IMG/VR virus record: IMGVR_UViG_2838736955_000001
DNA: 64,000 nucleotides
Source of the DNA: an uncultured virus (IMG/VR IMGVR_UViG_2838736955_000001)
Taxonomy: Duplodnaviria; Heunggongvirae; Uroviricota; Caudoviricetes
Reading direction: 5' to 3' (one strand)
This document shows, in pieces, positions 1 to 64,000 of this stretch. The number at the start of each line of letters is the position of its first letter. Within the stretch, counting starts at the first letter, position 1. Both the position numbers and the translations under genes were made by a program. The notes under the pieces were generated by a model. That model had not been told where the DNA came from. It ran no database searches and saw only the letters and a program-made list of their open reading frames with translations.

Positions 1-17
1 ATGGGCTTCAAACGTTC

Positions 18-43
18 TGCCACAGTAAAACAAGGTGTGGCAC
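18..43. repeat. Putative integrase arm-type binding sites, left end (TGCCACA-N11-TGTGGCA)
   Basis: AAGGTGTGGCA at 32-42 is identical to 57466-57476; GTGTGGCAC at 35-43 is identical to 57524-57532. Confidence 0.6.
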
Positions 44-63
44 TCCGTTCTGGATTTCACCTC

Positions 64-348
64 ATGACCTGGCAGAAGAAATACTCGTGGCGCGTGACTT
101 GGCCCGGTGAAGGCCACGAAGATTACAGCGCATATGACGGCGATCTCTACATCGGCCGAATCATGCGAGACCTGACGACGCACACCCATAAGAACGAGTT
201 CATGTGGTCTGGCGGCGCTGGAGGGAAATCATTCAATAATAGGTTGATGCCTCATCAGGGCTGGGAGAAAGAGCACTGGCAAGCTGCCAAGGCGGTTGAG
301 GACTGGTATGATGCGATGAGAGAGCGGAACGGGCTGGAACCGCGATGA
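64..348 (+). CDS. Hypothetical phage protein
   Basis: ORF; ATG at 64 is more plausible than position 1. Confidence 0.6.
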   Translation: MTWQKKYSWRVTWPGEGHEDYSAYDGDLYIGRIMRDLTTHTHKNEFMWSGGAGGKSFNNRLMPHQGWEKEHWQAAKAVEDWYDAMRERNGLEPR

Positions 349-464
349 TGCGCTACGACTGGAACATCGGCGGTTATGTCTTCCTCGTCTTCATGGCGGC
401 GGCTGTTGTTTTGGCTGGGTATAATGCGGTGATGGCTGTGGTGAGGTTCGTGGCGGCGCTTTAG
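345..464 (+). CDS. Small membrane protein (39 aa, MMRYDWNIGGYVFLVF...)
   Basis: ATGA overlap with upstream stop; one hydrophobic helix; read by hand. Confidence 0.45.
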   Translation: MMRYDWNIGGYVFLVFMAAAVVLAGYNAVMAVVRFVAAL

Positions 465-1144
465 GGCTGGCTCGACCGCTCTCGTTCCACGCGATCCATC
501 CGGTTCCTCAGATCGAGCAGGATATCGCGAAGACCGTAGACGCTGCCTGCCGCCTGTTTCATCTCATCGAGCTGGCGCTGCAGGTCGTCATCCTTGTTTG
601 TATAGTTCTGCCAGACACGTTCATGCTCCGCCCTTGGGACGAGATCCGTGCGGATTTCTTTGATTGCCCCCTCCGTTCGCTGACGGTCCTCCGCGGAACG
701 CGCCGTGCGCCACTCCATTTCCTTCTGGGTCACCATCTTGTCGACGAGGGAAGAGAGGCTTGTCGTCGTGCTTGCGGAAAGAACCTTAGCATCGTCGCGT
801 ATCTGGGCGATATTGTCTTTGATCGGCTGCAAGGCAAGAAACCCGAGACCGCCAAGGATGGTGATGCTCACAGAACAGAACCCGATGATGATCGCCCAAG
901 GGGTCCGGTTTCTCTCTGCCAGGTTCGTTGATAGGGCCGCAACGGCGCTACGCATCTCCGATGACATCGAGGTCATGGACGATTCGATTTGCTTGAAACC
1001 AGACCTCATCTCCGTCTCGAGATCTGATTGCCGCCGGTTTAGGTTGGTAACCCTCTCGCCAAGCTGAGCAGTCAGAGCGTCGGTGTAAATCCGGTTTACG
1101 TCCTGCCCATTTCCATTGTTCATGTCATCGTTCCCTGCCGCCAT
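461..1144 (-). CDS. Coiled-coil membrane protein at end of lysis operon
   Basis: Central TM segment WAIIIGFCSVSITILGGLGFLAL flanked by coiled coils. Confidence 0.7.
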   Translation of the reverse strand: MAAGNDDMNNGNGQDVNRIYTDALTAQLGERVTNLNRRQSDLETEMRSGFKQIESSMTSMSSEMRSAVAALSTNLAERNRTPWAIIIGFCSVSITILGGLGFLALQPIKDNIAQIRDDAKVLSASTTTSLSSLVDKMVTQKEMEWRTARSAEDRQRTEGAIKEIRTDLVPRAEHERVWQNYTNKDDDLQRQLDEMKQAAGSVYGLRDILLDLRNRMDRVERERSSQP

Positions 1145-1282
1145 TCGTCCCGTCGCCCTTTTCTATGCGTATGCTATTCAGGCAGGCTCAGGAGAGCAGC
1201 CAGTATGAGAGAACCGTGGCAACACCGGCCACGATGGAGATAACTGCCGCCATGACCGCCAGCGGATTGTTGTGCAGGAAGT

Positions 1283-1567
1283 TCATTTGCCCCACCTCTG
1301 CTTGATGTCGGCGAACCACGCCGCGCAGTCTTCGGCCTGACGGTCTCGGATATCCGCCACGACTTCCCAACGCTTGAATGTCACAACCCACGGCTCATCA
1401 CCGATGCGAACCCGGCCTATCTTGGCAACGCACGATGCCGGCGGTTCGGGGAACGGGATAACCGCCCTCGCCTCGCCTTCAGTCTTTGCCGCGGCGGTGA
1501 CGCGCTGTTCTGTGGTCGCGCAGCCGGTCAGGAGCAGGCAGAGCAGGATCAATTGTGGTCGAGCCAT
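1283..1567 (-). CDS. o-spanin (Rz1-like lipoprotein)
   Basis: Lipobox LLTGC, Pro-rich stretch, overlaps the i-spanin end. Confidence 0.7.
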   Translation of the reverse strand: MARPQLILLCLLLTGCATTEQRVTAAAKTEGEARAVIPFPEPPASCVAKIGRVRIGDEPWVVTFKRWEVVADIRDRQAEDCAAWFADIKQRWGK

Positions 1568-1977
1568 TGGCGATCCTCCGCTGTTGGACGGGTGAGCTTG
1601 GTGTTGGTTCGGGCCTCTGCCGCCAGATGCTCGATGCGAGCCTGTCGCTGGGCTGCAATAGCCTCAGACAGGGCCGCACGCTGGCGCTCTGACGCTGCGG
1701 CATCATCTGCCGCCTTTCGAAGCTCTCGCTCTCGCTGAAGCTGGAATTGGACGGACTGCAGCTCGTATTTGCTTGCCATGCCGGCAGTGGCTTCCTTGAC
1801 CCGCTGGGCCGCGAAAGTCTCGACCCGGCCGGCAATGATGTCGCTGACGACAGGGATGGAAGTCAGGAACGGGATGTGGGATGCGCCGGGCACGCCTTCG
1901 TAGAATGCAATCGCCAAAATGAAGAGAACGCCGCCGATCCCGAATAGGCGCACGGCTGTTGCGAAGATAGCTGCCAT
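1549..1977 (-). CDS. i-spanin (Rz-like)
   Basis: N-terminal TM plus coiled coil, downstream of endolysin and holin. Confidence 0.7.
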   Translation of the reverse strand: MAAIFATAVRLFGIGGVLFILAIAFYEGVPGASHIPFLTSIPVVSDIIAGRVETFAAQRVKEATAGMASKYELQSVQFQLQRERELRKAADDAAASERQRAALSEAIAAQRQARIEHLAAEARTNTKLTRPTAEDRQWLDHN

Positions 1978-2327
1978 CAGTTCGGCCCCGTATCATCTGC
2001 GGTGAAAGGTCGAGATGGCGCGGTGTATGGCTCCGGCTGATAGAAGTCGCCGTCGTCCATATCTCGAATGAACTTGCGCTTCTCTCGATCGTCCCATACG
2101 GCGCCGAAGACGTAGCTGCCGAGGATCGCCGCGATGAGCGTCAAGAGCGCAATGAGCGCCTGCTCAAGGATGGAATTGCTCGATTTGATGAAGCCAACGA
2201 CGGATGCCAGGATGATGCCCTGTGCGTTTGCCATGGCCCATAGGAGCACGCGGAACATCCAGCGCCGCCGGATCGGCCAATTGTCGCGAGTGAGTTCCTG
2301 GCTCAGTGCTGCAGCTTTCTTCGGCAT
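1977..2327 (-). CDS. Putative holin
   Basis: Two TM helices and a charged C-tail; TGATG coupling with the endolysin stop. Confidence 0.6.
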   Translation of the reverse strand: MPKKAAALSQELTRDNWPIRRRWMFRVLLWAMANAQGIILASVVGFIKSSNSILEQALIALLTLIAAILGSYVFGAVWDDREKRKFIRDMDDGDFYQPEPYTAPSRPFTADDTGPN

Positions 2328-2980
2328 CAGGCGGCATCCAGAAGAGCGGCATAGAACTTCTTGCCGTAGCCTGCGATATCGTTCGCCCGATCGAGGCCGT
2401 TGATAATCCGGCGCGCGTTGACCCAATCGGAACCATTGCTGGTGAAATAGTCGCCCAGCCGCTTGCCTGTGAATATCCCATCGCGCATGCCGATGGTGAT
2501 GATTTTTCCGGCCACATCGTCAGTCAGGGCAAGATCGGGGTTCGCAACCAGATCAATGCCGAGAAGGTCGGAGAACTTGCCGTAGTTGTCCTTGCCCGTG
2601 ATCTGGCAATACCCCCTGCCCCGATAACGCCATCCATCGCCGGAAGATTCCGAACCGTTGCCCATGCGGTTCCCATAGGCGCGGTTGGCGATCTTCTGGG
2701 GCTGGCGCGCGTAAGCCTTCGCATCGGCCGGCGAGAAGTATTTCGGGAACGTGTTCCGAAGCCCCTGCTCCGAATAGTTCAGGTTCTCAACAATTGGCTG
2801 GAAGGTGCCGCCGGTCTCGATCACAGGTGTTGCCAGGATATAGGCAATGTGGCGAGGATCGTTGACCTTGAAGGCGGCGGAAGCATCGAGCATGGCTTCG
2901 ATCCCTTCCACCTGTGGCTGGTTCATCCGCCCGTCAAACACAGACGTGCGCACCCCAGCGAAGAACTTCGCTCGATTCAT
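2327..2980 (-). CDS. Endolysin, glycoside hydrolase family 19
   Basis: ETGG...ENLNYS, GDGWRYRGRGYCQITGKDNY and RRIING motifs. Confidence 0.9.
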   Translation of the reverse strand: MNRAKFFAGVRTSVFDGRMNQPQVEGIEAMLDASAAFKVNDPRHIAYILATPVIETGGTFQPIVENLNYSEQGLRNTFPKYFSPADAKAYARQPQKIANRAYGNRMGNGSESSGDGWRYRGRGYCQITGKDNYGKFSDLLGIDLVANPDLALTDDVAGKIITIGMRDGIFTGKRLGDYFTSNGSDWVNARRIINGLDRANDIAGYGKKFYAALLDAA

Positions 2981-3026
2981 GGGTTTCTCCGATGTTGATG
3001 ATGTCAGGTCAGAAAGGCGGGCATAG

Positions 3027-3051
3027 AAAAAGCCGCCTCAGTGGGCGGCTT
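3027..3051 (-). terminator. Rho-independent terminator upstream of the lysis genes
   Basis: Minus strand AAGCCGCC-CACTGA-GGCGGC-TTTTT. Confidence 0.7.
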
Positions 3052-3129
3052 CAGGTTGGCCTCATGGTTTTCTCACGGGGACGAGATCAGCGGCTCTCTC
3101 AGCAACCCCGGATATTTAGGGAAGACCGT

Positions 3130-3822
3130 TTAGTTGCTAAATCGCAGCAAAGTTCGCCTTACGAACGCGCGAGCCTTATCTATCGGCGAAGCGTGCCACG
3201 TGCGGAAGATGGCACTCGTGCCTGTAACATGGATTAACTCAGCCGTTCCGAACACTTTGGCAATCCGCGATGCCCACCACTCTGGAGGCTTAACGGTAGC
3301 ATGTGCGTTCTCACCGTTGGGAAGGACCATGTCAGCCGGCCTCGTGTCAGCAGCTATAATCGCGTGAGTGGTTAGCGATCGAATATGATGAAGAACGGCC
3401 GGGATCTCTGCCTCGTCCAAATGCTCGAGAACATCTGTGCATGTAACTATATCGTATCTCGAGTGAGGCACTTTGCTTATCTCTGGAATTGCCGGGTCAA
3501 ACCGGTGACGCACGCCAAGCGTCCTGGCACGCAAAAGTTCGACCGTTTTGCTTTGCCCTGCCCCGTAATCTAGCATCGAAGCCGGCCTCCGACTGATAAT
3601 CCACGGCTCGATCCATCGGCGCGCCTTTGCAGAGCCAGTGCCGTACTTTTGACGTCTGTGAATTTCCGCATACTGCTCAAGATTTCTTGTCGCTACCACG
3701 ATCGACCCCTCTGGAAATCTGAGATTGGTATATCTTGGGACGACAGACAGTTCCACTACCGTACCGAGTATTTTTCTACTTGAAGCGTTACTGAATGCGG
3801 AATTACAATCGGTTGATGTCAT
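3130..3822 (-). CDS. Class I SAM-dependent methyltransferase (true start probably near 3700)
   Basis: MLDYGAG motif I, YDIVTCTDVLEH, NAHATVKPPEWW. Confidence 0.85.
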   Translation of the reverse strand: MTSTDCNSAFSNASSRKILGTVVELSVVPRYTNLRFPEGSIVVATRNLEQYAEIHRRQKYGTGSAKARRWIEPWIISRRPASMLDYGAGQSKTVELLRARTLGVRHRFDPAIPEISKVPHSRYDIVTCTDVLEHLDEAEIPAVLHHIRSLTTHAIIAADTRPADMVLPNGENAHATVKPPEWWASRIAKVFGTAELIHVTGTSAIFRTWHASPIDKARAFVRRTLLRFSN

Positions 3823-3833
3823 TGGGGATCAAC

Positions 3834-4502
3834 ATGTCGTTCTTGCCGGCGCTTAGGAGTTTCCTAATGAAGCGGTCATCGCTTCCATTGGAGTTTACAG
3901 AGAACGTTTTTGTGCTGGGATCCGGGCCAGGGTCCTCTATTCCAGACGAGCTGGACGATTCATGGTCACTTGTTTCGATCAATGCCTCGCAAGCAGTTTT
4001 AAAGGATGAAACGATTGTTCCTGATTTCACGTTGTTTGGCACATCGACGTTACGCAACAAGCCGACCAATCGCGAAGCAAAAGACGTGCTGCGAGGCCGT
4101 AAAACTCGAACACTTATTCTATTCGATCGAGAAAAATTCATCGACAACCAACGGTACAAGCTATTTCGCCTCGGATACAGCTATGACCGTGTCATTTTTT
4201 TATCCACTGCCGAGCGCCTGGCGTGGATCCGCGGTGCAACTGGCATAGCCGTTAAGGACAACACACAGAAGCCCAGCAATGGAGTGGCGGCCGTTTTCCT
4301 GTGCGTATCATACGGTGTGAAAAAGATAGTCATGACCGGCTTTTCGCTAACCAAGCAAGGCCACGCGTACAACAACAAGAACCGGGAACGCGCTCACGTT
4401 CGGGGTGACAGAGCAGCATTGCGATCAGCGCTAATGCGAGGCCATCCAATTTATACCAATCAGGCGGATTTTTCAGAAGAATCAGGGGTTCCGCTGATCT
4501 GA
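3834..4502 (+). CDS. Sialyltransferase-like (GT29/GT42-like) glycosyltransferase-fold protein
   Basis: VFVLGSGP..INA, KPSNGV..A, IVMTGFS..GHAY..H motifs. Confidence 0.6.
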   Translation: MSFLPALRSFLMKRSSLPLEFTENVFVLGSGPGSSIPDELDDSWSLVSINASQAVLKDETIVPDFTLFGTSTLRNKPTNREAKDVLRGRKTRTLILFDREKFIDNQRYKLFRLGYSYDRVIFLSTAERLAWIRGATGIAVKDNTQKPSNGVAAVFLCVSYGVKKIVMTGFSLTKQGHAYNNKNRERAHVRGDRAALRSALMRGHPIYTNQADFSEESGVPLI

Positions 4503-4550
4503 AGCGAATTCGGGTTAGAATTGCCTAACCCGCGATTGAAGTTCTGTCTG

Positions 4551-4766
4551 CTACAGGTGATCAATGATGTGACCGTCTAGAGCATCGATACCCAAGCAGA
4601 TCACAGTCAGACAAAACAATGCAACTAAATACTTGACTGAGTGCGCCCGAAAGGTCGTCTCGGTCTTCTGAAGTATCGCCTTGTTGAGTAGCAAGTTAGC
4701 TCCCTCAACGTCGCCGATCGCCGCCCGATCCACGATTTCGGAGGCGAGATCCCTGTCATTCTTCAT
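4551..4766 (-). CDS. Small membrane protein
   Basis: AGGAG RBS; C-terminal TM helix. Confidence 0.55.
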   Translation of the reverse strand: MKNDRDLASEIVDRAAIGDVEGANLLLNKAILQKTETTFRAHSVKYLVALFCLTVICLGIDALDGHIIDHL

Positions 4767-4829
4767 CGAATAATCTCCTAAGATGGAGCGGCCCTATCGG
4801 CTATTCCTGACGCTAACCTGAATTCGATG

Positions 4830-5549
4830 TCAAACCGACATACCAACCAACGAAGACACGTTTATGCCAGCAGCCTCGCCGTGCTTCCAAATCTGCCGAT
4901 GAAGCCTTGCGCGATATCTTTTCAGTTTGATGCGGTTCAGCACTCCGCTCATCGCGTACATCCCGACTGGTGATTTCTCACCGGTGCCGTCGACACAAAC
5001 TACCCTCGGGTTGCTCCCCCCCCCATCGCACCAGACGAAATTACCAAGATTACAATCCATCAAAACTATGTGGAGACGTTGTGCCTCGCTGAAAAACTCG
5101 TTCAAGCCATCAAGGTGGTTCTGTTCGAAACGACGCTCCTCGATTAGCCTTCGCAGAGTTGGAGCCAATGAGCCGTCACGCGAGGACACTCGTTCAACAA
5201 TCATCCCCAGGCCCTGGCTTGTCTGAACGAAACCGAAAATCTTGGCGATCGGGAGGCGCTTTTCCTCGCCCGCAAATTTTCTCGCCAAGTTGAGATACTC
5301 TTCAAGCTCCCGACGGAAAACCATGTATGCGCCAAACCGACGCCACTTTTTAAAAAAAAGAAGTTTGCTCTTAACTTTTCTGTTGCCCCCCGCCGATTGA
5401 GCGGATGGCTTCACCGTTTTGATGACGACGTCTGGATGCATTCTGTTTTCGAAAATGTTTCTCGAGGCTCCATGCCCTGCAAGCCGCCACTGCGCGAGGT
5501 CAACATAATCTAGCGAGAACTGCATTTCACTCATACCATTACCTGTCAT
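4830..5549 (-). CDS. YrbL-family kinase-like protein
   Basis: LAGHGASR, HPDVVIK, GFVQTSQGLG, IVLMDCNLGN, VCVDGTG (protein-kinase-like fold). Confidence 0.75.
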   Translation of the reverse strand: MTGNGMSEMQFSLDYVDLAQWRLAGHGASRNIFENRMHPDVVIKTVKPSAQSAGGNRKVKSKLLFFKKWRRFGAYMVFRRELEEYLNLARKFAGEEKRLPIAKIFGFVQTSQGLGMIVERVSSRDGSLAPTLRRLIEERRFEQNHLDGLNEFFSEAQRLHIVLMDCNLGNFVWCDGGGSNPRVVCVDGTGEKSPVGMYAMSGVLNRIKLKRYRARLHRQIWKHGEAAGINVSSLVGMSV

Positions 5550-5929
5550 TCAATGCTCGTCCCCTGAATGCTAGCATCATCATATATCTCGTATCTAGGA
5601 GACTTTTTCCCTCCGGAAAGAATGTGAACGCTGTTGCTACCCGACGTCTAACCATCAACCCGTCCCGCCGGGATATCCTCTCCCCGCTTGACCAATTTCG
5701 AAAAAAGGAAGCGGCCCTCGTTACCACGGGCAAACGCAGACTGCCGCCCCTGGCTTGGAAACGGTGGCATCGATCGGAAAATGATAATTGCAGAACCGGA
5801 AGCGGAACTTCGAACGGCTGAACCCGACAATCATTTGGATGTGGGCGACACAACTGTGATGCGCGTGCGGTAAGCAACCAATTCGAACTTTGTCCGTTCT
5901 CGCGTCGTCAGAAACAGCAAGGATCAACG

Positions 5930-6085
5930 ATGAGCACTGGAAGCCAAGCCCGTTCGCGTATGTACATTTTCGTCGCCGCACTCTTTGTCTTGGGCCTGAT
6001 GCTTGTGGGCTACTACACATTCTTCCAGACTCCCGGTGAGATCAACGATGCGCCCGCCTCAGAGGTCGTGAACCCGAAGTCGTGA
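5930..6085 (+). CDS. Small membrane protein (51 aa, MSTGSQARSRMYIFVAALFVLGL...)
   Basis: AAGGA RBS; one TM helix; stop overlaps TGATGTCA; read by hand. Confidence 0.55.
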   Translation: MSTGSQARSRMYIFVAALFVLGLMLVGYYTFFQTPGEINDAPASEVVNPKS

Positions 6086-6185
6086 TGTCATCTCTAAAAT
6101 TAAGATGTGCTTATCTACGATCTGAAGATCGTATATCGCCAGCCGTCGGAGGCTCTATGTTAGGTCACCTCAACGGAGCCAAACA

Positions 6186-6272
6186 ATGCGCCTGACGATC
6201 TACAACTTTGTAATGTATGCTTCTTTGGTGCTCGTGGCGGCATACCTCTACGTGTTCGTGGATGTGACGTAA
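6186..6272 (+). CDS. Very small membrane peptide (28 aa, MRLTIYNFVMYASLVLVAAYLYVFVDVT)
   Basis: GGAG RBS; hydrophobic; read by hand. Confidence 0.45.
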   Translation: MRLTIYNFVMYASLVLVAAYLYVFVDVT

Positions 6273-6316
6273 CGCTCTATCGAAATTGCCATATTGCGGC
6301 TGTCGGTTCCGAAAGG

Positions 6317-6544
6317 TTGGCTGTGAAAGCCAACCGTGAACAGGAGCTACCCGTGAACATTGACCTCATTGACAAGACCAATCTCGCGTTTCGCCGCCTT
6401 AAGCTGGTGAAGATGGCGATCGAAGACATCGAAGATGAAGGTCAGGCGTCCGCTCTGTACGAGGGCGTCTACCTTACCGAAGTCATATTAAAGGAATTGA
6501 AGGAACTGCTCGAGAAGGCGCGATCGGAAGCGATCACTTCTTAG
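6317..6544 (+). CDS. Small helical hypothetical protein
   Basis: ORF; AGGAG RBS before the alternative GTG start at 6353. Confidence 0.6.
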   Translation: MAVKANREQELPVNIDLIDKTNLAFRRLKLVKMAIEDIEDEGQASALYEGVYLTEVILKELKELLEKARSEAITS

Positions 6545-6576
6545 CTCGATAGCACCGATGATGTCAGGGCGGTGGG

Positions 6577-6726
6577 TTATCGTAGGCTCGGAACTAAGAA
6601 CCAAAGTACTACGCATACGGCCAACAAAACGTATACTCCGGCATTAAGGACAGTCACCCACCGGTGCTTCGACCTAATTCTGCTTCCAAAACCTTCAGAC
6701 AAGGCATTGATCAAGAACTCAAGCAC
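6577..6726 (-). CDS. Small membrane protein (49 aa, MLEFLINALSEGFGSRIRSKHRWVTVLNAGVYVLL...)
   Basis: TAAGGAG RBS, GTG start; stop codon abuts the repeat; read by hand. Confidence 0.55.
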   Translation of the reverse strand: MLEFLINALSEGFGSRIRSKHRWVTVLNAGVYVLLAVCVVLWFLVPSLR

Positions 6727-6876
6727 CAGGGATCTCCTTAATACCCCATAGAGGTGTAGGCTCCGGGAGTTAACATCAAGAGCAAGATGTCAGGGTGCGG
6801 GGTGATCAGTCACTTGGTTGCAGGCGCCACAGGATTGTGCTGCTCTGATCAAGTTCATCGTTAGACAGGCGCCCAA

Positions 6877-7257
6877 ATGCTAATCCCGTCCTCGACATCC
6901 GACGTACTTCGCCGATTTGACCACTTCAATGACTCACTTCTCGGAGCAATATCGGTAGACTATGCGGAGCGCGCTCTTCCGCACATCCAAATCACGCTGA
7001 CATGCCAGGACGACGATGCAGACGAGCCGACATGGAGATCTTGCCGGATCGACTTCCACAATGTTCGTGAATTTAAAATCGAGCAGCGCACCAACTCAAC
7101 CCAAAGCGTGATTTCTTTTGGAATAGCGATCACGATTGAAAGCGGCATCACGTTTGTCGACTTTGACTGCCTAGGCGATACAGAGCGTACAGTTGAACAG
7201 GTTCGCTCCTCCGAATTTTACATCGGCGCGGAGCGCGTTGACTTCATCGTCCTCTAG
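6877..7257 (+). CDS. Immunity-protein-like hypothetical (Imm50-like)
   Basis: FDHFNDSLL..I....I.F.NV..F pattern of polymorphic-toxin immunity proteins. Confidence 0.5.
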   Translation: MLIPSSTSDVLRRFDHFNDSLLGAISVDYAERALPHIQITLTCQDDDADEPTWRSCRIDFHNVREFKIEQRTNSTQSVISFGIAITIESGITFVDFDCLGDTERTVEQVRSSEFYIGAERVDFIVL

Positions 7258-7278
7258 CGAAGGATGTCAGGGCGTGGG

Positions 7279-7476
7279 TCAGCTAGATCCAGAACAACGC
7301 GTCTTCATCAGCTTATTTTTCAGGTGTCCACCGTCGCTCAAAAACTCCAGCCAATAGCTCGATGCGACCTCTGCGGCGTACTCGCCAGGATTTCGCCCGA
7401 ACGGCAGCTTTCCGCTCTGGAAGCACTTCGTGACGACCGCCTGCACGAAACGACGATGGAATTCTTCTTCTGACAT
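7279..7476 (-). CDS. Hypothetical protein
   Basis: ORF fills the space between two repeats; stop abuts the repeat. Confidence 0.5.
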   Translation of the reverse strand: MSEEEFHRRFVQAVVTKCFQSGKLPFGRNPGEYAAEVASSYWLEFLSDGGHLKNKLMKTRCSGSS

Positions 7477-7599
7477 GCCCTGGAGTATATGGCACTGCCC
7501 ATCAACAATCGAGGTCTGATGTCAGGGCGGCGGGCTGTTGCATGATTTCCTGGCACACGTATCTTGTGCACTGCGAAACCCACTAGGCAAGGATCAGCG

Positions 7600-7809
7600 A
7601 TGCGGATCGAACTTCGTAGCAAGCTCATCGACGCGGCCGAGTACGATGCCTCCCAACTGCGTCTAAAGCTTTTCCTGACCAATGGTCAAATTCGTGAATT
7701 CGTTGACGTGCCCGCGCACGAAATTGATGCTCTCGCGGCGGCACGGTCGCCCGGATCATACTATCTCAAGTCGATCAAGGATCGTTACCAGCCGTCGACT
7801 GCCGCGTAA
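7600..7809 (+). CDS. KTSC domain protein
   Basis: SKLI....YD....L.L.L.NG....F.DVP.......AARSPGSYY...IK..Y. Confidence 0.85.
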   Translation: MRIELRSKLIDAAEYDASQLRLKLFLTNGQIREFVDVPAHEIDALAAARSPGSYYLKSIKDRYQPSTAA

Positions 7810-7818
7810 TGTACCCTG

Positions 7819-8916
7819 CTACAAGGCCCGGGGACGAAGTCTTCCGCCAAAAAAGCCGGCAGCTTTCCGCCCCGCGGCGATGCCTGGTACCTCAATGTAA
7901 GCATTTGCCAGCCAAGCCAGCGGAAGCGTAATGAGGAATGTCAAGAATGCGGAGAGGATGAAAACTACCCACCCCTGATCGAAGCCGGCAATACGGACGC
8001 CGTTATAGACTAGAGTGAGAATATTGAAGTGCAGGAGATAAAGCGGAAAAGAGATGTCTCCTAAGACCTGGAAGACCTTTGCAGCAAGTAGCCTCGGCCA
8101 CGACGTAAGAAACATTACGGCCATGACTGGAGCGATTAATACAGTCTCGGCCATCACCACGAGAGGGCTTGTATTTACATTCAACTCCGGCGCAACCCAG
8201 TGGGCTACTGGACGCACGAAGTTGAACGCTAGCAGAAACCCGATCGACACAACGCTGGCCATCACCGGTGTTGTTCTAAGCACTTCTCGAGTACCGACGA
8301 CGAACGGTATGCAAGCCCCGACAAAGAATGGGACCAGAAAAATCTGGAGTTGATAGGGTGTTGAGACCGGCACGTAAGCCAGCGCGGATATCGCGACCAG
8401 CCACAGCCAGCGAAAACGAGATGCAGCGGCAACAGCCAGAAATGGCATGAGCGCAGAAGCGACGATTTCGATGAAAATAGACCAACTTGGCCCGTTTATT
8501 TTGAGTGTCGCCCCAACAAACCCGACGAGAAATACGTCAATTCTAAATGGCCCCGTCAGCGGCTCTTGGTATGGCAGTTGGGGGTGAATAGAAGCGACGA
8601 AGACACCCGATGCTATATTGACCACGATCATAAGCGGCATCAGTCGAAATGCCCTGCGAATGTAGAATTTTGTCAGTTCCGAGACACCACCAGAGGCCTC
8701 CAAGGCTGAGGGTGACAAGACAATCCCGCTCATCACAAAGAAAAGCACTACCGCCGCAGATGCATTGAATAGCCCTGACGGAAGGGAAAAACCACTTCCG
8801 TATTGTGTTGCAATGTTGGCTGTGTGGCCGAGAACGACTATGCATGCGGCAATACCGCGAGCACCGTGTAACGACATAGAAAACTTTTGGTCATTTACAG
8901 GAGTAGCGTGGGTCAC
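7819..8916 (-). CDS. Acyltransferase 3 family (OafA/Oac-like O-acyltransferase)
   Basis: LHGARGIAA..VVLGH, AVVLFFVMSG, FYIRRAFRLMP, WSI..E, LGDISFPLYLLH, IEVP; multi-TM. Confidence 0.9.
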   Translation of the reverse strand: MTHATPVNDQKFSMSLHGARGIAACIVVLGHTANIATQYGSGFSLPSGLFNASAAVVLFFVMSGIVLSPSALEASGGVSELTKFYIRRAFRLMPLMIVVNIASGVFVASIHPQLPYQEPLTGPFRIDVFLVGFVGATLKINGPSWSIFIEIVASALMPFLAVAAASRFRWLWLVAISALAYVPVSTPYQLQIFLVPFFVGACIPFVVGTREVLRTTPVMASVVSIGFLLAFNFVRPVAHWVAPELNVNTSPLVVMAETVLIAPVMAVMFLTSWPRLLAAKVFQVLGDISFPLYLLHFNILTLVYNGVRIAGFDQGWVVFILSAFLTFLITLPLAWLANAYIEVPGIAAGRKAAGFFGGRLRPRAL

Positions 8917-9046
8917 TTGCGGATCTCAACTTGAGGTTATGCGCTAAAGTGCATGGTCCATCGAAATCCGCAAGTGGTACGCGCGGTAAGATCTCCGCTC
9001 ACCGACACCTGATGGCACGAGCTAGACTTACGATGCTCAAGTTCTA

Positions 9047-9283
9047 CTAGGCGGTGCCCAGTAGGTTCTCACCCGCAGCCCTGAGATCGTCCATTGAGAC
9101 GTTGACCCTTGCATCAGTTGAGCCGGGCGCAGCAACGATAGCCGGGCCTCGCATGGCCGGCTCGCCATCGACCTGAGCGAAGACGTAGAAGCACGCGTCA
9201 TCCATTCCCTGATTTTGCAACCCCGCAACGACGTGCGTATCGAAATGCTCCCGCAGATCCTTGTTTACTTTCTCGATCTTCAT
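9047..9283 (-). CDS. Hypothetical protein
   Basis: GGAGA RBS; follows the tailspike gene. Confidence 0.6.
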   Translation of the reverse strand: MKIEKVNKDLREHFDTHVVAGLQNQGMDDACFYVFAQVDGEPAMRGPAIVAAPGSTDARVNVSMDDLRAAGENLLGTA

Positions 9284-9294
9284 TTTCCCGTCTC

Positions 9295-10839
9295 CTACGC
9301 CGCAATCTTGGTGATGAGGTCCGGCCCCTTGTCGCGGATGATGATTTCCTCCCCGACGTTCTGAACGTGCAGGCCGTCGCGCGTGACCGTGCCAGCCGTG
9401 GTGACAGTCGTTGCTGCAACAGCTGCCGGGTTCGGGAAGCTGCCATTATAATTCTTATTGACCCGGAACGTGGTGGCCGTGAGCTGTTCCACGATCATGG
9501 TGCTGTCCTTGATGTTCAGCGCTGCATCGTAAAGGTAGTCGTTCGGCTTGAAGGTGCCCGTTACAGTGCCGCCAGCCGTGAAGGTCGTGCCAGAGATTGC
9601 GCCGGCCGTGCAGCTTGCCGGCGTGCGAGCCGCGAGGCCAACGTCTGCGGAAACCGGATAAAGGCCTTCCCGCGTCGGATCGAGCGCATCGGCGATGTCC
9701 CACACGTAATCCTCGCCAACAATACCGGCGCGAATGCCATTGTTGAGTGTGAATATACGGTACTGGTTGCCGCTGTTATAGGCGCCGATATTCTGGTTTG
9801 CCTTCGTGACGAACACATCGGAAGAGCTGACGTAAGGATAGATCGTTTCCCCGATGATGATGAGATCGGATTTGATCGCCTTGAGGTTGGCAGCGCATGT
9901 GGCACGGTTGGCAAGGATCGTCGCTGCGGTCTGCGCATTTCCGATGTCGTTGGTGCCGTAGGCCGTGATCAGATGCGTCCAATATCCCTTGGCGAGCAAC
10001 TGATAGAAATAGGTATGAGACCCGGCGTTCCACTGCGACAGGAGCGTGGCACTCATGGCGAAGTTGGAATAACCGAAGACAGGACCCAGGATGCGGGTTT
10101 CCGGTCCGTTGTCGTAATTGGCCTGCAGGTTGGTGCCAGCGCCGCCAGCCGGGCGGCTATCTCCGATGATAACAGGCGACGGGGATGTCTTGGACGTGGC
10201 TATGACCATAGGAGCATAGACAGCACCGGATATGGAGCCGGAACCAGCCATCACCTTGTCATTGTCTGTGGTGCCAAGTTCGCAGAATTCCCCCGGCGCG
10301 CTTCCCCATTGGCTCTGGTTGCCGCCTGCAAGCTGCGTCCAGGTCACACCATTTGGGCCGACCACGTAGACGCGCATGAAGAAAATTGCGCCCCATGGGA
10401 TAACAACAGGATTTGCCGTCGTTCCGAATGTCAGCTTTGTGTTGCCGATAGGATGAGGCACGGCGGCGTTTCCGGCCGCGATACACTCGTTCGCAAGGAC
10501 TGGCGTGCTGCCGGCCGGATATTCGATTGCGACTTTGATAGTCGCACCAGCATAGCCATCCACTTCGCCGGCATTGCTGAATGCCCAGTTCGCATACTCA
10601 ACGACCGGGTTATACATCCGTTCGCGAGCGATATGGAAAGTCCGGCTCATATTGCGAGTGATCGAAGCGTTGCGGTTATTGCAGGGGAAGCATCGGGTCG
10701 CAGCGTTGCCGACGTATGCCGGGCGCGGAGCCATGACATCTGCATCGACGCGCACCAGCTGGCCTGCAGCGTTGACCGCCAGCAGGGAGGCAGCCAGGCC
10801 GAGGAGGACAGTCTTTACGTTTTTCTGAATTGTAGCCAT
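9295..10839 (-). CDS. SGNH/GDSL esterase-domain virion protein (putative tailspike/deacetylase)
   Basis: IIGDS, YGTND and DGLH blocks. Confidence 0.8.
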   Translation of the reverse strand: MATIQKNVKTVLLGLAASLLAVNAAGQLVRVDADVMAPRPAYVGNAATRCFPCNNRNASITRNMSRTFHIARERMYNPVVEYANWAFSNAGEVDGYAGATIKVAIEYPAGSTPVLANECIAAGNAAVPHPIGNTKLTFGTTANPVVIPWGAIFFMRVYVVGPNGVTWTQLAGGNQSQWGSAPGEFCELGTTDNDKVMAGSGSISGAVYAPMVIATSKTSPSPVIIGDSRPAGGAGTNLQANYDNGPETRILGPVFGYSNFAMSATLLSQWNAGSHTYFYQLLAKGYWTHLITAYGTNDIGNAQTAATILANRATCAANLKAIKSDLIIIGETIYPYVSSSDVFVTKANQNIGAYNSGNQYRIFTLNNGIRAGIVGEDYVWDIADALDPTREGLYPVSADVGLAARTPASCTAGAISGTTFTAGGTVTGTFKPNDYLYDAALNIKDSTMIVEQLTATTFRVNKNYNGSFPNPAAVAATTVTTAGTVTRDGLHVQNVGEEIIIRDKGPDLITKIAA

Positions 10840-10841
10840 GG

Positions 10842-11042
10842 CTATGCGGCCTCCATCGTGAGGATGTATTCGTTGCCGTCGAGATCGTCGAAGGTGAGGA
10901 TGTATTCGGAAGCATCAGGGTTATCGAAGGTCACGATGAACGTGCCGTCATCGACCTCACCGCCCTGTACCGGGGCGCCTCCAAGTGAGGCCAAAGATTG
11001 CGGCAGGCGGAGGCCGACCAGAGAAGAACCAAGCCCAGCCAT
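10842..11042 (-). CDS. Small virion-associated protein
   Basis: Coupled ORF in the tail operon; internal repeat EYILT. Confidence 0.55.
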   Translation of the reverse strand: MAGLGSSLVGLRLPQSLASLGGAPVQGGEVDDGTFIVTFDNPDASEYILTFDDLDGNEYILTMEAA

Positions 11043-11359
11043 TACGCGGCCACCCAAGCCAGCTTATCACCCGGCTGAACCCCGATGTCATAGGGCTGGG
11101 CTGTTGTGGCGCGGACGAGAACACGAGGGCTAACCGTAGCATCGGGATTTGGACCGACGGAGACCCAGACGTCTGCCGAGGATTCGACCCGGAAGATTGG
11201 ATTGCCGAGTTCGGCACCGCCCGGGGCTGCCTGCGTGGTGGGCGTTCCGCTCGCAGGAGCCTGAGACCAGCGGACGTTAGAAAGCACCGGCTGGACGGAT
11301 CGGTTGGCACTCGGAACGCCAGCAAAACCGCATACGACATGGAGGCCTGAGAAAGCCAT
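11042..11359 (-). CDS. Small beta-rich virion protein
   Basis: GAGG RBS; tail operon context. Confidence 0.65.
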   Translation of the reverse strand: MAFSGLHVVCGFAGVPSANRSVQPVLSNVRWSQAPASGTPTTQAAPGGAELGNPIFRVESSADVWVSVGPNPDATVSPRVLVRATTAQPYDIGVQPGDKLAWVAA

Positions 11360-11392
11360 GGGGATTACCTCACGATGTTGGGGTTGGTAGTA

Positions 11393-11977
11393 TTAGTTGC
11401 CGATCGCTCGGACAGTGATTGAGACGCCTGCGCCTGCCTTCTGGAAAGGGCCGGTTGTCAGCAACAGCGTGCCCCGCGAAACCATAACCTGCACTTGGCA
11501 ACCGGCCTTTGTGCCCGATCCAGAGACAACCTTGCCGGTGATCATCTGTTCGTTTGACCAATCTTCGATCACGTCGATATCCGGAGTTGCTTCGAAGGCA
11601 GGAGAGAAAGAAATGGTCGCGATGCCTGTGCTCGTGGTAGAGCCGGAAAACCGTTCTATCCGTTTGGGCGGTCCCGCTGCACCCGGTGTACCATCCTTCC
11701 CGGCGACACCTGGCGAGCCGTCTTTACCTGCCACGCCCTGAACACCCTGCAATCCATCTTTCCCCGGCAAGCCGTCTTTGCCAGCTGCTCCATCCTTCCC
11801 GGCGGCTCCGGGAGCGCCCGGAGCACCGTCTTTACCGTCCTTGCCGGGATCGCCCTTGATTGTTTGCGCCTTGTTGGCGATGGACTGAACATCAGTCTTC
11901 ACCGCCTTACCGTCCTGAATGACGATTGCGCCCTCGGAACCGGTCAGTGGGCCAGCGTCAGGTATCTTCTTCGCCAT
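11393..11977 (-). CDS. Collagen-like (Gly-X-Y) fibre protein
   Basis: About 20 Gly-X-Y triplets (GKDG repeats). Confidence 0.8.
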
Positions 11978-11979
11978 CG

Positions 11980-12417
11980 TCAGGTCTCCGGTGCAAGAAG
12001 CTGATCCGCGCGAGCCGAACCGAAGGCGTTGGCAAGCATCTCATGAAGCGTGGCCCAGAGCGGATCATTCGATGCGAGATAGGTGGCCGCCATATAGATT
12101 TGCTTCAAGCGCGCGCCGGTCTCGCTCATGACAGCGTCCATTACGGCAGCTTCTTCATCCGTCATTCGGAGCCATGGCGTCGTTTTCGAGATCTGATAAA
12201 GCGCGGGTTCTGGTTGGGGCGGCACAAAAGGGCCAATCTCTGAAGAATGCTCTTCAATCCAGCCCGCCAGATATTCACCTATCGGGCCGGCATAGGGGTC
12301 ATTCGACCGGTAAACGTTGCTGACGAGTTCAGTGCCACTATCGCCGTCTATTTGAATTCGAAAGAAGACTTCACCGCTAGCACCATGCGACGCAGATATT
12401 ACCTGAACTGTGGTCAT
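11980..12417 (-). CDS. Putative tail fibre assembly/chaperone protein
   Basis: ATGA-coupled directly after the tail fibre gene. Confidence 0.55.
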
Positions 12418-13541
12418 GTCGCTGTCCTCTGAAAAATAGCCACGCCGTTGCCGATGTATCCGCGGCACCGCCACGTTCCCGACAATGCCGCGCCCGACCC
12501 GCCGACCCGATAATAGACATTGCTATCAGGATTGAGCCTTATTACCGCGGAGGCGTTTCTATCGATCTGACCACCTGTATCGGCCACGTTGATGTAAGAG
12601 CCGACCGGAAAGTTCGTATTTCCGGCAGACGTTCCCGTGTAAAAAAGATCGGCTACATCGAGAGTGGCAAGACCGCCGAGGCCCATGGCCGACCGAGCCG
12701 TTGCAGCCGTCGTACCGATTGCAAGGTGGTTATGATTGGCCTGCGTCCAAATCTGCGAGCCGTTTAGGTACGCATTGGTCGTATCCATTTCGAACTGGGC
12801 GAAGGTGGTCCAGCTCGTTGAACCGTCCGCCTGCTTCTGCAGATACCAGTTGTTTGCATCGACGATCAGGCGAGTGTTGTAAGAGCCTGCCGTCGTATCG
12901 ATGAAATTGATCGTAGGCGCGGTGCTCGTGATTGCGAGCGTGCCGCTGATGCCCAAGTTCGTGATGTTGCCATATCCGCCCGACAGGGCTGAGTTCGGAA
13001 GTATGCCGGTAAGGTCAGCCGCGCTACCACTCGACGCAACTGCCGCCAGCCCAAGGTTCGATCTCGCCGCCGCGGCCGACGAAGCTCCGGTACCGCCGTT
13101 TGCAATAGAGAGATCGGCGCCTGACCAGTTTGCGTCGTTGACGGACCCGAGAGTTGCCAGCGAGCCGAGACCTAGCGTCGTCCGAGCTGCGGCAGCATCG
13201 GCGTCGTCGATAAGCGATCGGCCGTACGTTGTAATGGATGTCACCGCAACCGCATCTGGCGCCGTCGTGTAGATGATCTGGTTGGCCGCTGTGGTCAGAC
13301 CCGCGATTGCCTGCAGCAGAACATCATATGCCTGCACGTCGGTCCCTGGCGTCAGACCGAGTGCCGTTCGAGCCGCCGTCGCATTCGTCGCGCCCGTGCC
13401 GCCGGCGGTGATAGGCCGAGCAGCGTTCGCGTCGGCTGCAATGTCGTCCAGAAACGCGTTATATTTCGAGCTTTGGATCGTTGTTCCCGGAGTTCCTTTT
13501 GAACCCGCCGGGATACTGTATACCCCTCCAGTTCTTGGCAA
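12414..13541 (-). CDS. Tail fibre protein
   Basis: [11 protein letters not shown]-terminal anchor; repeated GGTGA..AAAAR..LGL units; C-terminal GTWRCRG. Confidence 0.8.
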
Positions 13542-13562
13542 ATTCGTATCCTTTCGCCCATA

Positions 13563-13592
13563 GAAAAAGGCGGCCCCGAGGAACCGCCCTAT
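13563..13592 (-). terminator. Terminator after the antirepressor operon
   Basis: GGCGG/CCGCC stem followed by TTTTTCTA on the minus strand. Confidence 0.55.
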
Positions 13593-13616
13593 TGCTGGTT
13601 TTCAAATCTGGTTCGC

Positions 13617-13874
13617 CTAAGCGACCATCCCCTGTATCGAGACGTTGGACGCATCGATATCGGTGAAGGCAGCCCACCTGAGATCAGGTCGCATTTCCGA
13701 GAGCGCTTCCAGAAGCGCATTGGTGTGGTACCGGGCGACTTCCGCTGGCGTCGCGGCCTTTAGGAAGTCGTCCACAGAGACGGGCACCACCGGCGTTTCC
13801 GGCGCGTTGGTAGCCGCGTGAGACGTTGCCGCAATGACAAGGCCGGCTTTCAGGACTGTGCGGCGGTTCATCAC
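13617..13874 (-). CDS. Hypothetical protein with a twin-arginine-like N-terminus
   Basis: MNRRTVLKAG; coupled to the antirepressor gene. Confidence 0.55.
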   Translation of the reverse strand: MMNRRTVLKAGLVIAATSHAATNAPETPVVPVSVDDFLKAATPAEVARYHTNALLEALSEMRPDLRWAAFTDIDASNVSIQGMVA

Positions 13875-14590
13875 GCAGGTTCCATCGGCTTAGGAAACGC
13901 CTTCGCCAAGATAGTAAGTCCCTTGGCGGTGACGCGGACCTGAGTGGACGACCATTCCGTGCCATCAGGACGCGGGCCGGTGGTAATCTTGTGCTCCAAG
14001 CAGCCCGAAGCAATCTTCGACTGGTAGGCAAGATCGTCCGAAGTGCCAGGGCGACGGTATGTCCAGCCGTTTGTTCTCATCCATCGGATCAGGACGTTGG
14101 GTGACACGCCGAGGTTTTTCGCGGCAACGGTACGGTTAAACGTGCCATGTGATTCCGCAATCCGGTCCAGCGCCTCGACGCCCTCCCGCATCTCCTCGAC
14201 CTCGCCTTGAAGCTCGATCACTTTGTTCACGTTGTCGAGTAGCAGTGCCCGGAGGCTGGACGGGTCGTTCAGGTCAAAACGGGGCTTCGCGGCCTCCCCT
14301 TCCAATTCACGAAGCCGGCGTACCACCCGAAGCCGAAGCTCCGCGCTATATCCGAGGATCAGAGTTTCGGTGTGATCGCGATCGAGATGGTACTCAGTCT
14401 GCTCGCGGTTTCGGCTGTCTCGATAGATGCGCTCAAATTTGAGCGCATTGCCGCCAAGGTCCGAGAGCATCTTTTCGATGTCACGTTTGACGTTCTTGTG
14501 CTCCTTCTCCGTCAGTTCCGCGATTTCGCGGCTCGACATGGTGAGCGAGTTGCCGATTTGCACAGGCATGCGTTTGCTGCTATCTTCCAT
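13871..14590 (-). CDS. Rha-family/KilA-C (ANT) phage antirepressor
   Basis: TMSSREIAELTEKEHKNVKRDI (Rha) plus AAKNLG...W.Y...QVRVTAKGL (KilAC). Confidence 0.9.
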   Translation of the reverse strand: MEDSSKRMPVQIGNSLTMSSREIAELTEKEHKNVKRDIEKMLSDLGGNALKFERIYRDSRNREQTEYHLDRDHTETLILGYSAELRLRVVRRLRELEGEAAKPRFDLNDPSSLRALLLDNVNKVIELQGEVEEMREGVEALDRIAESHGTFNRTVAAKNLGVSPNVLIRWMRTNGWTYRRPGTSDDLAYQSKIASGCLEHKITTGPRPDGTEWSSTQVRVTAKGLTILAKAFPKPMEPA

Positions 14591-14641
14591 AGCGCATTCC
14601 TTTCTTCATCGATTGTGGTGCTGAATTGAGCGGGACGGTTC

Positions 14642-14821
14642 CTACGCCGTGGTCCCGCTCTTTTCGTTTTGTGGCTGGCTATCCCAGCCCGATCCGACTT
14701 TCAGGCAGCGTACGATTTCTCCGCTGAAACTCCTGTCATTCTTTGCAGCGTTCACCTTCAAAAGCTTCCGCAAACTTGAGGGGACTACGATGGTAATACG
14801 CACATGGTCTTCTTCGGTCAT
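14642..14821 (-). CDS. Arc-like ribbon-helix-helix repressor
   Basis: RITIVVPSSLRKLLKVNAAKNDRSFSGEIV..L. Confidence 0.8.
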   Translation of the reverse strand: MTEEDHVRITIVVPSSLRKLLKVNAAKNDRSFSGEIVRCLKVGSGWDSQPQNEKSGTTA

Positions 14822-14831
14822 TTCCTTCCTT

Positions 14832-14922
14832 TCACGAATTTCGTGAGGCAACGTAAATATGTCATTCACGAATTTCGTGGTCAATAGTGTTTATTGACTT
14901 TTTTCACGAGCGTCGTGATAAA
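14832..14922. promoter_or_regulatory. Three palindromic operators TCACGA-N3-TCGTG(A/G) overlapping divergent promoters
   Basis: Sites at 14832-14846, 14866-14880 and 14904-14918; TTGACT at 14894 (+) and TTGACC at 14884-14879 (-). Confidence 0.8.
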
Positions 14923-14927
14923 GCGTA

Positions 14928-15317
14928 ATGACCAGAGATGATGGCTACACGCGATACACCGTTAGGATCCCAACCCCGCTATACGAGAGGGTGAAGGAGG
15001 CTGCTGGCGAAAAGTCGGTCAATGCGGAAATCCTTGATACCCTTCAAAAAGCGTATCCGCCAAAATCTATTGATATTAACCTGTTATCCGACTTTCTCTC
15101 CAGTCTGATCGGGGTCAGCGCACCCGATGGCGACCAGAGCTATCTCGACTACATAAACTCAGCTCTCTCAGATGCAGATCAGCCGTGGACCGTGCGAGCG
15201 GGATGGGACGGGGAAATAAGCTTCTTCCCCTACGCGACCGATGCTTCTTCCAAAAAGACGCCTCGCATTCCTGGCGACGATGACGACGCCCGCATCGCTC
15301 GCAAGAACAAGCCCTAA
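14928..15317 (+). CDS. Mnt/Arc-like RHH repressor with C-terminal extension
   Basis: RYTVRIPTPLYERVKEAA..KSVNAEI...L; divergent from the arc-like gene. Confidence 0.75.
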   Translation: MTRDDGYTRYTVRIPTPLYERVKEAAGEKSVNAEILDTLQKAYPPKSIDINLLSDFLSSLIGVSAPDGDQSYLDYINSALSDADQPWTVRAGWDGEISFFPYATDASSKKTPRIPGDDDDARIARKNKP

Positions 15318-15579
15318 ACCTCCTTTTCTGATCGTGACCTCACTAAGCCGTTCACATTTGGCGCTGTAAAGCTCGCCCTAGATTTCTAGGGCGCGGGGTA
15401 TCGGGTTGAGCAAAACCAACACCTTGACCTATCTAATCTCCTCACCCTGTGATTTTTTGATGAAATGCGGGGGTGTAGTTATCCACAGGCTTATCTGCGG
15501 CGGAGTTTAACGATGTTCTGATTTCGGATTCGACTTTATCTCGCATTTTTGCTGAGGTTGATCCTAGCTGGAGGATCGA

Positions 15580-15903
15580 ATGAAACGCGTTGCCGCTGCA
15601 GTAGTAATTACTGCGATTTCTTCGCATGCAAATGCCGCGTTCGTAAGCGGGAATGACTTGCTCGAATTCTGCGATCAGTTCCGAGCGTCTTCTACCGGGT
15701 ACGTTTTAGGGGCCGTCGATACAATTTTAGTGTCTCAAGATAATGGGAACGTTCGGAAAACAGTTTGCCTCAGAGGCGGGGCAACTGGAGGGCAATTGAC
15801 CGATATTGTCTGCCAATATCTTAGAAAAAACCCTGCAGTCAGAGATTTTGGCGGCCCCGCTCTTGTCTCGATGGCTCTATCTCAGGCGTTCCCATGTCAG
15901 TGA
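15580..15903 (+). CDS. Rap1a/Tai-family immunity-like periplasmic protein
   Basis: Signal peptide; SGNDLL..C...GYVLG..D...C...Q...IV..YL..NP...LV..AL..AFPC. Confidence 0.8.
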   Translation: MKRVAAAVVITAISSHANAAFVSGNDLLEFCDQFRASSTGYVLGAVDTILVSQDNGNVRKTVCLRGGATGGQLTDIVCQYLRKNPAVRDFGGPALVSMALSQAFPCQ

Positions 15904-16289
15904 TCCGGATCATTCCACTAGCCCTTGTCGCTATAGCTCTGGCCAGCTGCGAAACAACACCGGTCGAACAACTTACTTACTCCGAGAAAAAAGCTCTTGC
16001 TCAGAAGATGGTCGACCGATGCCTTGCGCAAGGGATCCCATTGAAGTCACCAGAGATGATGACATGCGCCCATTCTGAATTGGACCGAGACATCGCCTTG
16101 CGCAACGCAAACGCTTCTCGCGCTACCAACGCCCGTCTGGCTATCGCCAATGGCATATCATCCTACGGACAAACCCTGCAGCAAAACGCAGCTAGCTATA
16201 ATGCAACACGGCCGGTAAACTGCACGACTACGCCGCACAGCACATTTGTTGGTGGCGCACCTTCGAGCTACACAACGAGCTGCTATTGA
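15894..16289 (+). CDS. Lipoprotein
   Basis: Lipobox LASC; paired cysteines. Confidence 0.75.
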   Translation: MSVIRIIPLALVAIALASCETTPVEQLTYSEKKALAQKMVDRCLAQGIPLKSPEMMTCAHSELDRDIALRNANASRATNARLAIANGISSYGQTLQQNAASYNATRPVNCTTTPHSTFVGGAPSSYTTSCY

Positions 16290-16465
16290 ACACTATCGAC
16301 CACGACCCGAACGAGCATCACAAGTACCCCAACTATGGCGAACGACGCTGGGCGGAGGAAAAGCACGGGCGACCGGCCACGCCACTCGACTTGGTGAACT
16401 ATATCTGGCCCATCGCATGTGTTGCGGTGGCCCTGTTTCTGTGGCGGAACGGCTGGCCCTTCTAG
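16286..16465 (+). CDS. Small membrane protein (59 aa, MNTIDHDPNEHH...)
   Basis: TTG start overlapping the upstream stop; C-terminal TM; read by hand. Confidence 0.5.
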   Translation: MNTIDHDPNEHHKYPNYGERRWAEEKHGRPATPLDLVNYIWPIACVAVALFLWRNGWPF

Positions 16466-18420
16466 TTGGCCAAGGACTGGGGTGCGGTTGCAGTACCCGA
16501 GATCATCGCCCTCAGTATCCGTTCCCTCAGGCTTTCATTGGTTTGCGCAGCATCAAGTGCCTGATGGAAGGCGGCAGTGCCATTCCCGTTCGTGCCTAGA
16601 AGAATACGGGCAGCCAGATCGCGCGTCTGGCTGTTTCTTCCCTGAATGGTGTTGATACCGTTCTGTAGGCCCCGCAACGCCGCACCGGGAAAATTGCCGC
16701 TCATGACCATACCGAACATCGTCGGGTCGAAAGACTGCACGTCAAGCTGATCCGCTGCATTGTCCGCGGTTTTAGACCCACCTAGCGCCGCATTGTAGGT
16801 TTCGAACATCCGCTGTTCACGGCCAATGCGGTCTTGCATCTGCTGGCCCCTGCCCGGTGCAGCAAAAGCGGGGAATTCTACTCCCGTTGCATCCGTAATC
16901 AACGGCCTGGCTCGGTTCGTTGCTGGGCCAGCCGTCTTCTGCAGGTCCTCAATATACGGGTCAACATATCCAGCCCTAAACGACGCCTGCTGTTCAGGCC
17001 TCTGCATCGACTGGAACCGCGGGACAGTGTCTTCCACACGTCCCCTCATCGCGGCGTCACGGCCGATATTAGCCGCTTCGATATCCTGGCTCTGGCGACG
17101 GAACGTGTCTCGCGCGTTGGCGTAGACATCGGAAGACTTCTCGAGAGCCTTGTCGAGTTCGTTTCGGATCGGGATGAGCCTGCCCTGAATGGTTGGGCTT
17201 GCATTCTCAATCATGTTGTCGAGTTCGACTTTGGCACGGAATGCCGTGTCGAAATCGCTGACAACATTTTCTCCGTCCGTCAAAAGCGAACGAGCCCGCC
17301 TCACCGCTCCCTCAACGCTATCGTCGGAGATATTCGTGAGAGGCAGGCTTCCTCCTGTTCCTAGGAACTCATCTGCTCTCGTGATTGCATTCGATGGATT
17401 AACCGCGCCTGCTCCTTGTCGCGCTGCCGTGTAATTGGTGCCGGCATCCGCTTTACGTAGGGCCGTAAGAGCAGTTTCCGTCTGCGCCTTCGTCTGTGGC
17501 GTGCCGAACCCCTCAACGAGGGCATTCTGCAAGCGCCTACCCTGCCCTGCCTGACGACGCTGCAAGGTCTCTGTAATTGTTTGCCTCATATCGCCCGGGG
17601 ATCGGACAATTCCGGTGAGCATTCGCTGCCCTGAGTTTCCTAGAGCATCCGCTACTGTGAACTCTGTCTGGCCGTCCTGCGCAGCGCGAAACAGAGCGTC
17701 CTGCACGTCATCGCGCGTTTGTCCAGATCGAGATACAGCCTCCGCAATGGCCCGATTTGCACGGCCAGCATTTCCCAGACCAACAAGACCACCCGCCGAA
17801 TCCAGAACCGCACCGCCAGCGCTCATGACCGGACGAGCCAACCCACCCACTACCCCGCCGATCGTCGCACCCACACCAACGTTCTCATCATGACCGTAAG
17901 CAGACGCAGCACCCTGAGCGATACCAGAGGCCGCGTCACCAGCCATACGGCCAGCATATGTCGATTGGAGCGCCTGTGCTGCGCGTGGAGCCGCCTGAGT
18001 GATTGCGCGGCCTGCGATGGCGTTTACAGCCCCACCGCCATGAATAGCCCCGCCGATCGATGCTGCAGCATTAGTCACCGGGTTCTCTTCAGCATACCGC
18101 TCGCGAGCGTTATTATACTGATTGCGGATCGTGTCGTATTCCTCACCGAACGTTTTGTCGGTGAAGGGAGAACGGATAGCTGCATTCAAAGCAGCAGAGG
18201 CTTTCCCAGGCAGGCCAAACAGCATTTCATCGACGTAGACGGTTGAGGCGTCGACCTTCTGAGTTCCCGTATCGGGGTTTGTCGCCGCGGGCTGAGATCC
18301 TGCACCTTGCGCAGCGCCTGAGCTGAGATGCTTCTGAAAGGCCTGATAAGCACCTTCCGCGTTGTCTCCAGATACGACCCACTTTTTGCCGTCAGGTCCG
18401 GTGATTTCGAAATCTGGCAT
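16462..18420 (-). CDS. DNA ejection/internal virion protein
   Basis: Large Ala/Gly-rich helical protein at the P22 gp16-equivalent position. Confidence 0.7.
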   Translation of the reverse strand: MPDFEITGPDGKKWVVSGDNAEGAYQAFQKHLSSGAAQGAGSQPAATNPDTGTQKVDASTVYVDEMLFGLPGKASAALNAAIRSPFTDKTFGEEYDTIRNQYNNARERYAEENPVTNAAASIGGAIHGGGAVNAIAGRAITQAAPRAAQALQSTYAGRMAGDAASGIAQGAASAYGHDENVGVGATIGGVVGGLARPVMSAGGAVLDSAGGLVGLGNAGRANRAIAEAVSRSGQTRDDVQDALFRAAQDGQTEFTVADALGNSGQRMLTGIVRSPGDMRQTITETLQRRQAGQGRRLQNALVEGFGTPQTKAQTETALTALRKADAGTNYTAARQGAGAVNPSNAITRADEFLGTGGSLPLTNISDDSVEGAVRRARSLLTDGENVVSDFDTAFRAKVELDNMIENASPTIQGRLIPIRNELDKALEKSSDVYANARDTFRRQSQDIEAANIGRDAAMRGRVEDTVPRFQSMQRPEQQASFRAGYVDPYIEDLQKTAGPATNRARPLITDATGVEFPAFAAPGRGQQMQDRIGREQRMFETYNAALGGSKTADNAADQLDVQSFDPTMFGMVMSGNFPGAALRGLQNGINTIQGRNSQTRDLAARILLGTNGNGTAAFHQALDAAQTNESLRERILRAMISGTATAPQSLAN

Positions 18421-20876
18421 CAGTTCACCTGTTTGATGGTGTAGCCGTCAATGGCGATGGGTGCCCTCGGGCCTCTGCTGTTTGAAGTCGGAGGCATGCC
18501 GGTTGCTTCTGCCGGTGTCTGGGGTGTATTCGTCTGGACGTTCGGCTGTGCTGCCTCCCGAGGCTTGTAGTAAGTCCCACCGCGCAGTTCGTTTGCCCTG
18601 TCGCGATTGTAGTTGACCCGACGCTCGACGGCTTTGCGCGCGCGCTGGAGGATGGCGTCACGAACTGCCTTGGGCTGGCTCGACGAACCCTGGACCTCGA
18701 GAAGGATGGCCCGCTCGCCTTCTGTCGGGGCTCCACCGAAGATGCTCTTCAACTGCCCAAGAGCTTGTTCGGTGATGATATTGTCAAACTCGCGCGTCGC
18801 GATAGCTCCATCGTCGCCCCACTGTGATGCGACAAGGGCTCGTGTGCCGGCTCCTGCGCCTTCATAAGCCTTGCCGGACAGGTCAATCGCTCGGTCGATC
18901 AGACCGAGAGTAGCCTCACCGGTGTTGACCATATCGTCGGCGTCACGGATTGCCTCTCTATCGCCAGCAGTGACGCCGCGGTCGGATGCGGGAAGCGTGC
19001 CGGTGAGAATATATCGCTGGCCTTCCGCGGAATTCGGGTCGATCCCGTTCTGGATTGCCAGTTCGCGCCTCTGTCGTGCTTCCACTCCCGGGGTCTGGGC
19101 CTGTCCCATTCCCCCGATCGCAGAGACTTGGCCTTCAGGGCCGACCTGATACGGTCGGGTATCGTCGGCGGGGATGCCGTAGGCTGTGCGCTCTTCAGTC
19201 GAGAGCATTCTGTAACCCGGTCGGCTGGCTTTCTCGACTTGCGCGCGATAGAGCGGATCATTCTGGCGGATCTGCTGTTCATAATCCTGGCGAGCGCGCC
19301 AAGAATTCTCCTCTTGCTGCTGCTGATGAGCTTGCATCTGTTGCTGGACCTGCAGCCGGACCGCTTGCTTCTGACCCTCATCCGCGAAGGGATTCGACAG
19401 AAATTGCAGTACGGTGGGATCGATTTGATACGGCTGATACTGCGGCGCGCTGTAGGTTTGAGCCGGGGCCTGCGCCACCTGCTGCTGTGGCGCTGCGGCT
19501 ACCTGAGGAGCGGCCGCAACGTTGCTAGTCGGCAAACCGGGTAACGGAGCGCCAGCCCCGCCCGCTGCTGACCGATTGCGCGCCGCCATTTCGGCTTCCT
19601 GCTGCGAAGAAAAGCGCGGGAAGGTCGGCCCCGCTTGCTGCTCGTATCGCTGCATGGCGCCGAGGATGCCTTGCTCATCATTCGGGTCGAACTGCTGCGG
19701 GCCGTTCTGCCCCATCCAGAGCGACGGAACGTTGGTCCACGTTCCATCCGGCAGCTGCCAAGTGGTGCTGAGTTCGGTCGAATAGGAGCCGTCTGGATTA
19801 TCGCGCCGCTCACCTGGACGAAACGGGCGGAGCATCTGCGGCTGTTGAGCAGCATACGCGCTCGCCTGAGATTGAAGACCGCCAGGTAGATCAGCGCGAT
19901 TTGCAGGCATTTCTGCTAGATTGATCGGATCGGCGAAACGACCGGCATCGAACGTTGGGGCAGGCTGAACGGCGTTCGGGGCTGAAGCGCTCGGATCGAC
20001 ATAGCCGGAACCGGGCGCCATTTGCTCGATTGCAGCAGCGCCAGACATTCCAGCGGACGGGTCAAGCGAGGCCACTTGCTGGCCGCCCTGCCCCTGAAAC
20101 TGCGCGACGTATCCGTTGGCATATCCGAGGCGTCGCCCCGCTTCCCCCCCCGGACGGTCATAACCGGCAAATTTCCACGCACCGTTCATCAAGGCCTGAG
20201 CCTCTTCCGGCGACTTCGCAGCATTGAGCTGCGCGACCAACTGAGGATCTTCCCGCATGAAGAATTCGGCCTGCGTCTGAGGCGAGCCGTTCCCCTGCTC
20301 TCCCTTGGAGGCGGCGTAGCGCTGGAGGTTCTGCAACCGTTCTGCTCGCCAGGACATGACGCCGCCGGCGGTGCCTGCCTGTCCGCTCTCGCTGGGGTCG
20401 CTCCATGTCCGGGCTGCGTTCGCTGGTGAAAACCCGCTTTCTGCTCGGCCGGTCGCAGCGACCGCGGCGAGGCCATACGGGTTGGTCAGGCCGCCGGCCT
20501 TTACCGTGTCAATGAATGGCGAGAAAGTTGAACCGTTGCTCGACACATCAGCAGCAGGGCTTGTTGCCGCCAATTCACTCGCCGCGCCCGGCATCGGCAG
20601 GCTGGCCGCATCAGTAGAAGCCGGCTGGCCGGTGATCTTGCTCAGGATATCGTTGAACTGGCTCGATGCCTGATCTCTACCCTGCTTCATCTCCTTGTCG
20701 GCACGGTACCGGCCAATGCCGGCAGCCGCGCCTGTCAGAAGCGCGCCGATGCCTTCATAGGTGTTCTTCGGCTGCTGCCCCATGATGCGCTTTGCCAAGG
20801 CATCAGCCGCGGCACGACGGTTCTGCAGGTCTTCATAATTGAGACCGGTATTTCCGCCGAAAAGGAATCCAACCAT
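18420..20876 (-). CDS. DNA ejection protein with phage-tail-lysozyme-like domain
   Basis: AESGFSP...GVMSWRAERL..L...Q.EF..E motif; Q/A-rich linkers. Confidence 0.75.
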   Translation of the reverse strand: MVGFLFGGNTGLNYEDLQNRRAAADALAKRIMGQQPKNTYEGIGALLTGAAAGIGRYRADKEMKQGRDQASSQFNDILSKITGQPASTDAASLPMPGAASELAATSPAADVSSNGSTFSPFIDTVKAGGLTNPYGLAAVAATGRAESGFSPANAARTWSDPSESGQAGTAGGVMSWRAERLQNLQRYAASKGEQGNGSPQTQAEFFMREDPQLVAQLNAAKSPEEAQALMNGAWKFAGYDRPGGEAGRRLGYANGYVAQFQGQGGQQVASLDPSAGMSGAAAIEQMAPGSGYVDPSASAPNAVQPAPTFDAGRFADPINLAEMPANRADLPGGLQSQASAYAAQQPQMLRPFRPGERRDNPDGSYSTELSTTWQLPDGTWTNVPSLWMGQNGPQQFDPNDEQGILGAMQRYEQQAGPTFPRFSSQQEAEMAARNRSAAGGAGAPLPGLPTSNVAAAPQVAAAPQQQVAQAPAQTYSAPQYQPYQIDPTVLQFLSNPFADEGQKQAVRLQVQQQMQAHQQQQEENSWRARQDYEQQIRQNDPLYRAQVEKASRPGYRMLSTEERTAYGIPADDTRPYQVGPEGQVSAIGGMGQAQTPGVEARQRRELAIQNGIDPNSAEGQRYILTGTLPASDRGVTAGDREAIRDADDMVNTGEATLGLIDRAIDLSGKAYEGAGAGTRALVASQWGDDGAIATREFDNIITEQALGQLKSIFGGAPTEGERAILLEVQGSSSQPKAVRDAILQRARKAVERRVNYNRDRANELRGGTYYKPREAAQPNVQTNTPQTPAEATGMPPTSNSRGPRAPIAIDGYTIKQVN

Positions 20877-21184
20877 TAGAAGAAGCCCTTATTGCCGAAA
20901 TTGAAGAGATTGCCGAGGTTCATGCGGCCCATCGTGGGAGTGGTGGGATTAGCGACCGCTCCCTGAGAAGGCGCCACCGGCGCGGATGGAAATTGGTTTT
21001 TCGGCTGGTTGCCGTAATTCGCCAAGCCCATGCCGATCCCTGCCGCCAGCTGACCAGCGCCCTGCGTGACGTTCTGCGCAGGTTGGCCCATGATCTGTTG
21101 CTGGAGTTGCTGGACCATCGCCTGCTTGCGCTGTTCAGGCGTCATGGACTGGCCATTCTGTCCGTGGATGAGGAAAGCCTGCAT
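20876..21184 (-). CDS. Small ejection-module protein
   Basis: Coupled ORF, Gln/Gly-rich. Confidence 0.6.
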   Translation of the reverse strand: MQAFLIHGQNGQSMTPEQRKQAMVQQLQQQIMGQPAQNVTQGAGQLAAGIGMGLANYGNQPKNQFPSAPVAPSQGAVANPTTPTMGRMNLGNLFNFGNKGFF

Positions 21185-22524
21185 TACGCTGCTCCTGCCT
21201 GAAAGAGGGCGCCGTAGTTCACGCGCTTGTAACCGTCCCGGCCGGTTCGAACGGTATCTGGTCGGATCTTCTCGACCTCTTGCGCCATGACGCCGATCCG
21301 CTTCGGAGCGTTTTTGCTCTCACCCTTGTACCGGTAGGCATAGAGACCGCCGACTTTCTCGACGTCCTTCTTTGCGTCCTCGTCGGAGAGCGAGAACAGG
21401 CTGCCCAATCCCCCGAGAAGCGAGCCGATCCCGGCTTGGTTCTGTTGATATGCCGCAAGCTCGTTCTGGTAGTTCTGGTTGACGAGCCCGGCGTAATCTA
21501 CCGTCGGAATACTCTGCCCCTGGGTCGCGACAAAATTCGGATTAGATACTTGAGCACCCGACGCCAAGCCTAGAACTTCGTTGATGTTCTGGTTTCGCTG
21601 CGCGTAGTTTTCATTGAGGTAGTTTGCCCGGGCAGCGTTCTGAGCATTGATGATCGCTTGCTGAGAATTGAAGCTTTGATCCTTCAAGGCATTGTTGCCG
21701 GCCGTTGCCTGATTTTGGTTGCTGAACATCTGCTGATTGGCAGAATTCGCAAAGCTCGCGTTGTTGGCGTTCTGCGAATATTGCTGGGCCTGTGCCGCGT
21801 TCTGAAACGTGGCCTGCTGGTTTGCGAGATTGGCGAGACGGGTTTGCTCCTGCCCGGCGTTGAGGATAGCTCCATATCGAGCATCGTTCTCCTGCGCCGT
21901 CGCCGTTGCCAGCGCCCGGTCATAGGCTTCTGAGCCAGGCTGCAGCCCCTGATTGGCAAGCTTCTGTTCGAGAGCCGCGCGGTTCTGGTCGAGCGATGGC
22001 TGCAGCCGCGCCATCAACGCGTCCTGCACCTCTTTCACGTTGGAAGAATAATCAGTGCCATAGCTCTTGGTGATATCGCCTGCGCCCGCGATCGAGGTCT
22101 GTAACTGCGGCCCGGAACCGAACTGCTGATAGGTAGGAGCTGTAAGCTTCGAAACGTCTCCAGCGGCCGGCGCGCCGTTCATCGTGAAAGGGTTCGCGAG
22201 AAGCGAGTTCAGACGGTTCGATTGAGTGTTCGCCAGCGTAGCGAGGTTGAGGCTCGCCGCATCTTCCTGATTCTTGATCGCCTGTTGAGCTTGGGAAAGG
22301 GTCGTCGTCGCCGTCCACGTCGGAAGATCATAGGTCTTCCCGTTCAACGGATCGGTCCACTTGTTCGTACCGGTCTGCGAATAGGTCAGGTTTCCGTCTG
22401 GGGTAACCTGATTGACGTTCCCGAGATAGCCATTCGCGATGGCGGTACCGATATTGGTCGCGGTCTGGGCAGACGCGGTTTCCTTCGGGTCAGGCGTCTT
22501 CGGTGCTGATCCATAGAGACCCAT
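21184..22524 (-). CDS. Ejection/pilot protein with C-terminal peptidase S74-like autocleavage domain
   Basis: SD..AKKDV...YRYKGE...IGVMAQEVE...V....DGY..VNY. Confidence 0.8.
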   Translation of the reverse strand: MGLYGSAPKTPDPKETASAQTATNIGTAIANGYLGNVNQVTPDGNLTYSQTGTNKWTDPLNGKTYDLPTWTATTTLSQAQQAIKNQEDAASLNLATLANTQSNRLNSLLANPFTMNGAPAAGDVSKLTAPTYQQFGSGPQLQTSIAGAGDITKSYGTDYSSNVKEVQDALMARLQPSLDQNRAALEQKLANQGLQPGSEAYDRALATATAQENDARYGAILNAGQEQTRLANLANQQATFQNAAQAQQYSQNANNASFANSANQQMFSNQNQATAGNNALKDQSFNSQQAIINAQNAARANYLNENYAQRNQNINEVLGLASGAQVSNPNFVATQGQSIPTVDYAGLVNQNYQNELAAYQQNQAGIGSLLGGLGSLFSLSDEDAKKDVEKVGGLYAYRYKGESKNAPKRIGVMAQEVEKIRPDTVRTGRDGYKRVNYGALFQAGAA

Positions 22525-22527
22525 GGC

Positions 22528-22989
22528 TTATTCCTTTACCCAATCTTCGACGGTTTCGCCGGTCGTCGCGTGGCACATCGCAAACATCTCGTCGGCGACC
22601 TGTTTTGCATGCTCGTAACCGCCGATAATCGAGGCCACGGCAATGGTGAGCGTGCCGATGTCTTCTCGGATCACGAAGCCGAACGTTTGCTTCAGGCGAT
22701 CGCCGGAAAGCCGGAACTCGTCGCTTTGCTGCCAGCGGACGATGATGCTGTTGAGAAGCGGTCCAAGGACGATGCCGTGGCGCTGGAAGAAGAGGTTGAA
22801 CGGGAGAACCGTCCATGCCCGAGACAAAAGCCAGCACACGTTCCTTTGGCGATGCTCTTCCTCATCGACGATATCGTCGGCAAGGCGCGTCATTTCTGCC
22901 ATCTGGTTGAGGAAGTCCGCCGCGGACTCGTCCCCAAGGGTGCAGCGCAAAAGCGTGGTCCGTCTTTCCTTCAGATCGTCGGGGAGCAT
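22528..22989 (-). CDS. Helical protein with DDxxD motif (isoprenoid-synthase-like?)
   Basis: LADDIVDEE; LPFNLFF. Confidence 0.6.
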   Translation of the reverse strand: MLPDDLKERRTTLLRCTLGDESAADFLNQMAEMTRLADDIVDEEEHRQRNVCWLLSRAWTVLPFNLFFQRHGIVLGPLLNSIIVRWQQSDEFRLSGDRLKQTFGFVIREDIGTLTIAVASIIGGYEHAKQVADEMFAMCHATTGETVEDWVKE

Positions 22990-24611
22990 CAGCCGTCGCT
23001 CGCCCCGGAGGATACCTGCAATGTGCCGAGGTCTATCTCAACGTCCAACTTGACGGCGCCGCCTGACACGATAACACATCCTATAGCCAAAACATCACCT
23101 TGCGCCCGAACGTTCTGCCTGTACTTGAAGTAATTTCGGGATATTCCATCGCCGTCCCATTTGGCCACGTCCCACAATCCGACATCCCAAACGGAAGCTC
23201 CGGTGGTATTTGCAGAGACTGTCGAAAACGACGGGATCGACTGATCCATATCTGAGCGCGCGAACAGTCTGACGGTCGGTTTTACAGAGGATTTGAACCT
23301 CATCGTCGCGGTACTTGCCGCCTTCTCCTGGCCAAATCCCTGCACAGAACTGAAGTGCGAAAGATAGGACGCTTTGAACGGCATCCCGTCGTCTGTTCCG
23401 GTATAGTCGCCATGCCACGCGAGGCCGGCACCCGATCCGAAAAACAGGCTCTTCTGATAGGACGAAAAGCAGTTTGCCATCCAGTTTGTGACGACCGACC
23501 ATTTGCTGGTCAGAGCGTTGAACACGAAGGTCGTGTCTGGCGCGATCGGGTTGGACGGAAAACAAACGAACACGAGGTTTTCTTCCGGCCACAAGGTGAT
23601 CGTCCACCCCGCCCCCGTAACTGCCGCTACAGCCTTCCAGACATCTTCTACGGGCCGCGAGAGCGAAACGAGAGAGAGCTGTTGCCGATCGCGCTGGAAC
23701 GCCTGCGATAGCGGTATCAGCCCGTCGACTGTGGCAATGAGCACATCCCCGCCGGATTTGTAGAATGCGTTTTTGCCAAGTGGCCGGCCGATCTGGTAGA
23801 CACCGACGAGCCCAAAGTCATTTGCGTTGGCCGGGTCCGATCCGCTGTAGACGGCCACCTCTCCCTCAGTCGAACAGAACACGCAATATTCGTTCGGGCC
23901 ATTGCCGCTTTCTACGGACCATGAAAAGCCCATCAGCAGCGAGCCGCCTTTACGCATCACACCGCCGAGCGGGAAGACCGCCGATGCGCCGCCGACGGCA
24001 TTGAGCGTGGTCAGATAGTAGGCATCCAGCGAACCATTCTTCAGCAGAAATTGCCGGTTCTTGAACACCCAACCGAAATTCAGGTTCGCCATCGTCGTGG
24101 CGTCTGAAAATGTAACGGCTGGGGTCGTGCCCCAGGTCGTTCCGTTGTAGACGCGCCGATCATCTGTCCCATTGAAGCAGACCAGAAAACTCTGGCCAGC
24201 GTTCGTCTGTTGGAATGTGCAGAAATCGCCACTCGTCAGTCCCGTTACCACCGCCGCCGTCGTTGTTGGCGGGACAGCCGGAGCCGACATGTCGTAGATC
24301 GCCGTCGCTGTCGCCATGAACATGCGCTCGATCGAGCCATAGACATACCGGAACGCCGATACGATCGCGCCGCCGTCGGCAACCAGGCCCCACTTTTCGC
24401 TGCCGCCGCGAATGCGGGCACCCGTCAGCGTCGGAAACCAGTTCTCCAAGACAATTGCCGCGCCGCTCTGTTGCGAGGCGATGTCGGCAGTGGTCACCAG
24501 CCCCAGCGTAGGTGCCGGAAACGGCAGTGGCGCAGATCGCTGCTGGCTTGCCCCTACCCCGCCGCCACGATTGTTTTGCCGGATCCTGCCCGGCTGGACT
24601 GCCATCTTCAT
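22989..24611 (-). CDS. Tail hub/DNA stabilisation protein (gp10-like)
   Basis: FPAP..GL, LENWFPT..G.RIRGG, beta-propeller-like; WDVGLWDVAKW. Confidence 0.75.
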   Translation of the reverse strand: MKMAVQPGRIRQNNRGGGVGASQQRSAPLPFPAPTLGLVTTADIASQQSGAAIVLENWFPTLTGARIRGGSEKWGLVADGGAIVSAFRYVYGSIERMFMATATAIYDMSAPAVPPTTTAAVVTGLTSGDFCTFQQTNAGQSFLVCFNGTDDRRVYNGTTWGTTPAVTFSDATTMANLNFGWVFKNRQFLLKNGSLDAYYLTTLNAVGGASAVFPLGGVMRKGGSLLMGFSWSVESGNGPNEYCVFCSTEGEVAVYSGSDPANANDFGLVGVYQIGRPLGKNAFYKSGGDVLIATVDGLIPLSQAFQRDRQQLSLVSLSRPVEDVWKAVAAVTGAGWTITLWPEENLVFVCFPSNPIAPDTTFVFNALTSKWSVVTNWMANCFSSYQKSLFFGSGAGLAWHGDYTGTDDGMPFKASYLSHFSSVQGFGQEKAASTATMRFKSSVKPTVRLFARSDMDQSIPSFSTVSANTTGASVWDVGLWDVAKWDGDGISRNYFKYRQNVRAQGDVLAIGCVIVSGGAVKLDVEIDLGTLQVSSGASDG

Positions 24612-25204
24612 GCGCCGCGGTCCGAATTGATTTCTTGGACAAGATCAGCCTCGAACTCGGCGAGCTGATCGTCAAAAGCCAACCCCTTCTGCCGGCGCCA
24701 CCGCCAGATCACGTTCTTGACCAGAAGACGCTCTGGGAAGACCGCCGTATCATCATCGACACTGTATTCAGCCTTGAACTCGGCCCCGTTCTTGATCCAA
24801 TCCTTGGAAAGATAATCGATCAGCGCTCCGTCACCCGAAGTGACAGGCGCCACGCGAACCGTGCCATTGCTGATGAAATAGTAAGGCTGAACGGATCCAA
24901 CCTGAGAGATGATCGCCCACTGGCCGCTGTTTGTGACTGGGCGGATGAAAGTACCGTCAGCAGCGCGGATACCGCCACCCGGCGCCAGGCGCTGAAAATC
25001 CTCGGGCAATGGGTCACCTGATGCGACAAGCATCTCGGTGCGAAGCAGGGCCTGCCAATCGGCACGACGCGCAATTTCATCACCTGCCTGCTGAGCGTGA
25101 TCGAGCATTGTCAAAGCGTTGGGGTCGTCACTGCCATAGATGGCGTCAAAGCGGTCGATCGAGACGGCATCACATACCTCGTCGATGATTGTCTTCAGGC
25201 TCAT
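24608..25204 (-). CDS. Head-tail adaptor protein
   Basis: W..L....LP.DF motif; gene position. Confidence 0.65.
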   Translation of the reverse strand: MSLKTIIDEVCDAVSIDRFDAIYGSDDPNALTMLDHAQQAGDEIARRADWQALLRTEMLVASGDPLPEDFQRLAPGGGIRAADGTFIRPVTNSGQWAIISQVGSVQPYYFISNGTVRVAPVTSGDGALIDYLSKDWIKNGAEFKAEYSVDDDTAVFPERLLVKNVIWRWRRQKGLAFDDQLAEFEADLVQEINSDRGA

Positions 25205-25803
25205 GGGGTCAAGCCTCCAATAACGACCTGAGCGTTGCCCCACCTCGCCCGCTCATCCTGCAGCGAGAGACCGCGCAGGGCGAGTTCCTTGAGCGTGCGG
25301 CCGGCCTGGACGCCGTCGACATCCTTCTTCCAGATCGCGATCTCCTCGACGAGACCGTAGAGATAAGCGTCAGGTGCCTTCTCAAGCAGCCAGTTCGTCG
25401 GGTTTGCCGGCGTTAGCGGCGGGATCTTGGCGTAATATTCAAGCGAGACAGTTTCACTCGATGTGGGACGGACGCGAAGAGAGCCGCCAACCACGGAATA
25501 CCCGGCCGGGATGCCACCATAGGTGCCGAAGCGTCGGTTCAACTCCGAAAGCGACCATGCGGAAAGACCGCTGCCATCAGGCGCCGTGACGAGACGAGCC
25601 TCAAGGAAGTCGGCCGGGAGATCAGCATTCCCGTCGATCAGCGTGACCGTCCCCACCGTCTCCATTTCGGCCACGCGGAGGACGCGATTGAACTTAGCCT
25701 CAGCCAAAGCGACTAGCCGCGGAAACACGTTCGCAATGTCATTGGCACCGGCATATTCGCCGGCATCGATGAGCAGGCTGGCATAGTCGCTGATTGCGGA
25801 CAT
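25201..25803 (-). CDS. Head-tail adaptor protein
   Basis: LAEA...R.LR, LP.DF, YY.K, NWLL...PD.YLYG. Confidence 0.7.
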   Translation of the reverse strand: MSAISDYASLLIDAGEYAGANDIANVFPRLVALAEAKFNRVLRVAEMETVGTVTLIDGNADLPADFLEARLVTAPDGSGLSAWSLSELNRRFGTYGGIPAGYSVVGGSLRVRPTSSETVSLEYYAKIPPLTPANPTNWLLEKAPDAYLYGLVEEIAIWKKDVDGVQAGRTLKELALRGLSLQDERARWGNAQVVIGGLTP

Positions 25804-26126
25804 CAGATCGTGGCCTCGAAGCTTCGGAATGCCCGGTTGTCTCCGTCGTTCAACCAGCGCTTCACGAATTTGTCGTCGCCCTCGGTATGAGCGCGGACCA
25901 GGTTTTCGTGGTGAGCGTGGTTCAACGGGATGGAAGCAATCTTCACCCAATCTCCCATCCGGTTGCCCGAGGTGGCATTGCGGGTGAATTCGTTCTCGCG
26001 AATGATGTGGTCGACAGGGGTATCGATGCGGAATACCCGCTCAACACCGTCGTCTTTGCACCAGACGGATCGCCCCGTCTGGTGGTCGTAGTCGAAAAGC
26101 GACCAGTCGCCGTCCCGAATGATCAA
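25803..26126 (-). CDS. Conserved phage protein
   Basis: IASIP, WLND.DN..FR motifs. Confidence 0.65.
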   Translation of the reverse strand: MIIRDGDWSLFDYDHQTGRSVWCKDDGVERVFRIDTPVDHIIRENEFTRNATSGNRMGDWVKIASIPLNHAHHENLVRAHTEGDDKFVKRWLNDGDNRAFRSFEATI

Positions 26127-26599
26127 CGATCATCCTCCGGGAAAGGAAGGTGAGCCTTGCCGGCCGAGATCAGTTCCTTGGCCTTGGTCGAAGGAACTTC
26201 GAGGCTGGTGCCCGCTTCACGGCGATCGCCTTCTTCCGGCCAGTAAGCCGCATCGAGGACGACCTTGACGGTTTTCTCGTTGTTCTTCGGCTCGACCGTG
26301 GCCGGGATCGGCTGTGGGGTTTCTCCCGGCGTAATGCCGACGATTTCCGGCGGTGCTGCGTCATCGGCCGGTGCGAAACGCGCCAGCGGCAAGCCGTTGG
26401 TCGAGTCCGTGCCGGTGGGCTGGTTCGGAGCGCGCGGGATATCGGGCTGTGAAGGCGTCGGGGCAACCGGTGCCTGGCTGGCAGCCTTGTTCGCCGCTTC
26501 CTTCTTGTCGATCTCCTGCTGGATACGGTCTTCGTTCCAGCGGCCATCCACTTCAATGCCGAGTTCTTCGGCCTTCTTGGTGAGTTGTGCCTTGGTCAT
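26123..26599 (-). CDS. Hypothetical protein with N-terminal SAP/Rho-N-like helix pair
   Basis: MTKAQL..KAEELGIEVDGRW; AAGGAG RBS. Confidence 0.65.
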   Translation of the reverse strand: MTKAQLTKKAEELGIEVDGRWNEDRIQQEIDKKEAANKAASQAPVAPTPSQPDIPRAPNQPTGTDSTNGLPLARFAPADDAAPPEIVGITPGETPQPIPATVEPKNNEKTVKVVLDAAYWPEEGDRREAGTSLEVPSTKAKELISAGKAHLPFPEDDR

Positions 26600-26620
26600 G
26601 GTGCTTTCTCCTTGAGGAAT

Positions 26621-26649
26621 AGAAAAAGGCGCCCCGATTGGAGCGCCCT
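26621..26649 (-). terminator. Terminator after the capsid genes
   Basis: GGCGC stem followed by TTTTTCT on the minus strand. Confidence 0.6.
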
Positions 26650-26672
26650 CAGTTGTCCCGCCCTACAAGGGG

Positions 26673-27113
26673 TCAGACCGTGGCGGCGAACGGCGTCACT
26701 TCGGTTCCGGTACCAGATGAGAAGACCTGAACCGACCAGACGCCAGCCTGTACGGCCTTGATCTTGATCCGATCGCCACGAATGCCGCCCCGGGTGGAAC
26801 CATTCAGCGTGATCGTGTCGGAATCAGCTGCGGTCTCGTAGGCTGCAACCGTGTCGCCAGCATCCTGAGCGACGTAGGCTACGCCAGCCATGACATCGAC
26901 GCTGTCGGCGCACTGAATGATCAGTGCGTTCGACGTGATCGAGGTACCGACGTAGATGTCGAACTCCGTGCCGTGACCGAGGCACTTGGGCAGGGTCATG
27001 GTGATACCTGCCGCACGGGAGGCGACGACGGTTACGCCGCCACCGTGGGTGCTGCCGTTGAGCGCCAGCGTGGCGGTATCGGCAACGAAGGGGTAGTATG
27101 CATATGCAGACAT
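26673..27113 (-). CDS. Putative capsid decoration/fibre protein
   Basis: Beta-rich; directly after the capsid gene; GGAGG RBS. Confidence 0.6.
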   Translation of the reverse strand: MSAYAYYPFVADTATLALNGSTHGGGVTVVASRAAGITMTLPKCLGHGTEFDIYVGTSITSNALIIQCADSVDVMAGVAYVAQDAGDTVAAYETAADSDTITLNGSTRGGIRGDRIKIKAVQAGVWSVQVFSSGTGTEVTPFAATV

Positions 27114-27125
27114 GGTGCTTCCTCC

Positions 27126-28118
27126 TTACTGCGATGCCGACATGCCGAAGAGATCGGCCGCGACGCCGAGGCCCCTCTCGTTGCCAACCTTCAGCGTGCC
27201 TTCGCCGATGATTACGCCCTTGTCAGCGTCACCCGTCTTCGCAACGCCCTTGTCTTCCTGGATCTTGCGGAGCCAGAGGAATTCGAGGAATTCCGGGTCG
27301 ATGAAGAAGGTGTTGCGGGCGATGTTGGGCGACGTGGACATGACGCGGTTCGGGTGAACCATGACCGTGCCGAACGGGCCTTCGTACATATCCGCCGAGG
27401 CGACGATCGTACGACGCTCACCGCCATTGCCGGAAACAGCATAGCGGAAAGGAGCAACGTTCGCGTCCGACATGAAGGTGACGAACACCGACTTGATGTA
27501 GGACGAGCCCATGACGTGCTTGAACGATGCGCCGCTCTGGTATCCCTGCTGCATCACGTTATCCAGAATGGTCTTCGTGAATGCGCGCTGGGTGCCGTTC
27601 GTGGCTGCAACGGTGAAGCCGTTGGTGAAGCCGCCGTTGGCGCCACCGGCACCGCGGGAGACGTTTGTCTTGATCCACGAAGGCAGACCACCGAGACGAC
27701 GAACATTGCCGCCGACCGATCCCTGGTTGCTGACGATAGCGTATTCGACGTCCTTGCGGATTTCGACGCCCTTCTTCAGCTTCTGGTACCGGCGCTTCTG
27801 GACCTTGCCGGCTTCGTCGACAACTTCCTGGGTGTTTGAGATCACCCAGTCCTTGCGAAGGATCTGAGTGTAATCGCCGAGGCGTTCCGGCGGAGTGACT
27901 GCTCCGAAGGTGTATTCTTCACCTTCTTCGCGGGCGTTGTCGCCGGGAGGAGCGAGTTCATCCGTTTCCCATTCGGGATGAACAGACGAGCACTTGCCCT
28001 TTTCGATCATGGAATAGATCGGGGTGTCTTCCGGGGTGATGCGGGAGACCACATCCGAAAGCTCTTCACGGTTGCCGACCGCACCAGACGTGCGGACGGT
28101 ATTGGAAATGACAGCCAT
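27126..28118 (-). CDS. Major capsid protein (DUF5309/SU10-like)
   Basis: GNREELSD.V..I.P.DTP...EWETDEL, YTQI..K, LAKTGD-like, GE.TL. Confidence 0.9.
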   Translation of the reverse strand: MAVISNTVRTSGAVGNREELSDVVSRITPEDTPIYSMIEKGKCSSVHPEWETDELAPPGDNAREEGEEYTFGAVTPPERLGDYTQILRKDWVISNTQEVVDEAGKVQKRRYQKLKKGVEIRKDVEYAIVSNQGSVGGNVRRLGGLPSWIKTNVSRGAGGANGGFTNGFTVAATNGTQRAFTKTILDNVMQQGYQSGASFKHVMGSSYIKSVFVTFMSDANVAPFRYAVSGNGGERRTIVASADMYEGPFGTVMVHPNRVMSTSPNIARNTFFIDPEFLEFLWLRKIQEDKGVAKTGDADKGVIIGEGTLKVGNERGLGVAADLFGMSASQ

Positions 28119-28141
28119 GTGCTGATCCTCGATAACAGGGG

Positions 28142-29149
28142 TTAATCGAAGTCGATGTTAAGGGCGTCCTTCATCGACCCGGTTTTGCCCAACCGCTGCA
28201 TCGCATCCTGATTTCGCCGGGACTGCTGTACGTTCGGTCCCTGAGCCCTCGGCTTCGGCGTCACTGGCGCCGGCGCGTTGACCACCTTGTTCATCGCCTT
28301 CTTCTTCGCCTGCTCGGCCGCAAGGCCTAGCTTGGCGTAGTGAATGACGCGGAGGTATCGGTGATCTTCGAAGTTCTGCATCTCCTCATTGGAGAAGCCG
28401 AGTTCGTTGCCAGTTTCGAACGCACCTTGGAAGAACTTTTCGCGGCCCTCCGGAGTAGCTGTTTCAGGGAAATATCCCCTCAACTTGGCATCCTCGGCGG
28501 CAAGCTTTTCGCTCTTCTGCTCGTTCGTCAGCTGCTCGACGACCTTCTTCGGCTCGTTGGCCTGCGAAAGAAGCTGGTTCACGCGAAGAGCTGCGGCCTC
28601 ATAGACGGCTCGCTCTTGGACGTATCTGCCAGGATCCTGCATGGCCAACTCCGGCTTCGGTTCCGGCGGCATCTGACTGATCAGGAATTGTGCAATCGTG
28701 GTGGCCGTGTTGGACACCCGGTTGGAAAGCTCCTCCAGCGATCGGGTCTTGTTCCCGAGGTCGGAGGTTTTGACACGGTAATCGCGCTCCCGCATGTAGC
28801 CGAGCTTGAGCTCCTTGATCGGAACCTGCTCGCCTCCCTTGAGCGTAACAAGGATGTCCTCGTCATTGGTCGACTTGGGCTTTGGCTGTTCGGCCTCTGC
28901 TTGTTCGTCTTCCTGCTCTTCGGTGTTTGCGGATGCATCGGCCTCTTGGTCCGCATCTTGTGCGGCCTCATCCGTCTCGCCGGCGATCCCGTTCGCTTCC
29001 TGGGTTTCCGAGTTGGCCTGTTCGTCGTTTTCTTCTTCGACGGTAGGCTCCCAAAAGTTCAGGTTTTCCGGGTTGTCGATATCGGTCGATGGTGACATTG
29101 CACTATCACTCCCCGGCTGGCCGGGGTTGGTGGTTGCATGGTCCGTCAT
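28142..29149 (-). CDS. Scaffolding protein
   Basis: Acidic N-terminus; EL..GY.RE.DY..KT; precedes the capsid gene. Confidence 0.8.
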   Translation of the reverse strand: MTDHATTNPGQPGSDSAMSPSTDIDNPENLNFWEPTVEEENDEQANSETQEANGIAGETDEAAQDADQEADASANTEEQEDEQAEAEQPKPKSTNDEDILVTLKGGEQVPIKELKLGYMRERDYRVKTSDLGNKTRSLEELSNRVSNTATTIAQFLISQMPPEPKPELAMQDPGRYVQERAVYEAAALRVNQLLSQANEPKKVVEQLTNEQKSEKLAAEDAKLRGYFPETATPEGREKFFQGAFETGNELGFSNEEMQNFEDHRYLRVIHYAKLGLAAEQAKKKAMNKVVNAPAPVTPKPRAQGPNVQQSRRNQDAMQRLGKTGSMKDALNIDFD

Positions 29150-29260
29150 TTGGGTTTGCCTCTTGGGCTGGTGGTCCACGTTCCGGCTGATGCGGGAACG
29201 CCTAGGAACCGGGTTGGCCCGCAGGCTCCCGGTTACGAAGTTCTGAAACTGTGTTGGCTG

Positions 29261-29497
29261 TTAGGCCGGTGCGCTCGTATTCGGCGCGTTAGCCTCTTCG
29301 ACGAGGACGGTGATGGTATTCCGCAGTTTGCGGATGGCGCGAACCTCGGCAGCCATTGCAGCGCGGGTTTCGTGATCAACCGGTTTAGCGTTTACGCAGC
29401 GATCGACGGCGGATTTCTCCATCTCATCCATCAGGACGCCGAAAAGCGGATTATCCAGCATGGCTCGGGCGCAGGCGATGCGTTCTTCGGGTCTCAT
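29261..29497 (-). CDS. Small head-module protein
   Basis: A...L.NP.F motif typical downstream of portals. Confidence 0.6.
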   Translation of the reverse strand: MRPEERIACARAMLDNPLFGVLMDEMEKSAVDRCVNAKPVDHETRAAMAAEVRAIRKLRNTITVLVEEANAPNTSAPA

Positions 29498-29814
29498 TTC
29501 CGCTCCTGTAACGCTTGGTCCCGAGCCGTGTTGAGCCGCGACATTTTCTCATCGCTGCCGCCAGCGTCGGCGTGTGCGGTCTTCGCCAGCTTTCGATAAG
29601 CGGCATTGATTTCTGCGGCAGCTGCAGTGACGGGCAAATTCAGCACCTTAGCCCAGTGGTCGTTTGCTAACCTCGGTGATTGCGATGACTGAAACGGATT
29701 TTCCTTTCTCCGTACACGTTCATCGTACCAAGCTTCCTGCTGGCGCCGGATTGCATCCTCGTACGCCGCCTGCTGAGCTGCAGCAAAACTTTGGCTGAAT
29801 GCCGAATAGGTCAT
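29494..29814 (-). CDS. J-domain protein (HPD motif reads HAD)
   Basis: W.KVL.L......EI.AAYRKLAKTAHADAGGSDEKMSRLN.A. Confidence 0.75.
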   Translation of the reverse strand: MTYSAFSQSFAAAQQAAYEDAIRRQQEAWYDERVRRKENPFQSSQSPRLANDHWAKVLNLPVTAAAAEINAAYRKLAKTAHADAGGSDEKMSRLNTARDQALQERK

Positions 29815-29993
29815 TTGCTTCGCTCCAGATCTTCCAACTGGCGCTTCACTTCGTCGGCCACCAACCTCTCGATGTAGGCCGGAAGAGCCTCCAGCATGCA
29901 GGCCATGGTCTCGTCTATAAGGCCGCCCGGCTGCGCTCTGTGATGGATGCCGAGCTTTTCGAGCAAGACGTTAATTCGTTCGAAGGAGATCAT
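29811..29993 (-). CDS. Hypothetical protein
   Basis: ATGA-coupled ORF. Confidence 0.5.
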   Translation of the reverse strand: MISFERINVLLEKLGIHHRAQPGGLIDETMACMLEALPAYIERLVADEVKRQLEDLERSK

Positions 29994-30220
29994 TGGTCGG
30001 TATCCTTCGCCTTTAGTTGCCAAGGACGTTCAACACCATCCATCAGAGCGAACCATCGCCACGGAGAATAGGCGAAAGACGACACGAGGATGAGCAGCAA
30101 CCACCACGGATTCCGCTCAAGAACGAAGACTGCATACATTGGGCAGCCGATTGTGAAAAACATAACCACAGCTACGTATGCGAGATAGGACCAGCCTATC
30201 CATGAAGGTGTATTTTTCAT
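29990..30220 (-). CDS. Two-TM membrane protein
   Basis: AAGGA RBS; two hydrophobic helices. Confidence 0.6.
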   Translation of the reverse strand: MKNTPSWIGWSYLAYVAVVMFFTIGCPMYAVFVLERNPWWLLLILVSSFAYSPWRWFALMDGVERPWQLKAKDTDQ

Positions 30221-30317
30221 GTTTTCATCCTTTGTCGGAAGGATGGGCGAGCGGGACCGACACCCCGCCCGCCCGTTGCGCAACATGGGTCATCCTGTCG
30301 GGGATGATTGGTGAATT

Positions 30318-31316
30318 TTACGTGGCTCGCCCGGCCCGGTAGAGGGCGCCGAAACGGTCATCCTCAGTTGCAGGAGGCGACCAATCGTAAAGGCCTGCAG
30401 CTACACCAGCGCCGGCGGCTGCAGGTCCAACGCTATTGAACTGGATGATATCTCGGAGCTTTGGGTTGTCGTTGACGTACTGGCGGATGCGCGCCGCTGT
30501 CTCAGGCGCAACGGTCTTGATGTAGTTCGGGTCCGCCATGTAAGCGCGGATTGCTTCGGTCATCAGCTCTCGCGGCACTTCCGCACCACGATAGCCATTT
30601 TGCTCCGGGCCGAAAGGCTTGCCGAAGCTCTGCGGGTTGTTGATGTCGTTGTAGACGCTGCGGAGTTGCGCATTCAGACCGCCATGCGGTATCTCGCCGG
30701 CGGTCTGGTCGATGACATGACCGATTTCGTGCTGTGCTACGCGGCTGCGCTGAGGCTCTTCGAGCGATCGGGAGAGAGCGACATGATCAGGCTCGCCACT
30801 GCTTCCGAACTTTGCCCGGCCCACGTCTCGTCCAAGTTCCGGAGATCCCGGCGCAACGTAACGTATTGCCTCGCCAGTTCGCGCCTTTGCGATCTCGTCC
30901 AGTGCTTCACGCGGTAGGCCCACATCAGGTCCGGACACTTCCCCTCTTCCCACCACATATCGGGCAGAAAGTTGCCTTCCATCAATGTCTGATACAAGCT
31001 TGCCTGCGTCATCAGATAGGGCTCCAGCGGGGTAATCCGCCTCGAACGGACGAGGCGATTTCACCGGAGGATCATACAGTCTTGGGTTCCTGCTGGCAAC
31101 GTTTTCGGTGGATTTTGCGAGGCTCCCGCCCGATGCAACACCTCCAAGCATAAGGCCGGCAGTGTCGACAACCCGGCCCATATCATCTGGCCTTGCGTGC
31201 CCTGCCAGCACATCCCCCGGATAGGTAAAACCGGACCAAACACCTTTCACTGCATCCGCAGGAATGCTGTCATTGAGAATGTATGCCACGATCTTGTCGC
31301 GAAGAGACTCTGTCAC
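30318..31316 (-). CDS. Portal-adjacent protein with HExxH zincin-like motif
   Basis: AQHEIGHVID followed by ELMTEAIRAY. Confidence 0.65.
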   Translation of the reverse strand: MTESLRDKIVAYILNDSIPADAVKGVWSGFTYPGDVLAGHARPDDMGRVVDTAGLMLGGVASGGSLAKSTENVASRNPRLYDPPVKSPRPFEADYPAGALSDDAGKLVSDIDGRQLSARYVVGRGEVSGPDVGLPREALDEIAKARTGEAIRYVAPGSPELGRDVGRAKFGSSGEPDHVALSRSLEEPQRSRVAQHEIGHVIDQTAGEIPHGGLNAQLRSVYNDINNPQSFGKPFGPEQNGYRGAEVPRELMTEAIRAYMADPNYIKTVAPETAARIRQYVNDNPKLRDIIQFNSVGPAAAGAGVAAGLYDWSPPATEDDRFGALYRAGRAT

Positions 31317-33388
31317 CCTGGCATGCCTCCGATCGAGACGTGGCTCATGGGTTCACCCGTAAGCGCCTGAACCGCTGACTGGCGAGACTTCAACTGAAGC
31401 TCCTGCTCAATCTGGTAGCGCTTGAGCGCCATTTCCTGATTGATGCGCTCAAGCTGCAGTTCTCGGTCGTTCGCCAGCTTCTGCTGCGCAAGCTGGAAAT
31501 CCTGCTGCTGCTTTTCGGCCTTTGCCGCAGCTTCGGCTTTTGCTTTTTCCACCTCAGGGTTTGGTTGGTTCGCCTGCTGCTGTTGCATTTGCTCCAGCTT
31601 GGCAATGTCCTGTTCCGTCGGCTTGGTGAAGAACATGTCACCGGACGGTAACCCGGCCGCTTCCACCAGTTTGCCGATCGCGTTCGAAACGTTCTGCGGC
31701 TTCACGAATGGGTTGCCGACGTCACCGTAGGCCGCCAGCAGCTTTTCCTGCACTCCGAGAACCATCTGCACCGCCGCCATGTCCCGCTCTCGCGTGCCGG
31801 CGCCGAGGCCAACATTCGGCGTGGCGTCCATCTCGGCGTTCCACTGGCGCGGATCAAAGGTCACCCACTTCTTGCGGAGCATGACCGTGCGGGGCTTGTC
31901 CTGATGTTTGATGATGAGCTTCAGGAGGCCCTTAAACATGCGCTTGAGACCTCGCGCCGAGGTGCGGACCATAAGTTCGGTCTGGCCGATACCGGACTGT
32001 TCCATCAGTGCCGAGGCAGTAGCCGTGACGTTCTGCAAAGCATCTGCGGGAAGACCACCGGAGGCGTCAGAGATGCCGGTCGTGTCCCGCATACGTTTGT
32101 CGAAGTAATCCAGCATCTGGAACGACGAGGCAGCCACGAACGGAACCTGCGTGAAGCCCAGAGCGGCCCGAACATCGGTGCCCGATGCTACGCGGATCGG
32201 CTTTCCAAATGACGGGTTAAGCACCGCGTCCGGATTGACGATGGCCTCTTCCTGGGCGATCGGCTGCGGCTTGTTCTGCCAGTAGAGGTTATCCAGCGTC
32301 TCGCGAAGAAGGACCGTCTTGACCTTCTGATCGTCCTTCGTGTCGTCGGTGACCGATACGCCTTCGCGCTGATGCGGCCGGCGCTCGATCACGATGTCAG
32401 CGAAAGGAACCTCGTCCCATTCCTCGTTCGAGAGTAGATATTCCTCCTTGATCGCACCGGCGTAGATCAGGCGGCGAAGCTCGGCAATCCCGTCGTCGTC
32501 CTGATCAATGCGAACGTAGAGCTCGTAGTACTCAAGCTCCTCCAGAGCCTTTGGCATGTCGTCGCCGAACTTGAAGATGTCCTGGCGGCGTGTGTCCTCT
32601 TCCATCTCCTTGTCGTCGTTCTCGCCGACGGCCGGGATGCCGTAGATCTTCTTACGGTCGAAGCCCATGGCGACCAGGTCAGACCGGCGCTCGCGGGTGT
32701 TGATGCCGACCAGCGGGCTTTCGTCAAGATCGATCGTGTCCGGGTGCACGAGGAACTGCTCGGGAGGAACTGCCGCGACCACCCACCTCCCCTTTTCCGA
32801 CCGGCGCTTGATCTTGAGATCATAGACCGGCGTCAGGATCGACGAGCCATTCAGATCCTGGATCGTTTCGAATGTCTGGCTGGCCTCCAGCACCTCGACG
32901 GAATCGTCGGCGACGAGCTGCGTGATCGCATCCTCGTCCAGACCGGTATGGTTCGAGACCTGAACCGAGATTTTCTTGTCGTAGTACCAGCGGAGGATGC
33001 CGTTGCGGAGCTTCATTGCATCCGTGAGAGCATCCTCAATAGCCTCGTAGCCTTTGCTCTCAGGCAGGATGACGTAGTTCACGTATTCGGTTGCCTGTTC
33101 GGCTTGGGCCTCTTCACCCTCGGCAACAGGCTCGTATTCGACGACCTTGTCGTTACCAAGCAAGGTGCGGACCAGTGACGGCTTGGCCTTCTTGATATTG
33201 GCACGGACATCGCGGGAGACAACGGACGAGCGACCGACCATCACCGGAACGTCGTTCATCTCACCGTCGAAATACTCGTTCGCCTTGTCGCGGTCGTCGC
33301 CAAGCTCGTTCCGGTAAGACTCGGCGTCTCGGACGAGCGAGGCGACGATCGACGTCAGCTTGTCGGGTTTTGCTTTGGTATCAGCCAT
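31313..33388 (-). CDS. Portal protein
   Basis: 691 aa after TerL; GRSSVVS.DV, TG.SD...G, TAT motifs; coiled-coil barrel at the C-terminus. Confidence 0.9.
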   Translation of the reverse strand: MADTKAKPDKLTSIVASLVRDAESYRNELGDDRDKANEYFDGEMNDVPVMVGRSSVVSRDVRANIKKAKPSLVRTLLGNDKVVEYEPVAEGEEAQAEQATEYVNYVILPESKGYEAIEDALTDAMKLRNGILRWYYDKKISVQVSNHTGLDEDAITQLVADDSVEVLEASQTFETIQDLNGSSILTPVYDLKIKRRSEKGRWVVAAVPPEQFLVHPDTIDLDESPLVGINTRERRSDLVAMGFDRKKIYGIPAVGENDDKEMEEDTRRQDIFKFGDDMPKALEELEYYELYVRIDQDDDGIAELRRLIYAGAIKEEYLLSNEEWDEVPFADIVIERRPHQREGVSVTDDTKDDQKVKTVLLRETLDNLYWQNKPQPIAQEEAIVNPDAVLNPSFGKPIRVASGTDVRAALGFTQVPFVAASSFQMLDYFDKRMRDTTGISDASGGLPADALQNVTATASALMEQSGIGQTELMVRTSARGLKRMFKGLLKLIIKHQDKPRTVMLRKKWVTFDPRQWNAEMDATPNVGLGAGTRERDMAAVQMVLGVQEKLLAAYGDVGNPFVKPQNVSNAIGKLVEAAGLPSGDMFFTKPTEQDIAKLEQMQQQQANQPNPEVEKAKAEAAAKAEKQQQDFQLAQQKLANDRELQLERINQEMALKRYQIEQELQLKSRQSAVQALTGEPMSHVSIGGMPG

Positions 33389-34864
33389 TTACGCGACAGC
33401 CTGCGTCTTGAAGTTCCAGTCAGATGCCGGCTTGTTCACCTTGGCGTGCCGTTTCATCATGAGGGCGTATCGAGATGCTGAAATCACGTCGTCTCGCTCC
33501 TTCACGACCTTGCCGTCCTTCCGGTGATAGAGGCGGAATTCCTCGAACCATTCGCCGCAGGTGGAAAACACCTTCCAGCGCCCGGTCTGCATCCTCTGCA
33601 GCATGTCGAGTAGTCCGGCCTCAACGCCATTTGTTCCGTCTTCGAACGTTGCCCGCTCCGGCAGCATCCCGAGGCCCTGCGCCTTGTATTGCTTGGCCAG
33701 CTGCTCACCGCTGCCCTTGTCGTGCTGCAATCCATCGTGCGGCCACGACCAGGGCAACCAGCTACCCCATGGCTTAAGCGCCGCGGAATGGATGATCGGC
33801 GTGGCCTCGCGCTCGCGATAGGTCTTCGTCACATAGAAGACATCGGCGTCGCGGTCCCACGCGCACCCAGCAGCCCCGAATGGGTGATCCCAACCGAAGT
33901 CCAGCCCGCCGATCTGGACCCAATGCTTTGGGATCTCGAACGGGGCGATAGTGATGCTTTCCTCGGTAACCGGGAAAATCCGGCCCGATCCAAGCGTCGG
34001 AATGCCTTTTGCTCGTGCTTCTCGTTCATGGGCCGGGTAGCTGGCGATGATCTTCGCCCGGTCCTCGGGTGTGTAATGCTCCGCGTCGTCGATCGTCATT
34101 GACGTGACGTGACGCGACAAAGCCCCGACATCGCCAGGAGCCGGCATGATGAACCGAGCAACTACCGTCGAGATGCCGAGCAGCGGCGTGAACGTTGTCT
34201 GCGCGAACTGCCCACGCTGGCCGTTGTTGGTTCGCGTCAGGCCTTCGCTATAGATATCTTCCGGCGGCTCTTCATCGTACCAGACGCCGTCGACCGTCGG
34301 GCCCTGCCATTTCTCGCGGCCTTTCTCGTAGGCCTTAAAGGCGATGATGCTTTCCGATGCCTGGATGTCGCCGCCACCGCCCCAGCGCACCACGACGCTA
34401 TCGAGGAGGTTCGGGACGCCCATGGCGCGAGTGCGGTCAACGATGCAGTCTTGCGGGACGAAGCCGGTACCCCATTGCTCTTCAATTGCCGGCGGTCCGA
34501 TCAGGATACGCTGCGGGTTGTCGCGCGTGCTTTCGCCTGTGACCGAGCCAGCCCAAAGAAGCGGGGCCCTGTTGAACGTCGCGCCTTCCCACCAATCCGG
34601 ATACCGCCCGGTAAGGTGGATTGCCCATTCAGCGCCGCCAGCGATGGTTTTGCCCAGCTGGTTGCCTGCCATGAACAGCCGTTCGGACTTTTCCGCCCCT
34701 GCGGCGTGGAACTCCCGCTGCTTCCGATATGGCTTGTAGAACCGGAGCTTGTTAGTGCGCTGTCTGCGCTCGATCTCCGCCGTTATCTCCATCCTCTCCA
34801 TGAGCAGAGAGGAAAGGCTGGATGGTGGCGTCGAGCTTCCTGATGCGCTCGATGAGCTGTTCAT
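33389..34864 (-). CDS. terL: Terminase large subunit
   Basis: Walker A AGNQLGKT, Walker B VWYDEE, TFTP, nuclease LDFGW and DD..SA.RY. Confidence 0.95.
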   Translation of the reverse strand: MNSSSSASGSSTPPSSLSSLLMERMEITAEIERRQRTNKLRFYKPYRKQREFHAAGAEKSERLFMAGNQLGKTIAGGAEWAIHLTGRYPDWWEGATFNRAPLLWAGSVTGESTRDNPQRILIGPPAIEEQWGTGFVPQDCIVDRTRAMGVPNLLDSVVVRWGGGGDIQASESIIAFKAYEKGREKWQGPTVDGVWYDEEPPEDIYSEGLTRTNNGQRGQFAQTTFTPLLGISTVVARFIMPAPGDVGALSRHVTSMTIDDAEHYTPEDRAKIIASYPAHEREARAKGIPTLGSGRIFPVTEESITIAPFEIPKHWVQIGGLDFGWDHPFGAAGCAWDRDADVFYVTKTYREREATPIIHSAALKPWGSWLPWSWPHDGLQHDKGSGEQLAKQYKAQGLGMLPERATFEDGTNGVEAGLLDMLQRMQTGRWKVFSTCGEWFEEFRLYHRKDGKVVKERDDVISASRYALMMKRHAKVNKPASDWNFKTQAVA

Positions 34865-35114
34865 CCGTCATCTCGCCAATCTGATTCACGTTGATGTTGA
34901 GATCCTTCGGCATCAGAGACGCGACGACCTTCAGGAAGTCCTGCGGGCGCTTCTCGATAACCTTCTGGATTACAGCCGGCCCTTGGCTCTCCCATGCGTG
35001 GAGCAAGTCTTCGAGGAAGGATTCCCCGAGCTTGGTCCGTGCGCCCTTCGGCCTTCCGGTGGAACTGTTATTCCCCGGTAAAAAACGGCCATTTTTGTCG
35101 TCTTTGTCAGCCAC
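34752..35114 (-). CDS. terS: Terminase small subunit
   Basis: GRFLPGN...GRPKGAR motif directly upstream of TerL. Confidence 0.8.
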   Translation of the reverse strand: MADKDDKNGRFLPGNNSSTGRPKGARTKLGESFLEDLLHAWESQGPAVIQKVIEKRPQDFLKVVASLMPKDLNINVNQIGEMTDEQLIERIRKLDATIQPFLSAHGEDGDNGGDRAQTAH

Positions 35115-35267
35115 TCAAATTCCACCTGAATGAAGCAGCCCGACGATCAGAACGATGGCCGGAACATCGGAGTTAACCTTCATCGTTGAGCAGACTCGAC
35201 TCCTCCACCGTCGCGTGAACAAGATCCCATCAACGGGAAGTGCTCAAGAGCGGAGAAACTCGAATCC

Positions 35268-35891
35268 ATGAAAATGGGAAGCCAACTTACAGATGTTCGT
35301 CGATGCCCACATTGCGGCATTGCATCGCCGCTGCTCTATCAAGTGTGGGCCTCACAAGACAACGCGGGCACATCTCGTACAGATGGGCAAAGCCGTAAAG
35401 CTTGGGCCACTTATCTCTGCAGGACTTGCGGTGGAGCGGTCACCGCGGAGGGTCACGGGTCATATATGGGAAACGAAGCTGCCTTCATTTACCCTGACAG
35501 CAAACAAGCACACGAAGATATCCCGCCGATAGCAAGGACCTTTCTGCAGCAAGCTTACGAAACCATGCACGCGCCAGATGCTGCCGCGGTGATGGCCGGC
35601 AGTGCCGTTGACGCTATGCTCAAAGAAAAAGGGTACACGGACGGCTCCCTGTATGTGCGAATTGATGCAGCGCTAAAGGACAACCTGCTCACCCAAGGTA
35701 TGGCCGACTGGGCCCACGAAGTCCGACTTGGCTCGAATCGGCCGAGACATGCAGATGCCGAAAACCCTCACGTTTCTCACGATGAAGCGAAGCAGTCGGT
35801 TGAGTTCGCTGAAGCTCTCGGTAATTTCCTGTTTGTTCTCACCGCGAAAATCGATCGCGGTATCAAAGCAGCAAAGGCTGCCGAAACTTAA
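35268..35891 (+). CDS. DUF4145 (HEPN-like) protein with N-terminal zinc ribbon
   Basis: CPHC, CRTC, AAAVM...AVD, L..RID, VRLGSN...H. Confidence 0.8.
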   Translation: MKMGSQLTDVRRCPHCGIASPLLYQVWASQDNAGTSRTDGQSRKAWATYLCRTCGGAVTAEGHGSYMGNEAAFIYPDSKQAHEDIPPIARTFLQQAYETMHAPDAAAVMAGSAVDAMLKEKGYTDGSLYVRIDAALKDNLLTQGMADWAHEVRLGSNRPRHADAENPHVSHDEAKQSVEFAEALGNFLFVLTAKIDRGIKAAKAAET

Positions 35892-35949
35892 CTTCTCATG
35901 CCGGGAGTTTTTCTATGACTGGCATGGGTTAATCTTGGGAGATTGAAAC

Positions 35950-36240
35950 TTGAAATTCAGCGAGCATTATGTTGTTGCCCGAACAGAAATCGTCGTCGCG
36001 AACATTAACGGAGAAGATCATCATATCCGTGTCGAAGCCCTTGATGATCAAAAAGGCTCATTCTCTACTCGAGCCTACATCCTGAGGTCGGTTAAGGTTG
36101 GTTACGAGTTTCCTATCCCGTCAGATGGACTTTATGCAGACATGTGGCTCGACTTCGATCTTCCGTGGACCCATAGAGACACTGCAGAAGGAGCTATCAA
36201 GCAAGCACTGTCGTTTCTGTTTGAAAGAACAGGTTCATAA
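35950..36240 (+). CDS. Hypothetical protein (moron)
   Basis: GGGAG RBS, TTG start; AT-richer than flanks. Confidence 0.55.
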   Translation: MKFSEHYVVARTEIVVANINGEDHHIRVEALDDQKGSFSTRAYILRSVKVGYEFPIPSDGLYADMWLDFDLPWTHRDTAEGAIKQALSFLFERTGS

Positions 36241-36251
36241 TCTGCCTCTGG

Positions 36252-36386
36252 CTAGGCGGCGCGGACTGGAGTGAGGCCATTCTCTCGGGCAATCCTGCAC
36301 GCATCATCATACGAACTCGCCCAGCACTCGAAAGTCATGGTGGTGGTTGAAGTGCCGTGCAGAACCTTGAGAGTGTAGGTGCGCAT
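36252..36386 (-). CDS. Small protein (44 aa, MRTYTLKVLHG...VRAA) between 17-bp direct repeats
   Basis: Read by hand; repeats at 36243-36259 and 36393-36409. Confidence 0.5.
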   Translation of the reverse strand: MRTYTLKVLHGTSTTTMTFECWASSYDDACRIARENGLTPVRAA

Positions 36387-36622
36387 TTGAGATGCCTTTG
36401 GCTAGGCGGGGGTTAGGCTGGGTCGACCTTGAACTCGCGAAGCTTAACGCCTCGGCGCTCATCGTCCTTCACCATGGCCTTGCCAGCATAGACAAGAGCC
36501 ATGTGGGTAATCACATCATCGTCCGGCGTCACCTTTCGATTGGCGAAAGCATCGTCAACCCACCAACTACTTTCCGCTTTGTCCTTCGAAGGTCAGCCAT
36601 ATCGAGGCCCTTGAGCGAATCA

Positions 36623-36699
36623 ATAAGCCCGAGGCGTTTTCACACTTCGGGCTTATATCCAGTGCGCATTTAATTAGGCTGATTTGCGTAAAACGTCAA
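36623..36699 (-). promoter_or_regulatory. Putative late promoter plus downstream hairpin (pR'/tR'-like)
   Basis: TTGACG-N17-TAATTA on the minus strand, then an ATAAGCCCGA..TCGGGCTTAT stem. Confidence 0.5.
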
Positions 36700-37240
36700 T
36701 GCCATAGAACCGGCAGAGTACGTTTCCCACAACTCTAAGATCCGCCATCATATGCGGGTGATTTTCGTCCCGAGAAACGATGTAATTCAGAGGGGCCATG
36801 AGGTTTCCGGAATACTTGGCCTGGGCCTCTTTGATTGCCGCAGATAGGCGGTCCCACGCGACGACAGCGTTCTCGTCAGCTTCATCAGGGGCGACGTTCA
36901 TCACGCCCCCGCGCCTTGTCTTCAGACTGTCAGGCACTTGAAGCGCGAGCCGGTAGCGCTCCACAGTCATCTGATACCGGGTGAACGCATCGTACAGCTC
37001 GCCCGAAATCAAACCCAGAAGCTTCATTCTCCCGATCACCGTTCCGGCCTCAGGCTGCTTTGCATCATCCTTCTTCAGTCCGTAATGCCGCATTCTCGTC
37101 TCCCGTGCTAATCTGTCGATGGCCTCGCCCGGCACTTTGGCGCGAGATATTTGTCCACTTTCGGTCCTGACCGCGTCTTCCTTGCGTGGTCTCCCGCGCT
37201 TCCTGCTGGCTTTGCTTGCTGATCTCTTCGCCGCTTTCAT
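36674..37240 (-). CDS. Putative late-gene regulator
   Basis: Last early gene before the packaging genes; basic AT-hook-like KRGRPRK. Confidence 0.55.
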   Translation of the reverse strand: MKAAKRSASKASRKRGRPRKEDAVRTESGQISRAKVPGEAIDRLARETRMRHYGLKKDDAKQPEAGTVIGRMKLLGLISGELYDAFTRYQMTVERYRLALQVPDSLKTRRGGVMNVAPDEADENAVVAWDRLSAAIKEAQAKYSGNLMAPLNYIVSRDENHPHMMADLRVVGNVLCRFYGIDVLRKSA

Positions 37241-37273
37241 TCTCTTTCCCTCGTATTCGAGCCGCCTGCTCGG

Positions 37274-37495
37274 TTATCTGAATTTCGGATGGGTGATCGC
37301 CGCGAGGATCATCTCCATCGCGATCTCTCGGTTCGTGCGCTGGGATCTGTCGGTTTCGACATAGGCGGCAATGCCGCTCGGTATGTGCGTGACCCTGACG
37401 CCTGGATACGTCCCGACATGCTGCCCGCCGCGGCTGTGGATGCCGGGAATGGGCCAAGTCTCGATCTTGAGCTGATCCGCTGGGATATCGATCAT
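37274..37495 (-). CDS. Minimal peptide-chain-release-factor (GGQ) domain protein
   Basis: RGGQHVG....VRVTHIPSGI......RSQ..NR..A. Confidence 0.85.
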   Translation of the reverse strand: MIDIPADQLKIETWPIPGIHSRGGQHVGTYPGVRVTHIPSGIAAYVETDRSQRTNREIAMEMILAAITHPKFR

Positions 37496-37938
37496 TTCTT
37501 CACCGCCCGCCTGGCAAGCGCGAAGTCGCGACCGACCATACCGACCCCCTTCACGAAGTCCTCGGGGAACAGCCCGTTGCTGCAATGAGGGCAAGCCGGT
37601 ACCATCTTCCGATGGCGCCAAGCCTTGTCAATTTCCTTGGCTGCAATCGAGCGGCACTGGAAATGTGCCGCCTCGGTGATTTCTTTGCGCTGCCGGTTCA
37701 GCCCCTCATGGGCTGCGTGATAGTTCTCGCAAAGGTTCTTGAAGGCATCGAAGGGGTCGACATCCTTTTCGCAATCCTTGCACCAAACGCGCCTCTCTTT
37801 CGGGTCGTAGGCCATGCGTCTATGATTGCAGGATGAATACGGCCGGCGCGTCATACCGCGAGACACGCGGATATCTCCTATATCGACAACCGTCAGGCCA
37901 GAGAGGTAAGCCTGATCCTCGATTGGTTCATCGCTCAT
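37492..37938 (-). CDS. Zinc-finger protein
   Basis: CNH, CKDC, CPHC. Confidence 0.65.
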   Translation of the reverse strand: MSDEPIEDQAYLSGLTVVDIGDIRVSRGMTRRPYSSCNHRRMAYDPKERRVWCKDCEKDVDPFDAFKNLCENYHAAHEGLNRQRKEITEAAHFQCRSIAAKEIDKAWRHRKMVPACPHCSNGLFPEDFVKGVGMVGRDFALARRAVKK

Positions 37939-38234
37939 CGCACCGCCTCCAACCGTTCGACCTCGACCACACGACCGCCACCGAGGAACAGTCGCTCAGC
38001 CTTGGCCCGGGCGACCGAAGCTTGCCCGCCTTCCACCTCACCCCCGACGATCGGGAAGTTGAGGTATTGAAGCAGGTGTTTGTTGACGGCCTTCATGGCT
38101 TCCAGCTCGGTCTCGAACACGACCGGTGCCCCGCCCTCACCCATGATCGGCTTTGGGTGGCTGTCCTTTGCAAAGCGAACCATCGCCCACCAGCCGCGGC
38201 GGAGTTGATGTGCGTATCCGGCGTAGCGGTTCAT
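37935..38234 (-). CDS. Hypothetical protein
   Basis: Coupled ORF. Confidence 0.55.
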   Translation of the reverse strand: MNRYAGYAHQLRRGWWAMVRFAKDSHPKPIMGEGGAPVVFETELEAMKAVNKHLLQYLNFPIVGGEVEGGQASVARAKAERLFLGGGRVVEVERLEAVR

Positions 38235-38551
38235 GCTTCACCGCCTTTCGGGGCGGATATGCCGTTCATGATTTCATCTGCCCAATCGTAGTAGGCCGGG
38301 TGGCTGCTGGATGCAGGACCATCTCGACCACTCGCGATGAACTCGTCCCACAAAGCCTTGCTTTGATCGGCCTTTGCACGGATGACGGCGGCGCAGCGCT
38401 GGCGCTCGGCAAGGATGGCAGTCTTCATCAGGTCAATGAAGACGTCGCCCTCTCCCTCACCGCCAAATTTCCTCGCGAAGAACTCGCTGACATATGCTGT
38501 GAGCTGTGCATCAAGTTCCGCGCCTTCCGGTATCGTGTCTTGAGGAATCAT
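38231..38551 (-). CDS. Hypothetical protein
   Basis: AILAERQRCA motif common in phage early genes. Confidence 0.55.
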   Translation of the reverse strand: MIPQDTIPEGAELDAQLTAYVSEFFARKFGGEGEGDVFIDLMKTAILAERQRCAAVIRAKADQSKALWDEFIASGRDGPASSSHPAYYDWADEIMNGISAPKGGEA

Positions 38552-38901
38552 GCCGCGTCCTCCATGTCGTCGAGAATTGCGTCCACCATCCGATCTGCTG
38601 CGACTACGTTGAGTATCGTGGCAATCAGGGTCTCAACCGTCATGCCGCGCTTGTCGGCATATGGCTGGAGCTTTTCGGAAACCTTCTTCGGGCAAATGAC
38701 CGGCGGGATTGTTGCCGTTATTTCCCTCTTCCTGCGTTTGAAAACCGCAGTGAGACCGTTCCGCCGAAAAGTGCACCGTACGTATGGAGCGCCAACGCCA
38801 AGAGCCTCGGCAATCTCCTCGGTCGTCGCCTTCGGGTTTTCGAAGTGGAGCCGGATCACCTCATCCTTGAGGCCTACCCGGCGGATCTCTGCGGGTCTCA
38901 T
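38548..38901 (-). CDS. HTH DNA-binding protein
   Basis: ATTEEIAEALGVGAPYV. Confidence 0.6.
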   Translation of the reverse strand: MRPAEIRRVGLKDEVIRLHFENPKATTEEIAEALGVGAPYVRCTFRRNGLTAVFKRRKREITATIPPVICPKKVSEKLQPYADKRGMTVETLIATILNVVAADRMVDAILDDMEDAA

Positions 38902-39809
38902 GCTGCGCTCCTGTCTTGCTGGAGGAATTTGCTCGGGACGTTGCAGCCGGCTTGGCCAGGCGCAGGCCCCCATTCAACGACGCTCCACTCGGTACCGGAT
39001 CGCCAAGCCGACACACGCTGACCCCAGCGGGCTTCCGTCGTTGGAACGAAGGTCTTGCCGTCAGGCGACTTCATCATCGTGCCGGCCTTGAACTCTTCGG
39101 TCGGGCGCGGGATCGACTTTCCGGCGGCGACACGGCGCTCGTAGGCTTCCTTGATCGCCGGGATGAAATAGGACCACGAGCCAGCCGGTCGCTTGATGCG
39201 AGACGCGACGGATCGGATTGTCGGGATGATGTCGGCTTCGAGGCTGATGCCTGACGCGATGAGTTCGAAGATCGGACCCACGACTAATGCGCCGTGCGGC
39301 TGAATTCCGTTCTCCCCAGCTGCTGCGATGAGCTTGCTTTGGAGGATATCGAAGTCCATCTGAGCAGGCGCGCCTAATACGCTGCTAAGCGTATTCTTAT
39401 CTGTGTCTGCTTCTGCTTCTGCTTGGTTGAACGCCCGTTGAACGTCCGTTGCATCGACCGACTGATTTTGTTGCCTTTTTGATGCGCTTGCTTTCCCTGC
39501 CTTGGAATTAATTTTCAACTTGTCCGCACGGTTTTGAATTTCATGTTCAGCTCGTGCATTTGAGAGCTTGCCGTCGACCACCGAAAACTTGCCAAGATCG
39601 ATCAATTTCGAGGCGACCTTTTCAAACGTGGCCGGCCGCATTCCACAGTAGGTGGCGAGGCGCGCGACGTGGAAATCGATAGGCCCGCTCTCTTCATAGA
39701 TGCGGCATAGGATCATCGTGTAGACACCGACCTCTTGCGCCGACAGACCGCGAACGCCGTTCATGAAGTCGGCCGGATAGAAGTCGAAATATGGGATGTG
39801 CCTGCTCAT
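38898..39809 (-). CDS. Replication initiator, YdaU/DUF1376 family
   Basis: PYFDFYPADF....GLS..E.GVY..ILC..Y. Confidence 0.85.
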   Translation of the reverse strand: MSRHIPYFDFYPADFMNGVRGLSAQEVGVYTMILCRIYEESGPIDFHVARLATYCGMRPATFEKVASKLIDLGKFSVVDGKLSNARAEHEIQNRADKLKINSKAGKASASKRQQNQSVDATDVQRAFNQAEAEADTDKNTLSSVLGAPAQMDFDILQSKLIAAAGENGIQPHGALVVGPIFELIASGISLEADIIPTIRSVASRIKRPAGSWSYFIPAIKEAYERRVAAGKSIPRPTEEFKAGTMMKSPDGKTFVPTTEARWGQRVSAWRSGTEWSVVEWGPAPGQAGCNVPSKFLQQDRSAA

Positions 39810-41239
39810 GATCTCGCTCCATTTCTCACGGCCGAGAACGCCATGTCTGCGAAGAGGTTGACCGTCTCCAGCCCGCCGTTGCGCTGCTTGGCGACGCTGA
39901 ACTCCATCACGTTCCGGCAGGCTTCCAGCCTGTCAGCGCGCTCGAATTGCTCCTCAGGCGTGCCACCCTCCCCGCGCTCCAGGTAGTAGGCATCGCGGTA
40001 GATGAAGGCGATCGTGTCGGCGTCCTGCTCGATCGCGCCGGAATCGCGGAGGTCGGAAAGCTGCGGCCGCTTGTTCTCCCGGCTCTCCACGGCGCGGTTG
40101 AGCTGCGAAAGGAGAACGACGCCGATGTCCAGATCGCGGGCCATGCCCTTGAGGCTGGACGTGATCTCGGCAATCTCATTCACGCGGTTGCCGCTATAGC
40201 GCGACGAGGCGCGGATAAGGCCAAGGTGGTCGATGAAGAGGACCGCGAGCCGGTTGCCATGCGCCTGCGTCTCTTCGACAAGACGCTCGGCCCGGGTGCG
40301 GATATCGGTCACCGTCTGGCCGGCCTGGTCGTCGATGAGGATAGGCAGCGCGTTCATGCGGGCCTGCTCCTCAGCCACCATGTCGAACTCTTCGTCTGTC
40401 ATCGTGCCGCGGATGATGCTGGTATAGGGAACGCGCTTACGCCAATCATAGAGCGCGTCAGAGATTGCGCGGCAGGCCAGCTTGTCGGCATCCATTTCCA
40501 GCGAGACGAACCCAATGCTGGATCCTGCAGCCGCCGCCTTCATGGCGACAGAAAGAGCAAAGGTTGTCTTGCCCATCGAAGGGCGCGCGCCGACCAACGT
40601 CAGGTCTTTGCGCTGGATTCCGCCGGTCAGACGGTTGAGGTCCGACAGTCCCCATGTGATGCCGGTAAGACCGGTCCCGGTATGGCGAGCCTCTGACGCG
40701 GCCTCAAACGCGCGGCCGGCGGCGCTGCCGATGCTGACACGCGTCTTTCTGGATGCCCCGGCCCGAACATCAGACATGATGTCGTCGATCGCGCTTGCCG
40801 CCTCATGAGCGATGAGCCGAACGTCAGCCTGCGGGTCATTCGCCGCCGCATAGACGCGCCCGGCTTCGTTTGCCAGATTAAGGCGTGCCCACTGGTCAAT
40901 GATTTTCTTCGCGTTCTCGACTGACGCCGACGCGCCAGCAGTGGCGGTACCGAGAAGGCGCGCAAGATACTGCATGACGTCTTCACCGGAATTCTTCTTT
41001 AGCCAGGTCTTCTCGATATCGGGAATGAGCTTGGCGACGACGACCGGATTGCCGGTGCCATATTGCTCGCGGGCCGACTTGATCGCCCGGTAAAGGTGCT
41101 GATGGAACGGGTAGACGAAATGGCGATCGGCAAGGATGGCCATAGTGTCTCGCGCATCGCCGTCAAACATCAGAGCGCCGAGCACGTTCTGCTCTACCTC
41201 GATGATATAGGCATCGGTTTTGAAGACGGGCGCGTTCAT
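39806..41239 (-). CDS. dnaB: DnaB-like replicative helicase
   Basis: GARPSMGKT, SLEM, IDHL, LSQLNR, DLRDSGAIEQDAD, AKQRNG. Confidence 0.95.
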   Translation of the reverse strand: MNAPVFKTDAYIIEVEQNVLGALMFDGDARDTMAILADRHFVYPFHQHLYRAIKSAREQYGTGNPVVVAKLIPDIEKTWLKKNSGEDVMQYLARLLGTATAGASASVENAKKIIDQWARLNLANEAGRVYAAANDPQADVRLIAHEAASAIDDIMSDVRAGASRKTRVSIGSAAGRAFEAASEARHTGTGLTGITWGLSDLNRLTGGIQRKDLTLVGARPSMGKTTFALSVAMKAAAAGSSIGFVSLEMDADKLACRAISDALYDWRKRVPYTSIIRGTMTDEEFDMVAEEQARMNALPILIDDQAGQTVTDIRTRAERLVEETQAHGNRLAVLFIDHLGLIRASSRYSGNRVNEIAEITSSLKGMARDLDIGVVLLSQLNRAVESRENKRPQLSDLRDSGAIEQDADTIAFIYRDAYYLERGEGGTPEEQFERADRLEACRNVMEFSVAKQRNGGLETVNLFADMAFSAVRNGARS

Positions 41240-41427
41240 CCTGCCACCCTGCTTCCGATAGACTGTCGCTGTTCGGGCGTCATGAATAGGTCGAGCCATC
41301 GACGCCAAGCCCTGCCGGCGGCTATGCCGTCCTCGATCGCGCCACTCGACTGGGCGCGCTGCATCGCCTCGATGTAGGTTTCCCACGCTCGTGTCTGGTG
41401 GTCATGGAGAGACACCACGTTGCTCAT
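41236..41427 (-). CDS. Hypothetical protein
   Basis: Coupled ORF. Confidence 0.55.
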   Translation of the reverse strand: MSNVVSLHDHQTRAWETYIEAMQRAQSSGAIEDGIAAGRAWRRWLDLFMTPEQRQSIGSRVAG

Positions 41428-41798
41428 TTCCACACCTCGATCTGGATGTTGTATGCTGCTTTGATGATCCGCTGGACGCGGCGAAAATCGCGGGTAACGA
41501 CGCCCTTGACGTCAACGACGCGGAGCCTTCCGTCCTGCTCATGGTCGATGAAAGCGAAGTCGGCGCGATAGGTGCCGATGATCTCGCCATTCACGATGAG
41601 TTCGAATTTCCGCTGGCGGGTGAAGCCGGATATCTTCCCGGCCTTCTCCAAAAGCTTGAGGTCGGCATAGACCTCGGCCTCGCGCTTGCTGTCGAAGGTG
41701 ATGCCGTCGACGACCGTCTTCTTTGCCCCATACTTGTTGGCGCGTTTCTTCGGAGCGACTTCGGCAAGATATTGCTCGCGGGTCAGCGTCTCGGTCAT
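41424..41798 (-). CDS. DUF1064 PD-(D/E)xK nuclease
   Basis: NKYGAKKTVVDGITFDSK.EA, Y.ADF, VDVKG. Confidence 0.9.
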   Translation of the reverse strand: MTETLTREQYLAEVAPKKRANKYGAKKTVVDGITFDSKREAEVYADLKLLEKAGKISGFTRQRKFELIVNGEIIGTYRADFAFIDHEQDGRLRVVDVKGVVTRDFRRVQRIIKAAYNIQIEVWK

Positions 41799-42073
41799 GC
41801 GAGCCTCCCCGTCGCGCGGTAGGCTCTGTTGCGAGCGTTGTAAGCCTTGCGGGCGGCTACGAGATCGAGACGAACTGGATCAGCCTTTGCGCGGGCTTCC
41901 TCGTCCCGGCGGCGCTGGGCTTCGATGCGCTCGGCCTTCTGCCGGGCAGCCTCGTCGATCTCCTCCTGGCGCAGCCTGTGTATCTGGCGCTCTACCTCTG
42001 CCTCTGTGGTGTTGAGGTGGGAGGCGATGGAGATGTAGTCCATGCCGGAGCGGAAGAGGTCGAGCGGGTTCAT
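41795..42073 (-). CDS. HTH-like protein
   Basis: LFRSGMDYISIASHL.TTEAEVE. Confidence 0.55.
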   Translation of the reverse strand: MNPLDLFRSGMDYISIASHLNTTEAEVERQIHRLRQEEIDEAARQKAERIEAQRRRDEEARAKADPVRLDLVAARKAYNARNRAYRATGRLA

Positions 42074-42741
42074 AGGTCCATCTCCCCTTGCCGAGCATCT
42101 TTGCGATCGAGCATGCGGAGGACGGTCTCGCCCTTCCAAGCCTTGTCCCAGATAAACCAGCCGTTGAGCATTGGCGGCGCGCCCTGCCCTGTGAAATCGA
42201 TCTTCCAGCGCATCAGATAGACGCGCGCCGGTGGATACTTGGCCCAGAAGGGAGCGAGGCCGCCCGCACCGGGGAATCCCCAGTTCATCAGCAAGCCCAT
42301 GTATTCGATGTCGAGTGTTTCCAGCGCGTGGTAGAGCCACCGAGCCTTACCGTTGCCCCAGCCACATTCAGCGAAGGGTGGGTTTTCGAGCATGGCCCGG
42401 GCCGGTGCTTCCTTGAAGTCGTAGAAGCTCTTGATCTCAGCGCCGCAACCTCTGTCGATCAGGTCGCTATCGAAAGTCCGGAATCCATGGGTGCGCAACT
42501 CGCGCCCGATCACTCCTGTACCGCACGCAGGCCCCCATATGGCCGGGAAGTCACGCAGTCGGTCCATCTCGGCGTGGATGATCGAGCGGATAGGATCAAC
42601 CGGAGTCGGATAGAACTCGTTTTCCTCGCGCTCCAGTGCGTCGACCTTAACGATGTTGCCTTCCAGATCGCGGATGGCGACTGGCTTCGACTTCTTGCCG
42701 GTGGCGCGGAACAGGCCGCGTGCGGAGACTGGCGCGTTCAT
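42070..42741 (-). CDS. Putative amino-(N6A/N4C) DNA methyltransferase
   Basis: EFYPTP, WGPACGTG, SDL.DRG, NPPF. Confidence 0.75.
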   Translation of the reverse strand: MNAPVSARGLFRATGKKSKPVAIRDLEGNIVKVDALEREENEFYPTPVDPIRSIIHAEMDRLRDFPAIWGPACGTGVIGRELRTHGFRTFDSDLIDRGCGAEIKSFYDFKEAPARAMLENPPFAECGWGNGKARWLYHALETLDIEYMGLLMNWGFPGAGGLAPFWAKYPPARVYLMRWKIDFTGQGAPPMLNGWFIWDKAWKGETVLRMLDRKDARQGEMDL

Positions 42742-42911
42742 GCGGCGTTCTCCCTCTTGGCCAATGCCTTGAGGCGATCGAGCGTGCGGGTTTTGATGGC
42801 GATGCGGGAAAGCTTGACGCCGTTGTCCTGCTTCTGAAGGCTGCCGCGAATGCGGAAGAGGTCGCCCTCGATGTCTTTGATCTCTTCTTTGAGGAGGTCG
42901 AGCTCGGTCAT
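42738..42911 (-). CDS. Hypothetical protein
   Basis: Coupled ORF. Confidence 0.5.
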   Translation of the reverse strand: MTELDLLKEEIKDIEGDLFRIRGSLQKQDNGVKLSRIAIKTRTLDRLKALAKRENAA

Positions 42912-43486
42912 CGGCGCGTCCTCCACACTTCGGCTGGATCGATGCCTTCTGCGGCCATACGCTCGAGCGCAGCGGACTGACGGGTGTCATGCCTCGCCCA
43001 GTGTTCGGCCTGCTTCTCCGGCCCCCACTGGTCCCATGTCGTCGAGCGTTCGAACTTGTCCGCGAAAGCCTTATCCTGTCGCCACTGTCTGCAGTAATCC
43101 GGCCACCACTTGGTGAGATTACCGTTGCATCCGTGCTTGCTGTCGATATTGGCTTCGATCAGGTACCTTACGTCTTCATCTGTGAAGCCAGGCCCGGTTA
43201 CTGTCCACGCGCTGGCAAAGCTGCGAAATCCAGTCTCCGACCAGTATTCCGATCCTGCAGGCTGCACGGCATAGGTCTGGAACCCATACGAAAACCGGAT
43301 GAGGGTCGGGATGCCACGGACTACCATCTCGATAGGATCGCGCTCATCCAAGTCGATCTCCATGACTGTCTCTACGCCATAAGCACGGGTCACAAAGCCC
43401 CGACGCGGCGGCGGCTCATAAGACTTCGCAGCCATCACCGGCAGTGCTGGCGGCATCATCAGGTCGAACATGGAAAGCTGCTGCAT
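42908..43486 (-). CDS. Hypothetical protein with N-terminal QLSMF clamp-binding-like motif
   Basis: MQQLSMF; SETGFRS motif. Confidence 0.6.
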   Translation of the reverse strand: MQQLSMFDLMMPPALPVMAAKSYEPPPRRGFVTRAYGVETVMEIDLDERDPIEMVVRGIPTLIRFSYGFQTYAVQPAGSEYWSETGFRSFASAWTVTGPGFTDEDVRYLIEANIDSKHGCNGNLTKWWPDYCRQWRQDKAFADKFERSTTWDQWGPEKQAEHWARHDTRQSAALERMAAEGIDPAEVWRTRR

Positions 43487-43507
43487 CCTCAGTCCCTCGT
43501 GATCCAG

Positions 43508-43900
43508 TCAGCCCACGTGATCCGAGTGCCGGCGATCCGCCGCCACCGCTTGGCGAGCCGTGAGCGCATCGAACGCGGCAATCTTTTCGTCCAGCGAAGC
43601 CAGACGGGCACGGAGTTCTCTTTGTTCACGGCGCTCTTCCTCGTGTAGTGCGGCTTTAAGTGCTTCCATCTCCTCGCTGTCGATGCGACGGGCCGTGCCC
43701 TCCCAGATCGTGCGAATACGACGGAGCGTGATTTCTTTGTTCACCCGCTTGTTGATGAACTTCCTGGCTTCATAGAAAACGGCGTCCACCTTCCCGTAGC
43801 GAGTACGTGGGAACGCCTCCTTCAAAAGACTTTGGGCATAAAAAACGTCACTCATTTCCTTGTCCCGTTTCGACAAATCTCTGTTGGGTTTCGACACCAC
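43508..43900 (-). CDS. Conserved early regulator (CII-position protein)
   Basis: RR.R.IW.G.ARRID..EM motif; position downstream of cro. Confidence 0.55.
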   Translation of the reverse strand: MVSKPNRDLSKRDKEMSDVFYAQSLLKEAFPRTRYGKVDAVFYEARKFINKRVNKEITLRRIRTIWEGTARRIDSEEMEALKAALHEEERREQRELRARLASLDEKIAAFDALTARQAVAADRRHSDHVG

Positions 43901-44572
43901 GTTGTCTGTCTCCTGCTCTAGGTTCGCTCGTGTTCAGGGAGCTACAGATGAGCAGGATCGATATTGAGAACGGTGAGGCTGATACCCTGGCAGGTACCCC
44001 TGCCTCACCGTTTGGTCCGCCTTCTGGGCCAACCGAAAATTCAATCATTCCATTCCCTCGCAGAGCCACCGCCGCCGCTTTGGGCTCTGCCGGGTGTTCC
44101 GAGACCTCCTCGGGACACCCCTCGTTTGAGCCTCTTGGCTCTATCGTCCGCGCCGTCGTGTTGAGGCTGCAGGACGACAGAGTGAGGTTGAATGTTCTGG
44201 TCCCGGGCACGTTGGGGAACGGGGGTAAGCCCGGGACCAGTGACGACGGCTCACTGGGAGGCTGAGACCGCCGTATTCGGAAATGCGATGACATTGCTCG
44301 GGAGGATCGGCTGCAGCTTCGGAGTAGCGCGCCAGTTCTCCTTTTTGGCCTTCCAGATCTGGTAGATGAAGAAGGCGGTGATGATCGCGATGGAGCAGGC
44401 AAAGCCGACGCCAATGCCGATGAGGAATGCGATGAAGGTCATGCTTGCCTCCTTGGTGTCTGTTTCCGTTCCCAACGGGCCGCGCCCTGCGTGGCCTCAA
44501 TGGCGTCTTGAGCGTCTATGTCTGTTTGGACGGATTGAATGTCGGTGGGTTCTGATGGGCCGGGGCGCTTGG

Positions 44573-44770
44573 TCATGCGGCACCTACAGCGGCTTTTGCC
44601 TCAGAAAGGGTCGAGAAATGACCGGGGAAAGCCATGTCATCGAGAATGGCGACGAAGCCCTTGCGAACAGAATAGACGGCGCCACGGCACACTTTTCCGA
44701 GAGGCCATTCAAGTTTGGCTGTCTTGTCGAGGTTGCTCTCGTGCTCACCTATAGGAATCAGGGCGCTCAT
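44573..44770 (-). CDS. Hypothetical protein
   Basis: ATGA-coupled ORF. Confidence 0.5.
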   Translation of the reverse strand: MSALIPIGEHESNLDKTAKLEWPLGKVCRGAVYSVRKGFVAILDDMAFPGHFSTLSEAKAAVGAA

Positions 44771-45945
44771 GCTGCGACGACCTCCCCGATGTCATTGAGA
44801 GCGATATGAAAAGCCGCGAAGATTTCCTCAGCGCGAGCGGGTACTTCCGCTGCCAGCGCCTTTGCGATCTTGGCTTCCTGTTGTGGGGTCCAGTCTCTGG
44901 ACGAGCGCTGCCAACGGATTACGTCGAGCAAAGCGTCGTCTCCGGCGTATTCCTCAACTGGATATTCAAGGCCGAGCGATCGAGCGATGTTGTATCGGCA
45001 GAATCCGTCGAGGATCACGTCGCCCTGTCGAATGATAGGTTCAACAATGCCGATCGGATGGTCCGCGATGTCATTCGCCAGCGCGTCGTAAGCGGTATTC
45101 GAGAGTTCAGGGAAACAATGAGCGAACTCGGACCGCCTCATCGGGAATGGAGGATCCATTTCAATAAGGATGGAGCCGGGGGTGGCCGGGGCATTACTGA
45201 CGACCCCAGCCTGATGTGTTGCGGCGTTCTCGGATGCGGTTACATAATCGCCTCCTGTGTTGGCGTCGGCGTTCCCGTCGATGCTTTGGGCTTGGGTCCG
45301 CTCCTCAGTTGGAGCGATGGGGGCGGACGACGACGGTTCAACGTCAGCGACGTTCGCCAGTCGGGCCTTGCCCTTCACTGCAGCGATTGCGTCGTCATCC
45401 GATGGGGAATTGGTTGCCGGGGTATCGACGCCCCGGCTCGTCCTACTCGCATCTCCCGTCATGCTGTCGGCGGCTTCTTCATCAGCCTGACCAGTCGCAC
45501 CGTTGTCGCCGGATGCTTTCGCTTGGAATTCTTCCGCCTCTTCCCGTTCGATCATGATATCGACGGCAGCGATCAGCGCGGCGCGACCGGTTTCGGTCTG
45601 CATGCCGGTGACGACCTGTTGGATGAGGCGTGGATTTACGTCGCGGACCTCACCGGTTTCCGCGTCAAATTCTTCAATGTTTTCTCGTGCGTGTGCATGC
45701 ACGAGGTTGATGCCGTGAACCGCGTTCCAGTAGGTCTCGAATACGAGGTCTGCCTCTTCGCGCTCGGAAGTGTCGAGCTTGCGCTGCGAGACGACCTGCT
45801 TGATCGCCTTCACGTCGAAACCGTTGGCGCGAGCTTCCTTGTAGATGTCGGACTTGTCGGCGTTGAGATCCTTGATCTCAAGCTCCAGGCGCTCGACCCG
45901 TTCGACAATGGCTTTGAGCTGATCGCGTGCGACTTCAAAGGTCAT
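44767..45945 (-). CDS. GapR (DUF2312) domain fused to a ParB/Srx-like domain
   Basis: QLKAIVERVERLE.E.......DIY.EA...GFD.K; C-terminal FPELS..YDAL..DI...G.VEPI.....ILDG..R. Confidence 0.75.
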   Translation of the reverse strand: MTFEVARDQLKAIVERVERLELEIKDLNADKSDIYKEARANGFDVKAIKQVVSQRKLDTSEREEADLVFETYWNAVHGINLVHAHARENIEEFDAETGEVRDVNPRLIQQVVTGMQTETGRAALIAAVDIMIEREEAEEFQAKASGDNGATGQADEEAADSMTGDASRTSRGVDTPATNSPSDDDAIAAVKGKARLANVADVEPSSSAPIAPTEERTQAQSIDGNADANTGGDYVTASENAATHQAGVVSNAPATPGSILIEMDPPFPMRRSEFAHCFPELSNTAYDALANDIADHPIGIVEPIIRQGDVILDGFCRYNIARSLGLEYPVEEYAGDDALLDVIRWQRSSRDWTPQQEAKIAKALAAEVPARAEEIFAAFHIALNDIGEVVAA

Positions 45946-46178
45946 GCTGCAGTCTCCATGACCGGTGCAAAATCAGTCGGTCGGATGTCGAGACCTCGCT
46001 CGCGAGCAGCTTCAAGGATGGCTGGGATATGCCAGTGGGGCACGACGCCGCCGGTCCCACCTTTCTCTTTCGGCATGCGCCAGCGCATGACCGTGTGGGC
46101 CTTGACGTTCGTGACCTCAGCCAGCGGCTTCAAGCCTTTGAACTTCTTGATGATCGTGTTGGCGGGTTCGCATCTCAT
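45942..46178 (-). CDS. Cro-like repressor
   Basis: II.KF.G...LA......TV.RW.....GG.GG.VP; divergent from cI. Confidence 0.8.
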   Translation of the reverse strand: MRCEPANTIIKKFKGLKPLAEVTNVKAHTVMRWRMPKEKGGTGGVVPHWHIPAILEAARERGLDIRPTDFAPVMETAA

Positions 46179-46185
46179 GTCGATA

Positions 46186-46272
46186 ATGTACGATATTCAT
46201 ACAGACAAAGCAACAGGAAATGTACGATTTTGCTAAATGCATCTTTCAGCGCGCCGTGCGAAAATTGTACAA
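46186..46272. promoter_or_regulatory. OR-like operators (consensus ATGTACG-N5-CGTACAT)
   Basis: Sites at 46186-46204 and 46220-46238; weaker site at 46254-46272. Confidence 0.7.
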
Positions 46273-46967
46273 TGAATGACGCACCTTCTGACATCTATCT
46301 GGACTGGATCCGGGAAGCCCTGAAACAGCCGGGCAAAACGCAGGTTGGCCTCGCAAACCACCTCGGCATCGCGCATCCGCAGATAACGCAGCTTTTGAAG
46401 GGCAAGCGGAAGCTGAAGGTGAACGAGATCCCGAAGATCGCCGCTTACCTTGAGGTCGAGCCGCCGGGCGGAGAAGTGAAGCCCTCAGAAGCGAAGTGGG
46501 TGCCGGCTCGTAAGGTGGGGACTGTTGCCGCTGGGCTGTTCCGAGAGGTCGATGAATTCGACCAGTCTGAACCGGAAGAAATTATTGTCCCTCGCGATGA
46601 GAACTTCCCGAACGCCAGGCAGCTAACCTTCGAGGTCGAAGGCGACAGCATGAATGAGTTGCGCCCTCGCCCGATCCTTCCCGGCGATACTGTCGTCTGC
46701 ACTGCCTACGAGGACATCGCGCACCGTGTCGTGCTCCGAGACGGGATGGTCGTCGTCGTTGAGCGATCACGCGACAACGGTATGATGCGTGAATGGTCGG
46801 TGAAACAGATTGAGATCTACGAGGACAGGACGGAGTTTCACCCGAGGTCAAGCAACCCGAAACACAAGCCCATCGTCGTCAACCGTCAGTTTGATGCAGA
46901 TGACGGCGTGAAAGTCGAGGTCATAGGGGTGGTGCGGATGGTGCTGAACACAATGCCGGGGTTTTGA
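46272..46967 (+). CDS. CI-like repressor (HTH plus S24 peptidase)
   Basis: KTQVGLA.HLGI...QITQLLKG; VAAG cleavage site; VEGDSM; VK. Confidence 0.9.
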   Translation: MNDAPSDIYLDWIREALKQPGKTQVGLANHLGIAHPQITQLLKGKRKLKVNEIPKIAAYLEVEPPGGEVKPSEAKWVPARKVGTVAAGLFREVDEFDQSEPEEIIVPRDENFPNARQLTFEVEGDSMNELRPRPILPGDTVVCTAYEDIAHRVVLRDGMVVVVERSRDNGMMREWSVKQIEIYEDRTEFHPRSSNPKHKPIVVNRQFDADDGVKVEVIGVVRMVLNTMPGF

Positions 46968-46970
46968 TGA

Positions 46971-47270
46971 ATGGCTCTAGCGTTCGGGATTATCGCTTGG
47001 GCCACGTGCGCCATAGTCACAGCGATCATAGCGGGGTCGAGAGATAGAAATCCGTTCGCATGGCTGGCGATTGCCGCCGTGACTGGTATCTTTGGACTTA
47101 TTCTCGTGCTGGCGTTGCCGCGCGCTATCTCCGCGCCATCCGGCAGCCATCATCCTCTTGTTGGCGCCGGGAGAAAAAGCAACCCGTCGATGACCGATTG
47201 CCCTGATTGTGGCGAACCAGTTTCTATCGCAGCCCGCGTCTGTGATCATTGCGGAACGCGCTTGGCCTAA
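46971..47270 (+). CDS. Membrane protein with C-terminal zinc ribbon
   Basis: Two TMs; CPDC...CDHC; co-oriented with cI. Confidence 0.7.
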   Translation: MALAFGIIAWATCAIVTAIIAGSRDRNPFAWLAIAAVTGIFGLILVLALPRAISAPSGSHHPLVGAGRKSNPSMTDCPDCGEPVSIAARVCDHCGTRLA

Positions 47271-47569
47271 GCGGCAAAGCTTCTATTCCCTTTCAGGTCG
47301 AAGTTACCGCAGGCATCGACGATCTCCTGCAGGAACCATCGCTTTGGCTGCTCACACATTCGGCTTTTGCCGTCGTCTCCAACGAAGTTCATGACCGGCA
47401 GAACGGTAAAGCAATCCTCATCTCCGACCGGAACGAACGGCCCGACCTTGAAGGTGTAACCGGGGAACTGGTAGCCGAGATAGGCAATCAGTCGCTCCTT
47501 GGCCGCATCGACTTTCTCCCGCTTGCTGAATGGCGGGACAATGATGAATTCCAGAACTTCCTTACTCAT
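47267..47569 (-). CDS. Hypothetical protein (SOS-box operon)
   Basis: GGAGG RBS; coupled to the upstream gene. Confidence 0.6.
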   Translation of the reverse strand: MSKEVLEFIIVPPFSKREKVDAAKERLIAYLGYQFPGYTFKVGPFVPVGDEDCFTVLPVMNFVGDDGKSRMCEQPKRWFLQEIVDACGNFDLKGNRSFAA

Positions 47570-47795
47570 AGCGTGATCCTCCGCTGATCGCGAACAGGCG
47601 GCCGATCGAGCTATCGCAATGACCGCAATGAAATTTGACGCCGTCCAGATACCCCTCGCCTGCCAACTCGAGTGGATCGCTGGGGACATATTCGCCGGGC
47701 GGGATTTCAAGCTCTTTCGAACTTTCCCTTAGGCAGTTCTCGCACCTGATGTGCAGCCGAAGAGGCGACCGCTCCCTTACCATTGCCATGCCCAT
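47562..47795 (-). CDS. Small zinc-finger protein (SOS-box operon)
   Basis: CENC...CGHC. Confidence 0.6.
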   Translation of the reverse strand: MGMAMVRERSPLRLHIRCENCLRESSKELEIPPGEYVPSDPLELAGEGYLDGVKFHCGHCDSSIGRLFAISGGSRYE

Positions 47796-47798
47796 CTT

Positions 47799-47813
47799 GT
47801 TCTCCTTCTGTTC
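47799..47813. promoter_or_regulatory. Alphaproteobacterial LexA box
   Basis: GTTC-TCCTTCT-GTTC (GTTC-N7-GTTC) immediately upstream of the 47795 start. Confidence 0.7.
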
Positions 47814-47876
47814 TTATGAAGCCAGAATGGCGAGCCTGAGTCGAGTCGTTTCTTCGCTGTACGATCAAAAATAGAA

Positions 47877-47930
47877 ATGTACGTTTTTCATTCACTGCCA
47901 CTTGACGGGTATGTATGATTTACGTACATT
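47877..47930 (+). promoter_or_regulatory. OL-like operators and pL-like promoter
   Basis: ATGTACG-TTTTT-CATTCAC at 47877; ATGTATG-ATTTA-CGTACAT at 47911; TTGACG-N17-TACATT. Confidence 0.75.
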
Positions 47931-47958
47931 CACCTCATCACCAAATGAGGTCACGGCG

Positions 47959-48312
47959 ATGCAAACCGCAGCAGACATCACAGCCACAGCACTGAGGGAA
48001 AACCTCAAGATCGTTGACGCGAAGGTCTTCCGGATCCGCCAGCGGACCGCGAAGGGACTGCGCTCTCCGAATGCTGCAGCGGCCTATGTCGAAACGCTCC
48101 GCGTCTGCCACGCTCTGCGCGTGAAGGGCATCGCCCTCGGTGCCAAAGGTCCGCTCTGGGCTGACCTCGAACCTACCCCTCTCAGAGACCAGCTTGTCGG
48201 CTTCACCGCCGAAGAGCGCAAGGAACGCGAGTGGAAAGGCGTCTTCGCCGGTTTCCCCTTCGAACCTGCCCAGCTGATCGCCCCCGTTCAATTCCTCGAA
48301 GCTGCGGAGTAA
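47959..48312 (+). CDS. Hypothetical early protein
   Basis: GAGG RBS; first gene after pL. Confidence 0.6.
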   Translation: MQTAADITATALRENLKIVDAKVFRIRQRTAKGLRSPNAAAAYVETLRVCHALRVKGIALGAKGPLWADLEPTPLRDQLVGFTAEERKEREWKGVFAGFPFEPAQLIAPVQFLEAAE

Positions 48313-48318
48313 TTCGCC

Positions 48319-48570
48319 ATGAGCATCGCATCCCAGTTCAACGCCACAAAGGACTTGTACGAAGCCCTTGGCGACATGATCCACCCGGACCTTACCGTTC
48401 GCGCCATCGCATCCCGCAAGGCGGAGGAAGCTTTTCAGCGCCTCGTGAAGGCTCGCGGTGAAGAAGCCGACATCTCGCCGTCGATCGAGTTCGGCTCCGA
48501 AATCCCCGCCCTCACCACTGCCCGTCGTCCCGACATGAGCAGGAAGTCGAGGGAGAGCGCAAATGTCTGA
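48319..48570 (+). CDS. Hypothetical protein
   Basis: GGAG RBS. Confidence 0.55.
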   Translation: MSIASQFNATKDLYEALGDMIHPDLTVRAIASRKAEEAFQRLVKARGEEADISPSIEFGSEIPALTTARRPDMSRKSRESANV

Positions 48571-49177
48571 GAACAACGACTTCTTCCATGACGACAGGAT
48601 CTGGGCTCGCTTCTACCGCGACGGGAAAACGCTGCGGGAGATCAGCGAGGAATTCGATTGCTCGATATTCCAGCTTTCCCCTTGGTTGGTTGGCCCTCTG
48701 ACAGACGCCGCATTCGAGGCCATCAAGGACAAAGGGGAAGCCCTCGCCGCCAAGGATGCGGAGATCGCAAAGCTGCGCTCTGATCGCAATCTCTTCAAGG
48801 GGAAATATCGCGCCCTCTTAAAGCTGGTCAGCAGAACTCGCGACAAGCTCGTCCATGTCACCGACCACATCGAGGACGAAGGTGATCGACGTTATTTCGG
48901 TAGCACCAATGACGCCGACGAGTTGGTCAGCCTTTTCCACACCATGGAATCATGGGTCTGGGACGCGGTTGACGAAACCAATCGCATGAAGAGCGACCCT
49001 TACGCTGACATCCGTGAGCAGCGCGCTCGCGCCGAGAAGGCAGAGGGCGCAATCGAAAAGCTTGCCGACAAGATCGAGGATCTGATCGCTGAGTTTGGCG
49101 ACGATCCGAAAGCCGCTCTCGAATGCGTATCCGAGCATCTGCAGCTTCGGCGTCAACCAGTGCAGGAGGAAGTTTGA
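48563..49177 (+). CDS. Hypothetical coiled-coil protein with N-terminal HTH-like segment
   Basis: DGKTLREISEEFDCS. Confidence 0.55.
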   Translation: MSENNDFFHDDRIWARFYRDGKTLREISEEFDCSIFQLSPWLVGPLTDAAFEAIKDKGEALAAKDAEIAKLRSDRNLFKGKYRALLKLVSRTRDKLVHVTDHIEDEGDRRYFGSTNDADELVSLFHTMESWVWDAVDETNRMKSDPYADIREQRARAEKAEGAIEKLADKIEDLIAEFGDDPKAALECVSEHLQLRRQPVQEEV

Positions 49178-49425
49178 TGCGCCTCACCTGCTCAACCTGC
49201 AACGGCGAAGGCGCGATCTTCAAGTCGCGCTACGGCGGTAACGACCCTGATGTCTGGCGCGACCGCGAATGCGAAGCCTGCAACGGAAGCGGCAATCAGG
49301 TCTGCGAGGCCCGTAGCTGCTCGGAGACGGCCGTCGCCTTCAACGACGATGGCGAAGCCCTCTGCGAGGACTGCCTTCTCGAATGGACGATCAGCGAGTT
49401 TGACCTGGAGGAAGATGATGCGTGA
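49177..49425 (+). CDS. Zinc-finger protein (CxxCxGxG repeats)
   Basis: CSTCNGEG, CEACNGSG, CEDC. Confidence 0.65.
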   Translation: MRLTCSTCNGEGAIFKSRYGGNDPDVWRDRECEACNGSGNQVCEARSCSETAVAFNDDGEALCEDCLLEWTISEFDLEEDDA

Positions 49426-49675
49426 TTGCTGCGCAGCCAATCAGTTCGACGGCGCCTGTGAGGACGGCAAGTGCAAGTCCTACACCGCTCGCGCCGCTGA
49501 GATCACCCAAGCCGAGCGCACGGTCATGGCGAAGCAGACCGCCTTCCCGTTCCTCGCGGTCTTCACCTTCGGGTTTTCCATCTCGGTCGCCGTCTTCGGC
49601 GCCCTCACCCTCGACGATCACTTCAAGCGCGAAGCGCTGATCAATCAGGAGAACGTTCATGTCGTCCAACGATAA
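49415..49675 (+). CDS. Small membrane protein
   Basis: GGAGG RBS; one TM. Confidence 0.5.
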   Translation: MMRDCCAANQFDGACEDGKCKSYTARAAEITQAERTVMAKQTAFPFLAVFTFGFSISVAVFGALTLDDHFKREALINQENVHVVQR

Positions 49676-50660
49676 CGCATGGGCTTGGTGGCAAGCCGCC
49701 CTCGCCGGAAACTTCGGCCCGATCCACGACAGCGACCCACAGCAGGGTTTCTACCGTGTCCGGGACGGCAAGGACGGGCCTTTCCTTCCAGTTGCCATCT
49801 GGAATGATGGCGAGCGCTGGATCGCACTCCGCAACGGCAAGGAAACCGACGCCGCTGCGATCTGGACGTGGGTATGCCGCAACCCGATCACGGAAGACGC
49901 CTATGAGGCGGCGATGGTCGGCAAGGGCTGGGGGGATGAGCCGGAAACGGTTCGCGGTATGGGCGACAACTTGCCGACCGACCCTTTCGAGGCCTTGAAG
50001 CTGGAGTTCGCCGGTGAGCAGGAGCTTGCCGACACACTGCTCAAGTCCAAGGTCGAAACCCAGGATCAGGCGAACAAGATCGGCGTCCTGTCGAAACGCA
50101 TCGCTGGCATCTCCAAGCGCGCTACCGATCTGCACAAGGTCGAAAAGCAGCCGCATCTAGACGCCGGTCGGAACGTCGACAACAAGTGGCGCGACCTCAA
50201 GGAAGAGCCGGACGCCCTGAGCAAGAAGCTCAAGCGCCATCTCGACGCCTACCTGCAGGAGCAGCAGCGGATAGAACTGGAACGGCAGCGCAAGGCGCGC
50301 GAGGAAGCCGAGCGCATCCAGCGTGAAGCCGACGCCGCCCGCATCGCCGCCGAAAAGGCGTCGGTCCAGAACGACAACAGCGCGGCGGAAGCTGCAGCCG
50401 AGGCCGAACGTCTGGCGCAGCAGGCGGCAGCCGCCGAGCGGGAAACGCAGGCCCGCAATGCCAGCGCCGGCCGAACTGGTGCCAAGGTTTCGCTTCGCAC
50501 CTTCGTCTTTGCCGAGATCACCGACTACGAAAAGCTGCTTCTGGCCCTCAAAGATCGTCAGGAAATCCGCGAAGTCGTCGAGAGCGTTGCCAATCGCGCA
50601 GCGCGTTCCGGCGTCGAACAGCCGGGCATGGTCATCAAATCCGAACAGAGGGCCGCATGA
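49659..50660 (+). CDS. Coiled-coil recombination-module protein
   Basis: GFYR, MGDN.P, K.EK.PHL...R.VD..W; precedes the RecT-like gene. Confidence 0.6.
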   Translation: MSSNDNAWAWWQAALAGNFGPIHDSDPQQGFYRVRDGKDGPFLPVAIWNDGERWIALRNGKETDAAAIWTWVCRNPITEDAYEAAMVGKGWGDEPETVRGMGDNLPTDPFEALKLEFAGEQELADTLLKSKVETQDQANKIGVLSKRIAGISKRATDLHKVEKQPHLDAGRNVDNKWRDLKEEPDALSKKLKRHLDAYLQEQQRIELERQRKAREEAERIQREADAARIAAEKASVQNDNSAAEAAAEAERLAQQAAAAERETQARNASAGRTGAKVSLRTFVFAEITDYEKLLLALKDRQEIREVVESVANRAARSGVEQPGMVIKSEQRAA

Positions 50661-51634
50661 CCATGAACGCACACGTTCCAGCAACGCTCTCCGCCGGCGG
50701 TCAGGTCATGGCGATCGTGCCACAGACATTCGAGGAAACCATGCGCGTCTCGCGCGCCGTGGTGGCTTCTGGCCTCGCGCCTTCCGCTTTGATCGGGAAG
50801 AAGACCGGTGACGACGCCGCGGCTGCCGTGGCTGTCTGCATCATGTCTGGCGCCGAGCTTGGCCTCAAGCCGATGGTCAGCCTCCGCAGCTTTACCGTGA
50901 TCAACGGTAAGCCTGCCCTCTATGGCGACGGCCTTATCAATGTCGTTCGCCAGTCTGGCAAGGTCGCCCTGCTCAAAACCGGCCACGAGATGCGCGATGG
51001 CCAGATGGTTGGCTACTGCCATGCCAAGCGGAACGATACGGGCGAGGAAAGCCGCGTCGAGTTCACGCAGGCGGAAGCCGAGCGCGCTGGCCTGTGGGAC
51101 AATCGGCCGACTATCCGCAAGAAGGTCTGGGAAGATAACAAGCCGATCTGGAAGGAAGGACAGCCGAACGACGCGCCTTGGTACAAGTACCCCCAGCGCA
51201 TGATCGCTTGGCGCGCGGCCGGCTACTGCCTCCGCGAGCTGTTCGGCGATGTCCTCGGCGGTATCCGCGATGAGTTCGAAGCTCGCGACATCGCGGACGC
51301 CGACGAGATGCGCGACGTGACGCCTGTATCCGAGAGCCGTCCGACGCCGCCCAAGCCACCCAAGCCGCCTGCCCCGCCGTCCGCAAAGACGATCGATGCC
51401 GAGCCGGCGCAGGATGCGCAACCGGCCGAGAACGAATTTGACCTCGGCGGCTACCTCGAGGAAATCGAGACGGCGCTCGGCAGCGCGACAGATGAAGCCA
51501 GTGTCGAAGAGATCTGGACCGACTTCGACGCGCCGGCCACTCTGGAAAGCGAAGGCCACGCAGACATGATCGACGCCGCGTTCTCTATCAAGGAACGCCG
51601 GCTCGCCCAGCTCCATCCGATGAACGGTGGCTGA
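50657..51634 (+). CDS. RecT-like single-strand annealing protein
   Basis: G.ELGL.PM..L....VINGKP, AERAGLW, W.KYP.RM...RA...CLR..F.DVLGG. Confidence 0.75.
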   Translation: MTMNAHVPATLSAGGQVMAIVPQTFEETMRVSRAVVASGLAPSALIGKKTGDDAAAAVAVCIMSGAELGLKPMVSLRSFTVINGKPALYGDGLINVVRQSGKVALLKTGHEMRDGQMVGYCHAKRNDTGEESRVEFTQAEAERAGLWDNRPTIRKKVWEDNKPIWKEGQPNDAPWYKYPQRMIAWRAAGYCLRELFGDVLGGIRDEFEARDIADADEMRDVTPVSESRPTPPKPPKPPAPPSAKTIDAEPAQDAQPAENEFDLGGYLEEIETALGSATDEASVEEIWTDFDAPATLESEGHADMIDAAFSIKERRLAQLHPMNGG

Positions 51635-52055
51635 AATGGGCCGTGCTCTCCTCGTCCTCGCCAACGACCGTTTCAAGCGCCGCGCTATCGAGTGGATAGA
51701 GAAAGCGCCATGGGAGACCCGCGTCGAGTTTAAAGGCCCGAAGCGCACCCTGCCGCAGAATGACCGGATGTGGGCCATGCTGACCGATCTATCGGTTCAG
51801 CTTTCCTGGCACGGTCAGAGGCTCGCGCCCGACGACTGGAAGCTCGTCATGCTCGACGCGCTGCGCCGGGAGACGCGGGAACAGCTTCGCATCGTCCCGA
51901 ACACGGACGGGACCGGCTTCGTCAATCTCAGCACGTCGTCATCGGATTTGTCCAAGGACGAGATGACGACCCTCATTGAAATGATCTTCGCCTTCGGCGC
52001 CGAGCATGGCGTCGAATGGTCGGAGCCTCTGCAAGATAATCGAGGTGCAGCATGA
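51627..52055 (+). CDS. ninB: NinB-family recombination protein
   Basis: KRTLPQN..MWAML.D.S.Q..W.G, SSS.LS..EM..LIE.I.AFGAE.GV.W. Confidence 0.85.
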   Translation: MAEMGRALLVLANDRFKRRAIEWIEKAPWETRVEFKGPKRTLPQNDRMWAMLTDLSVQLSWHGQRLAPDDWKLVMLDALRRETREQLRIVPNTDGTGFVNLSTSSSDLSKDEMTTLIEMIFAFGAEHGVEWSEPLQDNRGAA

Positions 52056-52363
52056 CCGAAGCAGCAAAGCATACGCCGGGGCCTTGGATCGTATCAGATT
52101 ATTCCAAGTACCATGTCCAAAAGCCTAATCGGGGCCTTCTTTGCTCGACAGGCGTTGGCAATTCTTCGGGCCATTCGGACAGGTATGAGGATTACGCCAA
52201 CGCTCGCCTTATCGCCGCCGCTCCTGATCTTCTGGAAGCGCTCAAAGAGGCGACGCTTGCTCTTGAGGGGTTCTCAAAGGGTGAAGGGGTCTTCAAGCCG
52301 ATCGAACAGACAATCGTGATGTCTCGTGCCGCCATCGCCAAGGCGGAAGGCGGTGCGGCATGA
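52052..52363 (+). CDS. Conserved phage early protein
   Basis: KHTPGPW...ANARLIAAAPDLLEAL. Confidence 0.7.
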   Translation: MTEAAKHTPGPWIVSDYSKYHVQKPNRGLLCSTGVGNSSGHSDRYEDYANARLIAAAPDLLEALKEATLALEGFSKGEGVFKPIEQTIVMSRAAIAKAEGGAA

Positions 52364-53016
52364 GCACAGCACTCAATCTGTCAGGTAGGCGTTTTGGTAG
52401 CTGGTACGTGATTTCCGAGACATCGACGCGCAGAGGGGCGAGCAAAAAACCTGCTTGGCTTTGCAGATGCGATTGTGGCCGGGAGAGGTTCGTTTCCGCG
52501 TCTGCGTTGTCGGCAGGAGAATCCCGTAGCTGCGGCTGCAAGAAGGCCATCAACAGGCAGGCTTCTAGCCTTGATCGTATTTTTGATAATAGCATCCCTG
52601 AGCCCAACTCTGGTTGCTGGATATGGCTTGGACCAGTCCAACGAGCTGGAAAATACGGCACGATTTCTATCAGGAAAAGAAAGACCGGCGCGCATAGGCT
52701 TGCGCTGATGCTTGCCACCGGCCGAAGCGGCGATGGCCTTATGGCATGCCACAAATGTGACGTTCCTGCTTGCGTCAACCCCCAACATCTTTTCTGGGGC
52801 ACGGCAAAAGAAAATCAGCAGGATAGCATCAGCAAGGGGCGAGCACGGCATTTTGGTGACGGTGCTCGATACGTCAACGCCAAGCTGCTTGAAAGCGATA
52901 TCCCTATAATTCGCGCTGACAAGCGGAGAACTATCGACATAGCTCGCGCCTATGGAGTTTCGCGCACCACGATCAAAAGAATTCGAACTCGCCAAGTATG
53001 GGGGTCTGTAGCATGA
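52360..53016 (+). CDS. HNH homing endonuclease
   Basis: WLCRCDCG, CWIW.G, AHR, CHKCDVPACVNP.HL..GT..EN..D. Confidence 0.9.
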   Translation: MSTALNLSGRRFGSWYVISETSTRRGASKKPAWLCRCDCGRERFVSASALSAGESRSCGCKKAINRQASSLDRIFDNSIPEPNSGCWIWLGPVQRAGKYGTISIRKRKTGAHRLALMLATGRSGDGLMACHKCDVPACVNPQHLFWGTAKENQQDSISKGRARHFGDGARYVNAKLLESDIPIIRADKRRTIDIARAYGVSRTTIKRIRTRQVWGSVA

Positions 53017-53270
53017 CTATAGTCCGCCAGCACGAGCGCCAGAAGCCTCGCAAGCCAGACGCATACATCGAGCGGCACCTAGACCTTATCGAGCGCCGCG
53101 CCGACCGCATCGCGTTTCTCAATTTCCGCGGTGTGGAAATCGTGAGCGCCAACGACGACCGCCTCGCGAAGCCCATAGCCGATCCGGTGCCCGGGCCGGG
53201 CCGAATGACCCTTGCCGAGATCGCCGCCCAGCTTATGGCGCTGGCGAAGAGAGCGGGGTACCGGGGATGA
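53013..53270 (+). CDS. Hypothetical protein
   Basis: Coupled ORF. Confidence 0.5.
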   Translation: MTIVRQHERQKPRKPDAYIERHLDLIERRADRIAFLNFRGVEIVSANDDRLAKPIADPVPGPGRMTLAEIAAQLMALAKRAGYRG

Positions 53271-53656
53271 CGGACGTCGGAACCACCAAGCGAAAATCGA
53301 TGACGCCCGGCCGCCGCCTGCGGATCTTTGAAAACCACAAGGGCGTGTGCGTCACCTGCGGCCTGCCGATCAAGGTCGGAGAGCCTTGGTTCGTCGAGCA
53401 TATCCGCGCCTTGGAGCTTGGCGGCGAAGACGTGGATGCCAACTGCGGACCAGCTCACCAGATCAGCTGCAAAGCCGTGAAGGATGCTGACGATCATCAC
53501 CGGGCATCGAAAGCCAAGCGGGTGAAGCAGCGCCACATCGGCATCACCGCGCCGAAGCAGAAGATTGCCAGTCGCGGTTTCCCACAATCCACCAAGCCGA
53601 AAAACGAGCGCGCGCAACTGCCGCCGCGCCAGCTATATCGCGAGGAACAGGTATGA
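53267..53656 (+). CDS. HNH endonuclease
   Basis: CVTC, EH...LELGG.D...N...AH..C. Confidence 0.85.
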   Translation: MTDVGTTKRKSMTPGRRLRIFENHKGVCVTCGLPIKVGEPWFVEHIRALELGGEDVDANCGPAHQISCKAVKDADDHHRASKAKRVKQRHIGITAPKQKIASRGFPQSTKPKNERAQLPPRQLYREEQV

Positions 53657-53871
53657 CCCACGGAAGAGACAACCTACGCCCGCACGCCGAAGCACGCCTC
53701 GCCATGGCCTATTGGGGTGAGGAATACGCGGCCCAGAAAGGCGGTTGCATGGATTTCTGGGATGGCCTTTCGCCTTACGAAAAAGACCTCATCGCCCGCA
53801 TGATCGATGAAACCCTCAAAGCCATGAAGGAAAACGGCAGAGCTGCCGACTGGAAAGGGATCCAGCCATGA
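53653..53871 (+). CDS. Hypothetical protein
   Basis: Coupled ORF. Confidence 0.5.
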   Translation: MTHGRDNLRPHAEARLAMAYWGEEYAAQKGGCMDFWDGLSPYEKDLIARMIDETLKAMKENGRAADWKGIQP

Positions 53872-54458
53872 CACAGCAGGAAAAGACTTCTAACCCCGCG
53901 CACCAGACGCAAATGATGGGCAGCACCTGCCATCCCTATAAGAGATATGATGAGCACCCTGACGGCGGAGGAATGCGCGAAGATGAGCTTGGCGCATATG
54001 TTCGGTTCGAAGTGGTTGAACAGCTTTCGGGTCGGATCGCTAAGCTTGAGGACGACATGTGCCTAGCGTTGCTAGATGTCTTGGAAGAGCGCCACCGGCA
54101 AGTCTCGTCCGAAGGCTGGACGCCAGAGCATGATGATCAGCACGATGACTACAGCCTAGCGAAGGCAGCGAGCGTCTATGCGGCATGCGCGAGCGTTGAT
54201 CGTCCCGATCGCGCGGTTATGGATCAGTTCGGCCTTGCAGGAACACCAACAGCAATTATTCGCAATTGGCCAACGACTTGGGACACCTCTTGGCTAAAGC
54301 CGACCAATCGCCGTCGCGACCTTGTGAAGGCGGTAGCCCTTCTGATCGCAGAGATCGAGCGCCTTGACCGCATCATGTTCCGTGAAGCGGAATCCATGAG
54401 CGACAGAACTTATTGGACCGGTTCCGAAGACGAACAGGAGCCTTTAGATGTCAAGTGA
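53868..54458 (+). CDS. Conserved phage early protein (Ead/Ea22-region type)
   Basis: ER.RQ...EGWT.EHDD.H, W.KP..RRRDLVKA.AL..AEIERLDR. Confidence 0.7.
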   Translation: MTQQEKTSNPAHQTQMMGSTCHPYKRYDEHPDGGGMREDELGAYVRFEVVEQLSGRIAKLEDDMCLALLDVLEERHRQVSSEGWTPEHDDQHDDYSLAKAASVYAACASVDRPDRAVMDQFGLAGTPTAIIRNWPTTWDTSWLKPTNRRRDLVKAVALLIAEIERLDRIMFREAESMSDRTYWTGSEDEQEPLDVK

Positions 54459-54972
54459 AGCCCTTAACAGCCTGCGGGAAACCTTACGACTTTTGATGTC
54501 TCGTCATGCCGGGGGCGAAAAACGGGAAGACACCTATAAAGACGGCTTCCAGCAGGGGTTGGCGGCAGCGATTGATGAAATCGACAAAATTCCCGCTACC
54601 CAATTCGTCGCTCTAGCTACCATCCCGCCTGATTGCGCGATCGGCGAATTCTACGGCTTCACTGAAACCACGACGTTGTACCGGCTCGTGCCGGAGGGTG
54701 CTCCACCTCCCTCGTCTCTTGGCGGATCAACCACACCTCACAAATCGGAAGAACCCCAAATGGTGAAATCTCACGAAGCAATCAAGGCTGTCCGCGACGG
54801 CCACCGCATCGCCCGTTCAGGCTGGAACGGTAAGGGTATGTATGTTTACCAGCACGAACCAAACGGCTTTAAGCCGGTCCTGATCCTGCGAACTGCCAAG
54901 GGGGAATACCAGCCGGGGTGGGTTTTCTCCCAGGAGGATGTGTTCTCCGATGACTGGGAGATCGTAGAATGA
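54448..54972 (+). CDS. Protein with C-terminal DUF2829/Tad2-like domain (possible internal start at 54760)
   Basis: EAI.AV..G.RIAR.GWNGKGM...GW..SQ.D.FSDDWEIV. Confidence 0.8.
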   Translation: MSSEALNSLRETLRLLMSRHAGGEKREDTYKDGFQQGLAAAIDEIDKIPATQFVALATIPPDCAIGEFYGFTETTTLYRLVPEGAPPPSSLGGSTTPHKSEEPQMVKSHEAIKAVRDGHRIARSGWNGKGMYVYQHEPNGFKPVLILRTAKGEYQPGWVFSQEDVFSDDWEIVE

Positions 54973-55484
54973 GCTTCTACGCCCTTACGGACAGCGATTG
55001 GTCTTGGGACGATGAAGGCGAAGGACGCGCCATAGTCGTTCATGCCGACACTCCGCAAGATGCCATACGCATCGCAACGGAAAAGCACATCGCAGAAAAT
55101 CCCGGCGCTGGCGGCATCTGCTGGAAGATTGCCCGCCTCTGGGATGTCGGCTTCGAAATGGTCGAATGGGAGGATGATAACAAGCCGAAATACATTGGCT
55201 TCTGTCCTTACCCAGACGGATCGAACGGGCCGATGGACACGCCACCAGTGTCGACCGCATCTCTTCCTGACGGATACGATGATCTAGACACACCGCTCCA
55301 AAAGGCAGCGTCAGGGACAAACTACATGGGTTTCGCTGTGGAGTCGGTCACCTTCAGAGGGAGGAAGGCGACCATCGTTGATCGGGACTTTCCGATTGGG
55401 ACGCCAATCACCGTTGCGGGTCCCATTTCCCCATCCCCTCAGACGAGCGCGCGGGGTATCACCCCTGTGGACGGTGCCAGATGA
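54969..55484 (+). CDS. Hypothetical protein
   Basis: Coupled ORF. Confidence 0.5.
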   Translation: MSFYALTDSDWSWDDEGEGRAIVVHADTPQDAIRIATEKHIAENPGAGGICWKIARLWDVGFEMVEWEDDNKPKYIGFCPYPDGSNGPMDTPPVSTASLPDGYDDLDTPLQKAASGTNYMGFAVESVTFRGRKATIVDRDFPIGTPITVAGPISPSPQTSARGITPVDGAR

Positions 55485-56071
55485 AAACATGTTCCGTATC
55501 TGGTTGCGAGCGTGCCCTTGAGGCAAAAGGCCTGTGCAGAGCCCATTACAGAAGGCTTCAGAGGCACGGAGATCCAATGGCTGGCAACGCGTCTCGTGGA
55601 GAGATGATTAAATACATCCGCGATGTGGTTTTAGCTTGCGATCAGGATGAATGTCTTATCTGGCCATTTAGTTTAGGACGCGGCATGCTGATGGTGGATG
55701 GCAAGCGAGTGAACGCTGCTAGATATGTTTGCACCATGGCCCATGGCGAGCCGCGCAATTCGAACATGCAGGCAGCCCATTCTTGCGGAAATGGCCACAA
55801 GTCATGCGTAAATAAAAGGCACATCAGGTGGGCGACACCTCGGGAGAACAGCCTAGATAAAATCGGCCACGGGACTCACCTCTCTGGCGAGAATGTCGGT
55901 ACGGCAAAATTGTCGGATCGAGATATCGTAGCTATCCGCTGGCTCAGGCAAAAATCAGTATCCCGAGCAGATTTAGCGACAGCATTCGGAGTGAGCTATC
56001 AGCATATAGCGAGGATCGAACTGATGGAAACCCGTGTTCGCACTGTGAAGAACGGGGAAAGCGGGGACTGA
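55481..56071 (+). CDS. HNH homing-endonuclease-like protein
   Basis: CSV.GC...GLC..HY.R, CLIWPF, AAHSCGNG...CVN..H.RW.T..EN..D...HGT. Confidence 0.85.
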   Translation: MKTCSVSGCERALEAKGLCRAHYRRLQRHGDPMAGNASRGEMIKYIRDVVLACDQDECLIWPFSLGRGMLMVDGKRVNAARYVCTMAHGEPRNSNMQAAHSCGNGHKSCVNKRHIRWATPRENSLDKIGHGTHLSGENVGTAKLSDRDIVAIRWLRQKSVSRADLATAFGVSYQHIARIELMETRVRTVKNGESGD

Positions 56072-56328
56072 TGACAAACACGGTCGACCTGAACCGCAAC
56101 GTTCCGCGCCTCGGTCTTAACCGCCTTGAGGTTGCCCAAGCCATTGGCGTCAGTGCCAACACCGTCGATGTGATGGTGGATGAGGGATTTTTGCCGAAGC
56201 CGCGAAAGTGGCACAGCCGCAAGGTCTGGCTGGTTGCCGAGATAGTCACCGCCATGGCATCTTGGCCGGAAGAAGGTATGCAAGCAGCTGGGGAGGCCGA
56301 CGGCGAAGATTGGAGCATGTCGGCGTGA
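56071..56328 (+). CDS. Excisionase/AlpA-like HTH protein
   Basis: LNR.E.A..IGVS..T...MV..G.LPKP; immediately upstream of int. Confidence 0.75.
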   Translation: MTNTVDLNRNVPRLGLNRLEVAQAIGVSANTVDVMVDEGFLPKPRKWHSRKVWLVAEIVTAMASWPEEGMQAAGEADGEDWSMSA

Positions 56329-56333
56329 ACGAC

Positions 56334-57497
56334 ATGGCCAATATCGATCTTCCTTATGTCGAGAAGAATAAAAGCCGTCACGACACGATGCGCTACTACT
56401 TGCGCATTGACGGCAAGCGCATCTGCAGGCTGCCAAACGATATCAATAGCGAGGAATTCGCGACCGCATATTGGAAGGCCAGAAAGGCAACAGAGAAGGC
56501 TGTCCAGCGCGAGGAACCCGCTCATCGCCTGATCCACTTGTCCGTAAAGCCAAACAGCTTCCAGTGGCTCTGCTTGGCCTATATGAAATCAACGTCCTTC
56601 ACCAAGCTCGACGCAACCACACAGGCCCGGCGCCGATCGATCATGGAGTCGATGTGGATCGAGCCTCTGTCGCTATCTCCAGACGAGAAGCGCGTTGTTG
56701 CCGACATACCGATCAAAGCCATTAACGTCGGTCACATAGAAGCCCTCAGGGACAGGAAGAAGGATGTTCCATTCGCCGCAGACGAGCGGCTGAAGGTATT
56801 GCGCCAAGTCTTCGATACGAAAGATCCTACGGGGAAACCCTACACCGTCAACCACGCTCGCCTCGTCAAGGCGTTCCGAGTTCAATCCGACGGACACGCT
56901 ACAGCGATGCCAGAGGATCTGGCAAAGTTCATCGAACACCACGGGGCAGAATCGAAGGCGGCGCTTTATATCTCGCTTGCGATGTACACAGGCCTTCGCG
57001 TGTCCGATTTGGCCGTCCTCGGCCCTCAGCACCGCCGCAAGGACACTTTCAAGTTCCGCCTGTTCAAAAACAGGAACCGGACGCCGGTCGACATCGAGAT
57101 CGTGCTCCATCCGATCCTCGAGGCGGTTCTGTCGATGCACAAGGTCACCGCCCTCACCTATTTGGTGACAGAGTTCGGGAAGCCGTTCAGCGTGAAGGGA
57201 TTGGGTAACCGGATCTCGGATTGGTTCAGACAGGCGGGAATGCCCCACCTGACATCGCATTCCGTCCGCAAGGGGGCAGCCACCGACGCCGCCCACAATG
57301 AGGCGACAGACAATATGCTCGAGGCGATGTTCGGCTGGAAGGATGGGAAGACGTCGAAGATCTACACCCGGCATGCCGAGCGTGCACGACTGGCAAGGCA
57401 GACGATATCGAAGATCAATTGGGATGGTGTGGGAGACAGGCTCCTGCCGGCGAATGACACCGAGGAAGGTGTGGCAGGGTGTGGCGGCGCTGATTGA
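56334..57497 (+). CDS. int: Tyrosine integrase of the prophage
   Basis: TGLR.SD, HSVRK, MFGW, IYT catalytic motifs. Confidence 0.95.
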   Translation: MANIDLPYVEKNKSRHDTMRYYLRIDGKRICRLPNDINSEEFATAYWKARKATEKAVQREEPAHRLIHLSVKPNSFQWLCLAYMKSTSFTKLDATTQARRRSIMESMWIEPLSLSPDEKRVVADIPIKAINVGHIEALRDRKKDVPFAADERLKVLRQVFDTKDPTGKPYTVNHARLVKAFRVQSDGHATAMPEDLAKFIEHHGAESKAALYISLAMYTGLRVSDLAVLGPQHRRKDTFKFRLFKNRNRTPVDIEIVLHPILEAVLSMHKVTALTYLVTEFGKPFSVKGLGNRISDWFRQAGMPHLTSHSVRKGAATDAAHNEATDNMLEAMFGWKDGKTSKIYTRHAERARLARQTISKINWDGVGDRLLPANDTEEGVAGCGGAD

Positions 57498-57532
57498 AAT
57501 TGCTTGGCATTTATTTCAGCCAAGTGTGGCAC
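57466..57532 (+). repeat. Putative arm-type integrase sites (GTGTGGC x3)
   Basis: Copies at 57469, 57479 and 57524; same motif at 35-43. Confidence 0.6.
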
Positions 57533-57572
57533 CGCGTTTTGGCAATCAATGGAAATCAATCAATTTAGGCAC

Positions 57573-57589
57573 TCCGGGCGAGGCCTCCA
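57573..57589 (+). other. Prophage attR: duplicated tRNA 3' end (probably tRNA-Cys)
   Basis: TCCGGGCGAGGCCTCCA is a T-arm 3' strand, acceptor strand, U discriminator and CCA; no tRNA 5' half upstream. Confidence 0.8.
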
Positions 57590-57755
57590 ATTTTCCCCGA
57601 TATTTAAGTGGACATTGCCCCATATGGCAAAAGCCTCCTCATCGGTTAATTTCATTTATCTACAACATGTTAGCAATCGGTATCCGCGCCGAAACTTGAA
57701 ATCGTGATCGCCTCTCCTGTCTGGCGAATTCGGAACACAATTTTGCAAGAATTTG

Positions 57756-57780
57756 GGAACCGAACCGAACGCAGCCCGTT
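57756..57780 (+). promoter_or_regulatory. General-stress ECF sigma (EcfG/RpoE2-type) promoter
   Basis: GGAAC-N16-CGTT upstream of the DUF982 gene. Confidence 0.6.
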
Positions 57781-57808
57781 TTCTGCGCCGCAAATAAAGG
57801 TGCAGGAC

Positions 57809-58066
57809 ATGGACGACAGGCACATCCAAGATACGATTCTCTGGTCAGAGCCCGTCAGGGTAAGGGTGGGCTACGGCTTTATAGAAACCATCAGGGGACC
57901 ACGTGAAGCGCTCGAATACCTCAATTGGCGCTGGCCGGTTCGCTACGGTGACTATTACGCAAAAGCGCTGAATGAATGCGCAGCATGTCTGCAAAGACGG
58001 GTTCCGCTCGACGAGGTCAGGGAAACCTTTATCCTCGCCAGCATTGAGGCAAAGATGCTTGGATGA
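57809..58066 (+). CDS. DUF982 family protein (host)
   Basis: W..PV.V......I....EA...L..RWP...G..Y..A...C.......R..F..A..EA. Confidence 0.85.
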   Translation: MDDRHIQDTILWSEPVRVRVGYGFIETIRGPREALEYLNWRWPVRYGDYYAKALNECAACLQRRVPLDEVRETFILASIEAKMLG

Positions 58067-58605
58067 ACGCTCAACAAGCGAGCTCTTCTTAACTGAATAT
58101 TTACACTCCCCGTTAGTCCATTTTTTAAAGCGCGCCACCTAATCATGTCGTTAGCGGCGATGTTGCCGTAACCTTTTATTTCGGAAGGATCGCCATGACG
58201 GCGATGATCGACATGAAACTGACTTTTTCAGACGCCTTCGCGGCGCTCGCGACTATCATATCGCTCTCCAGCATCCTGTATGTGCTCCACATGGTGCTTG
58301 CGCTCTTCTAGCCAATTCCCCCTGCCCGACCTCCCGCGACTGAGAACAAACGCCGCTGAATCATTCCTCGCGGGCAAGCCATACAGCAGCAAAAAACGGC
58401 AGGGAGCCGGAGCACCTTGGTGCGCCGCTCACTTGGCGACCAACTCTCTTGAAGCGCCCTCACCGGTAAATTCGGCAAGATCCGCATACTGCGTCCTTTT
58501 GCCGGGTAACATATTTTTGCGTCGGGACGGCGTTGGTGATAAAATGGTTGTGTACCAGGCGGGGAAGGCGTCGGGTATCGGATATGCAGCAGGAGGAGGC
58601 TGGCA

Positions 58606-58715
58606 TGCATTACGTCGAATTTTTCACATCCATCAATCCCATCGTGTTGGGCGTATTAGCCGTGGTGGTCGTTTGCGGTATCTATGACCACTGGCTGGAG
58701 ACCCATCACAAGTAG
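58606..58715 (+). CDS. Small membrane protein (host)
   Basis: AGGAGG RBS before MHYVEFF...; one TM; start coordinate approximate. Confidence 0.45.
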
Positions 58716-58805
58716 CAAAACCACGGACATATGCCGCACTTCGCTCTCCATCTCGCGCGAGAGTAGGAGCTTCGGGTTTGCTTGACTGGCTGTTCCTGAT
58801 ATCCA

Positions 58806-59480
58806 TTGCCTCCTCTGCGGCGGCAATGGAGTACTATTTTGCAGGCAAAATTCGACTTTCAGGATACCAGCACCTCCCTCAGCGAAACTCTCCGAGGTCT
58901 TATCAAAGGCATTCAGGGACCAACTGTATCGTTGCGGGATCTGATGGAGCGGATTGGAGAACAGGGACTACTGCTCGTCTGCGCCGTCGCCGCCCTGCCC
59001 TTTCTTATTCCGGTCTCCATTCCCGGCGTCAGCACGGTGTTCGGCGCTGCCATCATTCTGATCAGCATTTCAATCACACTGAACCGGATGCCCTGGCTTC
59101 CGGCAAAGATTTTGGATCGCGAACTGGACACGAAAAAACTTCTGCCTGCGCTGGATAAAGGCGCAAACATCGTGTCGCGCCTCGACCGCTTCCTCAAGCC
59201 GCGCTTGCGGGCGCTAACGACCGGAACCACCGTCAACCGACTGAACGGACTTGCCATCACTCTTGCCGGCGTACTTCTAATGTTTCCGTTAGGGCTTATA
59301 CCGTTCTCAAATACACTTCCCGGCATAGCCATACTCCTGCTTTCTGCAGGCATACTCCAGCGAGACGGCGCGATCGTACTTGTAGGCCATTTATTCAACG
59401 TGATTACGATCGTCTATTTTGGCATTCTTGCCTACGCAGCTTTCAGTGCCGGCCAAGGCCTCGCGACCTTTTTCAGCTGA
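58806..59480 (+). CDS. exoD: ExoD exopolysaccharide synthesis family protein (host)
   Basis: ALPF.IPV.IPG.ST.FG, PWLP, LKPR, IPFSNTLP. Confidence 0.9.
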   Translation: MPPLRRQWSTILQAKFDFQDTSTSLSETLRGLIKGIQGPTVSLRDLMERIGEQGLLLVCAVAALPFLIPVSIPGVSTVFGAAIILISISITLNRMPWLPAKILDRELDTKKLLPALDKGANIVSRLDRFLKPRLRALTTGTTVNRLNGLAITLAGVLLMFPLGLIPFSNTLPGIAILLLSAGILQRDGAIVLVGHLFNVITIVYFGILAYAAFSAGQGLATFFS

Positions 59481-59547
59481 CCAGATCAGCCCTCCTTCGT
59501 TGAGCAGAGAAGAATTCCGGCGTGGTATGGCACAGCCAGGCCGGAAC

Positions 59548-59742
59548 CTATTGCAGGTCTAATCTCAACTGTATTCCCTTGGGAATTTTCGGCTTGCGTA
59601 GCGAGGCTATCTGTACCCGCTCGTAAACTTCCTTGCGCTGCTTATCATGTCGCTCCCGCAAAGCACGGGAGGCAGCGACCATGGCAAGCGCACGTTCAGC
59701 GACATCTTCGGCACGTTTCATCTGCACCTCCATAATGTTCAC
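59548..59742 (-). CDS. Small protein with C-terminal QLxLDL (start probably 59721)
   Basis: GGAGG RBS; LexA box upstream. Confidence 0.55.
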   Translation of the reverse strand: MNIMEVQMKRAEDVAERALAMVAASRALRERHDKQRKEVYERVQIASLRKPKIPKGIQLRLDLQ

Positions 59743-59751
59743 CTTACGTTC
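59737..59751. promoter_or_regulatory. Alphaproteobacterial LexA box
   Basis: GTTC-ACCTTAC-GTTC. Confidence 0.7.
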
Positions 59752-59935
59752 TATTATTTTTTTCGAGAAAAGTCAAGAACAGAACAGGCCATGCTGAATC
59801 GCTGTGCATCTGAAAGGCAGGGAGAGCCCGCCGTGGTCTTTCAAGACAAAGCTTCGGATCTGCTGGCGTGCAATAAATGATCATTAGCCATGCACGGCAA
59901 CGACACAGAAAATATAATGGAAAAGGATATGAAAT

Positions 59936-59977
59936 AAAAAAGCCCTGTTTTCATGGATATCCACGAAAACAGGGCTT
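59936..59977 (-). terminator. Terminator originally downstream of the target tRNA
   Basis: AAGCCCTGTTTTC..GAAAACAGGGCTT stem with a T-run on the minus strand, just after the tRNA 3' fragment. Confidence 0.75.
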
Positions 59978-59986
59978 CTTTGAATT

Positions 59987-60004
59987 TGGCTCCCCGGGCC
60001 GGAT
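59987..60004 (-). other. att site of second element: tRNA 3' end (probably tRNA-Asn)
   Basis: Minus strand ATCCGGCCCGGGGAGCCA; G discriminator plus CCA; adjacent to the integrase. Confidence 0.8.
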
Positions 60005-60146
60005 AATTTTTAGTAACTTTACTGCTCGATAGCGACAACCGTCGCACTCCAAAACCGTTTTCTTTCAATGGCTTACTTGACCATTCCGACCACGATGCGC
60101 ATATATAGCGCATACCCCAATAGCGGGGAAATTGTGGGGAAGATTA

Positions 60147-61370
60147 ATGGGGAGCCATACTCGTAACGTTCTTACTGTGAAGTCTATCGCTGCTAGTAAG
60201 GCCACCAAGCTGCGCGATGGCGGCGGCCTGTATCTCGTCGCCAAGGGTAACGGTCGCTATTGGATGTTCAACTACACCTTTGCCGGCCTGCGGCGCGAGA
60301 TGGGTATTGGTCCGCTCCACACAATCGGCCTCGCTGAAGCACGTGAGAAATGCGAGGACGCGCGGAAACTGATTCGCACGGGCGTTGACCCACTGGCGGC
60401 CAAACGCGAGGCAGAGGAGGCCTCACCCAGCGCGATGACGTTCGGAGCCTATGCCGACGACTTCATCGATGCGGCCGTAAAGGCTGGCCGCTGGCGCGGA
60501 GGTAAGACGGAAGCACGCTGGCGTAATCTACTCGGCAATCACGCAAAGGATATCCGCTCTAAGGCTATCGGCGGCATCCGCGTGGCGGACGTAGTGAAGG
60601 TCATCAAGCCGCTATGGGGCGAAAAACAGGAAACCGCGGAGAAGCTGCGCGAGGCGATTGAGCGTGTTCTTGACGCGGCCAAGGTCGAGGGGCATCGCTC
60701 CGGTGATAATCCGGCAGCCTGGAAAGGCAACCTCGAACATGTCCTCCACAAGCCTAACGAGCTTGTCGCACGCAACCATCACGCGGCCATGCCTCACGCC
60801 GACGTGCCCGCCTTCATGAAGAAGCTGGCCAAGGTAAGCGGCGTCAGCGCTCGCGCGCTGGAATTGACGATACTCACCGGCGTTCGCAGCGGCGAAACGC
60901 GAGGCGCGGTCTGGCCGGAATTCGATCTTGATGCGAAGGTTTGGACTATTCCAGCAATCCGCATGAAGGGCGGCAAGATACACCGCGTGCCGCTGTCGGA
61001 CGAGGCAACTGCGCTCCTGAAAAAGATGGAGGAACAGTCGGTCAACGACTACGTCTTCCCTGGTGTCCGGCACAAGAAGCCTCTGTCGGATGCCTCACTG
61101 GCGAAGGCGCTGGACACTGCGGGCGGCGGAGTGTTCACGGTCCATGGCTTCAGGTCGACTTTCCGCGACTGGGCAACCGAGGTAGCACATGCACCGCGAG
61201 AGATTGCCGAGGCCGCCCTCGCTCATGCTGTTGGCGATAAGGTCGAGCAGTCCTACGCAAGGTCGGATGCGCTGGAGCGTCGCCGTCAGTTAATGCAGCA
61301 ATGGGCAAACCACTGCATGACCGAGCCGGCAGCCATTGATGGTGAACCGCTCCACAGAAATGCGGCGTGA
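60147..61370 (+). CDS. int: P4-type tyrosine integrase with Arm-DNA-binding domain
   Basis: RDGGGLYL, REMG.G, LAEAR, TGVRSGE, RMK, HRVPL, TVHGFRSTFRDW, ALAH, Y. Confidence 0.95.
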   Translation: MGSHTRNVLTVKSIAASKATKLRDGGGLYLVAKGNGRYWMFNYTFAGLRREMGIGPLHTIGLAEAREKCEDARKLIRTGVDPLAAKREAEEASPSAMTFGAYADDFIDAAVKAGRWRGGKTEARWRNLLGNHAKDIRSKAIGGIRVADVVKVIKPLWGEKQETAEKLREAIERVLDAAKVEGHRSGDNPAAWKGNLEHVLHKPNELVARNHHAAMPHADVPAFMKKLAKVSGVSARALELTILTGVRSGETRGAVWPEFDLDAKVWTIPAIRMKGGKIHRVPLSDEATALLKKMEEQSVNDYVFPGVRHKKPLSDASLAKALDTAGGGVFTVHGFRSTFRDWATEVAHAPREIAEAALAHAVGDKVEQSYARSDALERRRQLMQQWANHCMTEPAAIDGEPLHRNAA

Positions 61371-61531
61371 CTTTTACGACCATATCGCCTATATATTGAT
61401 TGTCGCTGAGCGACCTGCAACCGGCGGGAACCCCGCCATGATCTGCTAGGCAGATCCAACCTCTAATCCGGCAATGCCGGCCTTCACCTTTTTACGTGAT
61501 TGATCTGGCCGAGTGCCGGAAGAGGAGAACT

Positions 61532-61738
61532 ATGACACCTTCAAATGACAATACCCCTGCCCTCGTCAGCTTGAACGAGGCTTGCCGCCTTACGTCCATG
61601 TCCCGCACCATGCTGAACCGCTACCGCGCCGAAGGGCGGTTTCCTGTGGCGCTCGAATTGGGCGAGCGCCGAATTGCGTTCGTTCGGTCCGAGGTCGCCG
61701 CTTGGATTCAGGCGAAGATCGACGCGCGCGCCGCCTGA
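61532..61738 (+). CDS. alpA: AlpA-family regulator/excisionase
   Basis: L.E...LTSMSR.......GRFP..LELG.RRIAF..SEV.AWI; AGGAG RBS. Confidence 0.9.
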   Translation: MTPSNDNTPALVSLNEACRLTSMSRTMLNRYRAEGRFPVALELGERRIAFVRSEVAAWIQAKIDARAA

Positions 61739-61812
61739 TCAACATCACCAACCAGTGACACAACCACCTGCCGGCCCTCGCCGGCGGGCTATCTCATCGT
61801 GGAAGGAGACCA

Positions 61813-62079
61813 ATGCAGATCACCGACTTCAAAACTATAGACGAACCGAGCGGCGGCCATAGAGCCATTGCGGTCTTTGACCTCGAGCTTACCGATGAAT
61901 GCCGCCTCTACGGCTTGCGGCTTCTCCGAATGCGCGACGGTCGCTTGCTGACATTTGCGCCGCAGTCTGGATATCGCCGTGTCGCGAGCTTCGCGACGCC
62001 ACTGGCTGAACGCATCACCCGACTTGCTCTTGACCAATATGAGGCACTGACCGCCTATGACCGCATCCGCGCAGCCTAA
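61813..62079 (+). CDS. Small beta-rich protein (SpoVG/SSB-like?)
   Basis: IA.FD.EL....RLYGL.L......L.F.P; AAGGAG RBS. Confidence 0.6.
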   Translation: MQITDFKTIDEPSGGHRAIAVFDLELTDECRLYGLRLLRMRDGRLLTFAPQSGYRRVASFATPLAERITRLALDQYEALTAYDRIRAA

Positions 62080-63637
62080 GCCAGATCCCCGCGAAGAAGC
62101 TTGGACAATCCATCGCGAACTCTGCCACATGCTCTCCGGCGACTCGGTACTCATCCCCTTCGCTGACGGCGAACCAGATTGGAGTACAACCAACCGGGAC
62201 ACAGTCGAAAAAGTCAATGATTGGGCCGACTTCGAAGAAACAGACATTCCCCGCCTAGCGATCCTGACTGATGGCTTCCAGCGATTTATTGGCAAGGGCG
62301 AGGACGTTTCCGTCGTAACGCTCTGGCGGGCTGGCACGCCTATCATTCAGCAGATTGGTGGTGAGCCCTGCATCAGGGCCGTCGACGCCATCATGGATGC
62401 CGTCATCGATGACATTCCTTTAGCTGATGTACTGCCCACTGCAGACCCACGTCATGAGATGCCCGACCTCACGCCGATGGAGCGAAAATTGTCCGAAATC
62501 GGCGATCGGCTTGCGAAACCGCCGACCGCCGCGAACGACAACAACCCCCAAAAGCAAGAGCCTGCGGTCCGCGAGATCGGTGTTGTTAATCCGGTGCACT
62601 GGCACGGCGAGGAGGTCCCAGAGCGCGAATGGTATGCAACTGACCTCATCCCGATGCGACAGGTCACGATTATCTCTGGCGATGGTGGCGTCGGCAAATC
62701 ACTCCTCGCGCTACAAATTGGTGCCGCGGGTTGCATGGGATCTGAAACGCTCGGTATGACCTTTCTTGGCGGTCGGACGCTGTATCTCGGCGCTGAGGAT
62801 GAAGCTGAAGAATTCCACCGGCGACTTCTCGATATCGTCAGCGCGCACGGAAAGACTCTCGCCGACCTTGAGGACTTCCGGCTCGTGCCTTTGGCCGGGA
62901 TGGATGCCCTACTAGCCATTCCAGACAACAAAGGGGTGATGCAACCGACCCCGCTTTGGAAGTCGGTCGAAGAATATGCCGAAGGTTTCAAGCCTAAGCT
63001 AGTCGTGCTCGACACCGTGGCCGACCTCTTCGGCGGCGATGAGATCAAGCGCGGCCAGGCGCGCCAGTTCATCTCGATGCTTCGGCATCTAGCCATCAAG
63101 ATCGACTGCGCCGTTGTCCTTCTTGCTCACCCATCTGTGCAAGGTATGCAGACTGGCACCGGATCCTCAGGCTCGACCGGATGGAGCAACAGTTCGCGTA
63201 GTCGCCTCTACATGACGAGGCCTGACGATAAGGGAGCTGACGCGGACCTGCGCGTGCTGAGGACGATGAAAATCAACTACGGCAAGGTCGGCGGCGAGAT
63301 CACCATCCGATGGAAAGATGGATCATTCGAGCTCGACGACGGCAAGCCGGCCGCCGGATCTATGATGCTGGCGGCACGCGCCGAGGCCATCTTCCGTGAC
63401 CTTCTATCAATGTTCAATCGGCAGGGTCGCAGCGTATGTCACGTACCAGGGACAACGTATGCTCCGGCTATGATGGCGAAGATGCCTGAAGCTGAGGGCG
63501 TCCCGAAGGCTAGGTTCGTCGACGCGATGAATGCCTTGCTGCGGTCAGGTGATATAAAGATCGTGGTGGAAGGCCCACCATCGAGGCCTCGGCAGCGGCT
63601 GATTTTGGCGTCGGAAGACTTCGGCGGAGGCAATTAA
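62057..63637 (+). CDS. AAA_25/RepA-family helicase (satellite replicase)
   Basis: Walker A GDGGVGKS, AED, Walker B VVLDT, LAHP, SGSTGW.N..RSR, K.NY. Confidence 0.9.
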   Translation: MTASAQPKPDPREEAWTIHRELCHMLSGDSVLIPFADGEPDWSTTNRDTVEKVNDWADFEETDIPRLAILTDGFQRFIGKGEDVSVVTLWRAGTPIIQQIGGEPCIRAVDAIMDAVIDDIPLADVLPTADPRHEMPDLTPMERKLSEIGDRLAKPPTAANDNNPQKQEPAVREIGVVNPVHWHGEEVPEREWYATDLIPMRQVTIISGDGGVGKSLLALQIGAAGCMGSETLGMTFLGGRTLYLGAEDEAEEFHRRLLDIVSAHGKTLADLEDFRLVPLAGMDALLAIPDNKGVMQPTPLWKSVEEYAEGFKPKLVVLDTVADLFGGDEIKRGQARQFISMLRHLAIKIDCAVVLLAHPSVQGMQTGTGSSGSTGWSNSSRSRLYMTRPDDKGADADLRVLRTMKINYGKVGGEITIRWKDGSFELDDGKPAAGSMMLAARAEAIFRDLLSMFNRQGRSVCHVPGTTYAPAMMAKMPEAEGVPKARFVDAMNALLRSGDIKIVVEGPPSRPRQRLILASEDFGGGN

Positions 63638-63643
63638 AGGCGG

Positions 63644-63776
63644 TTCCACCAACCGTTCCACCTCGCTTCCACCAGTGTTCCACCACCTTCCACCAACCGT
63701 TCCACCCCTCCCCCTTATACCCCCACAGGGGTGGAACCACCCCGGTGCCGGTGGAAGCCGGCACGGCGCTTCCACG
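63644..63776. repeat. Iteron-like array (putative origin): six TTCCACC direct repeats, then inverted GGTGGAA copies
   Basis: Direct copies at 63644, 63656, 63667, 63678, 63688, 63700; inverted at 63730, 63750. Confidence 0.8.
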
Positions 63777-64000
63777 CCCCTGTATGATGTTGTTCAGCCA
63801 ATGAGCCAGATGATCGGCTTCACGAAAATCGCGCTGAGCTGCAACCCGGTACCCCACACGATTGCGAGTAAGCCACGTCTAGCCGCCTTCGACGAGTTCA
63901 GAAGATTACGAACTGCCGGAAGCTTCAAATTTTCTTCTTTGGTTGCTGCCGCATAGCGGGCAACGCCTATGGTGATTGCATCGTTATCGGTAAGAATGAC

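Follow-up and report, generated by a model that had tools for sequence, protein, structure and literature searches.

A 17-bp repeat bordering exchanged gene cassettes in chromosomes and prophages of a Rhizobiaceae genus: a candidate integron-like gene-capture system

Introduction

Bacteria classically accumulate and trade individual genes by means of integrons, which depend on a single family of enzymes and on a single type of folded site, attC, an imperfect inverted repeat of ~57-141 bp that folds single-stranded. Clusters of attC sites lacking an integrase (CALINs) form arrays without a neighbouring recombinase. The shufflon site sfx (R64, Rci) is short and asymmetric, with one arm and the crossover region conserved, and inverted sites drive the pilV inversions. 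The stoperators of cluster A mycobacteriophages, found in a single group of phages, are sites at which the prophage repressor binds and blocks transcription; they do not delimit cassettes. CRISPR arrays have repeats of 23-50 bp and spacers of ~30-40 bp, and REP/RIME elements are high-copy palindromic elements scattered over the chromosome. The pdif site is a 28-bp XerC-spacer-XerD dyad with a 6-bp spacer, and the site orientations alternate around the modules. On Acinetobacter plasmids, XerC/XerD mobilise dif (pdif) modules (PMC6449649, PMC13141974), and T4-type phages contain mobile regulatory cassettes called PeSL (PMC2839356, PMC4122927).

The window, i.e. the whole 64-kb stretch of DNA analysed here, contains a series of short direct repeats around small unrelated genes. 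Full-text literature searches with the repeat, here called the tag, and with its reverse complement matched nothing but unrelated primers, no relevant paper was retrieved on integron-like cassettes in Rhizobium, and no published description of the tag was found. The data presented below are best read as an integron-like system of gene capture in which the site is new and a candidate recombinase acts in trans.

Results

Tags and genes in the window

The array lies in a low-GC insert of an SU10-like prophage, with the endolysin gene on one side and tail genes on the other (Table 1). A preliminary description had reported four direct repeats separating single genes, and these were confirmed in the sequence: the tags M1 to M4, of the pattern GATGTCAGGG(C/T)G..GGG, lie on one strand with one-gene units between them. 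The 17-mer consensus is GATGTCAGGG-CGGYGGG. The flanking genes had been named as a GH19 endolysin and an SGNH tail protein, and one of the small genes as KTSC, all in agreement with the profile matches; for the 126-aa protein, called immunity-like, it is a weak Imm50 lead from the Atlas that hints at such a role.

Table 1 Features of the window in and around the tag array
Feature	Position	Strand	Remarks
GH19-type endolysin	2327..2980	-	PF00182 E 8.8e-6, phrog_181 E 2.7e-64; conserved backbone, left of variable region
Degenerate tag copy	3000..3016	+	first 9 bases GATGTCAGG retained; conserved backbone
Low-GC variable (moron/cassette) region	3050..9077		GC 0.50-0.56 vs 0.56-0.62 in flanks
Methyltransferase gene	3130..3822	-	PF13489 E 5e-7; start codon overlaps 7-bp core 3815-3821
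235-aa gene, no known family	3795..4502	+	DNA 75% identical to gene inside G002 tag array (L134)
YrbL-like protein gene	4830..5549	-	PF10707 E 3.5e-31; stop is TCA of 7-bp core 4826-4832
51-aa small hydrophobic protein gene	5930..6085	+	stop overlaps 7-bp core 6084-6090
75-aa ORF, no family	6317..6544	+	ends 15 nt before M1
Tag M1	6560-6576	+	consensus 17-mer, GATGTCAGGGCGGTGGG
Cassette with 49-aa ORF (6577-6726, coding strand putative)	6577..6785	-	226 bp counting its tag
Tag M2	6786-6802	+	GATGTCAGGGTGCGGGG; 3' half unusual, TGCGGGG
126-aa gene, weak Imm50 lead	6877..7257	+	Atlas: Imm50 in 19% of one cluster, score 0.90
Tag M3	7263-7278	+	16-mer, GATGTCAGGGCGTGGG
65-aa gene, conserved small-protein family	7279..7476	-	
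Tag M4	7518-7534	+	GATGTCAGGGCGGCGGG
KTSC-domain protein gene	7600..7809	+	PF13619 E 2.8e-13
Acyltransferase_3 (O-acetyltransferase-like) gene	7819..8916	-	PF01757 E 2.9e-27, phrog_3333
Inverted degenerate tag-like site	9072..9088	-	3 mismatches; within 3' end of 78-aa ORF
SGNH/GDSL-type tail protein	9295..10839	-	phrog_8480 E 8.1e-24, PF13472 weak; conserved backbone, right

The exact 10-mer GATGTCAGGG occurs four times in the 64-kb window, at the four tag sites only. With at most one mismatch it gave 14 matches, compared to 4.28 ± 2.04 in shuffled sequences, and the 7-mer GATGTCA was found 21 times, compared to 8.77 ± 2.47; none of 100 shuffles reached 14 and 21, respectively. Eight + strand copies of GATGTCA fall between 3000 and 7524, and those at 3000, 3815, 4826 and 6084 are each at a gene end, as had been noted for the last three. 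The 12 bp said to be common to 2997-3008 and the copy at 6560 were found as GATGATGTCAGG, present at 2997-3008 and 6557-6568. On the 3' side of the degenerate tag at 3000 there is a hairpin reaching ~3049.

Two minus-strand stop codons (6577-6579 and 7279-7281) directly adjoin the GGG end of a tag, and two + strand genes stop at 6544 and 7257, 15 and 5 nt short of one. These distances stood as first reported, but the abutment at 7279 is not family-wide: it results from a frameshifted C-terminus of the 65-aa gene in the window copy, and the conserved frame, as seen in relatives (L183, L160), stops 4-5 nt away from the tag.

Megablast of 2300-11000 against collections of plasmids and phages found no closely related DNA, and blastn of 5900-7850 against plasmids gave no match. 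No tRNA genes were found in the window, and no Rfam family reached its gathering score for the arrays or the small-RNA unit.

Distribution of the tag

In 84 genomes of the genus containing Aliirhizobium smilacinae, the 17-mer with at most one mismatch gave 62 matches in 22 genomes, compared to 7 for the reversed control, and the number of copies per genome was at most 12. The motif count against chance that had been proposed at the outset thus came out far above shuffles in the window and above the reversed control in the genus. The same 17-mer is arrayed in at least 11 other genus genomes, and the arrays occupy both chromosomes and prophages. Among 401 sampled genomes of the family 15 had a match; more than two matches, and two separate copies on one contig, were found in G002 only. 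When up to three mismatches were allowed, G002 gave 51 matches compared to 9 for the control. Metagenome contigs contained at least 121 stretches with the tag. Among the metagenome matches listed, 117 of 121 had no second same-strand copy, small same-strand arrays were present at L236, L268, L292 and L312, and a second copy was weak at L238 (same strand) and on the opposite strand at L277.

The repeats could in principle reflect local duplication or chance similarity of no wider meaning, in line with the only four good copies in the window and with the IMG/VR viral contigs, which had one match per locus among the matches listed. The arrays in the other genus genomes and on the four metagenome contigs, the far lower shuffled and reversed-pattern controls and the junctions in other organisms described below refute this explanation, to which we assign a practically negligible probability.

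Conservation is confined to the 17 bp and the flanks are random (63 copies), and perfect tag copies are retained even at loci where the cassettes of different genomes have diverged to 72-82% DNA identity. Nineteen loci contain at least two sites, and 62 of their 65 sites match the strand of the locus; the genes between same-strand tags face both ways (window, L135). Only 20% of tags lie in an open frame of at least 150 aa, compared to 54% of random places. The spacings between tags range from 82 to 7281 bp (n=45) and hold whole genes. Repeat length and gene-sized spacings agree with the early statement that this is not CRISPR. The tag also differs from the REP-like, scattered sequence that had been suggested as a way to disprove the proposal, as it is of low copy number, not palindromic and clustered in arrays.

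The notion of a phage-private system had to be given up, since arrays are also found in chromosomal sites, e.g. within the urease operon of G002. The SU10-type capsid family was detected in 7 of the 84 genus genomes and in none of the seven tag-richest, and dependence of the tag on the SU10-like phage was rejected. The window phage encodes RecT-like and NinB genes, and its RecT-like protein had been put forward as a possible driver; as arrays occur in chromosomal sites and in multi-copy genomes without the SU10-type capsid gene, this role is disfavoured.

Cassette exchange at the tags

Cassettes of the window were found in other organisms at 96 to 99.6% identity with unrelated flanks, and the similarity extends from the first base of one tag to inside the next. 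In contigs of runs X4 (window 6560-7274, 4 differences in 715 bases) and X9 (6560-6795, 2 differences, then unrelated DNA) the 99% identity to the window sets in exactly at base 6560, and the cassette with the 49-aa ORF moves as a unit. Contigs of runs X13 and X15 both match 6786-7274 and have unrelated DNA on either side; the X13 match shows 2 differences in 489 bases, and both of its ends are loose. The 126-aa cassette is thus present in X13, X15, X4 and also in G481 with different neighbours, and in all four the similarity stops at 7274, inside M3. Between its tags the G481 cassette is ~96% identical to that of the window (counted from alignment columns) and the flanks beyond both tags are unrelated; over the whole alignment including flanks the mean column identity is 93%. 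M2 lies inside the match from 6786 in X13, X15 and X4, and its TGCGGGG half goes with the 126-aa cassette, G481 having TGC-GGG. The 65-aa cassette stands behind a tag in G412 and G481 with different left neighbours, and a contig of X9 joins the window at M4 (7518), with a left flank resembling that of the G412 site L155 7304.

Internal ends of shared segments lay within 10 bp of a tag in 46 of 313 cases, compared to 4.6 ± 2.2 at random (maximum 12 in 1000 trials), i.e. tags were enriched about ten-fold for such ends in loci that had been chosen around tags. In 33 site pairs with only the upstream flank in common, 98 tag differences fell at positions 11-17 and 16 at positions 1-10, and the odd 3' half CGAAGTG is common to L155 5950 and L196 3382, two sites at which only the downstream flank is also shared. 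The variable 3' half travels with the downstream cassette, which places the crossover within GATGTCAGGG. As judged from these alignments, cassettes have been exchanged between arrays and organisms by breaking and joining inside the tag, and the original proposal that unrelated single genes were added or shuffled at a short repeated site is supported, similarity breaking exactly at the tag. No excised circles or empty joints were found among the assembled contigs of the runs.

The variable region is also swapped as a whole. In a related prophage on a 50.7-kb contig of X13, similarity covers 2984-3049, is then lost and resumes at 9078, inside the inverted tag-like site, so that 3049 is joined to 9078 and 4244 unrelated bases replace 6028. 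The left edge at 3049 is 33 nt past the degenerate tag, i.e. outside a tag, and this counts against the best reading. In the relative L001 the variable region is absent and the tail fibre gene is followed directly by a 71-aa ORF and the endolysin gene; homology of this ORF to the 78-aa ORF at the right edge in the window was rejected, as the two did not align.

Insertion sequences and tRNA genes

Tags might be leftover ends or preferred targets of IS or MITE elements, the cassettes being DNA between repeated insertions. IS fragments (IS5/IS1182-like DDE, IS110, IS3) do occur in or near several arrays, and four sites have the short common sequence gtccgctttcggcc right after the tag. However, the DNA after the four gtccgctttcggcc sites is unrelated, and IS targeting of the tag via this sequence was therefore rejected, as were IS110 ends beside tags, because the flanks supposedly next to IS110 do not align. 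In addition, there is no inverted partner end, the copy number is low, conservation stops sharply at 17 bp and cassettes are transferred complete, flanked by a tag on each side, all of which makes an IS or MITE origin very unlikely. Derivation of the tag from a tRNA was also rejected: it is no part of the tRNA-Ser genes near arrays L155 and L157, and six other array loci had no tRNA.

A regulatory or RNA element as an alternative

The tag could instead be a functional regulatory or RNA element, either a protein-binding site or a transcript signal (CCCRCCGCCCUGACAUC), kept by each imported gene, whose repetition gives general or phage recombination a short shared stretch for module shuffling. 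In the small-RNA units a GGAAC-type promoter-like box lies 8-10 nt downstream of the tag. The tag often comes directly after an intrinsic terminator, and its reverse strand contains TGA, which ends some reading frames. In all five prophage settings (window, L160, L163, L195, L196) it is antisense to the late/lysis genes, and the RecT-like and NinB genes of the window phage would fit phage recombination. However, the strand of the tag is constant while neighbouring genes face either way, and in the chromosomal arrays L133-L135 the tag has the same sense as the local operons, so that its orientation to transcription is not constant. No fixed partner element follows it, and the seven tag-richest genomes have no SU10-type capsid gene. 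The four window copies showed no sigma-70-like promoter, terminator or hairpin in or at the tag: the sole sigma-70-like match in 2900-9400 was off the tags, none of the four terminator-like sites in that interval was at a tag, and the four sites with ±32 nt folded no better than shuffles (z -0.14, +0.45, -1.84 and +0.93). A promoter or terminator role in the window is thus unsupported. Seventeen bases are also very short for homology-driven exchange. Module shuffling of this kind has been proposed for PeSL in T4-type phages (PMC2839356, PMC4122927), and this precedent speaks for the regulatory alternative, which on balance we find rather unlikely.

Candidate recombinases

Pfam scans of the flanks of about 35 loci revealed no recombinase recurring beside arrays, and none was found near the metagenome tags among 20 ORFs scanned for the matches listed. 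The integron integrase profile TIGR02249 had no hit above cut-off in the 84 genus genomes, and the two integrases of the window did not match it at E<=0.001. With the folding results and the 63-copy conservation, this bears out the early remark that no attC-type palindrome or intI is visible.

Discussion

We consider it somewhat more probable than the opposite (roughly 0.55) that the 17-mer serves for recombination in a gene-cassette system that is common to one Rhizobiaceae genus and relies on a dedicated recombinase in trans. A cassette would consist of one gene either way round, of a gene for a small RNA or, in some cases, of a few genes, and every cassette would be bordered by tags on both sides. 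Exchange takes place in the nearly invariant 5' part GATGTCAGGG, the more variable 3' part staying with the downstream cassette. An excised cassette would then carry one whole tag, and its insertion beside a tag would leave a tag on both sides, giving same-strand arrays. The joining enzyme may be a site-specific recombinase whose gene lies at another place in the genome, and the window prophage would carry an array of this type, flanked by the tail genes and the endolysin gene. The 17 asymmetric bases without a dyad are unlike most known core sites, which counts against this reading, as do the negative recombinase scans, the negative result for circles and empty joints in the assembled contigs, and the empty urease site described below.

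The resemblance to integrons and CALINs includes the same-strand arrays, in which most cassettes are single ORFan genes and most have no promoter, the hybrid junction with a distal part that accompanies the next cassette, and the recurrence of one cassette in different arrays and hosts; as in CALINs, no recombinase adjoins the arrays. Unlike in integrons, no IntI-type integrase was found in 84 genomes, an absence that alone does not rule out a CALIN, the site is 17 bp without imperfect palindrome or folding signal, the genes face either way, and the arrays sit in prophage moron regions and operons. The pdif modules are likewise small accessory modules bounded by short sites and shuffled widely between replicons by an enzyme encoded elsewhere in the genome. 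The tag, however, is an asymmetric G+C-rich 17-mer without dyad and in direct orientation, and the tag region had no plasmid match. PeSL are conserved short intergenic motifs that flank ORFans in hyperplastic phage regions and mark breakpoints of insertion, deletion or replacement, but each combines an early promoter with a stem-loop terminator; the tag contains neither of these and is arrayed in bacterial chromosomes as well. By analogy, sfx may serve as a model for a one-armed 17-bp site, although tags are direct repeats around unrelated genes, have no sequence likeness to sfx and have no Rci-like gene beside their arrays. Stoperators are similar in being short, asymmetric, present in many copies and of one orientation in short intergenic prophage gaps; the tag, antisense to late genes in the prophage settings, is found also in chromosomes without the SU10-type capsid, i.e. 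without the phage, and marks exchange breakpoints.

A wider interpretation, which we offer tentatively and at somewhat less than even odds, is an undescribed gene-capture system in which a putative trans-acting recombinase recognises the asymmetric 17-bp site and cuts within its GATGTCAGGG part. The cargo, transferred between chromosomes and prophages of Rhizobiaceae in soil, would be single genes, genes for small RNAs and small modules for defence or surface modification. The system would be active at present, as suggested by the occurrence, in different organisms and metagenomes, of cassettes with more than 99% identity. Such an element would follow the logic of integrons without their enzyme or site, would act in plant-associated soil bacteria and their prophages, and would supply the moron regions of phages with ORFans and with genes for methyltransferases, acyltransferases and restriction-modification. 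The enzyme, if found, would establish a site-specific recombination system that is new, has a very small site and might serve as a tool, and it would explain the single-gene spread of ORFans between phages and chromosomes. The question can be tested directly, with the exact site known, several genomes named or retrievable and near-identical cassettes present in different hosts.

At the urease operon, the empty site in six relatives has no tag, and insertion hence needs no pre-existing copy at that locus. Other relatives have tag-less inserts at the same spot, which indicates that arrays can arrive by other routes. Many tag copies are decayed, and some arrays may therefore be relics.

Movement of cassettes at the tag

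The central evidence is that cassettes move, with their joints lying in the tag, a 17-base direct repeat composed of GATGTCAGGG at positions 1-10 and a 3' part of the CGGYGGG type at positions 11-17. A cassette is the DNA between neighbouring tags and mostly holds one small gene, in either direction. Assembled contigs of public sequencing runs (X numbers) were compared with window positions 2900-9400, and the junctions found involve the four tags of the window (M1 to M4; see table). The match in X13 and X15 begins at the first base of M2 and stops inside M3, and upstream of M1 the X4 contig has 983 unrelated bases in place of the window's 791.

Genomes of Rhizobium relatives (G numbers) gave the same picture. 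G481 and the window are not related outside the two tags around the cassette of the 126-aa gene (6877..7257, +); between the tags they are ~96 % identical by a manual count of alignment columns, and the mean column identity of the whole alignment, flanks included, is 93 %. The cassette of the 65-aa gene is preceded by a tag in G412 and G481, with a different left neighbour each time. A Barstar cassette occurs in two arrays of G002, and a PAS-domain cassette in G412, G442 and G433. Over all locus pairs, 46 of the 313 internal ends of shared segments lay within 10 bp of a tag, compared with 4.6 ± 2.2 (maximum 12 in 1000 trials) for ends placed at random; as the loci were chosen around tags, neither figure is inflated relative to the other, and their generality is limited. 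Exchange occurs at the tag, and it is recent, because cassettes in different organisms are more than 99 % identical, whereas the backbone of the X13 prophage reaches no more than ~87-89 % identity to that of the window.

Positions of junctions, arrays, small-RNA-like units and prophage genes
Feature	Source	Position	Strand	Remark
Junction	X13, 4.8-kb contig	window 6786-7274		2 differences in 489 bases; both sides unrelated; X15 likewise
Junction	X4 (compost metagenome)	window 6560-7274		4 differences in 715 bases; begins at first base of M1
Junction	X9 contig	window 6560-6795		2 differences; 409 unrelated bases next
Junction	X9, second contig	meets window at M4		left flank is that of a G412 tag
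Array 1	G002	DUF2459 gene to redoxin gene		within urease operon
Array 2	G002			adjoins proS and lolE-like gene
Array 3	G002			adjoins TonB-dependent receptor gene
Small-RNA-like unit	L155	5968-6050, 12977-13060, 15848-15935		
Small-RNA-like unit	L159	2630-2714, 3505-3590, 3832-3916		
Small-RNA-like unit	L161	4047-4130		
Small-RNA-like unit	L162	1605-1689		
Small-RNA-like unit	L183, L190			
GH19-type endolysin gene	window	2327-2980	-	
SGNH/GDSL tail protein gene	window	9295-10839	-	
Capsid gene	window prophage	27126-28118		
Portal	window prophage	31313-33388		
Terminase	window prophage	33389-34864		
RecT-like gene	window prophage	50657-51634		
Integrase	window prophage	56208-57497		
DnaB-like helicase, NinB	window prophage			

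Position of the crossover

Positions 1-10 of the tag are almost invariant and positions 11-17 more variable. Among 33 site pairs sharing only the upstream flank, 98 tag differences fell at positions 11-17 and 16 at positions 1-10. Odd 3' halves travel with the downstream cassette: TGCGGGG goes with the 126-aa cassette both in the window and in G481 (there as TGC-GGG), and it falls within the stretch from 6786 that X13, X15 and X4 have in common with the window. Likewise, CGAAGTG is common to sites in two of the fetched loci (L155 5950 and L196 3382), which also share only the downstream flank. As the 3' part travels with the downstream cassette and the differences are concentrated at positions 11-17, these alignments place the crossover within the 5' part of the tag, GATGTCAGGG. 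Each cassette begins with the 3' half of a tag and closes with the 5' half of the following one, so that the junctions are hybrid in the way known from integron cassettes.

Nature of the tag

We take the tag, with a probability of roughly 0.55, to be the place where a site-specific recombinase supplied in trans acts in a cassette system resembling integrons. A trans-acting recombinase, the kind of enzyme we infer, would join cassettes at the tag, and a cassette would be excised as a circle and inserted beside a tag. Among the flanks examined, no recombinase gene was found to recur beside the arrays. This reading is tempered by the tag-less urease-operon sites, by the many decayed tags and by the left edge of the window's variable region, which lies past a degenerate tag. 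The earlier remark that neither attC-type palindromes nor intI were visible was borne out, as the tag has no attC-like fold and no integron integrase scored above the curated cut-off in 84 genus genomes; the window's two integrases did not match the integron integrase family. On the missing integrase and fold, an integron site proper was rejected.

According to the main rival, the tag is a regulatory or RNA element that incidentally guides short-homology exchange in a PeSL-like manner. This would agree with its lying antisense to late genes in each of the 5 prophage settings and adjoining terminators as well as the promoter-like box of small-RNA units. However, the strand of the tag is independent of gene direction, there is no signal within it, and in the chromosomal arrays it faces the other way with respect to local operons than it does in prophages; we consider this explanation rather unlikely. 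Several other candidates were rejected: a Xer-type dyad or palindrome (the tag has neither), a promoter or terminator (in the window the tag contains neither), tRNA linkage, an IS end or IS target, and dependence on the SU10-like phage, whose capsid family occurs in 7 of the 84 genomes and in none of the seven tag-richest. That the tags are relics of transposons is very improbable and largely excluded.

The arrays described here work like integrons/CALINs and the dif modules of Acinetobacter plasmids, but they lack the defining features of both. Those of PeSLs are also absent, as are those of CRISPR arrays, which the preliminary description had already set aside, and of REP elements, which it had named as a possible refutation. 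Arrays in which cassettes accumulate at a short site are a kind already known; in the present case, both the enzyme and the class of site may well be new. The full-text literature, subscription journals excepted, yielded no published description of the tag or of integron-like cassettes in Rhizobium.

Tag copies in the window and across the genus

The four plus-strand copies of GATGTCAGGG(C/T)G(N1-2)GGG at 6560, 6786, 7263 and 7518 were found as first described, with the stop codons and spacings reported for them, and they are the only exact matches to the 10-mer in the window. At one mismatch the 10-mer has 14 matches, compared with 4.28 ± 2.04 in shuffles, and the 7-base core has 21 copies, compared with 8.77 ± 2.47, so that the motif is in excess of chance in both forms; a chance origin of the tags is the least credible explanation and largely excluded. 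The core had been noticed at gene ends, where all eight of its plus-strand copies between 3000 and 7524 indeed fall. The 65-aa gene (7279-7476) does run on the minus strand and is conserved in relatives; its stop abutting the tag, in contrast, is the product of a C-terminus frameshifted relative to the copies in L183 and L160, and in relatives the reading frame typical of the family stops 4-5 nt away from the tag. Because of this frameshift the window copy may be decaying.

The exact pattern has 5 matches in G002 (Aliirhizobium smilacinae PTYR-5) and none for the reversed control; at up to 3 mismatches there are 51, compared with 9. Fifteen of the 401 sampled family genomes had a match, only G002 more than two, and no other had two separate tag copies on one contig. 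At up to one mismatch, the 17-mer gave 62 hits in 22 of the 84 genus genomes and 7 for the control, with most copies in G481 (12), G412 (9), G002 (8), G455 and G451 (4 each), and G433 and G442 (3 each).

The locus set comprised 34 loci, 290.6 kb and 81 sites (up to 3 mismatches or a one-base deletion form); L189 was left out because a repeated coding sequence contains both its copies. Where a locus had at least two sites (19 loci), 62 of 65 sites lie on the locus's own strand, and the 45 tag-to-tag spacings range from 82 to 7281 bp. Conservation is limited to the 17 bases (63 copies at up to 2 mismatches, the two from L189 included). Open frames of at least 150 aa contain 20 % of the sites and 54 % of random places, and many tags are decayed. 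The metagenome contigs L236, L268, L292 and L312 hold additional small arrays.

Chromosomal arrays and cassette contents

The arrays are not confined to phages. G002 has three; among the genes in their cassettes, which face either way, are two Barstar-like ones and those for DUF6678, DUF982, GFA and an Agenet/Tudor protein. Polysaccharide genes are bracketed by tags in L159, L179 and L188, and tags adjoin prophage tail or lysis genes in L163, L195 and L196. In G433 (L160 4735-7927), two tags surround a complete BglII-like restriction endonuclease and MT-A70 methylase pair beside a phage lysozyme gene, a defence system carried as a single cassette.

A multi-copy unit of ~85 nt makes up the smallest cassettes (122-135 bp with their tags). 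It is preceded by GGAAC-N17-GTT and carries a terminator as well as two hairpins in which compensatory changes (CG to UA, AU to GC) are seen. The upstream box resembles the general-stress (EcfG/RpoE2-type) promoter consensus. No Rfam family was found for the unit, which looks like an undescribed small-RNA family.

At the urease-operon site, six genomes (G420, G431, G460, G408, G477, G474) are empty and tag-less, with 36-43 bp between the anchors, and in G407, G451, G455 and G452 the site is filled by tag-less inserts of 423 to 1669 bp. The spot is therefore a general hot spot, and the G002 array did not enter via a resident tag there. This intergenic spot between the DUF2459 and redoxin genes (L135 3364-5694; L164-L177) is hypervariable across the genus, with 40 to ~2300 bp of differing, mostly tag-less inserts in other genomes. 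Left of the first tag of the urease-operon array of G002 lies an element of ~320-350 bp (L135 3402-3717), with several copies in most genus genomes at 73-92 % identity; it may be a small gene, a MITE or an RNA.

The prophage and its variable region

Most of the window is an SU10-like podovirus prophage. The ~6 kb between its tail protein and endolysin genes have a G+C content of 0.50-0.56, compared with 0.56-0.62 in the flanks, and hold methyltransferase, YrbL-like, KTSC-domain and acyltransferase_3 genes and several family-less small ORFs. The left edge of this region lies 33 nt past a degenerate tag. A related Rhizobium prophage (L001, endolysin 76 % identical) runs from tail fibre gene through a 71-aa ORF to endolysin, without the variable region. 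Another related prophage, on a 50.7-kb contig of X13, matches 2984-3049 and 9078-9400, with 4244 unrelated bases between them compared with the window's 6028.

A second low-GC patch within 13871-16300 (0.49-0.52 at 14501-16000) adjoins a Rha/KilAC antirepressor gene and may be another moron region; it has no strong tag copy and one copy of the 7-bp core, at 14477. The prophage also encodes a Tad2-like (Thoeris anti-defence 2) domain protein at 54448-54972 (PF11195, E 9.4e-20). After the prophage integrase come two host-like genes (DUF982 and ExoD) and then, at 60132-63637, a second integrase, of P4 type, with an AAA_25/KaiC-like ATPase behind it; the latter pair may form a small integrative element of its own.

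Follow-up and report, generated by a model that had tools for sequence, protein, structure and literature searches.

A stand-alone 73-residue GGQ release-factor domain encoded by a temperate phage, and its relatives

Introduction

What can a phage do with the catalytic domain of a release factor when that domain stands alone, with neither a domain that reads stop codons nor a tail that anchors it in the ribosome? The question is raised by a 73-codon open reading frame in the window analysed here, which comprises bases 1-64000 of a virus record of 77,193 bases. The product is referred to below as the mini factor.

The bacterial release-factor hydrolases surveyed by Burroughs and Aravind are RF1/RF2, ArfB and PrfH, and the word 'phage' is absent from the available text of that survey (PMC6514570), whose supplementary data may list phage GGQ-only proteins. 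Elsewhere, the RF-1 annotation of a protein of phage PHB09 occupies one table row in PMC8622976. The available passages of other papers mention an RF-1-domain gene within mycobacterial tRNA arrays (PMC5966550) and release factors in huge phages (PMC7162821), or take recoded phages as their topic (preprint 10.1101/2021.08.26.457843); a review of jumbo phages covers, in the part available, Pth but not the GGQ-only phage family (PMC7824862). The literature searched, in which few subscription journals were covered, contained no functional work on phage GGQ-only proteins. The family is already labelled in databases by automatic annotation and the gene in the window is one more member, so that the surprise is limited.

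Identity and architecture of the mini factor

The gene and the elements of its product to which the text refers are as follows.

37274..37495, minus strand: GGQ mini factor gene, a 73-aa stand-alone release-factor domain-3 reading frame, ATG to TAA (translation)
37421..37429, minus strand: GGQ codons, residues 23-25, followed by the family-typical HVG (HVN in cellular factors)
37331..37348, minus strand: RSQxxN motif, residues 50-55, at the helix start, common to RF1/RF2 (alignment to RF2 chains)
37277..37303, minus strand: family-specific C-terminal cap AAITHPKFR, with A66, I67, T68, H69 and P70 invariant in 37 rows

A sequence-only reading of this DNA had described a stand-alone GGQ domain of 73 amino acids that lacks both the codon-recognition domains and the long basic tail of ArfB, and this description holds. 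All the motifs are present as stated: GGQHV at residues 23-27, VRVTHIPSGI at 33-42 and RSQ..NR..A at 50-59. The Pfam RF-1 profile (PF00472) is matched above its cut-off (41.7 bits against 35, E 1.2e-10) over profile positions 5-70 of 116, and no other Pfam domain is found. The NCBIfam models of complete factors are matched over the domain-3 stretch only and far below their cut-offs (prfA/prfB, 41-44 bits against 370-423; prfH, TIGR03072, 38.1 bits against 166.65), while phrog_20323 is matched with E 1.7e-8 over 4-57 of its 73 positions. The best sequence matches among solved structures are RF2 chains (E 3.5e-9). No codon-reading domain (PCRF, PxT or SPF motif) was found in the 73 residues, compared with about 360 in RF1/RF2. 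The protein ends at HPKFR, 50 residues past the first Gly of GGQ, with a net charge of +1; the tails of ArfB, which it lacks, are 37-38 residues long with a charge of +10 to +13 in all five ArfB proteins compared. The AAITHPKFR cap takes the place of the switch loop that follows in RF1/RF2 and of the linker and basic tail that follow in ArfB.

The start codon overlaps the stop codon of the upstream frame (ATGA). Across 17 loci the median dN/dS is 0.16, with a maximum of 0.44 (119 of 136 pairs; the other 17 are saturated), and against the nearest relative it is 0.013; the gene is therefore under purifying selection. Because of the ATGA overlap, the 36 close relatives and the low dN/dS, the mini gene is real, intact and conserved, and more than a chance reading frame or a remnant.

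The prophage and its host

The landmarks of the element that carries the gene are listed below.

2327-2980: endolysin gene, the left bound of a temperate phage of about 57 kb
33389..34864, minus strand: terminase large subunit gene (PF03237, PF17289), downstream of the mini gene, the start of the late (head) genes
39806..41386, minus strand: DnaB-like helicase gene (PF03796, E 3e-76), in the replication part of the leftward early operon
45927..46967, plus strand: CI-like repressor gene (HTH and peptidase S24) at the divergence point, which marks a temperate phage
56208..57497, plus strand: integrase gene (PF00589, E 4e-13; phrog_216, phrog_1), the right end of the prophage

The terminase gene is followed by genes for portal and major capsid proteins of the SU10 type, and genes for RecT and NinB are also present. 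The element is a complete-looking temperate phage of about 57 kb, and calling it a small prophage, as had been done, was wrong. The stretch is present in full in three DNA data sets of 7 million letters and next to absent from another with the same species label, a pattern that fits a prophage in an isolate. The data sets listed as containing the stretch include no RNA set, which carries no information about expression. As the named close relatives belong to Rhizobium, Brucella/Ochrobactrum and other Alphaproteobacteria, the host is probably rhizobial. Self-comparison of the record revealed no attachment-site repeats, a scan for promoters and terminators gave no excess over shuffled sequences, and the record contains no tRNA or tmRNA.

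Several other features of the window may be recorded here. The C-terminal part of a 174-aa protein (54448-54972, plus strand) is a Tad2-like domain (Thoeris anti-defence 2; E 9e-20), and a 392-aa protein with an N-terminal GapR-like DNA-binding domain (44767-45945, minus strand) adjoins a cro-like gene. Between the lysis and tail genes lies cargo of lower GC content (3130-10839). It contains an acyltransferase-3 gene (7819-8916) and a YrbL-like gene (4830-5549), and a GDSL hydrolase is weakly matched at 9295-10839. After the prophage, a second, satellite-like element (60132-63637, plus strand) has an integrase gene and an AAA_25 primase/helicase-type gene, with further genes at 64001-77193 of the record, beyond the window.

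Gene neighbourhood

The mini gene is the last gene of the leftward early operon, and its immediate surroundings are these.

37492..37938, minus strand: upstream gene for a 148-aa protein (phrog_8538), whose stop codon overlaps the mini-gene start (ATGA)
37248..37272, minus strand: short hairpin (CGAGC/GCTCG arms) and GAGGG ribosome-binding site, between the mini gene and the next gene
36674..37240, minus strand: downstream gene for a 188-aa protein (phrog_15385, function unknown), with no Pfam or NCBIfam match and with unnamed Atlas neighbours

The mini gene has no fixed partner. A phrog_8538 gene adjoins it in 2 of 36 groups, and a census of 67 loci, based on script-made gene calls in which a few target boundaries are mis-called, shows no conserved partner: the commonest neighbour family occurs within three genes in 7 of the 36 groups. 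Outside the rhizobial phages the neighbours are unrelated. Related loci contain tRNAs in 8 of 32 and in 2 of 18 cases, counts that stand without a control; most have one CAT-anticodon tRNA downstream of the regulator slot. In one related locus a NusG-like gene is followed by a tRNA (L010:6078-6151) to which ARAGORN assigns a CUA (amber) anticodon.

The 188-aa protein is likely a late-gene regulator, a label that is positional because the protein has no named family. In related phages the slot is taken by NusG-like antiterminators (above the Pfam cut-off in 5 of 5 tested; phrog_25909), by phrog_21451 proteins or by DUF6362 proteins. The earlier placing of the mini gene just before a late regulator is thus right as to position; the identity of the regulator follows from position alone, and a functional link between the two genes does not hold, the slot being interchangeable. 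At least four non-homologous families fill it (NusG-like, phrog_21451, phrog_15385 and DUF6362; loci L001, L004, L007 and L033, and the window), and the phrog_21451, phrog_15385 and DUF6362 proteins are candidate new late activators or antiterminators. In the window, two opposite-strand genes (35268-36240, plus strand), one for a 207-aa DUF4145 protein and one for a 96-aa orphan, are inserted in moron-like fashion between the putative regulator gene and the terminase gene.

The hairpin follows the mini-gene stop codon in 13 of the 22 loci folded. Viral contigs contain 52 exact matches to the element. The mini gene lies immediately upstream of 10 of them; another 13, with a different gene upstream, are followed by downstream genes of the same kinds; the remaining 29 look unrelated or are cut off. 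The downstream kind was judged by eye and near-duplicates were kept. The 13 loci without an upstream mini gene indicate that the hairpin belongs to the downstream gene, and leader-peptide control through it is rejected. The mini gene is present in 10 of 23 comparable loci, so that it is an optional occupant of the slot. The hairpin and GAGGG sequence, standing before unrelated putative late regulators of rhizobial phages, could mark a module boundary or act as a translational control element.

Distribution and conservation of the family

A single-sequence search returned 36 close relatives, 34 of them 69-75 aa long, for which the NCBI name is 'peptide chain release factor-like protein'. Two wider searches gave totals that include pieces of cellular factors: 832 matches in a library at 50% identity, of which 150 were examined, and 1699 matches of 32-212 aa in a profile search, of which 120 were examined. 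Sorting 286 proteins by motif gave 56 of cellular type and 230 of family type, and after removal of three longer than 250 aa the family comprised 227 rows with a median length of 73 aa.

The sequence-only reading had named loss of GGQ among homologues as an observation that would speak against it; the motif is kept in 37 of 37 rows for the mini factor and its close relatives and in 209 of the 227 wider rows. After thinning to below 60% identity it remains in 71 of 88 rows, and GG in 75. The second Gly (222/227) is at least as conserved as the Gln (216/227), which is replaced by Met in five rows, Leu in two, Pro in one and Lys in one, two rows being unaligned there. The His of THxP is kept in 224 of 227 rows, RSQ in 183, SQ in 208 and the Asn of RSQxxN in 208. 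Basic residues shared with RF1/RF2 are likewise kept (R/K at position 34 in 84%, R50 in 88%, R/K at 56 in 95%), and a C-terminal THP or TSP cap is found in 167 of 227 rows.

Around the catalytic loop the family differs from the cellular factors. The Arg before the loop is present in 88 of 92 cellular rows and 16 of 227 family rows, 175 of which have Pro there; the Gly two residues before GGQ is present in 92 of 92 and 17 of 227 rows, respectively. Three residues after the Gln, 211 of 227 family rows have Gly where cellular factors have Asn, the cellular count being circular because Asn formed part of the sorting rule. The loop spacing varies, mostly between 7 and 11 residues, compared with 8 in all 86 cellular rows. 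The family helix is more hydrophobic (median 0.76 against -0.42 to -0.78), and an ArfB-like tail is absent, 180 of 214 rows ending no more than 55 residues from the GG motif. In the rhizobial subgroup the loop ahead of GGQ is longer, and the gene keeps a fixed position next to the late regulator, on its upstream side.

The phage context is known for rows with loci only, namely 30 viral, 8 genome and 28 metagenome loci. The nearest Atlas clusters (61-72 aa) are 59-82% viral among members that have a record, and predicted viral structures include many relatives of 64-136 aa from phages of Pseudomonas, Acinetobacter and other hosts. The family is thus a clade of proteins of about 70 aa that are viral where the context is known. 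Among longer forms, the best 120 of 3022 matches are cellular-type factors bearing PCRF, save one protein of 198 aa. A plasmid search gave no match at E 1e-10, and a broader locus search with one distant family member found nothing. Scoring of 400 genomes from the family to which the nearest named genome belongs gave one close match, in that genome itself (147 bits); the others reached at most 61 bits, those listed lying in frames of about 270-357 codons, in a tally that scored up to 14 candidates per genome, left out one genome (G296) and counted another (G083) as one row.

Fold, phylogeny and variant relatives

An AlphaFold2 model built from an alignment of 86 rows has a mean pLDDT of 90.2, and of 96 for residues 61-70. 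It consists of strands at residues 9-14, 32-37 and 42-46 and a helix at 52-67, with GGQ in the loop between the first two strands. The second and third strands are linked by a short turn, with no inserted helix of the ArfB type. With this model, Foldseek ranks RF2 and RF1 chains on ribosomes first (RF2 best, TMq 0.68; 0.65-0.69 for most of the chains heading the list) and gives a weak match to 2rsm (E 0.0088). As modelled, the mini protein folds like domain 3 of release factors.

Phylogenetic analysis was performed with a quick maximum-likelihood tree (90 rows, 74 columns), in which 49 family rows, thinned at about 52% identity, form one group with an SH-aLRT of 99, a result to which long branches could contribute. 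This clade lies apart from RF1, RF2 and ArfB, and the five ArfB rows have their own branch (100). The branch lengths indicate that the family evolves faster than the cellular factors. The best-scoring cellular factor is alphaproteobacterial RF2, with about 45-53% identity over the domain. Sequence comparison thus suggests descent from a cellular class-I factor, RF2 being nearest by score, while the trees do not settle between RF1 and RF2.

Some relatives depart from GGQ.

L031:2494-2970: gp177 of phage PHB09 (Otagovirus), with GGM and an L7/L12 C-terminal-like domain (29.3 bits against a cut-off of 25.9)
L091:1501-1893: gp006 of phiPsa374 (Otagovirus), with GGM and an L7/L12-like stretch recognised by eye
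L201:2001-2366 and L202:1501-1995: domain-3 homologues with SAW for GGQ, in Pseudomonas and Xanthomonas phages of 42-43 kb

The Otagovirus relatives carry GGM in place of GGQ, and forms with Met at the Gln position are spread over two or more supported groups that lie apart in the tree. The SAW proteins, one of them from a Septimatrevirus, share an extra C-terminal part, form long branches outside the mini clade and apparently represent a separate capture.

Comparison with known factors

The mini factor shares with domain 3 of RF1/RF2 its fold, GGQ, THxPxG and RSQxxN. It differs in lacking domains 1, 2 and 4, and hence stop-codon reading and the switch loop, and in the family-wide rebuilding of the loop flanks and the more hydrophobic helix capped by THPxF. 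ArfB (YaeJ) and ICT1 (mL62) are, like it, stand-alone GGQ domains with no decoding domain, whereas the mini factor has no linker, basic tail or inserted helix and stands on a separate branch of the tree; the helix inserted between strands of the ArfB GGQ domain is described in PMC3950681. mtRF-R (C12orf65) is also a GGQ domain without a PCRF domain, and the weak Foldseek match 2rsm belongs with it. It has a basic C-terminal helix. It acts on split large subunits together with its partner MTRES1 (PMC8012679, passages available), whereas neither a partner nor a basic helix was found for the phage protein.

PrfH (RFH), proposed in the available text of PMC6514570 to counter ribotoxin damage together with RtcB, is a GGQ factor of about 200 aa with a codon-recognition-like domain and coupling to RtcB, and the mini factor scores far below the TIGR03072 cut-off. 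No RtcB gene was found among the neighbours in the window by Pfam and PHROG matches, nor does any partner family exceed 7 of 36 groups. The phage families annotated as 'RF-1 domain peptide chain release factor', phrog_20323 (73 positions), phrog_35727 and phrog_3122, have the same architecture or fall in the same clade; they are exemplified by PHB09 gp177 and by a 76-aa protein of Acinetobacter phage Henu6. The Otagovirus forms differ from the rhizobial mini factor in their GGM and L12-like extension. The mini factor belongs to the RF-1 domain superfamily and to a phage family of the phrog_20323 type, and falls outside RF1/RF2, ArfB and PrfH.

Possible action on the ribosome

We give a probability of about 0.45 to the reading that the mini factor is a codon-blind peptidyl-tRNA hydrolase that acts on stalled 70S ribosomes or split 50S subunits during lytic growth. 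Its gene would be expressed together with the replication genes, early in lytic growth. The protein would enter the cleft of the empty A site on the large subunit of the host ribosome, docking on 23S rRNA with no anchor in the 30S subunit, for which the rebuilt loop and the THPxF cap are candidate docking parts. There its GGQ would free unfinished proteins from the stalled 70S or split 50S without codon reading. An obstructed 50S is the favoured guess for the substrate because no 30S contact would be needed there, and in mtRF-R a GGQ factor is already known to work on large subunits that have been split off (PMC8012679, available part).

Judged from conserved residues, the ribosome would be the best-supported site of action. 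The elements kept in the family (GGQ, RSQxxN and the basic residues) are those that face the peptidyl-transferase centre. In release factors RSQ lines the A2602 pocket. Available accounts state that release is catalysed by the backbone amide at the Gln position (PMC6742477) and that methylation of this Gln helps through hydrophobic packing (PMC8904536). Met at this position should therefore be tolerable in a ribosomal role, and less so in a substrate for methylation, and it may be a built-in mimic of methyl-Gln. The fusion of one family branch to an L7/L12 C-terminal-like domain is weak evidence for a ribosomal role, since phage L12 domains are described as promiscuous, mobile inserts (PMC6375957, in part).

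The main objection to the hydrolase reading comes from ArfB. In the part of PMC3950681 available, Escherichia coli ArfB lacking residues 101-140, which is the GGQ domain alone, had no detectable activity, did not bind ribosomes and was found 100% in the soluble fraction, and deletion of two residues of the linker also abolished activity; the failure of tail-less ArfB is restated in a passage of PMC7427801. This evidence is direct and is the strongest on the contrary side, and a docking mode foreign to ArfB would be needed. The net charge of only +1 and the missing tail, the replacement in the family of residues fixed around the cellular catalytic loop, the variable spacing and the want of a conserved helper gene also count against hydrolysis. 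All five host-type genomes examined encode RF1, RF2 and ArfB, which argues against a simple duplication of non-stop rescue, and the replacement of GGQ by SAW on a kept scaffold implies that domain 3 can serve non-catalytic ends.

In its fullest form the hydrolase reading is tentative, and the odds are against it: the mini factor would be an autonomous phage hydrolase of 70 residues that needs no stop codon, tail or 30S contact, the smallest class-I-type factor, clearing obstructed proteobacterial 50S subunits, and some lineages would have hard-coded methyl-Gln as Met, independently of PrmC.

Alternative explanations

The protein may instead act as a plug, bound to the 50S subunit at the peptidyl-transferase centre or the mouth of the tunnel but catalysing nothing useful; it would then damp host translation, block host release or rescue factors or shield idle subunits. 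The Pro and Gly of the rebuilt GGQ loop should disfavour the short catalytic helix, and the RF2 loop is able to form a hairpin that plugs the tunnel (PMC6742477, available text). In lytic phages the relatives stand close to the end of the genome, in a set of small genes (gp006 of phiPsa374), and GGQ-less domain-3 proteins exist in other phages, but these are the long branches outside the mini clade. The gene, however, sits where the phage itself needs translation, just ahead of the late switch; Gln is retained more strongly than a plug should need; and the objection from tail-less ArfB, which concerns ribosome binding, holds here as well. This explanation is unlikely on balance.

More doubtful is an anti-defence function, in which the protein would act either as a decoy that draws off a host toxin, sensor or antimicrobial able to recognise domain 3, or as a rescue factor against one ribotoxin defence. 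Such a role would suit an accessory, patchy gene in a variable early slot (10/23 comparable loci) that evolves faster than the cellular factors by branch length, that has a close match in only the seed genome among the 400 scored in its family, and that shares its phage with a gene for a Tad2-like domain. Yet the search for linked genes of defence, RNA repair or tRNA arrays found none, and no defence is known to target a GGQ domain. In particular, the link to ribotoxin defences put forward by the sequence-only reading is unsupported: the record has no tRNA or tmRNA, and no partner is conserved (maximum 7 of 36 groups).

Competition for the methyltransferase PrmC (HemK) is improbable to a still greater degree. 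As a decoy or competitive substrate, the mini factor would lower the methylation of RF1/RF2 and so slow or loosen host termination. It is a small, near-neutral protein that retains GGQHV and RSQ; HEMK1 is reported to methylate the PCRF-less GGQ proteins MRPL58 and MTRFR (PMC8904536, in part), and methylation to alter the speed and accuracy of termination (PMC8131318, in part). The likely host family has the enzyme too, PrmC_N being present in all 41 of the 41 genomes sampled. PrmC, however, meets RF1 in a compact form according to the available text of PMC8131318. It contacts domains 2 and 4 of RF1, which the mini factor lacks, and the gain for the phage is not evident. The decoy idea, raised when the gene was first read, is further weakened by relatives with Met or Leu in place of Gln (7 of 227 rows; Otagovirus proteins), which cannot be methylated and might still bind.

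Action in cis is very improbable. The mini gene could encode a leader peptide for the downstream regulator, as the conserved hairpin after its stop codon might suggest, but 13 loci have the hairpin and the same downstream genes without it, and its neighbours are unrelated outside the rhizobial phages. It could also gain an ArfB-like tail by read-through of TAA, the downstream gene of the window being in frame 11 codons past the stop and basic at its start; in-frame continuation is found in 7 of 40 loci, roughly the chance expectation for loci whose downstream gene lies close by, and the idea is rejected. Finally, a decaying, functionless fragment of a captured prfA or prfB gene is scarcely credible even though the homologous ArfB domain is inert alone, being already refuted by the selection data (dN/dS 0.013-0.44), the tight length (median 73 aa), a conserved C-terminal motif of the family's own, one clade of 49 diverse rows and a confident fold.

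Implications

The bacterial GGQ-type factors that have been studied depend on an anchor outside the catalytic domain, and the GGQ domain of ArfB alone is inert. A selected and widespread family that consists of this domain only must have either found a new solution to docking or turned the GGQ tip into a mimic directed against some host protein. Cultured phages carry relatives of the 73-residue protein, and each option is readily testable. New docking, if true, would reveal what makes the peptidyl-transferase centre competent for hydrolysis and would make the mini factor a candidate for release from split 50S subunits.
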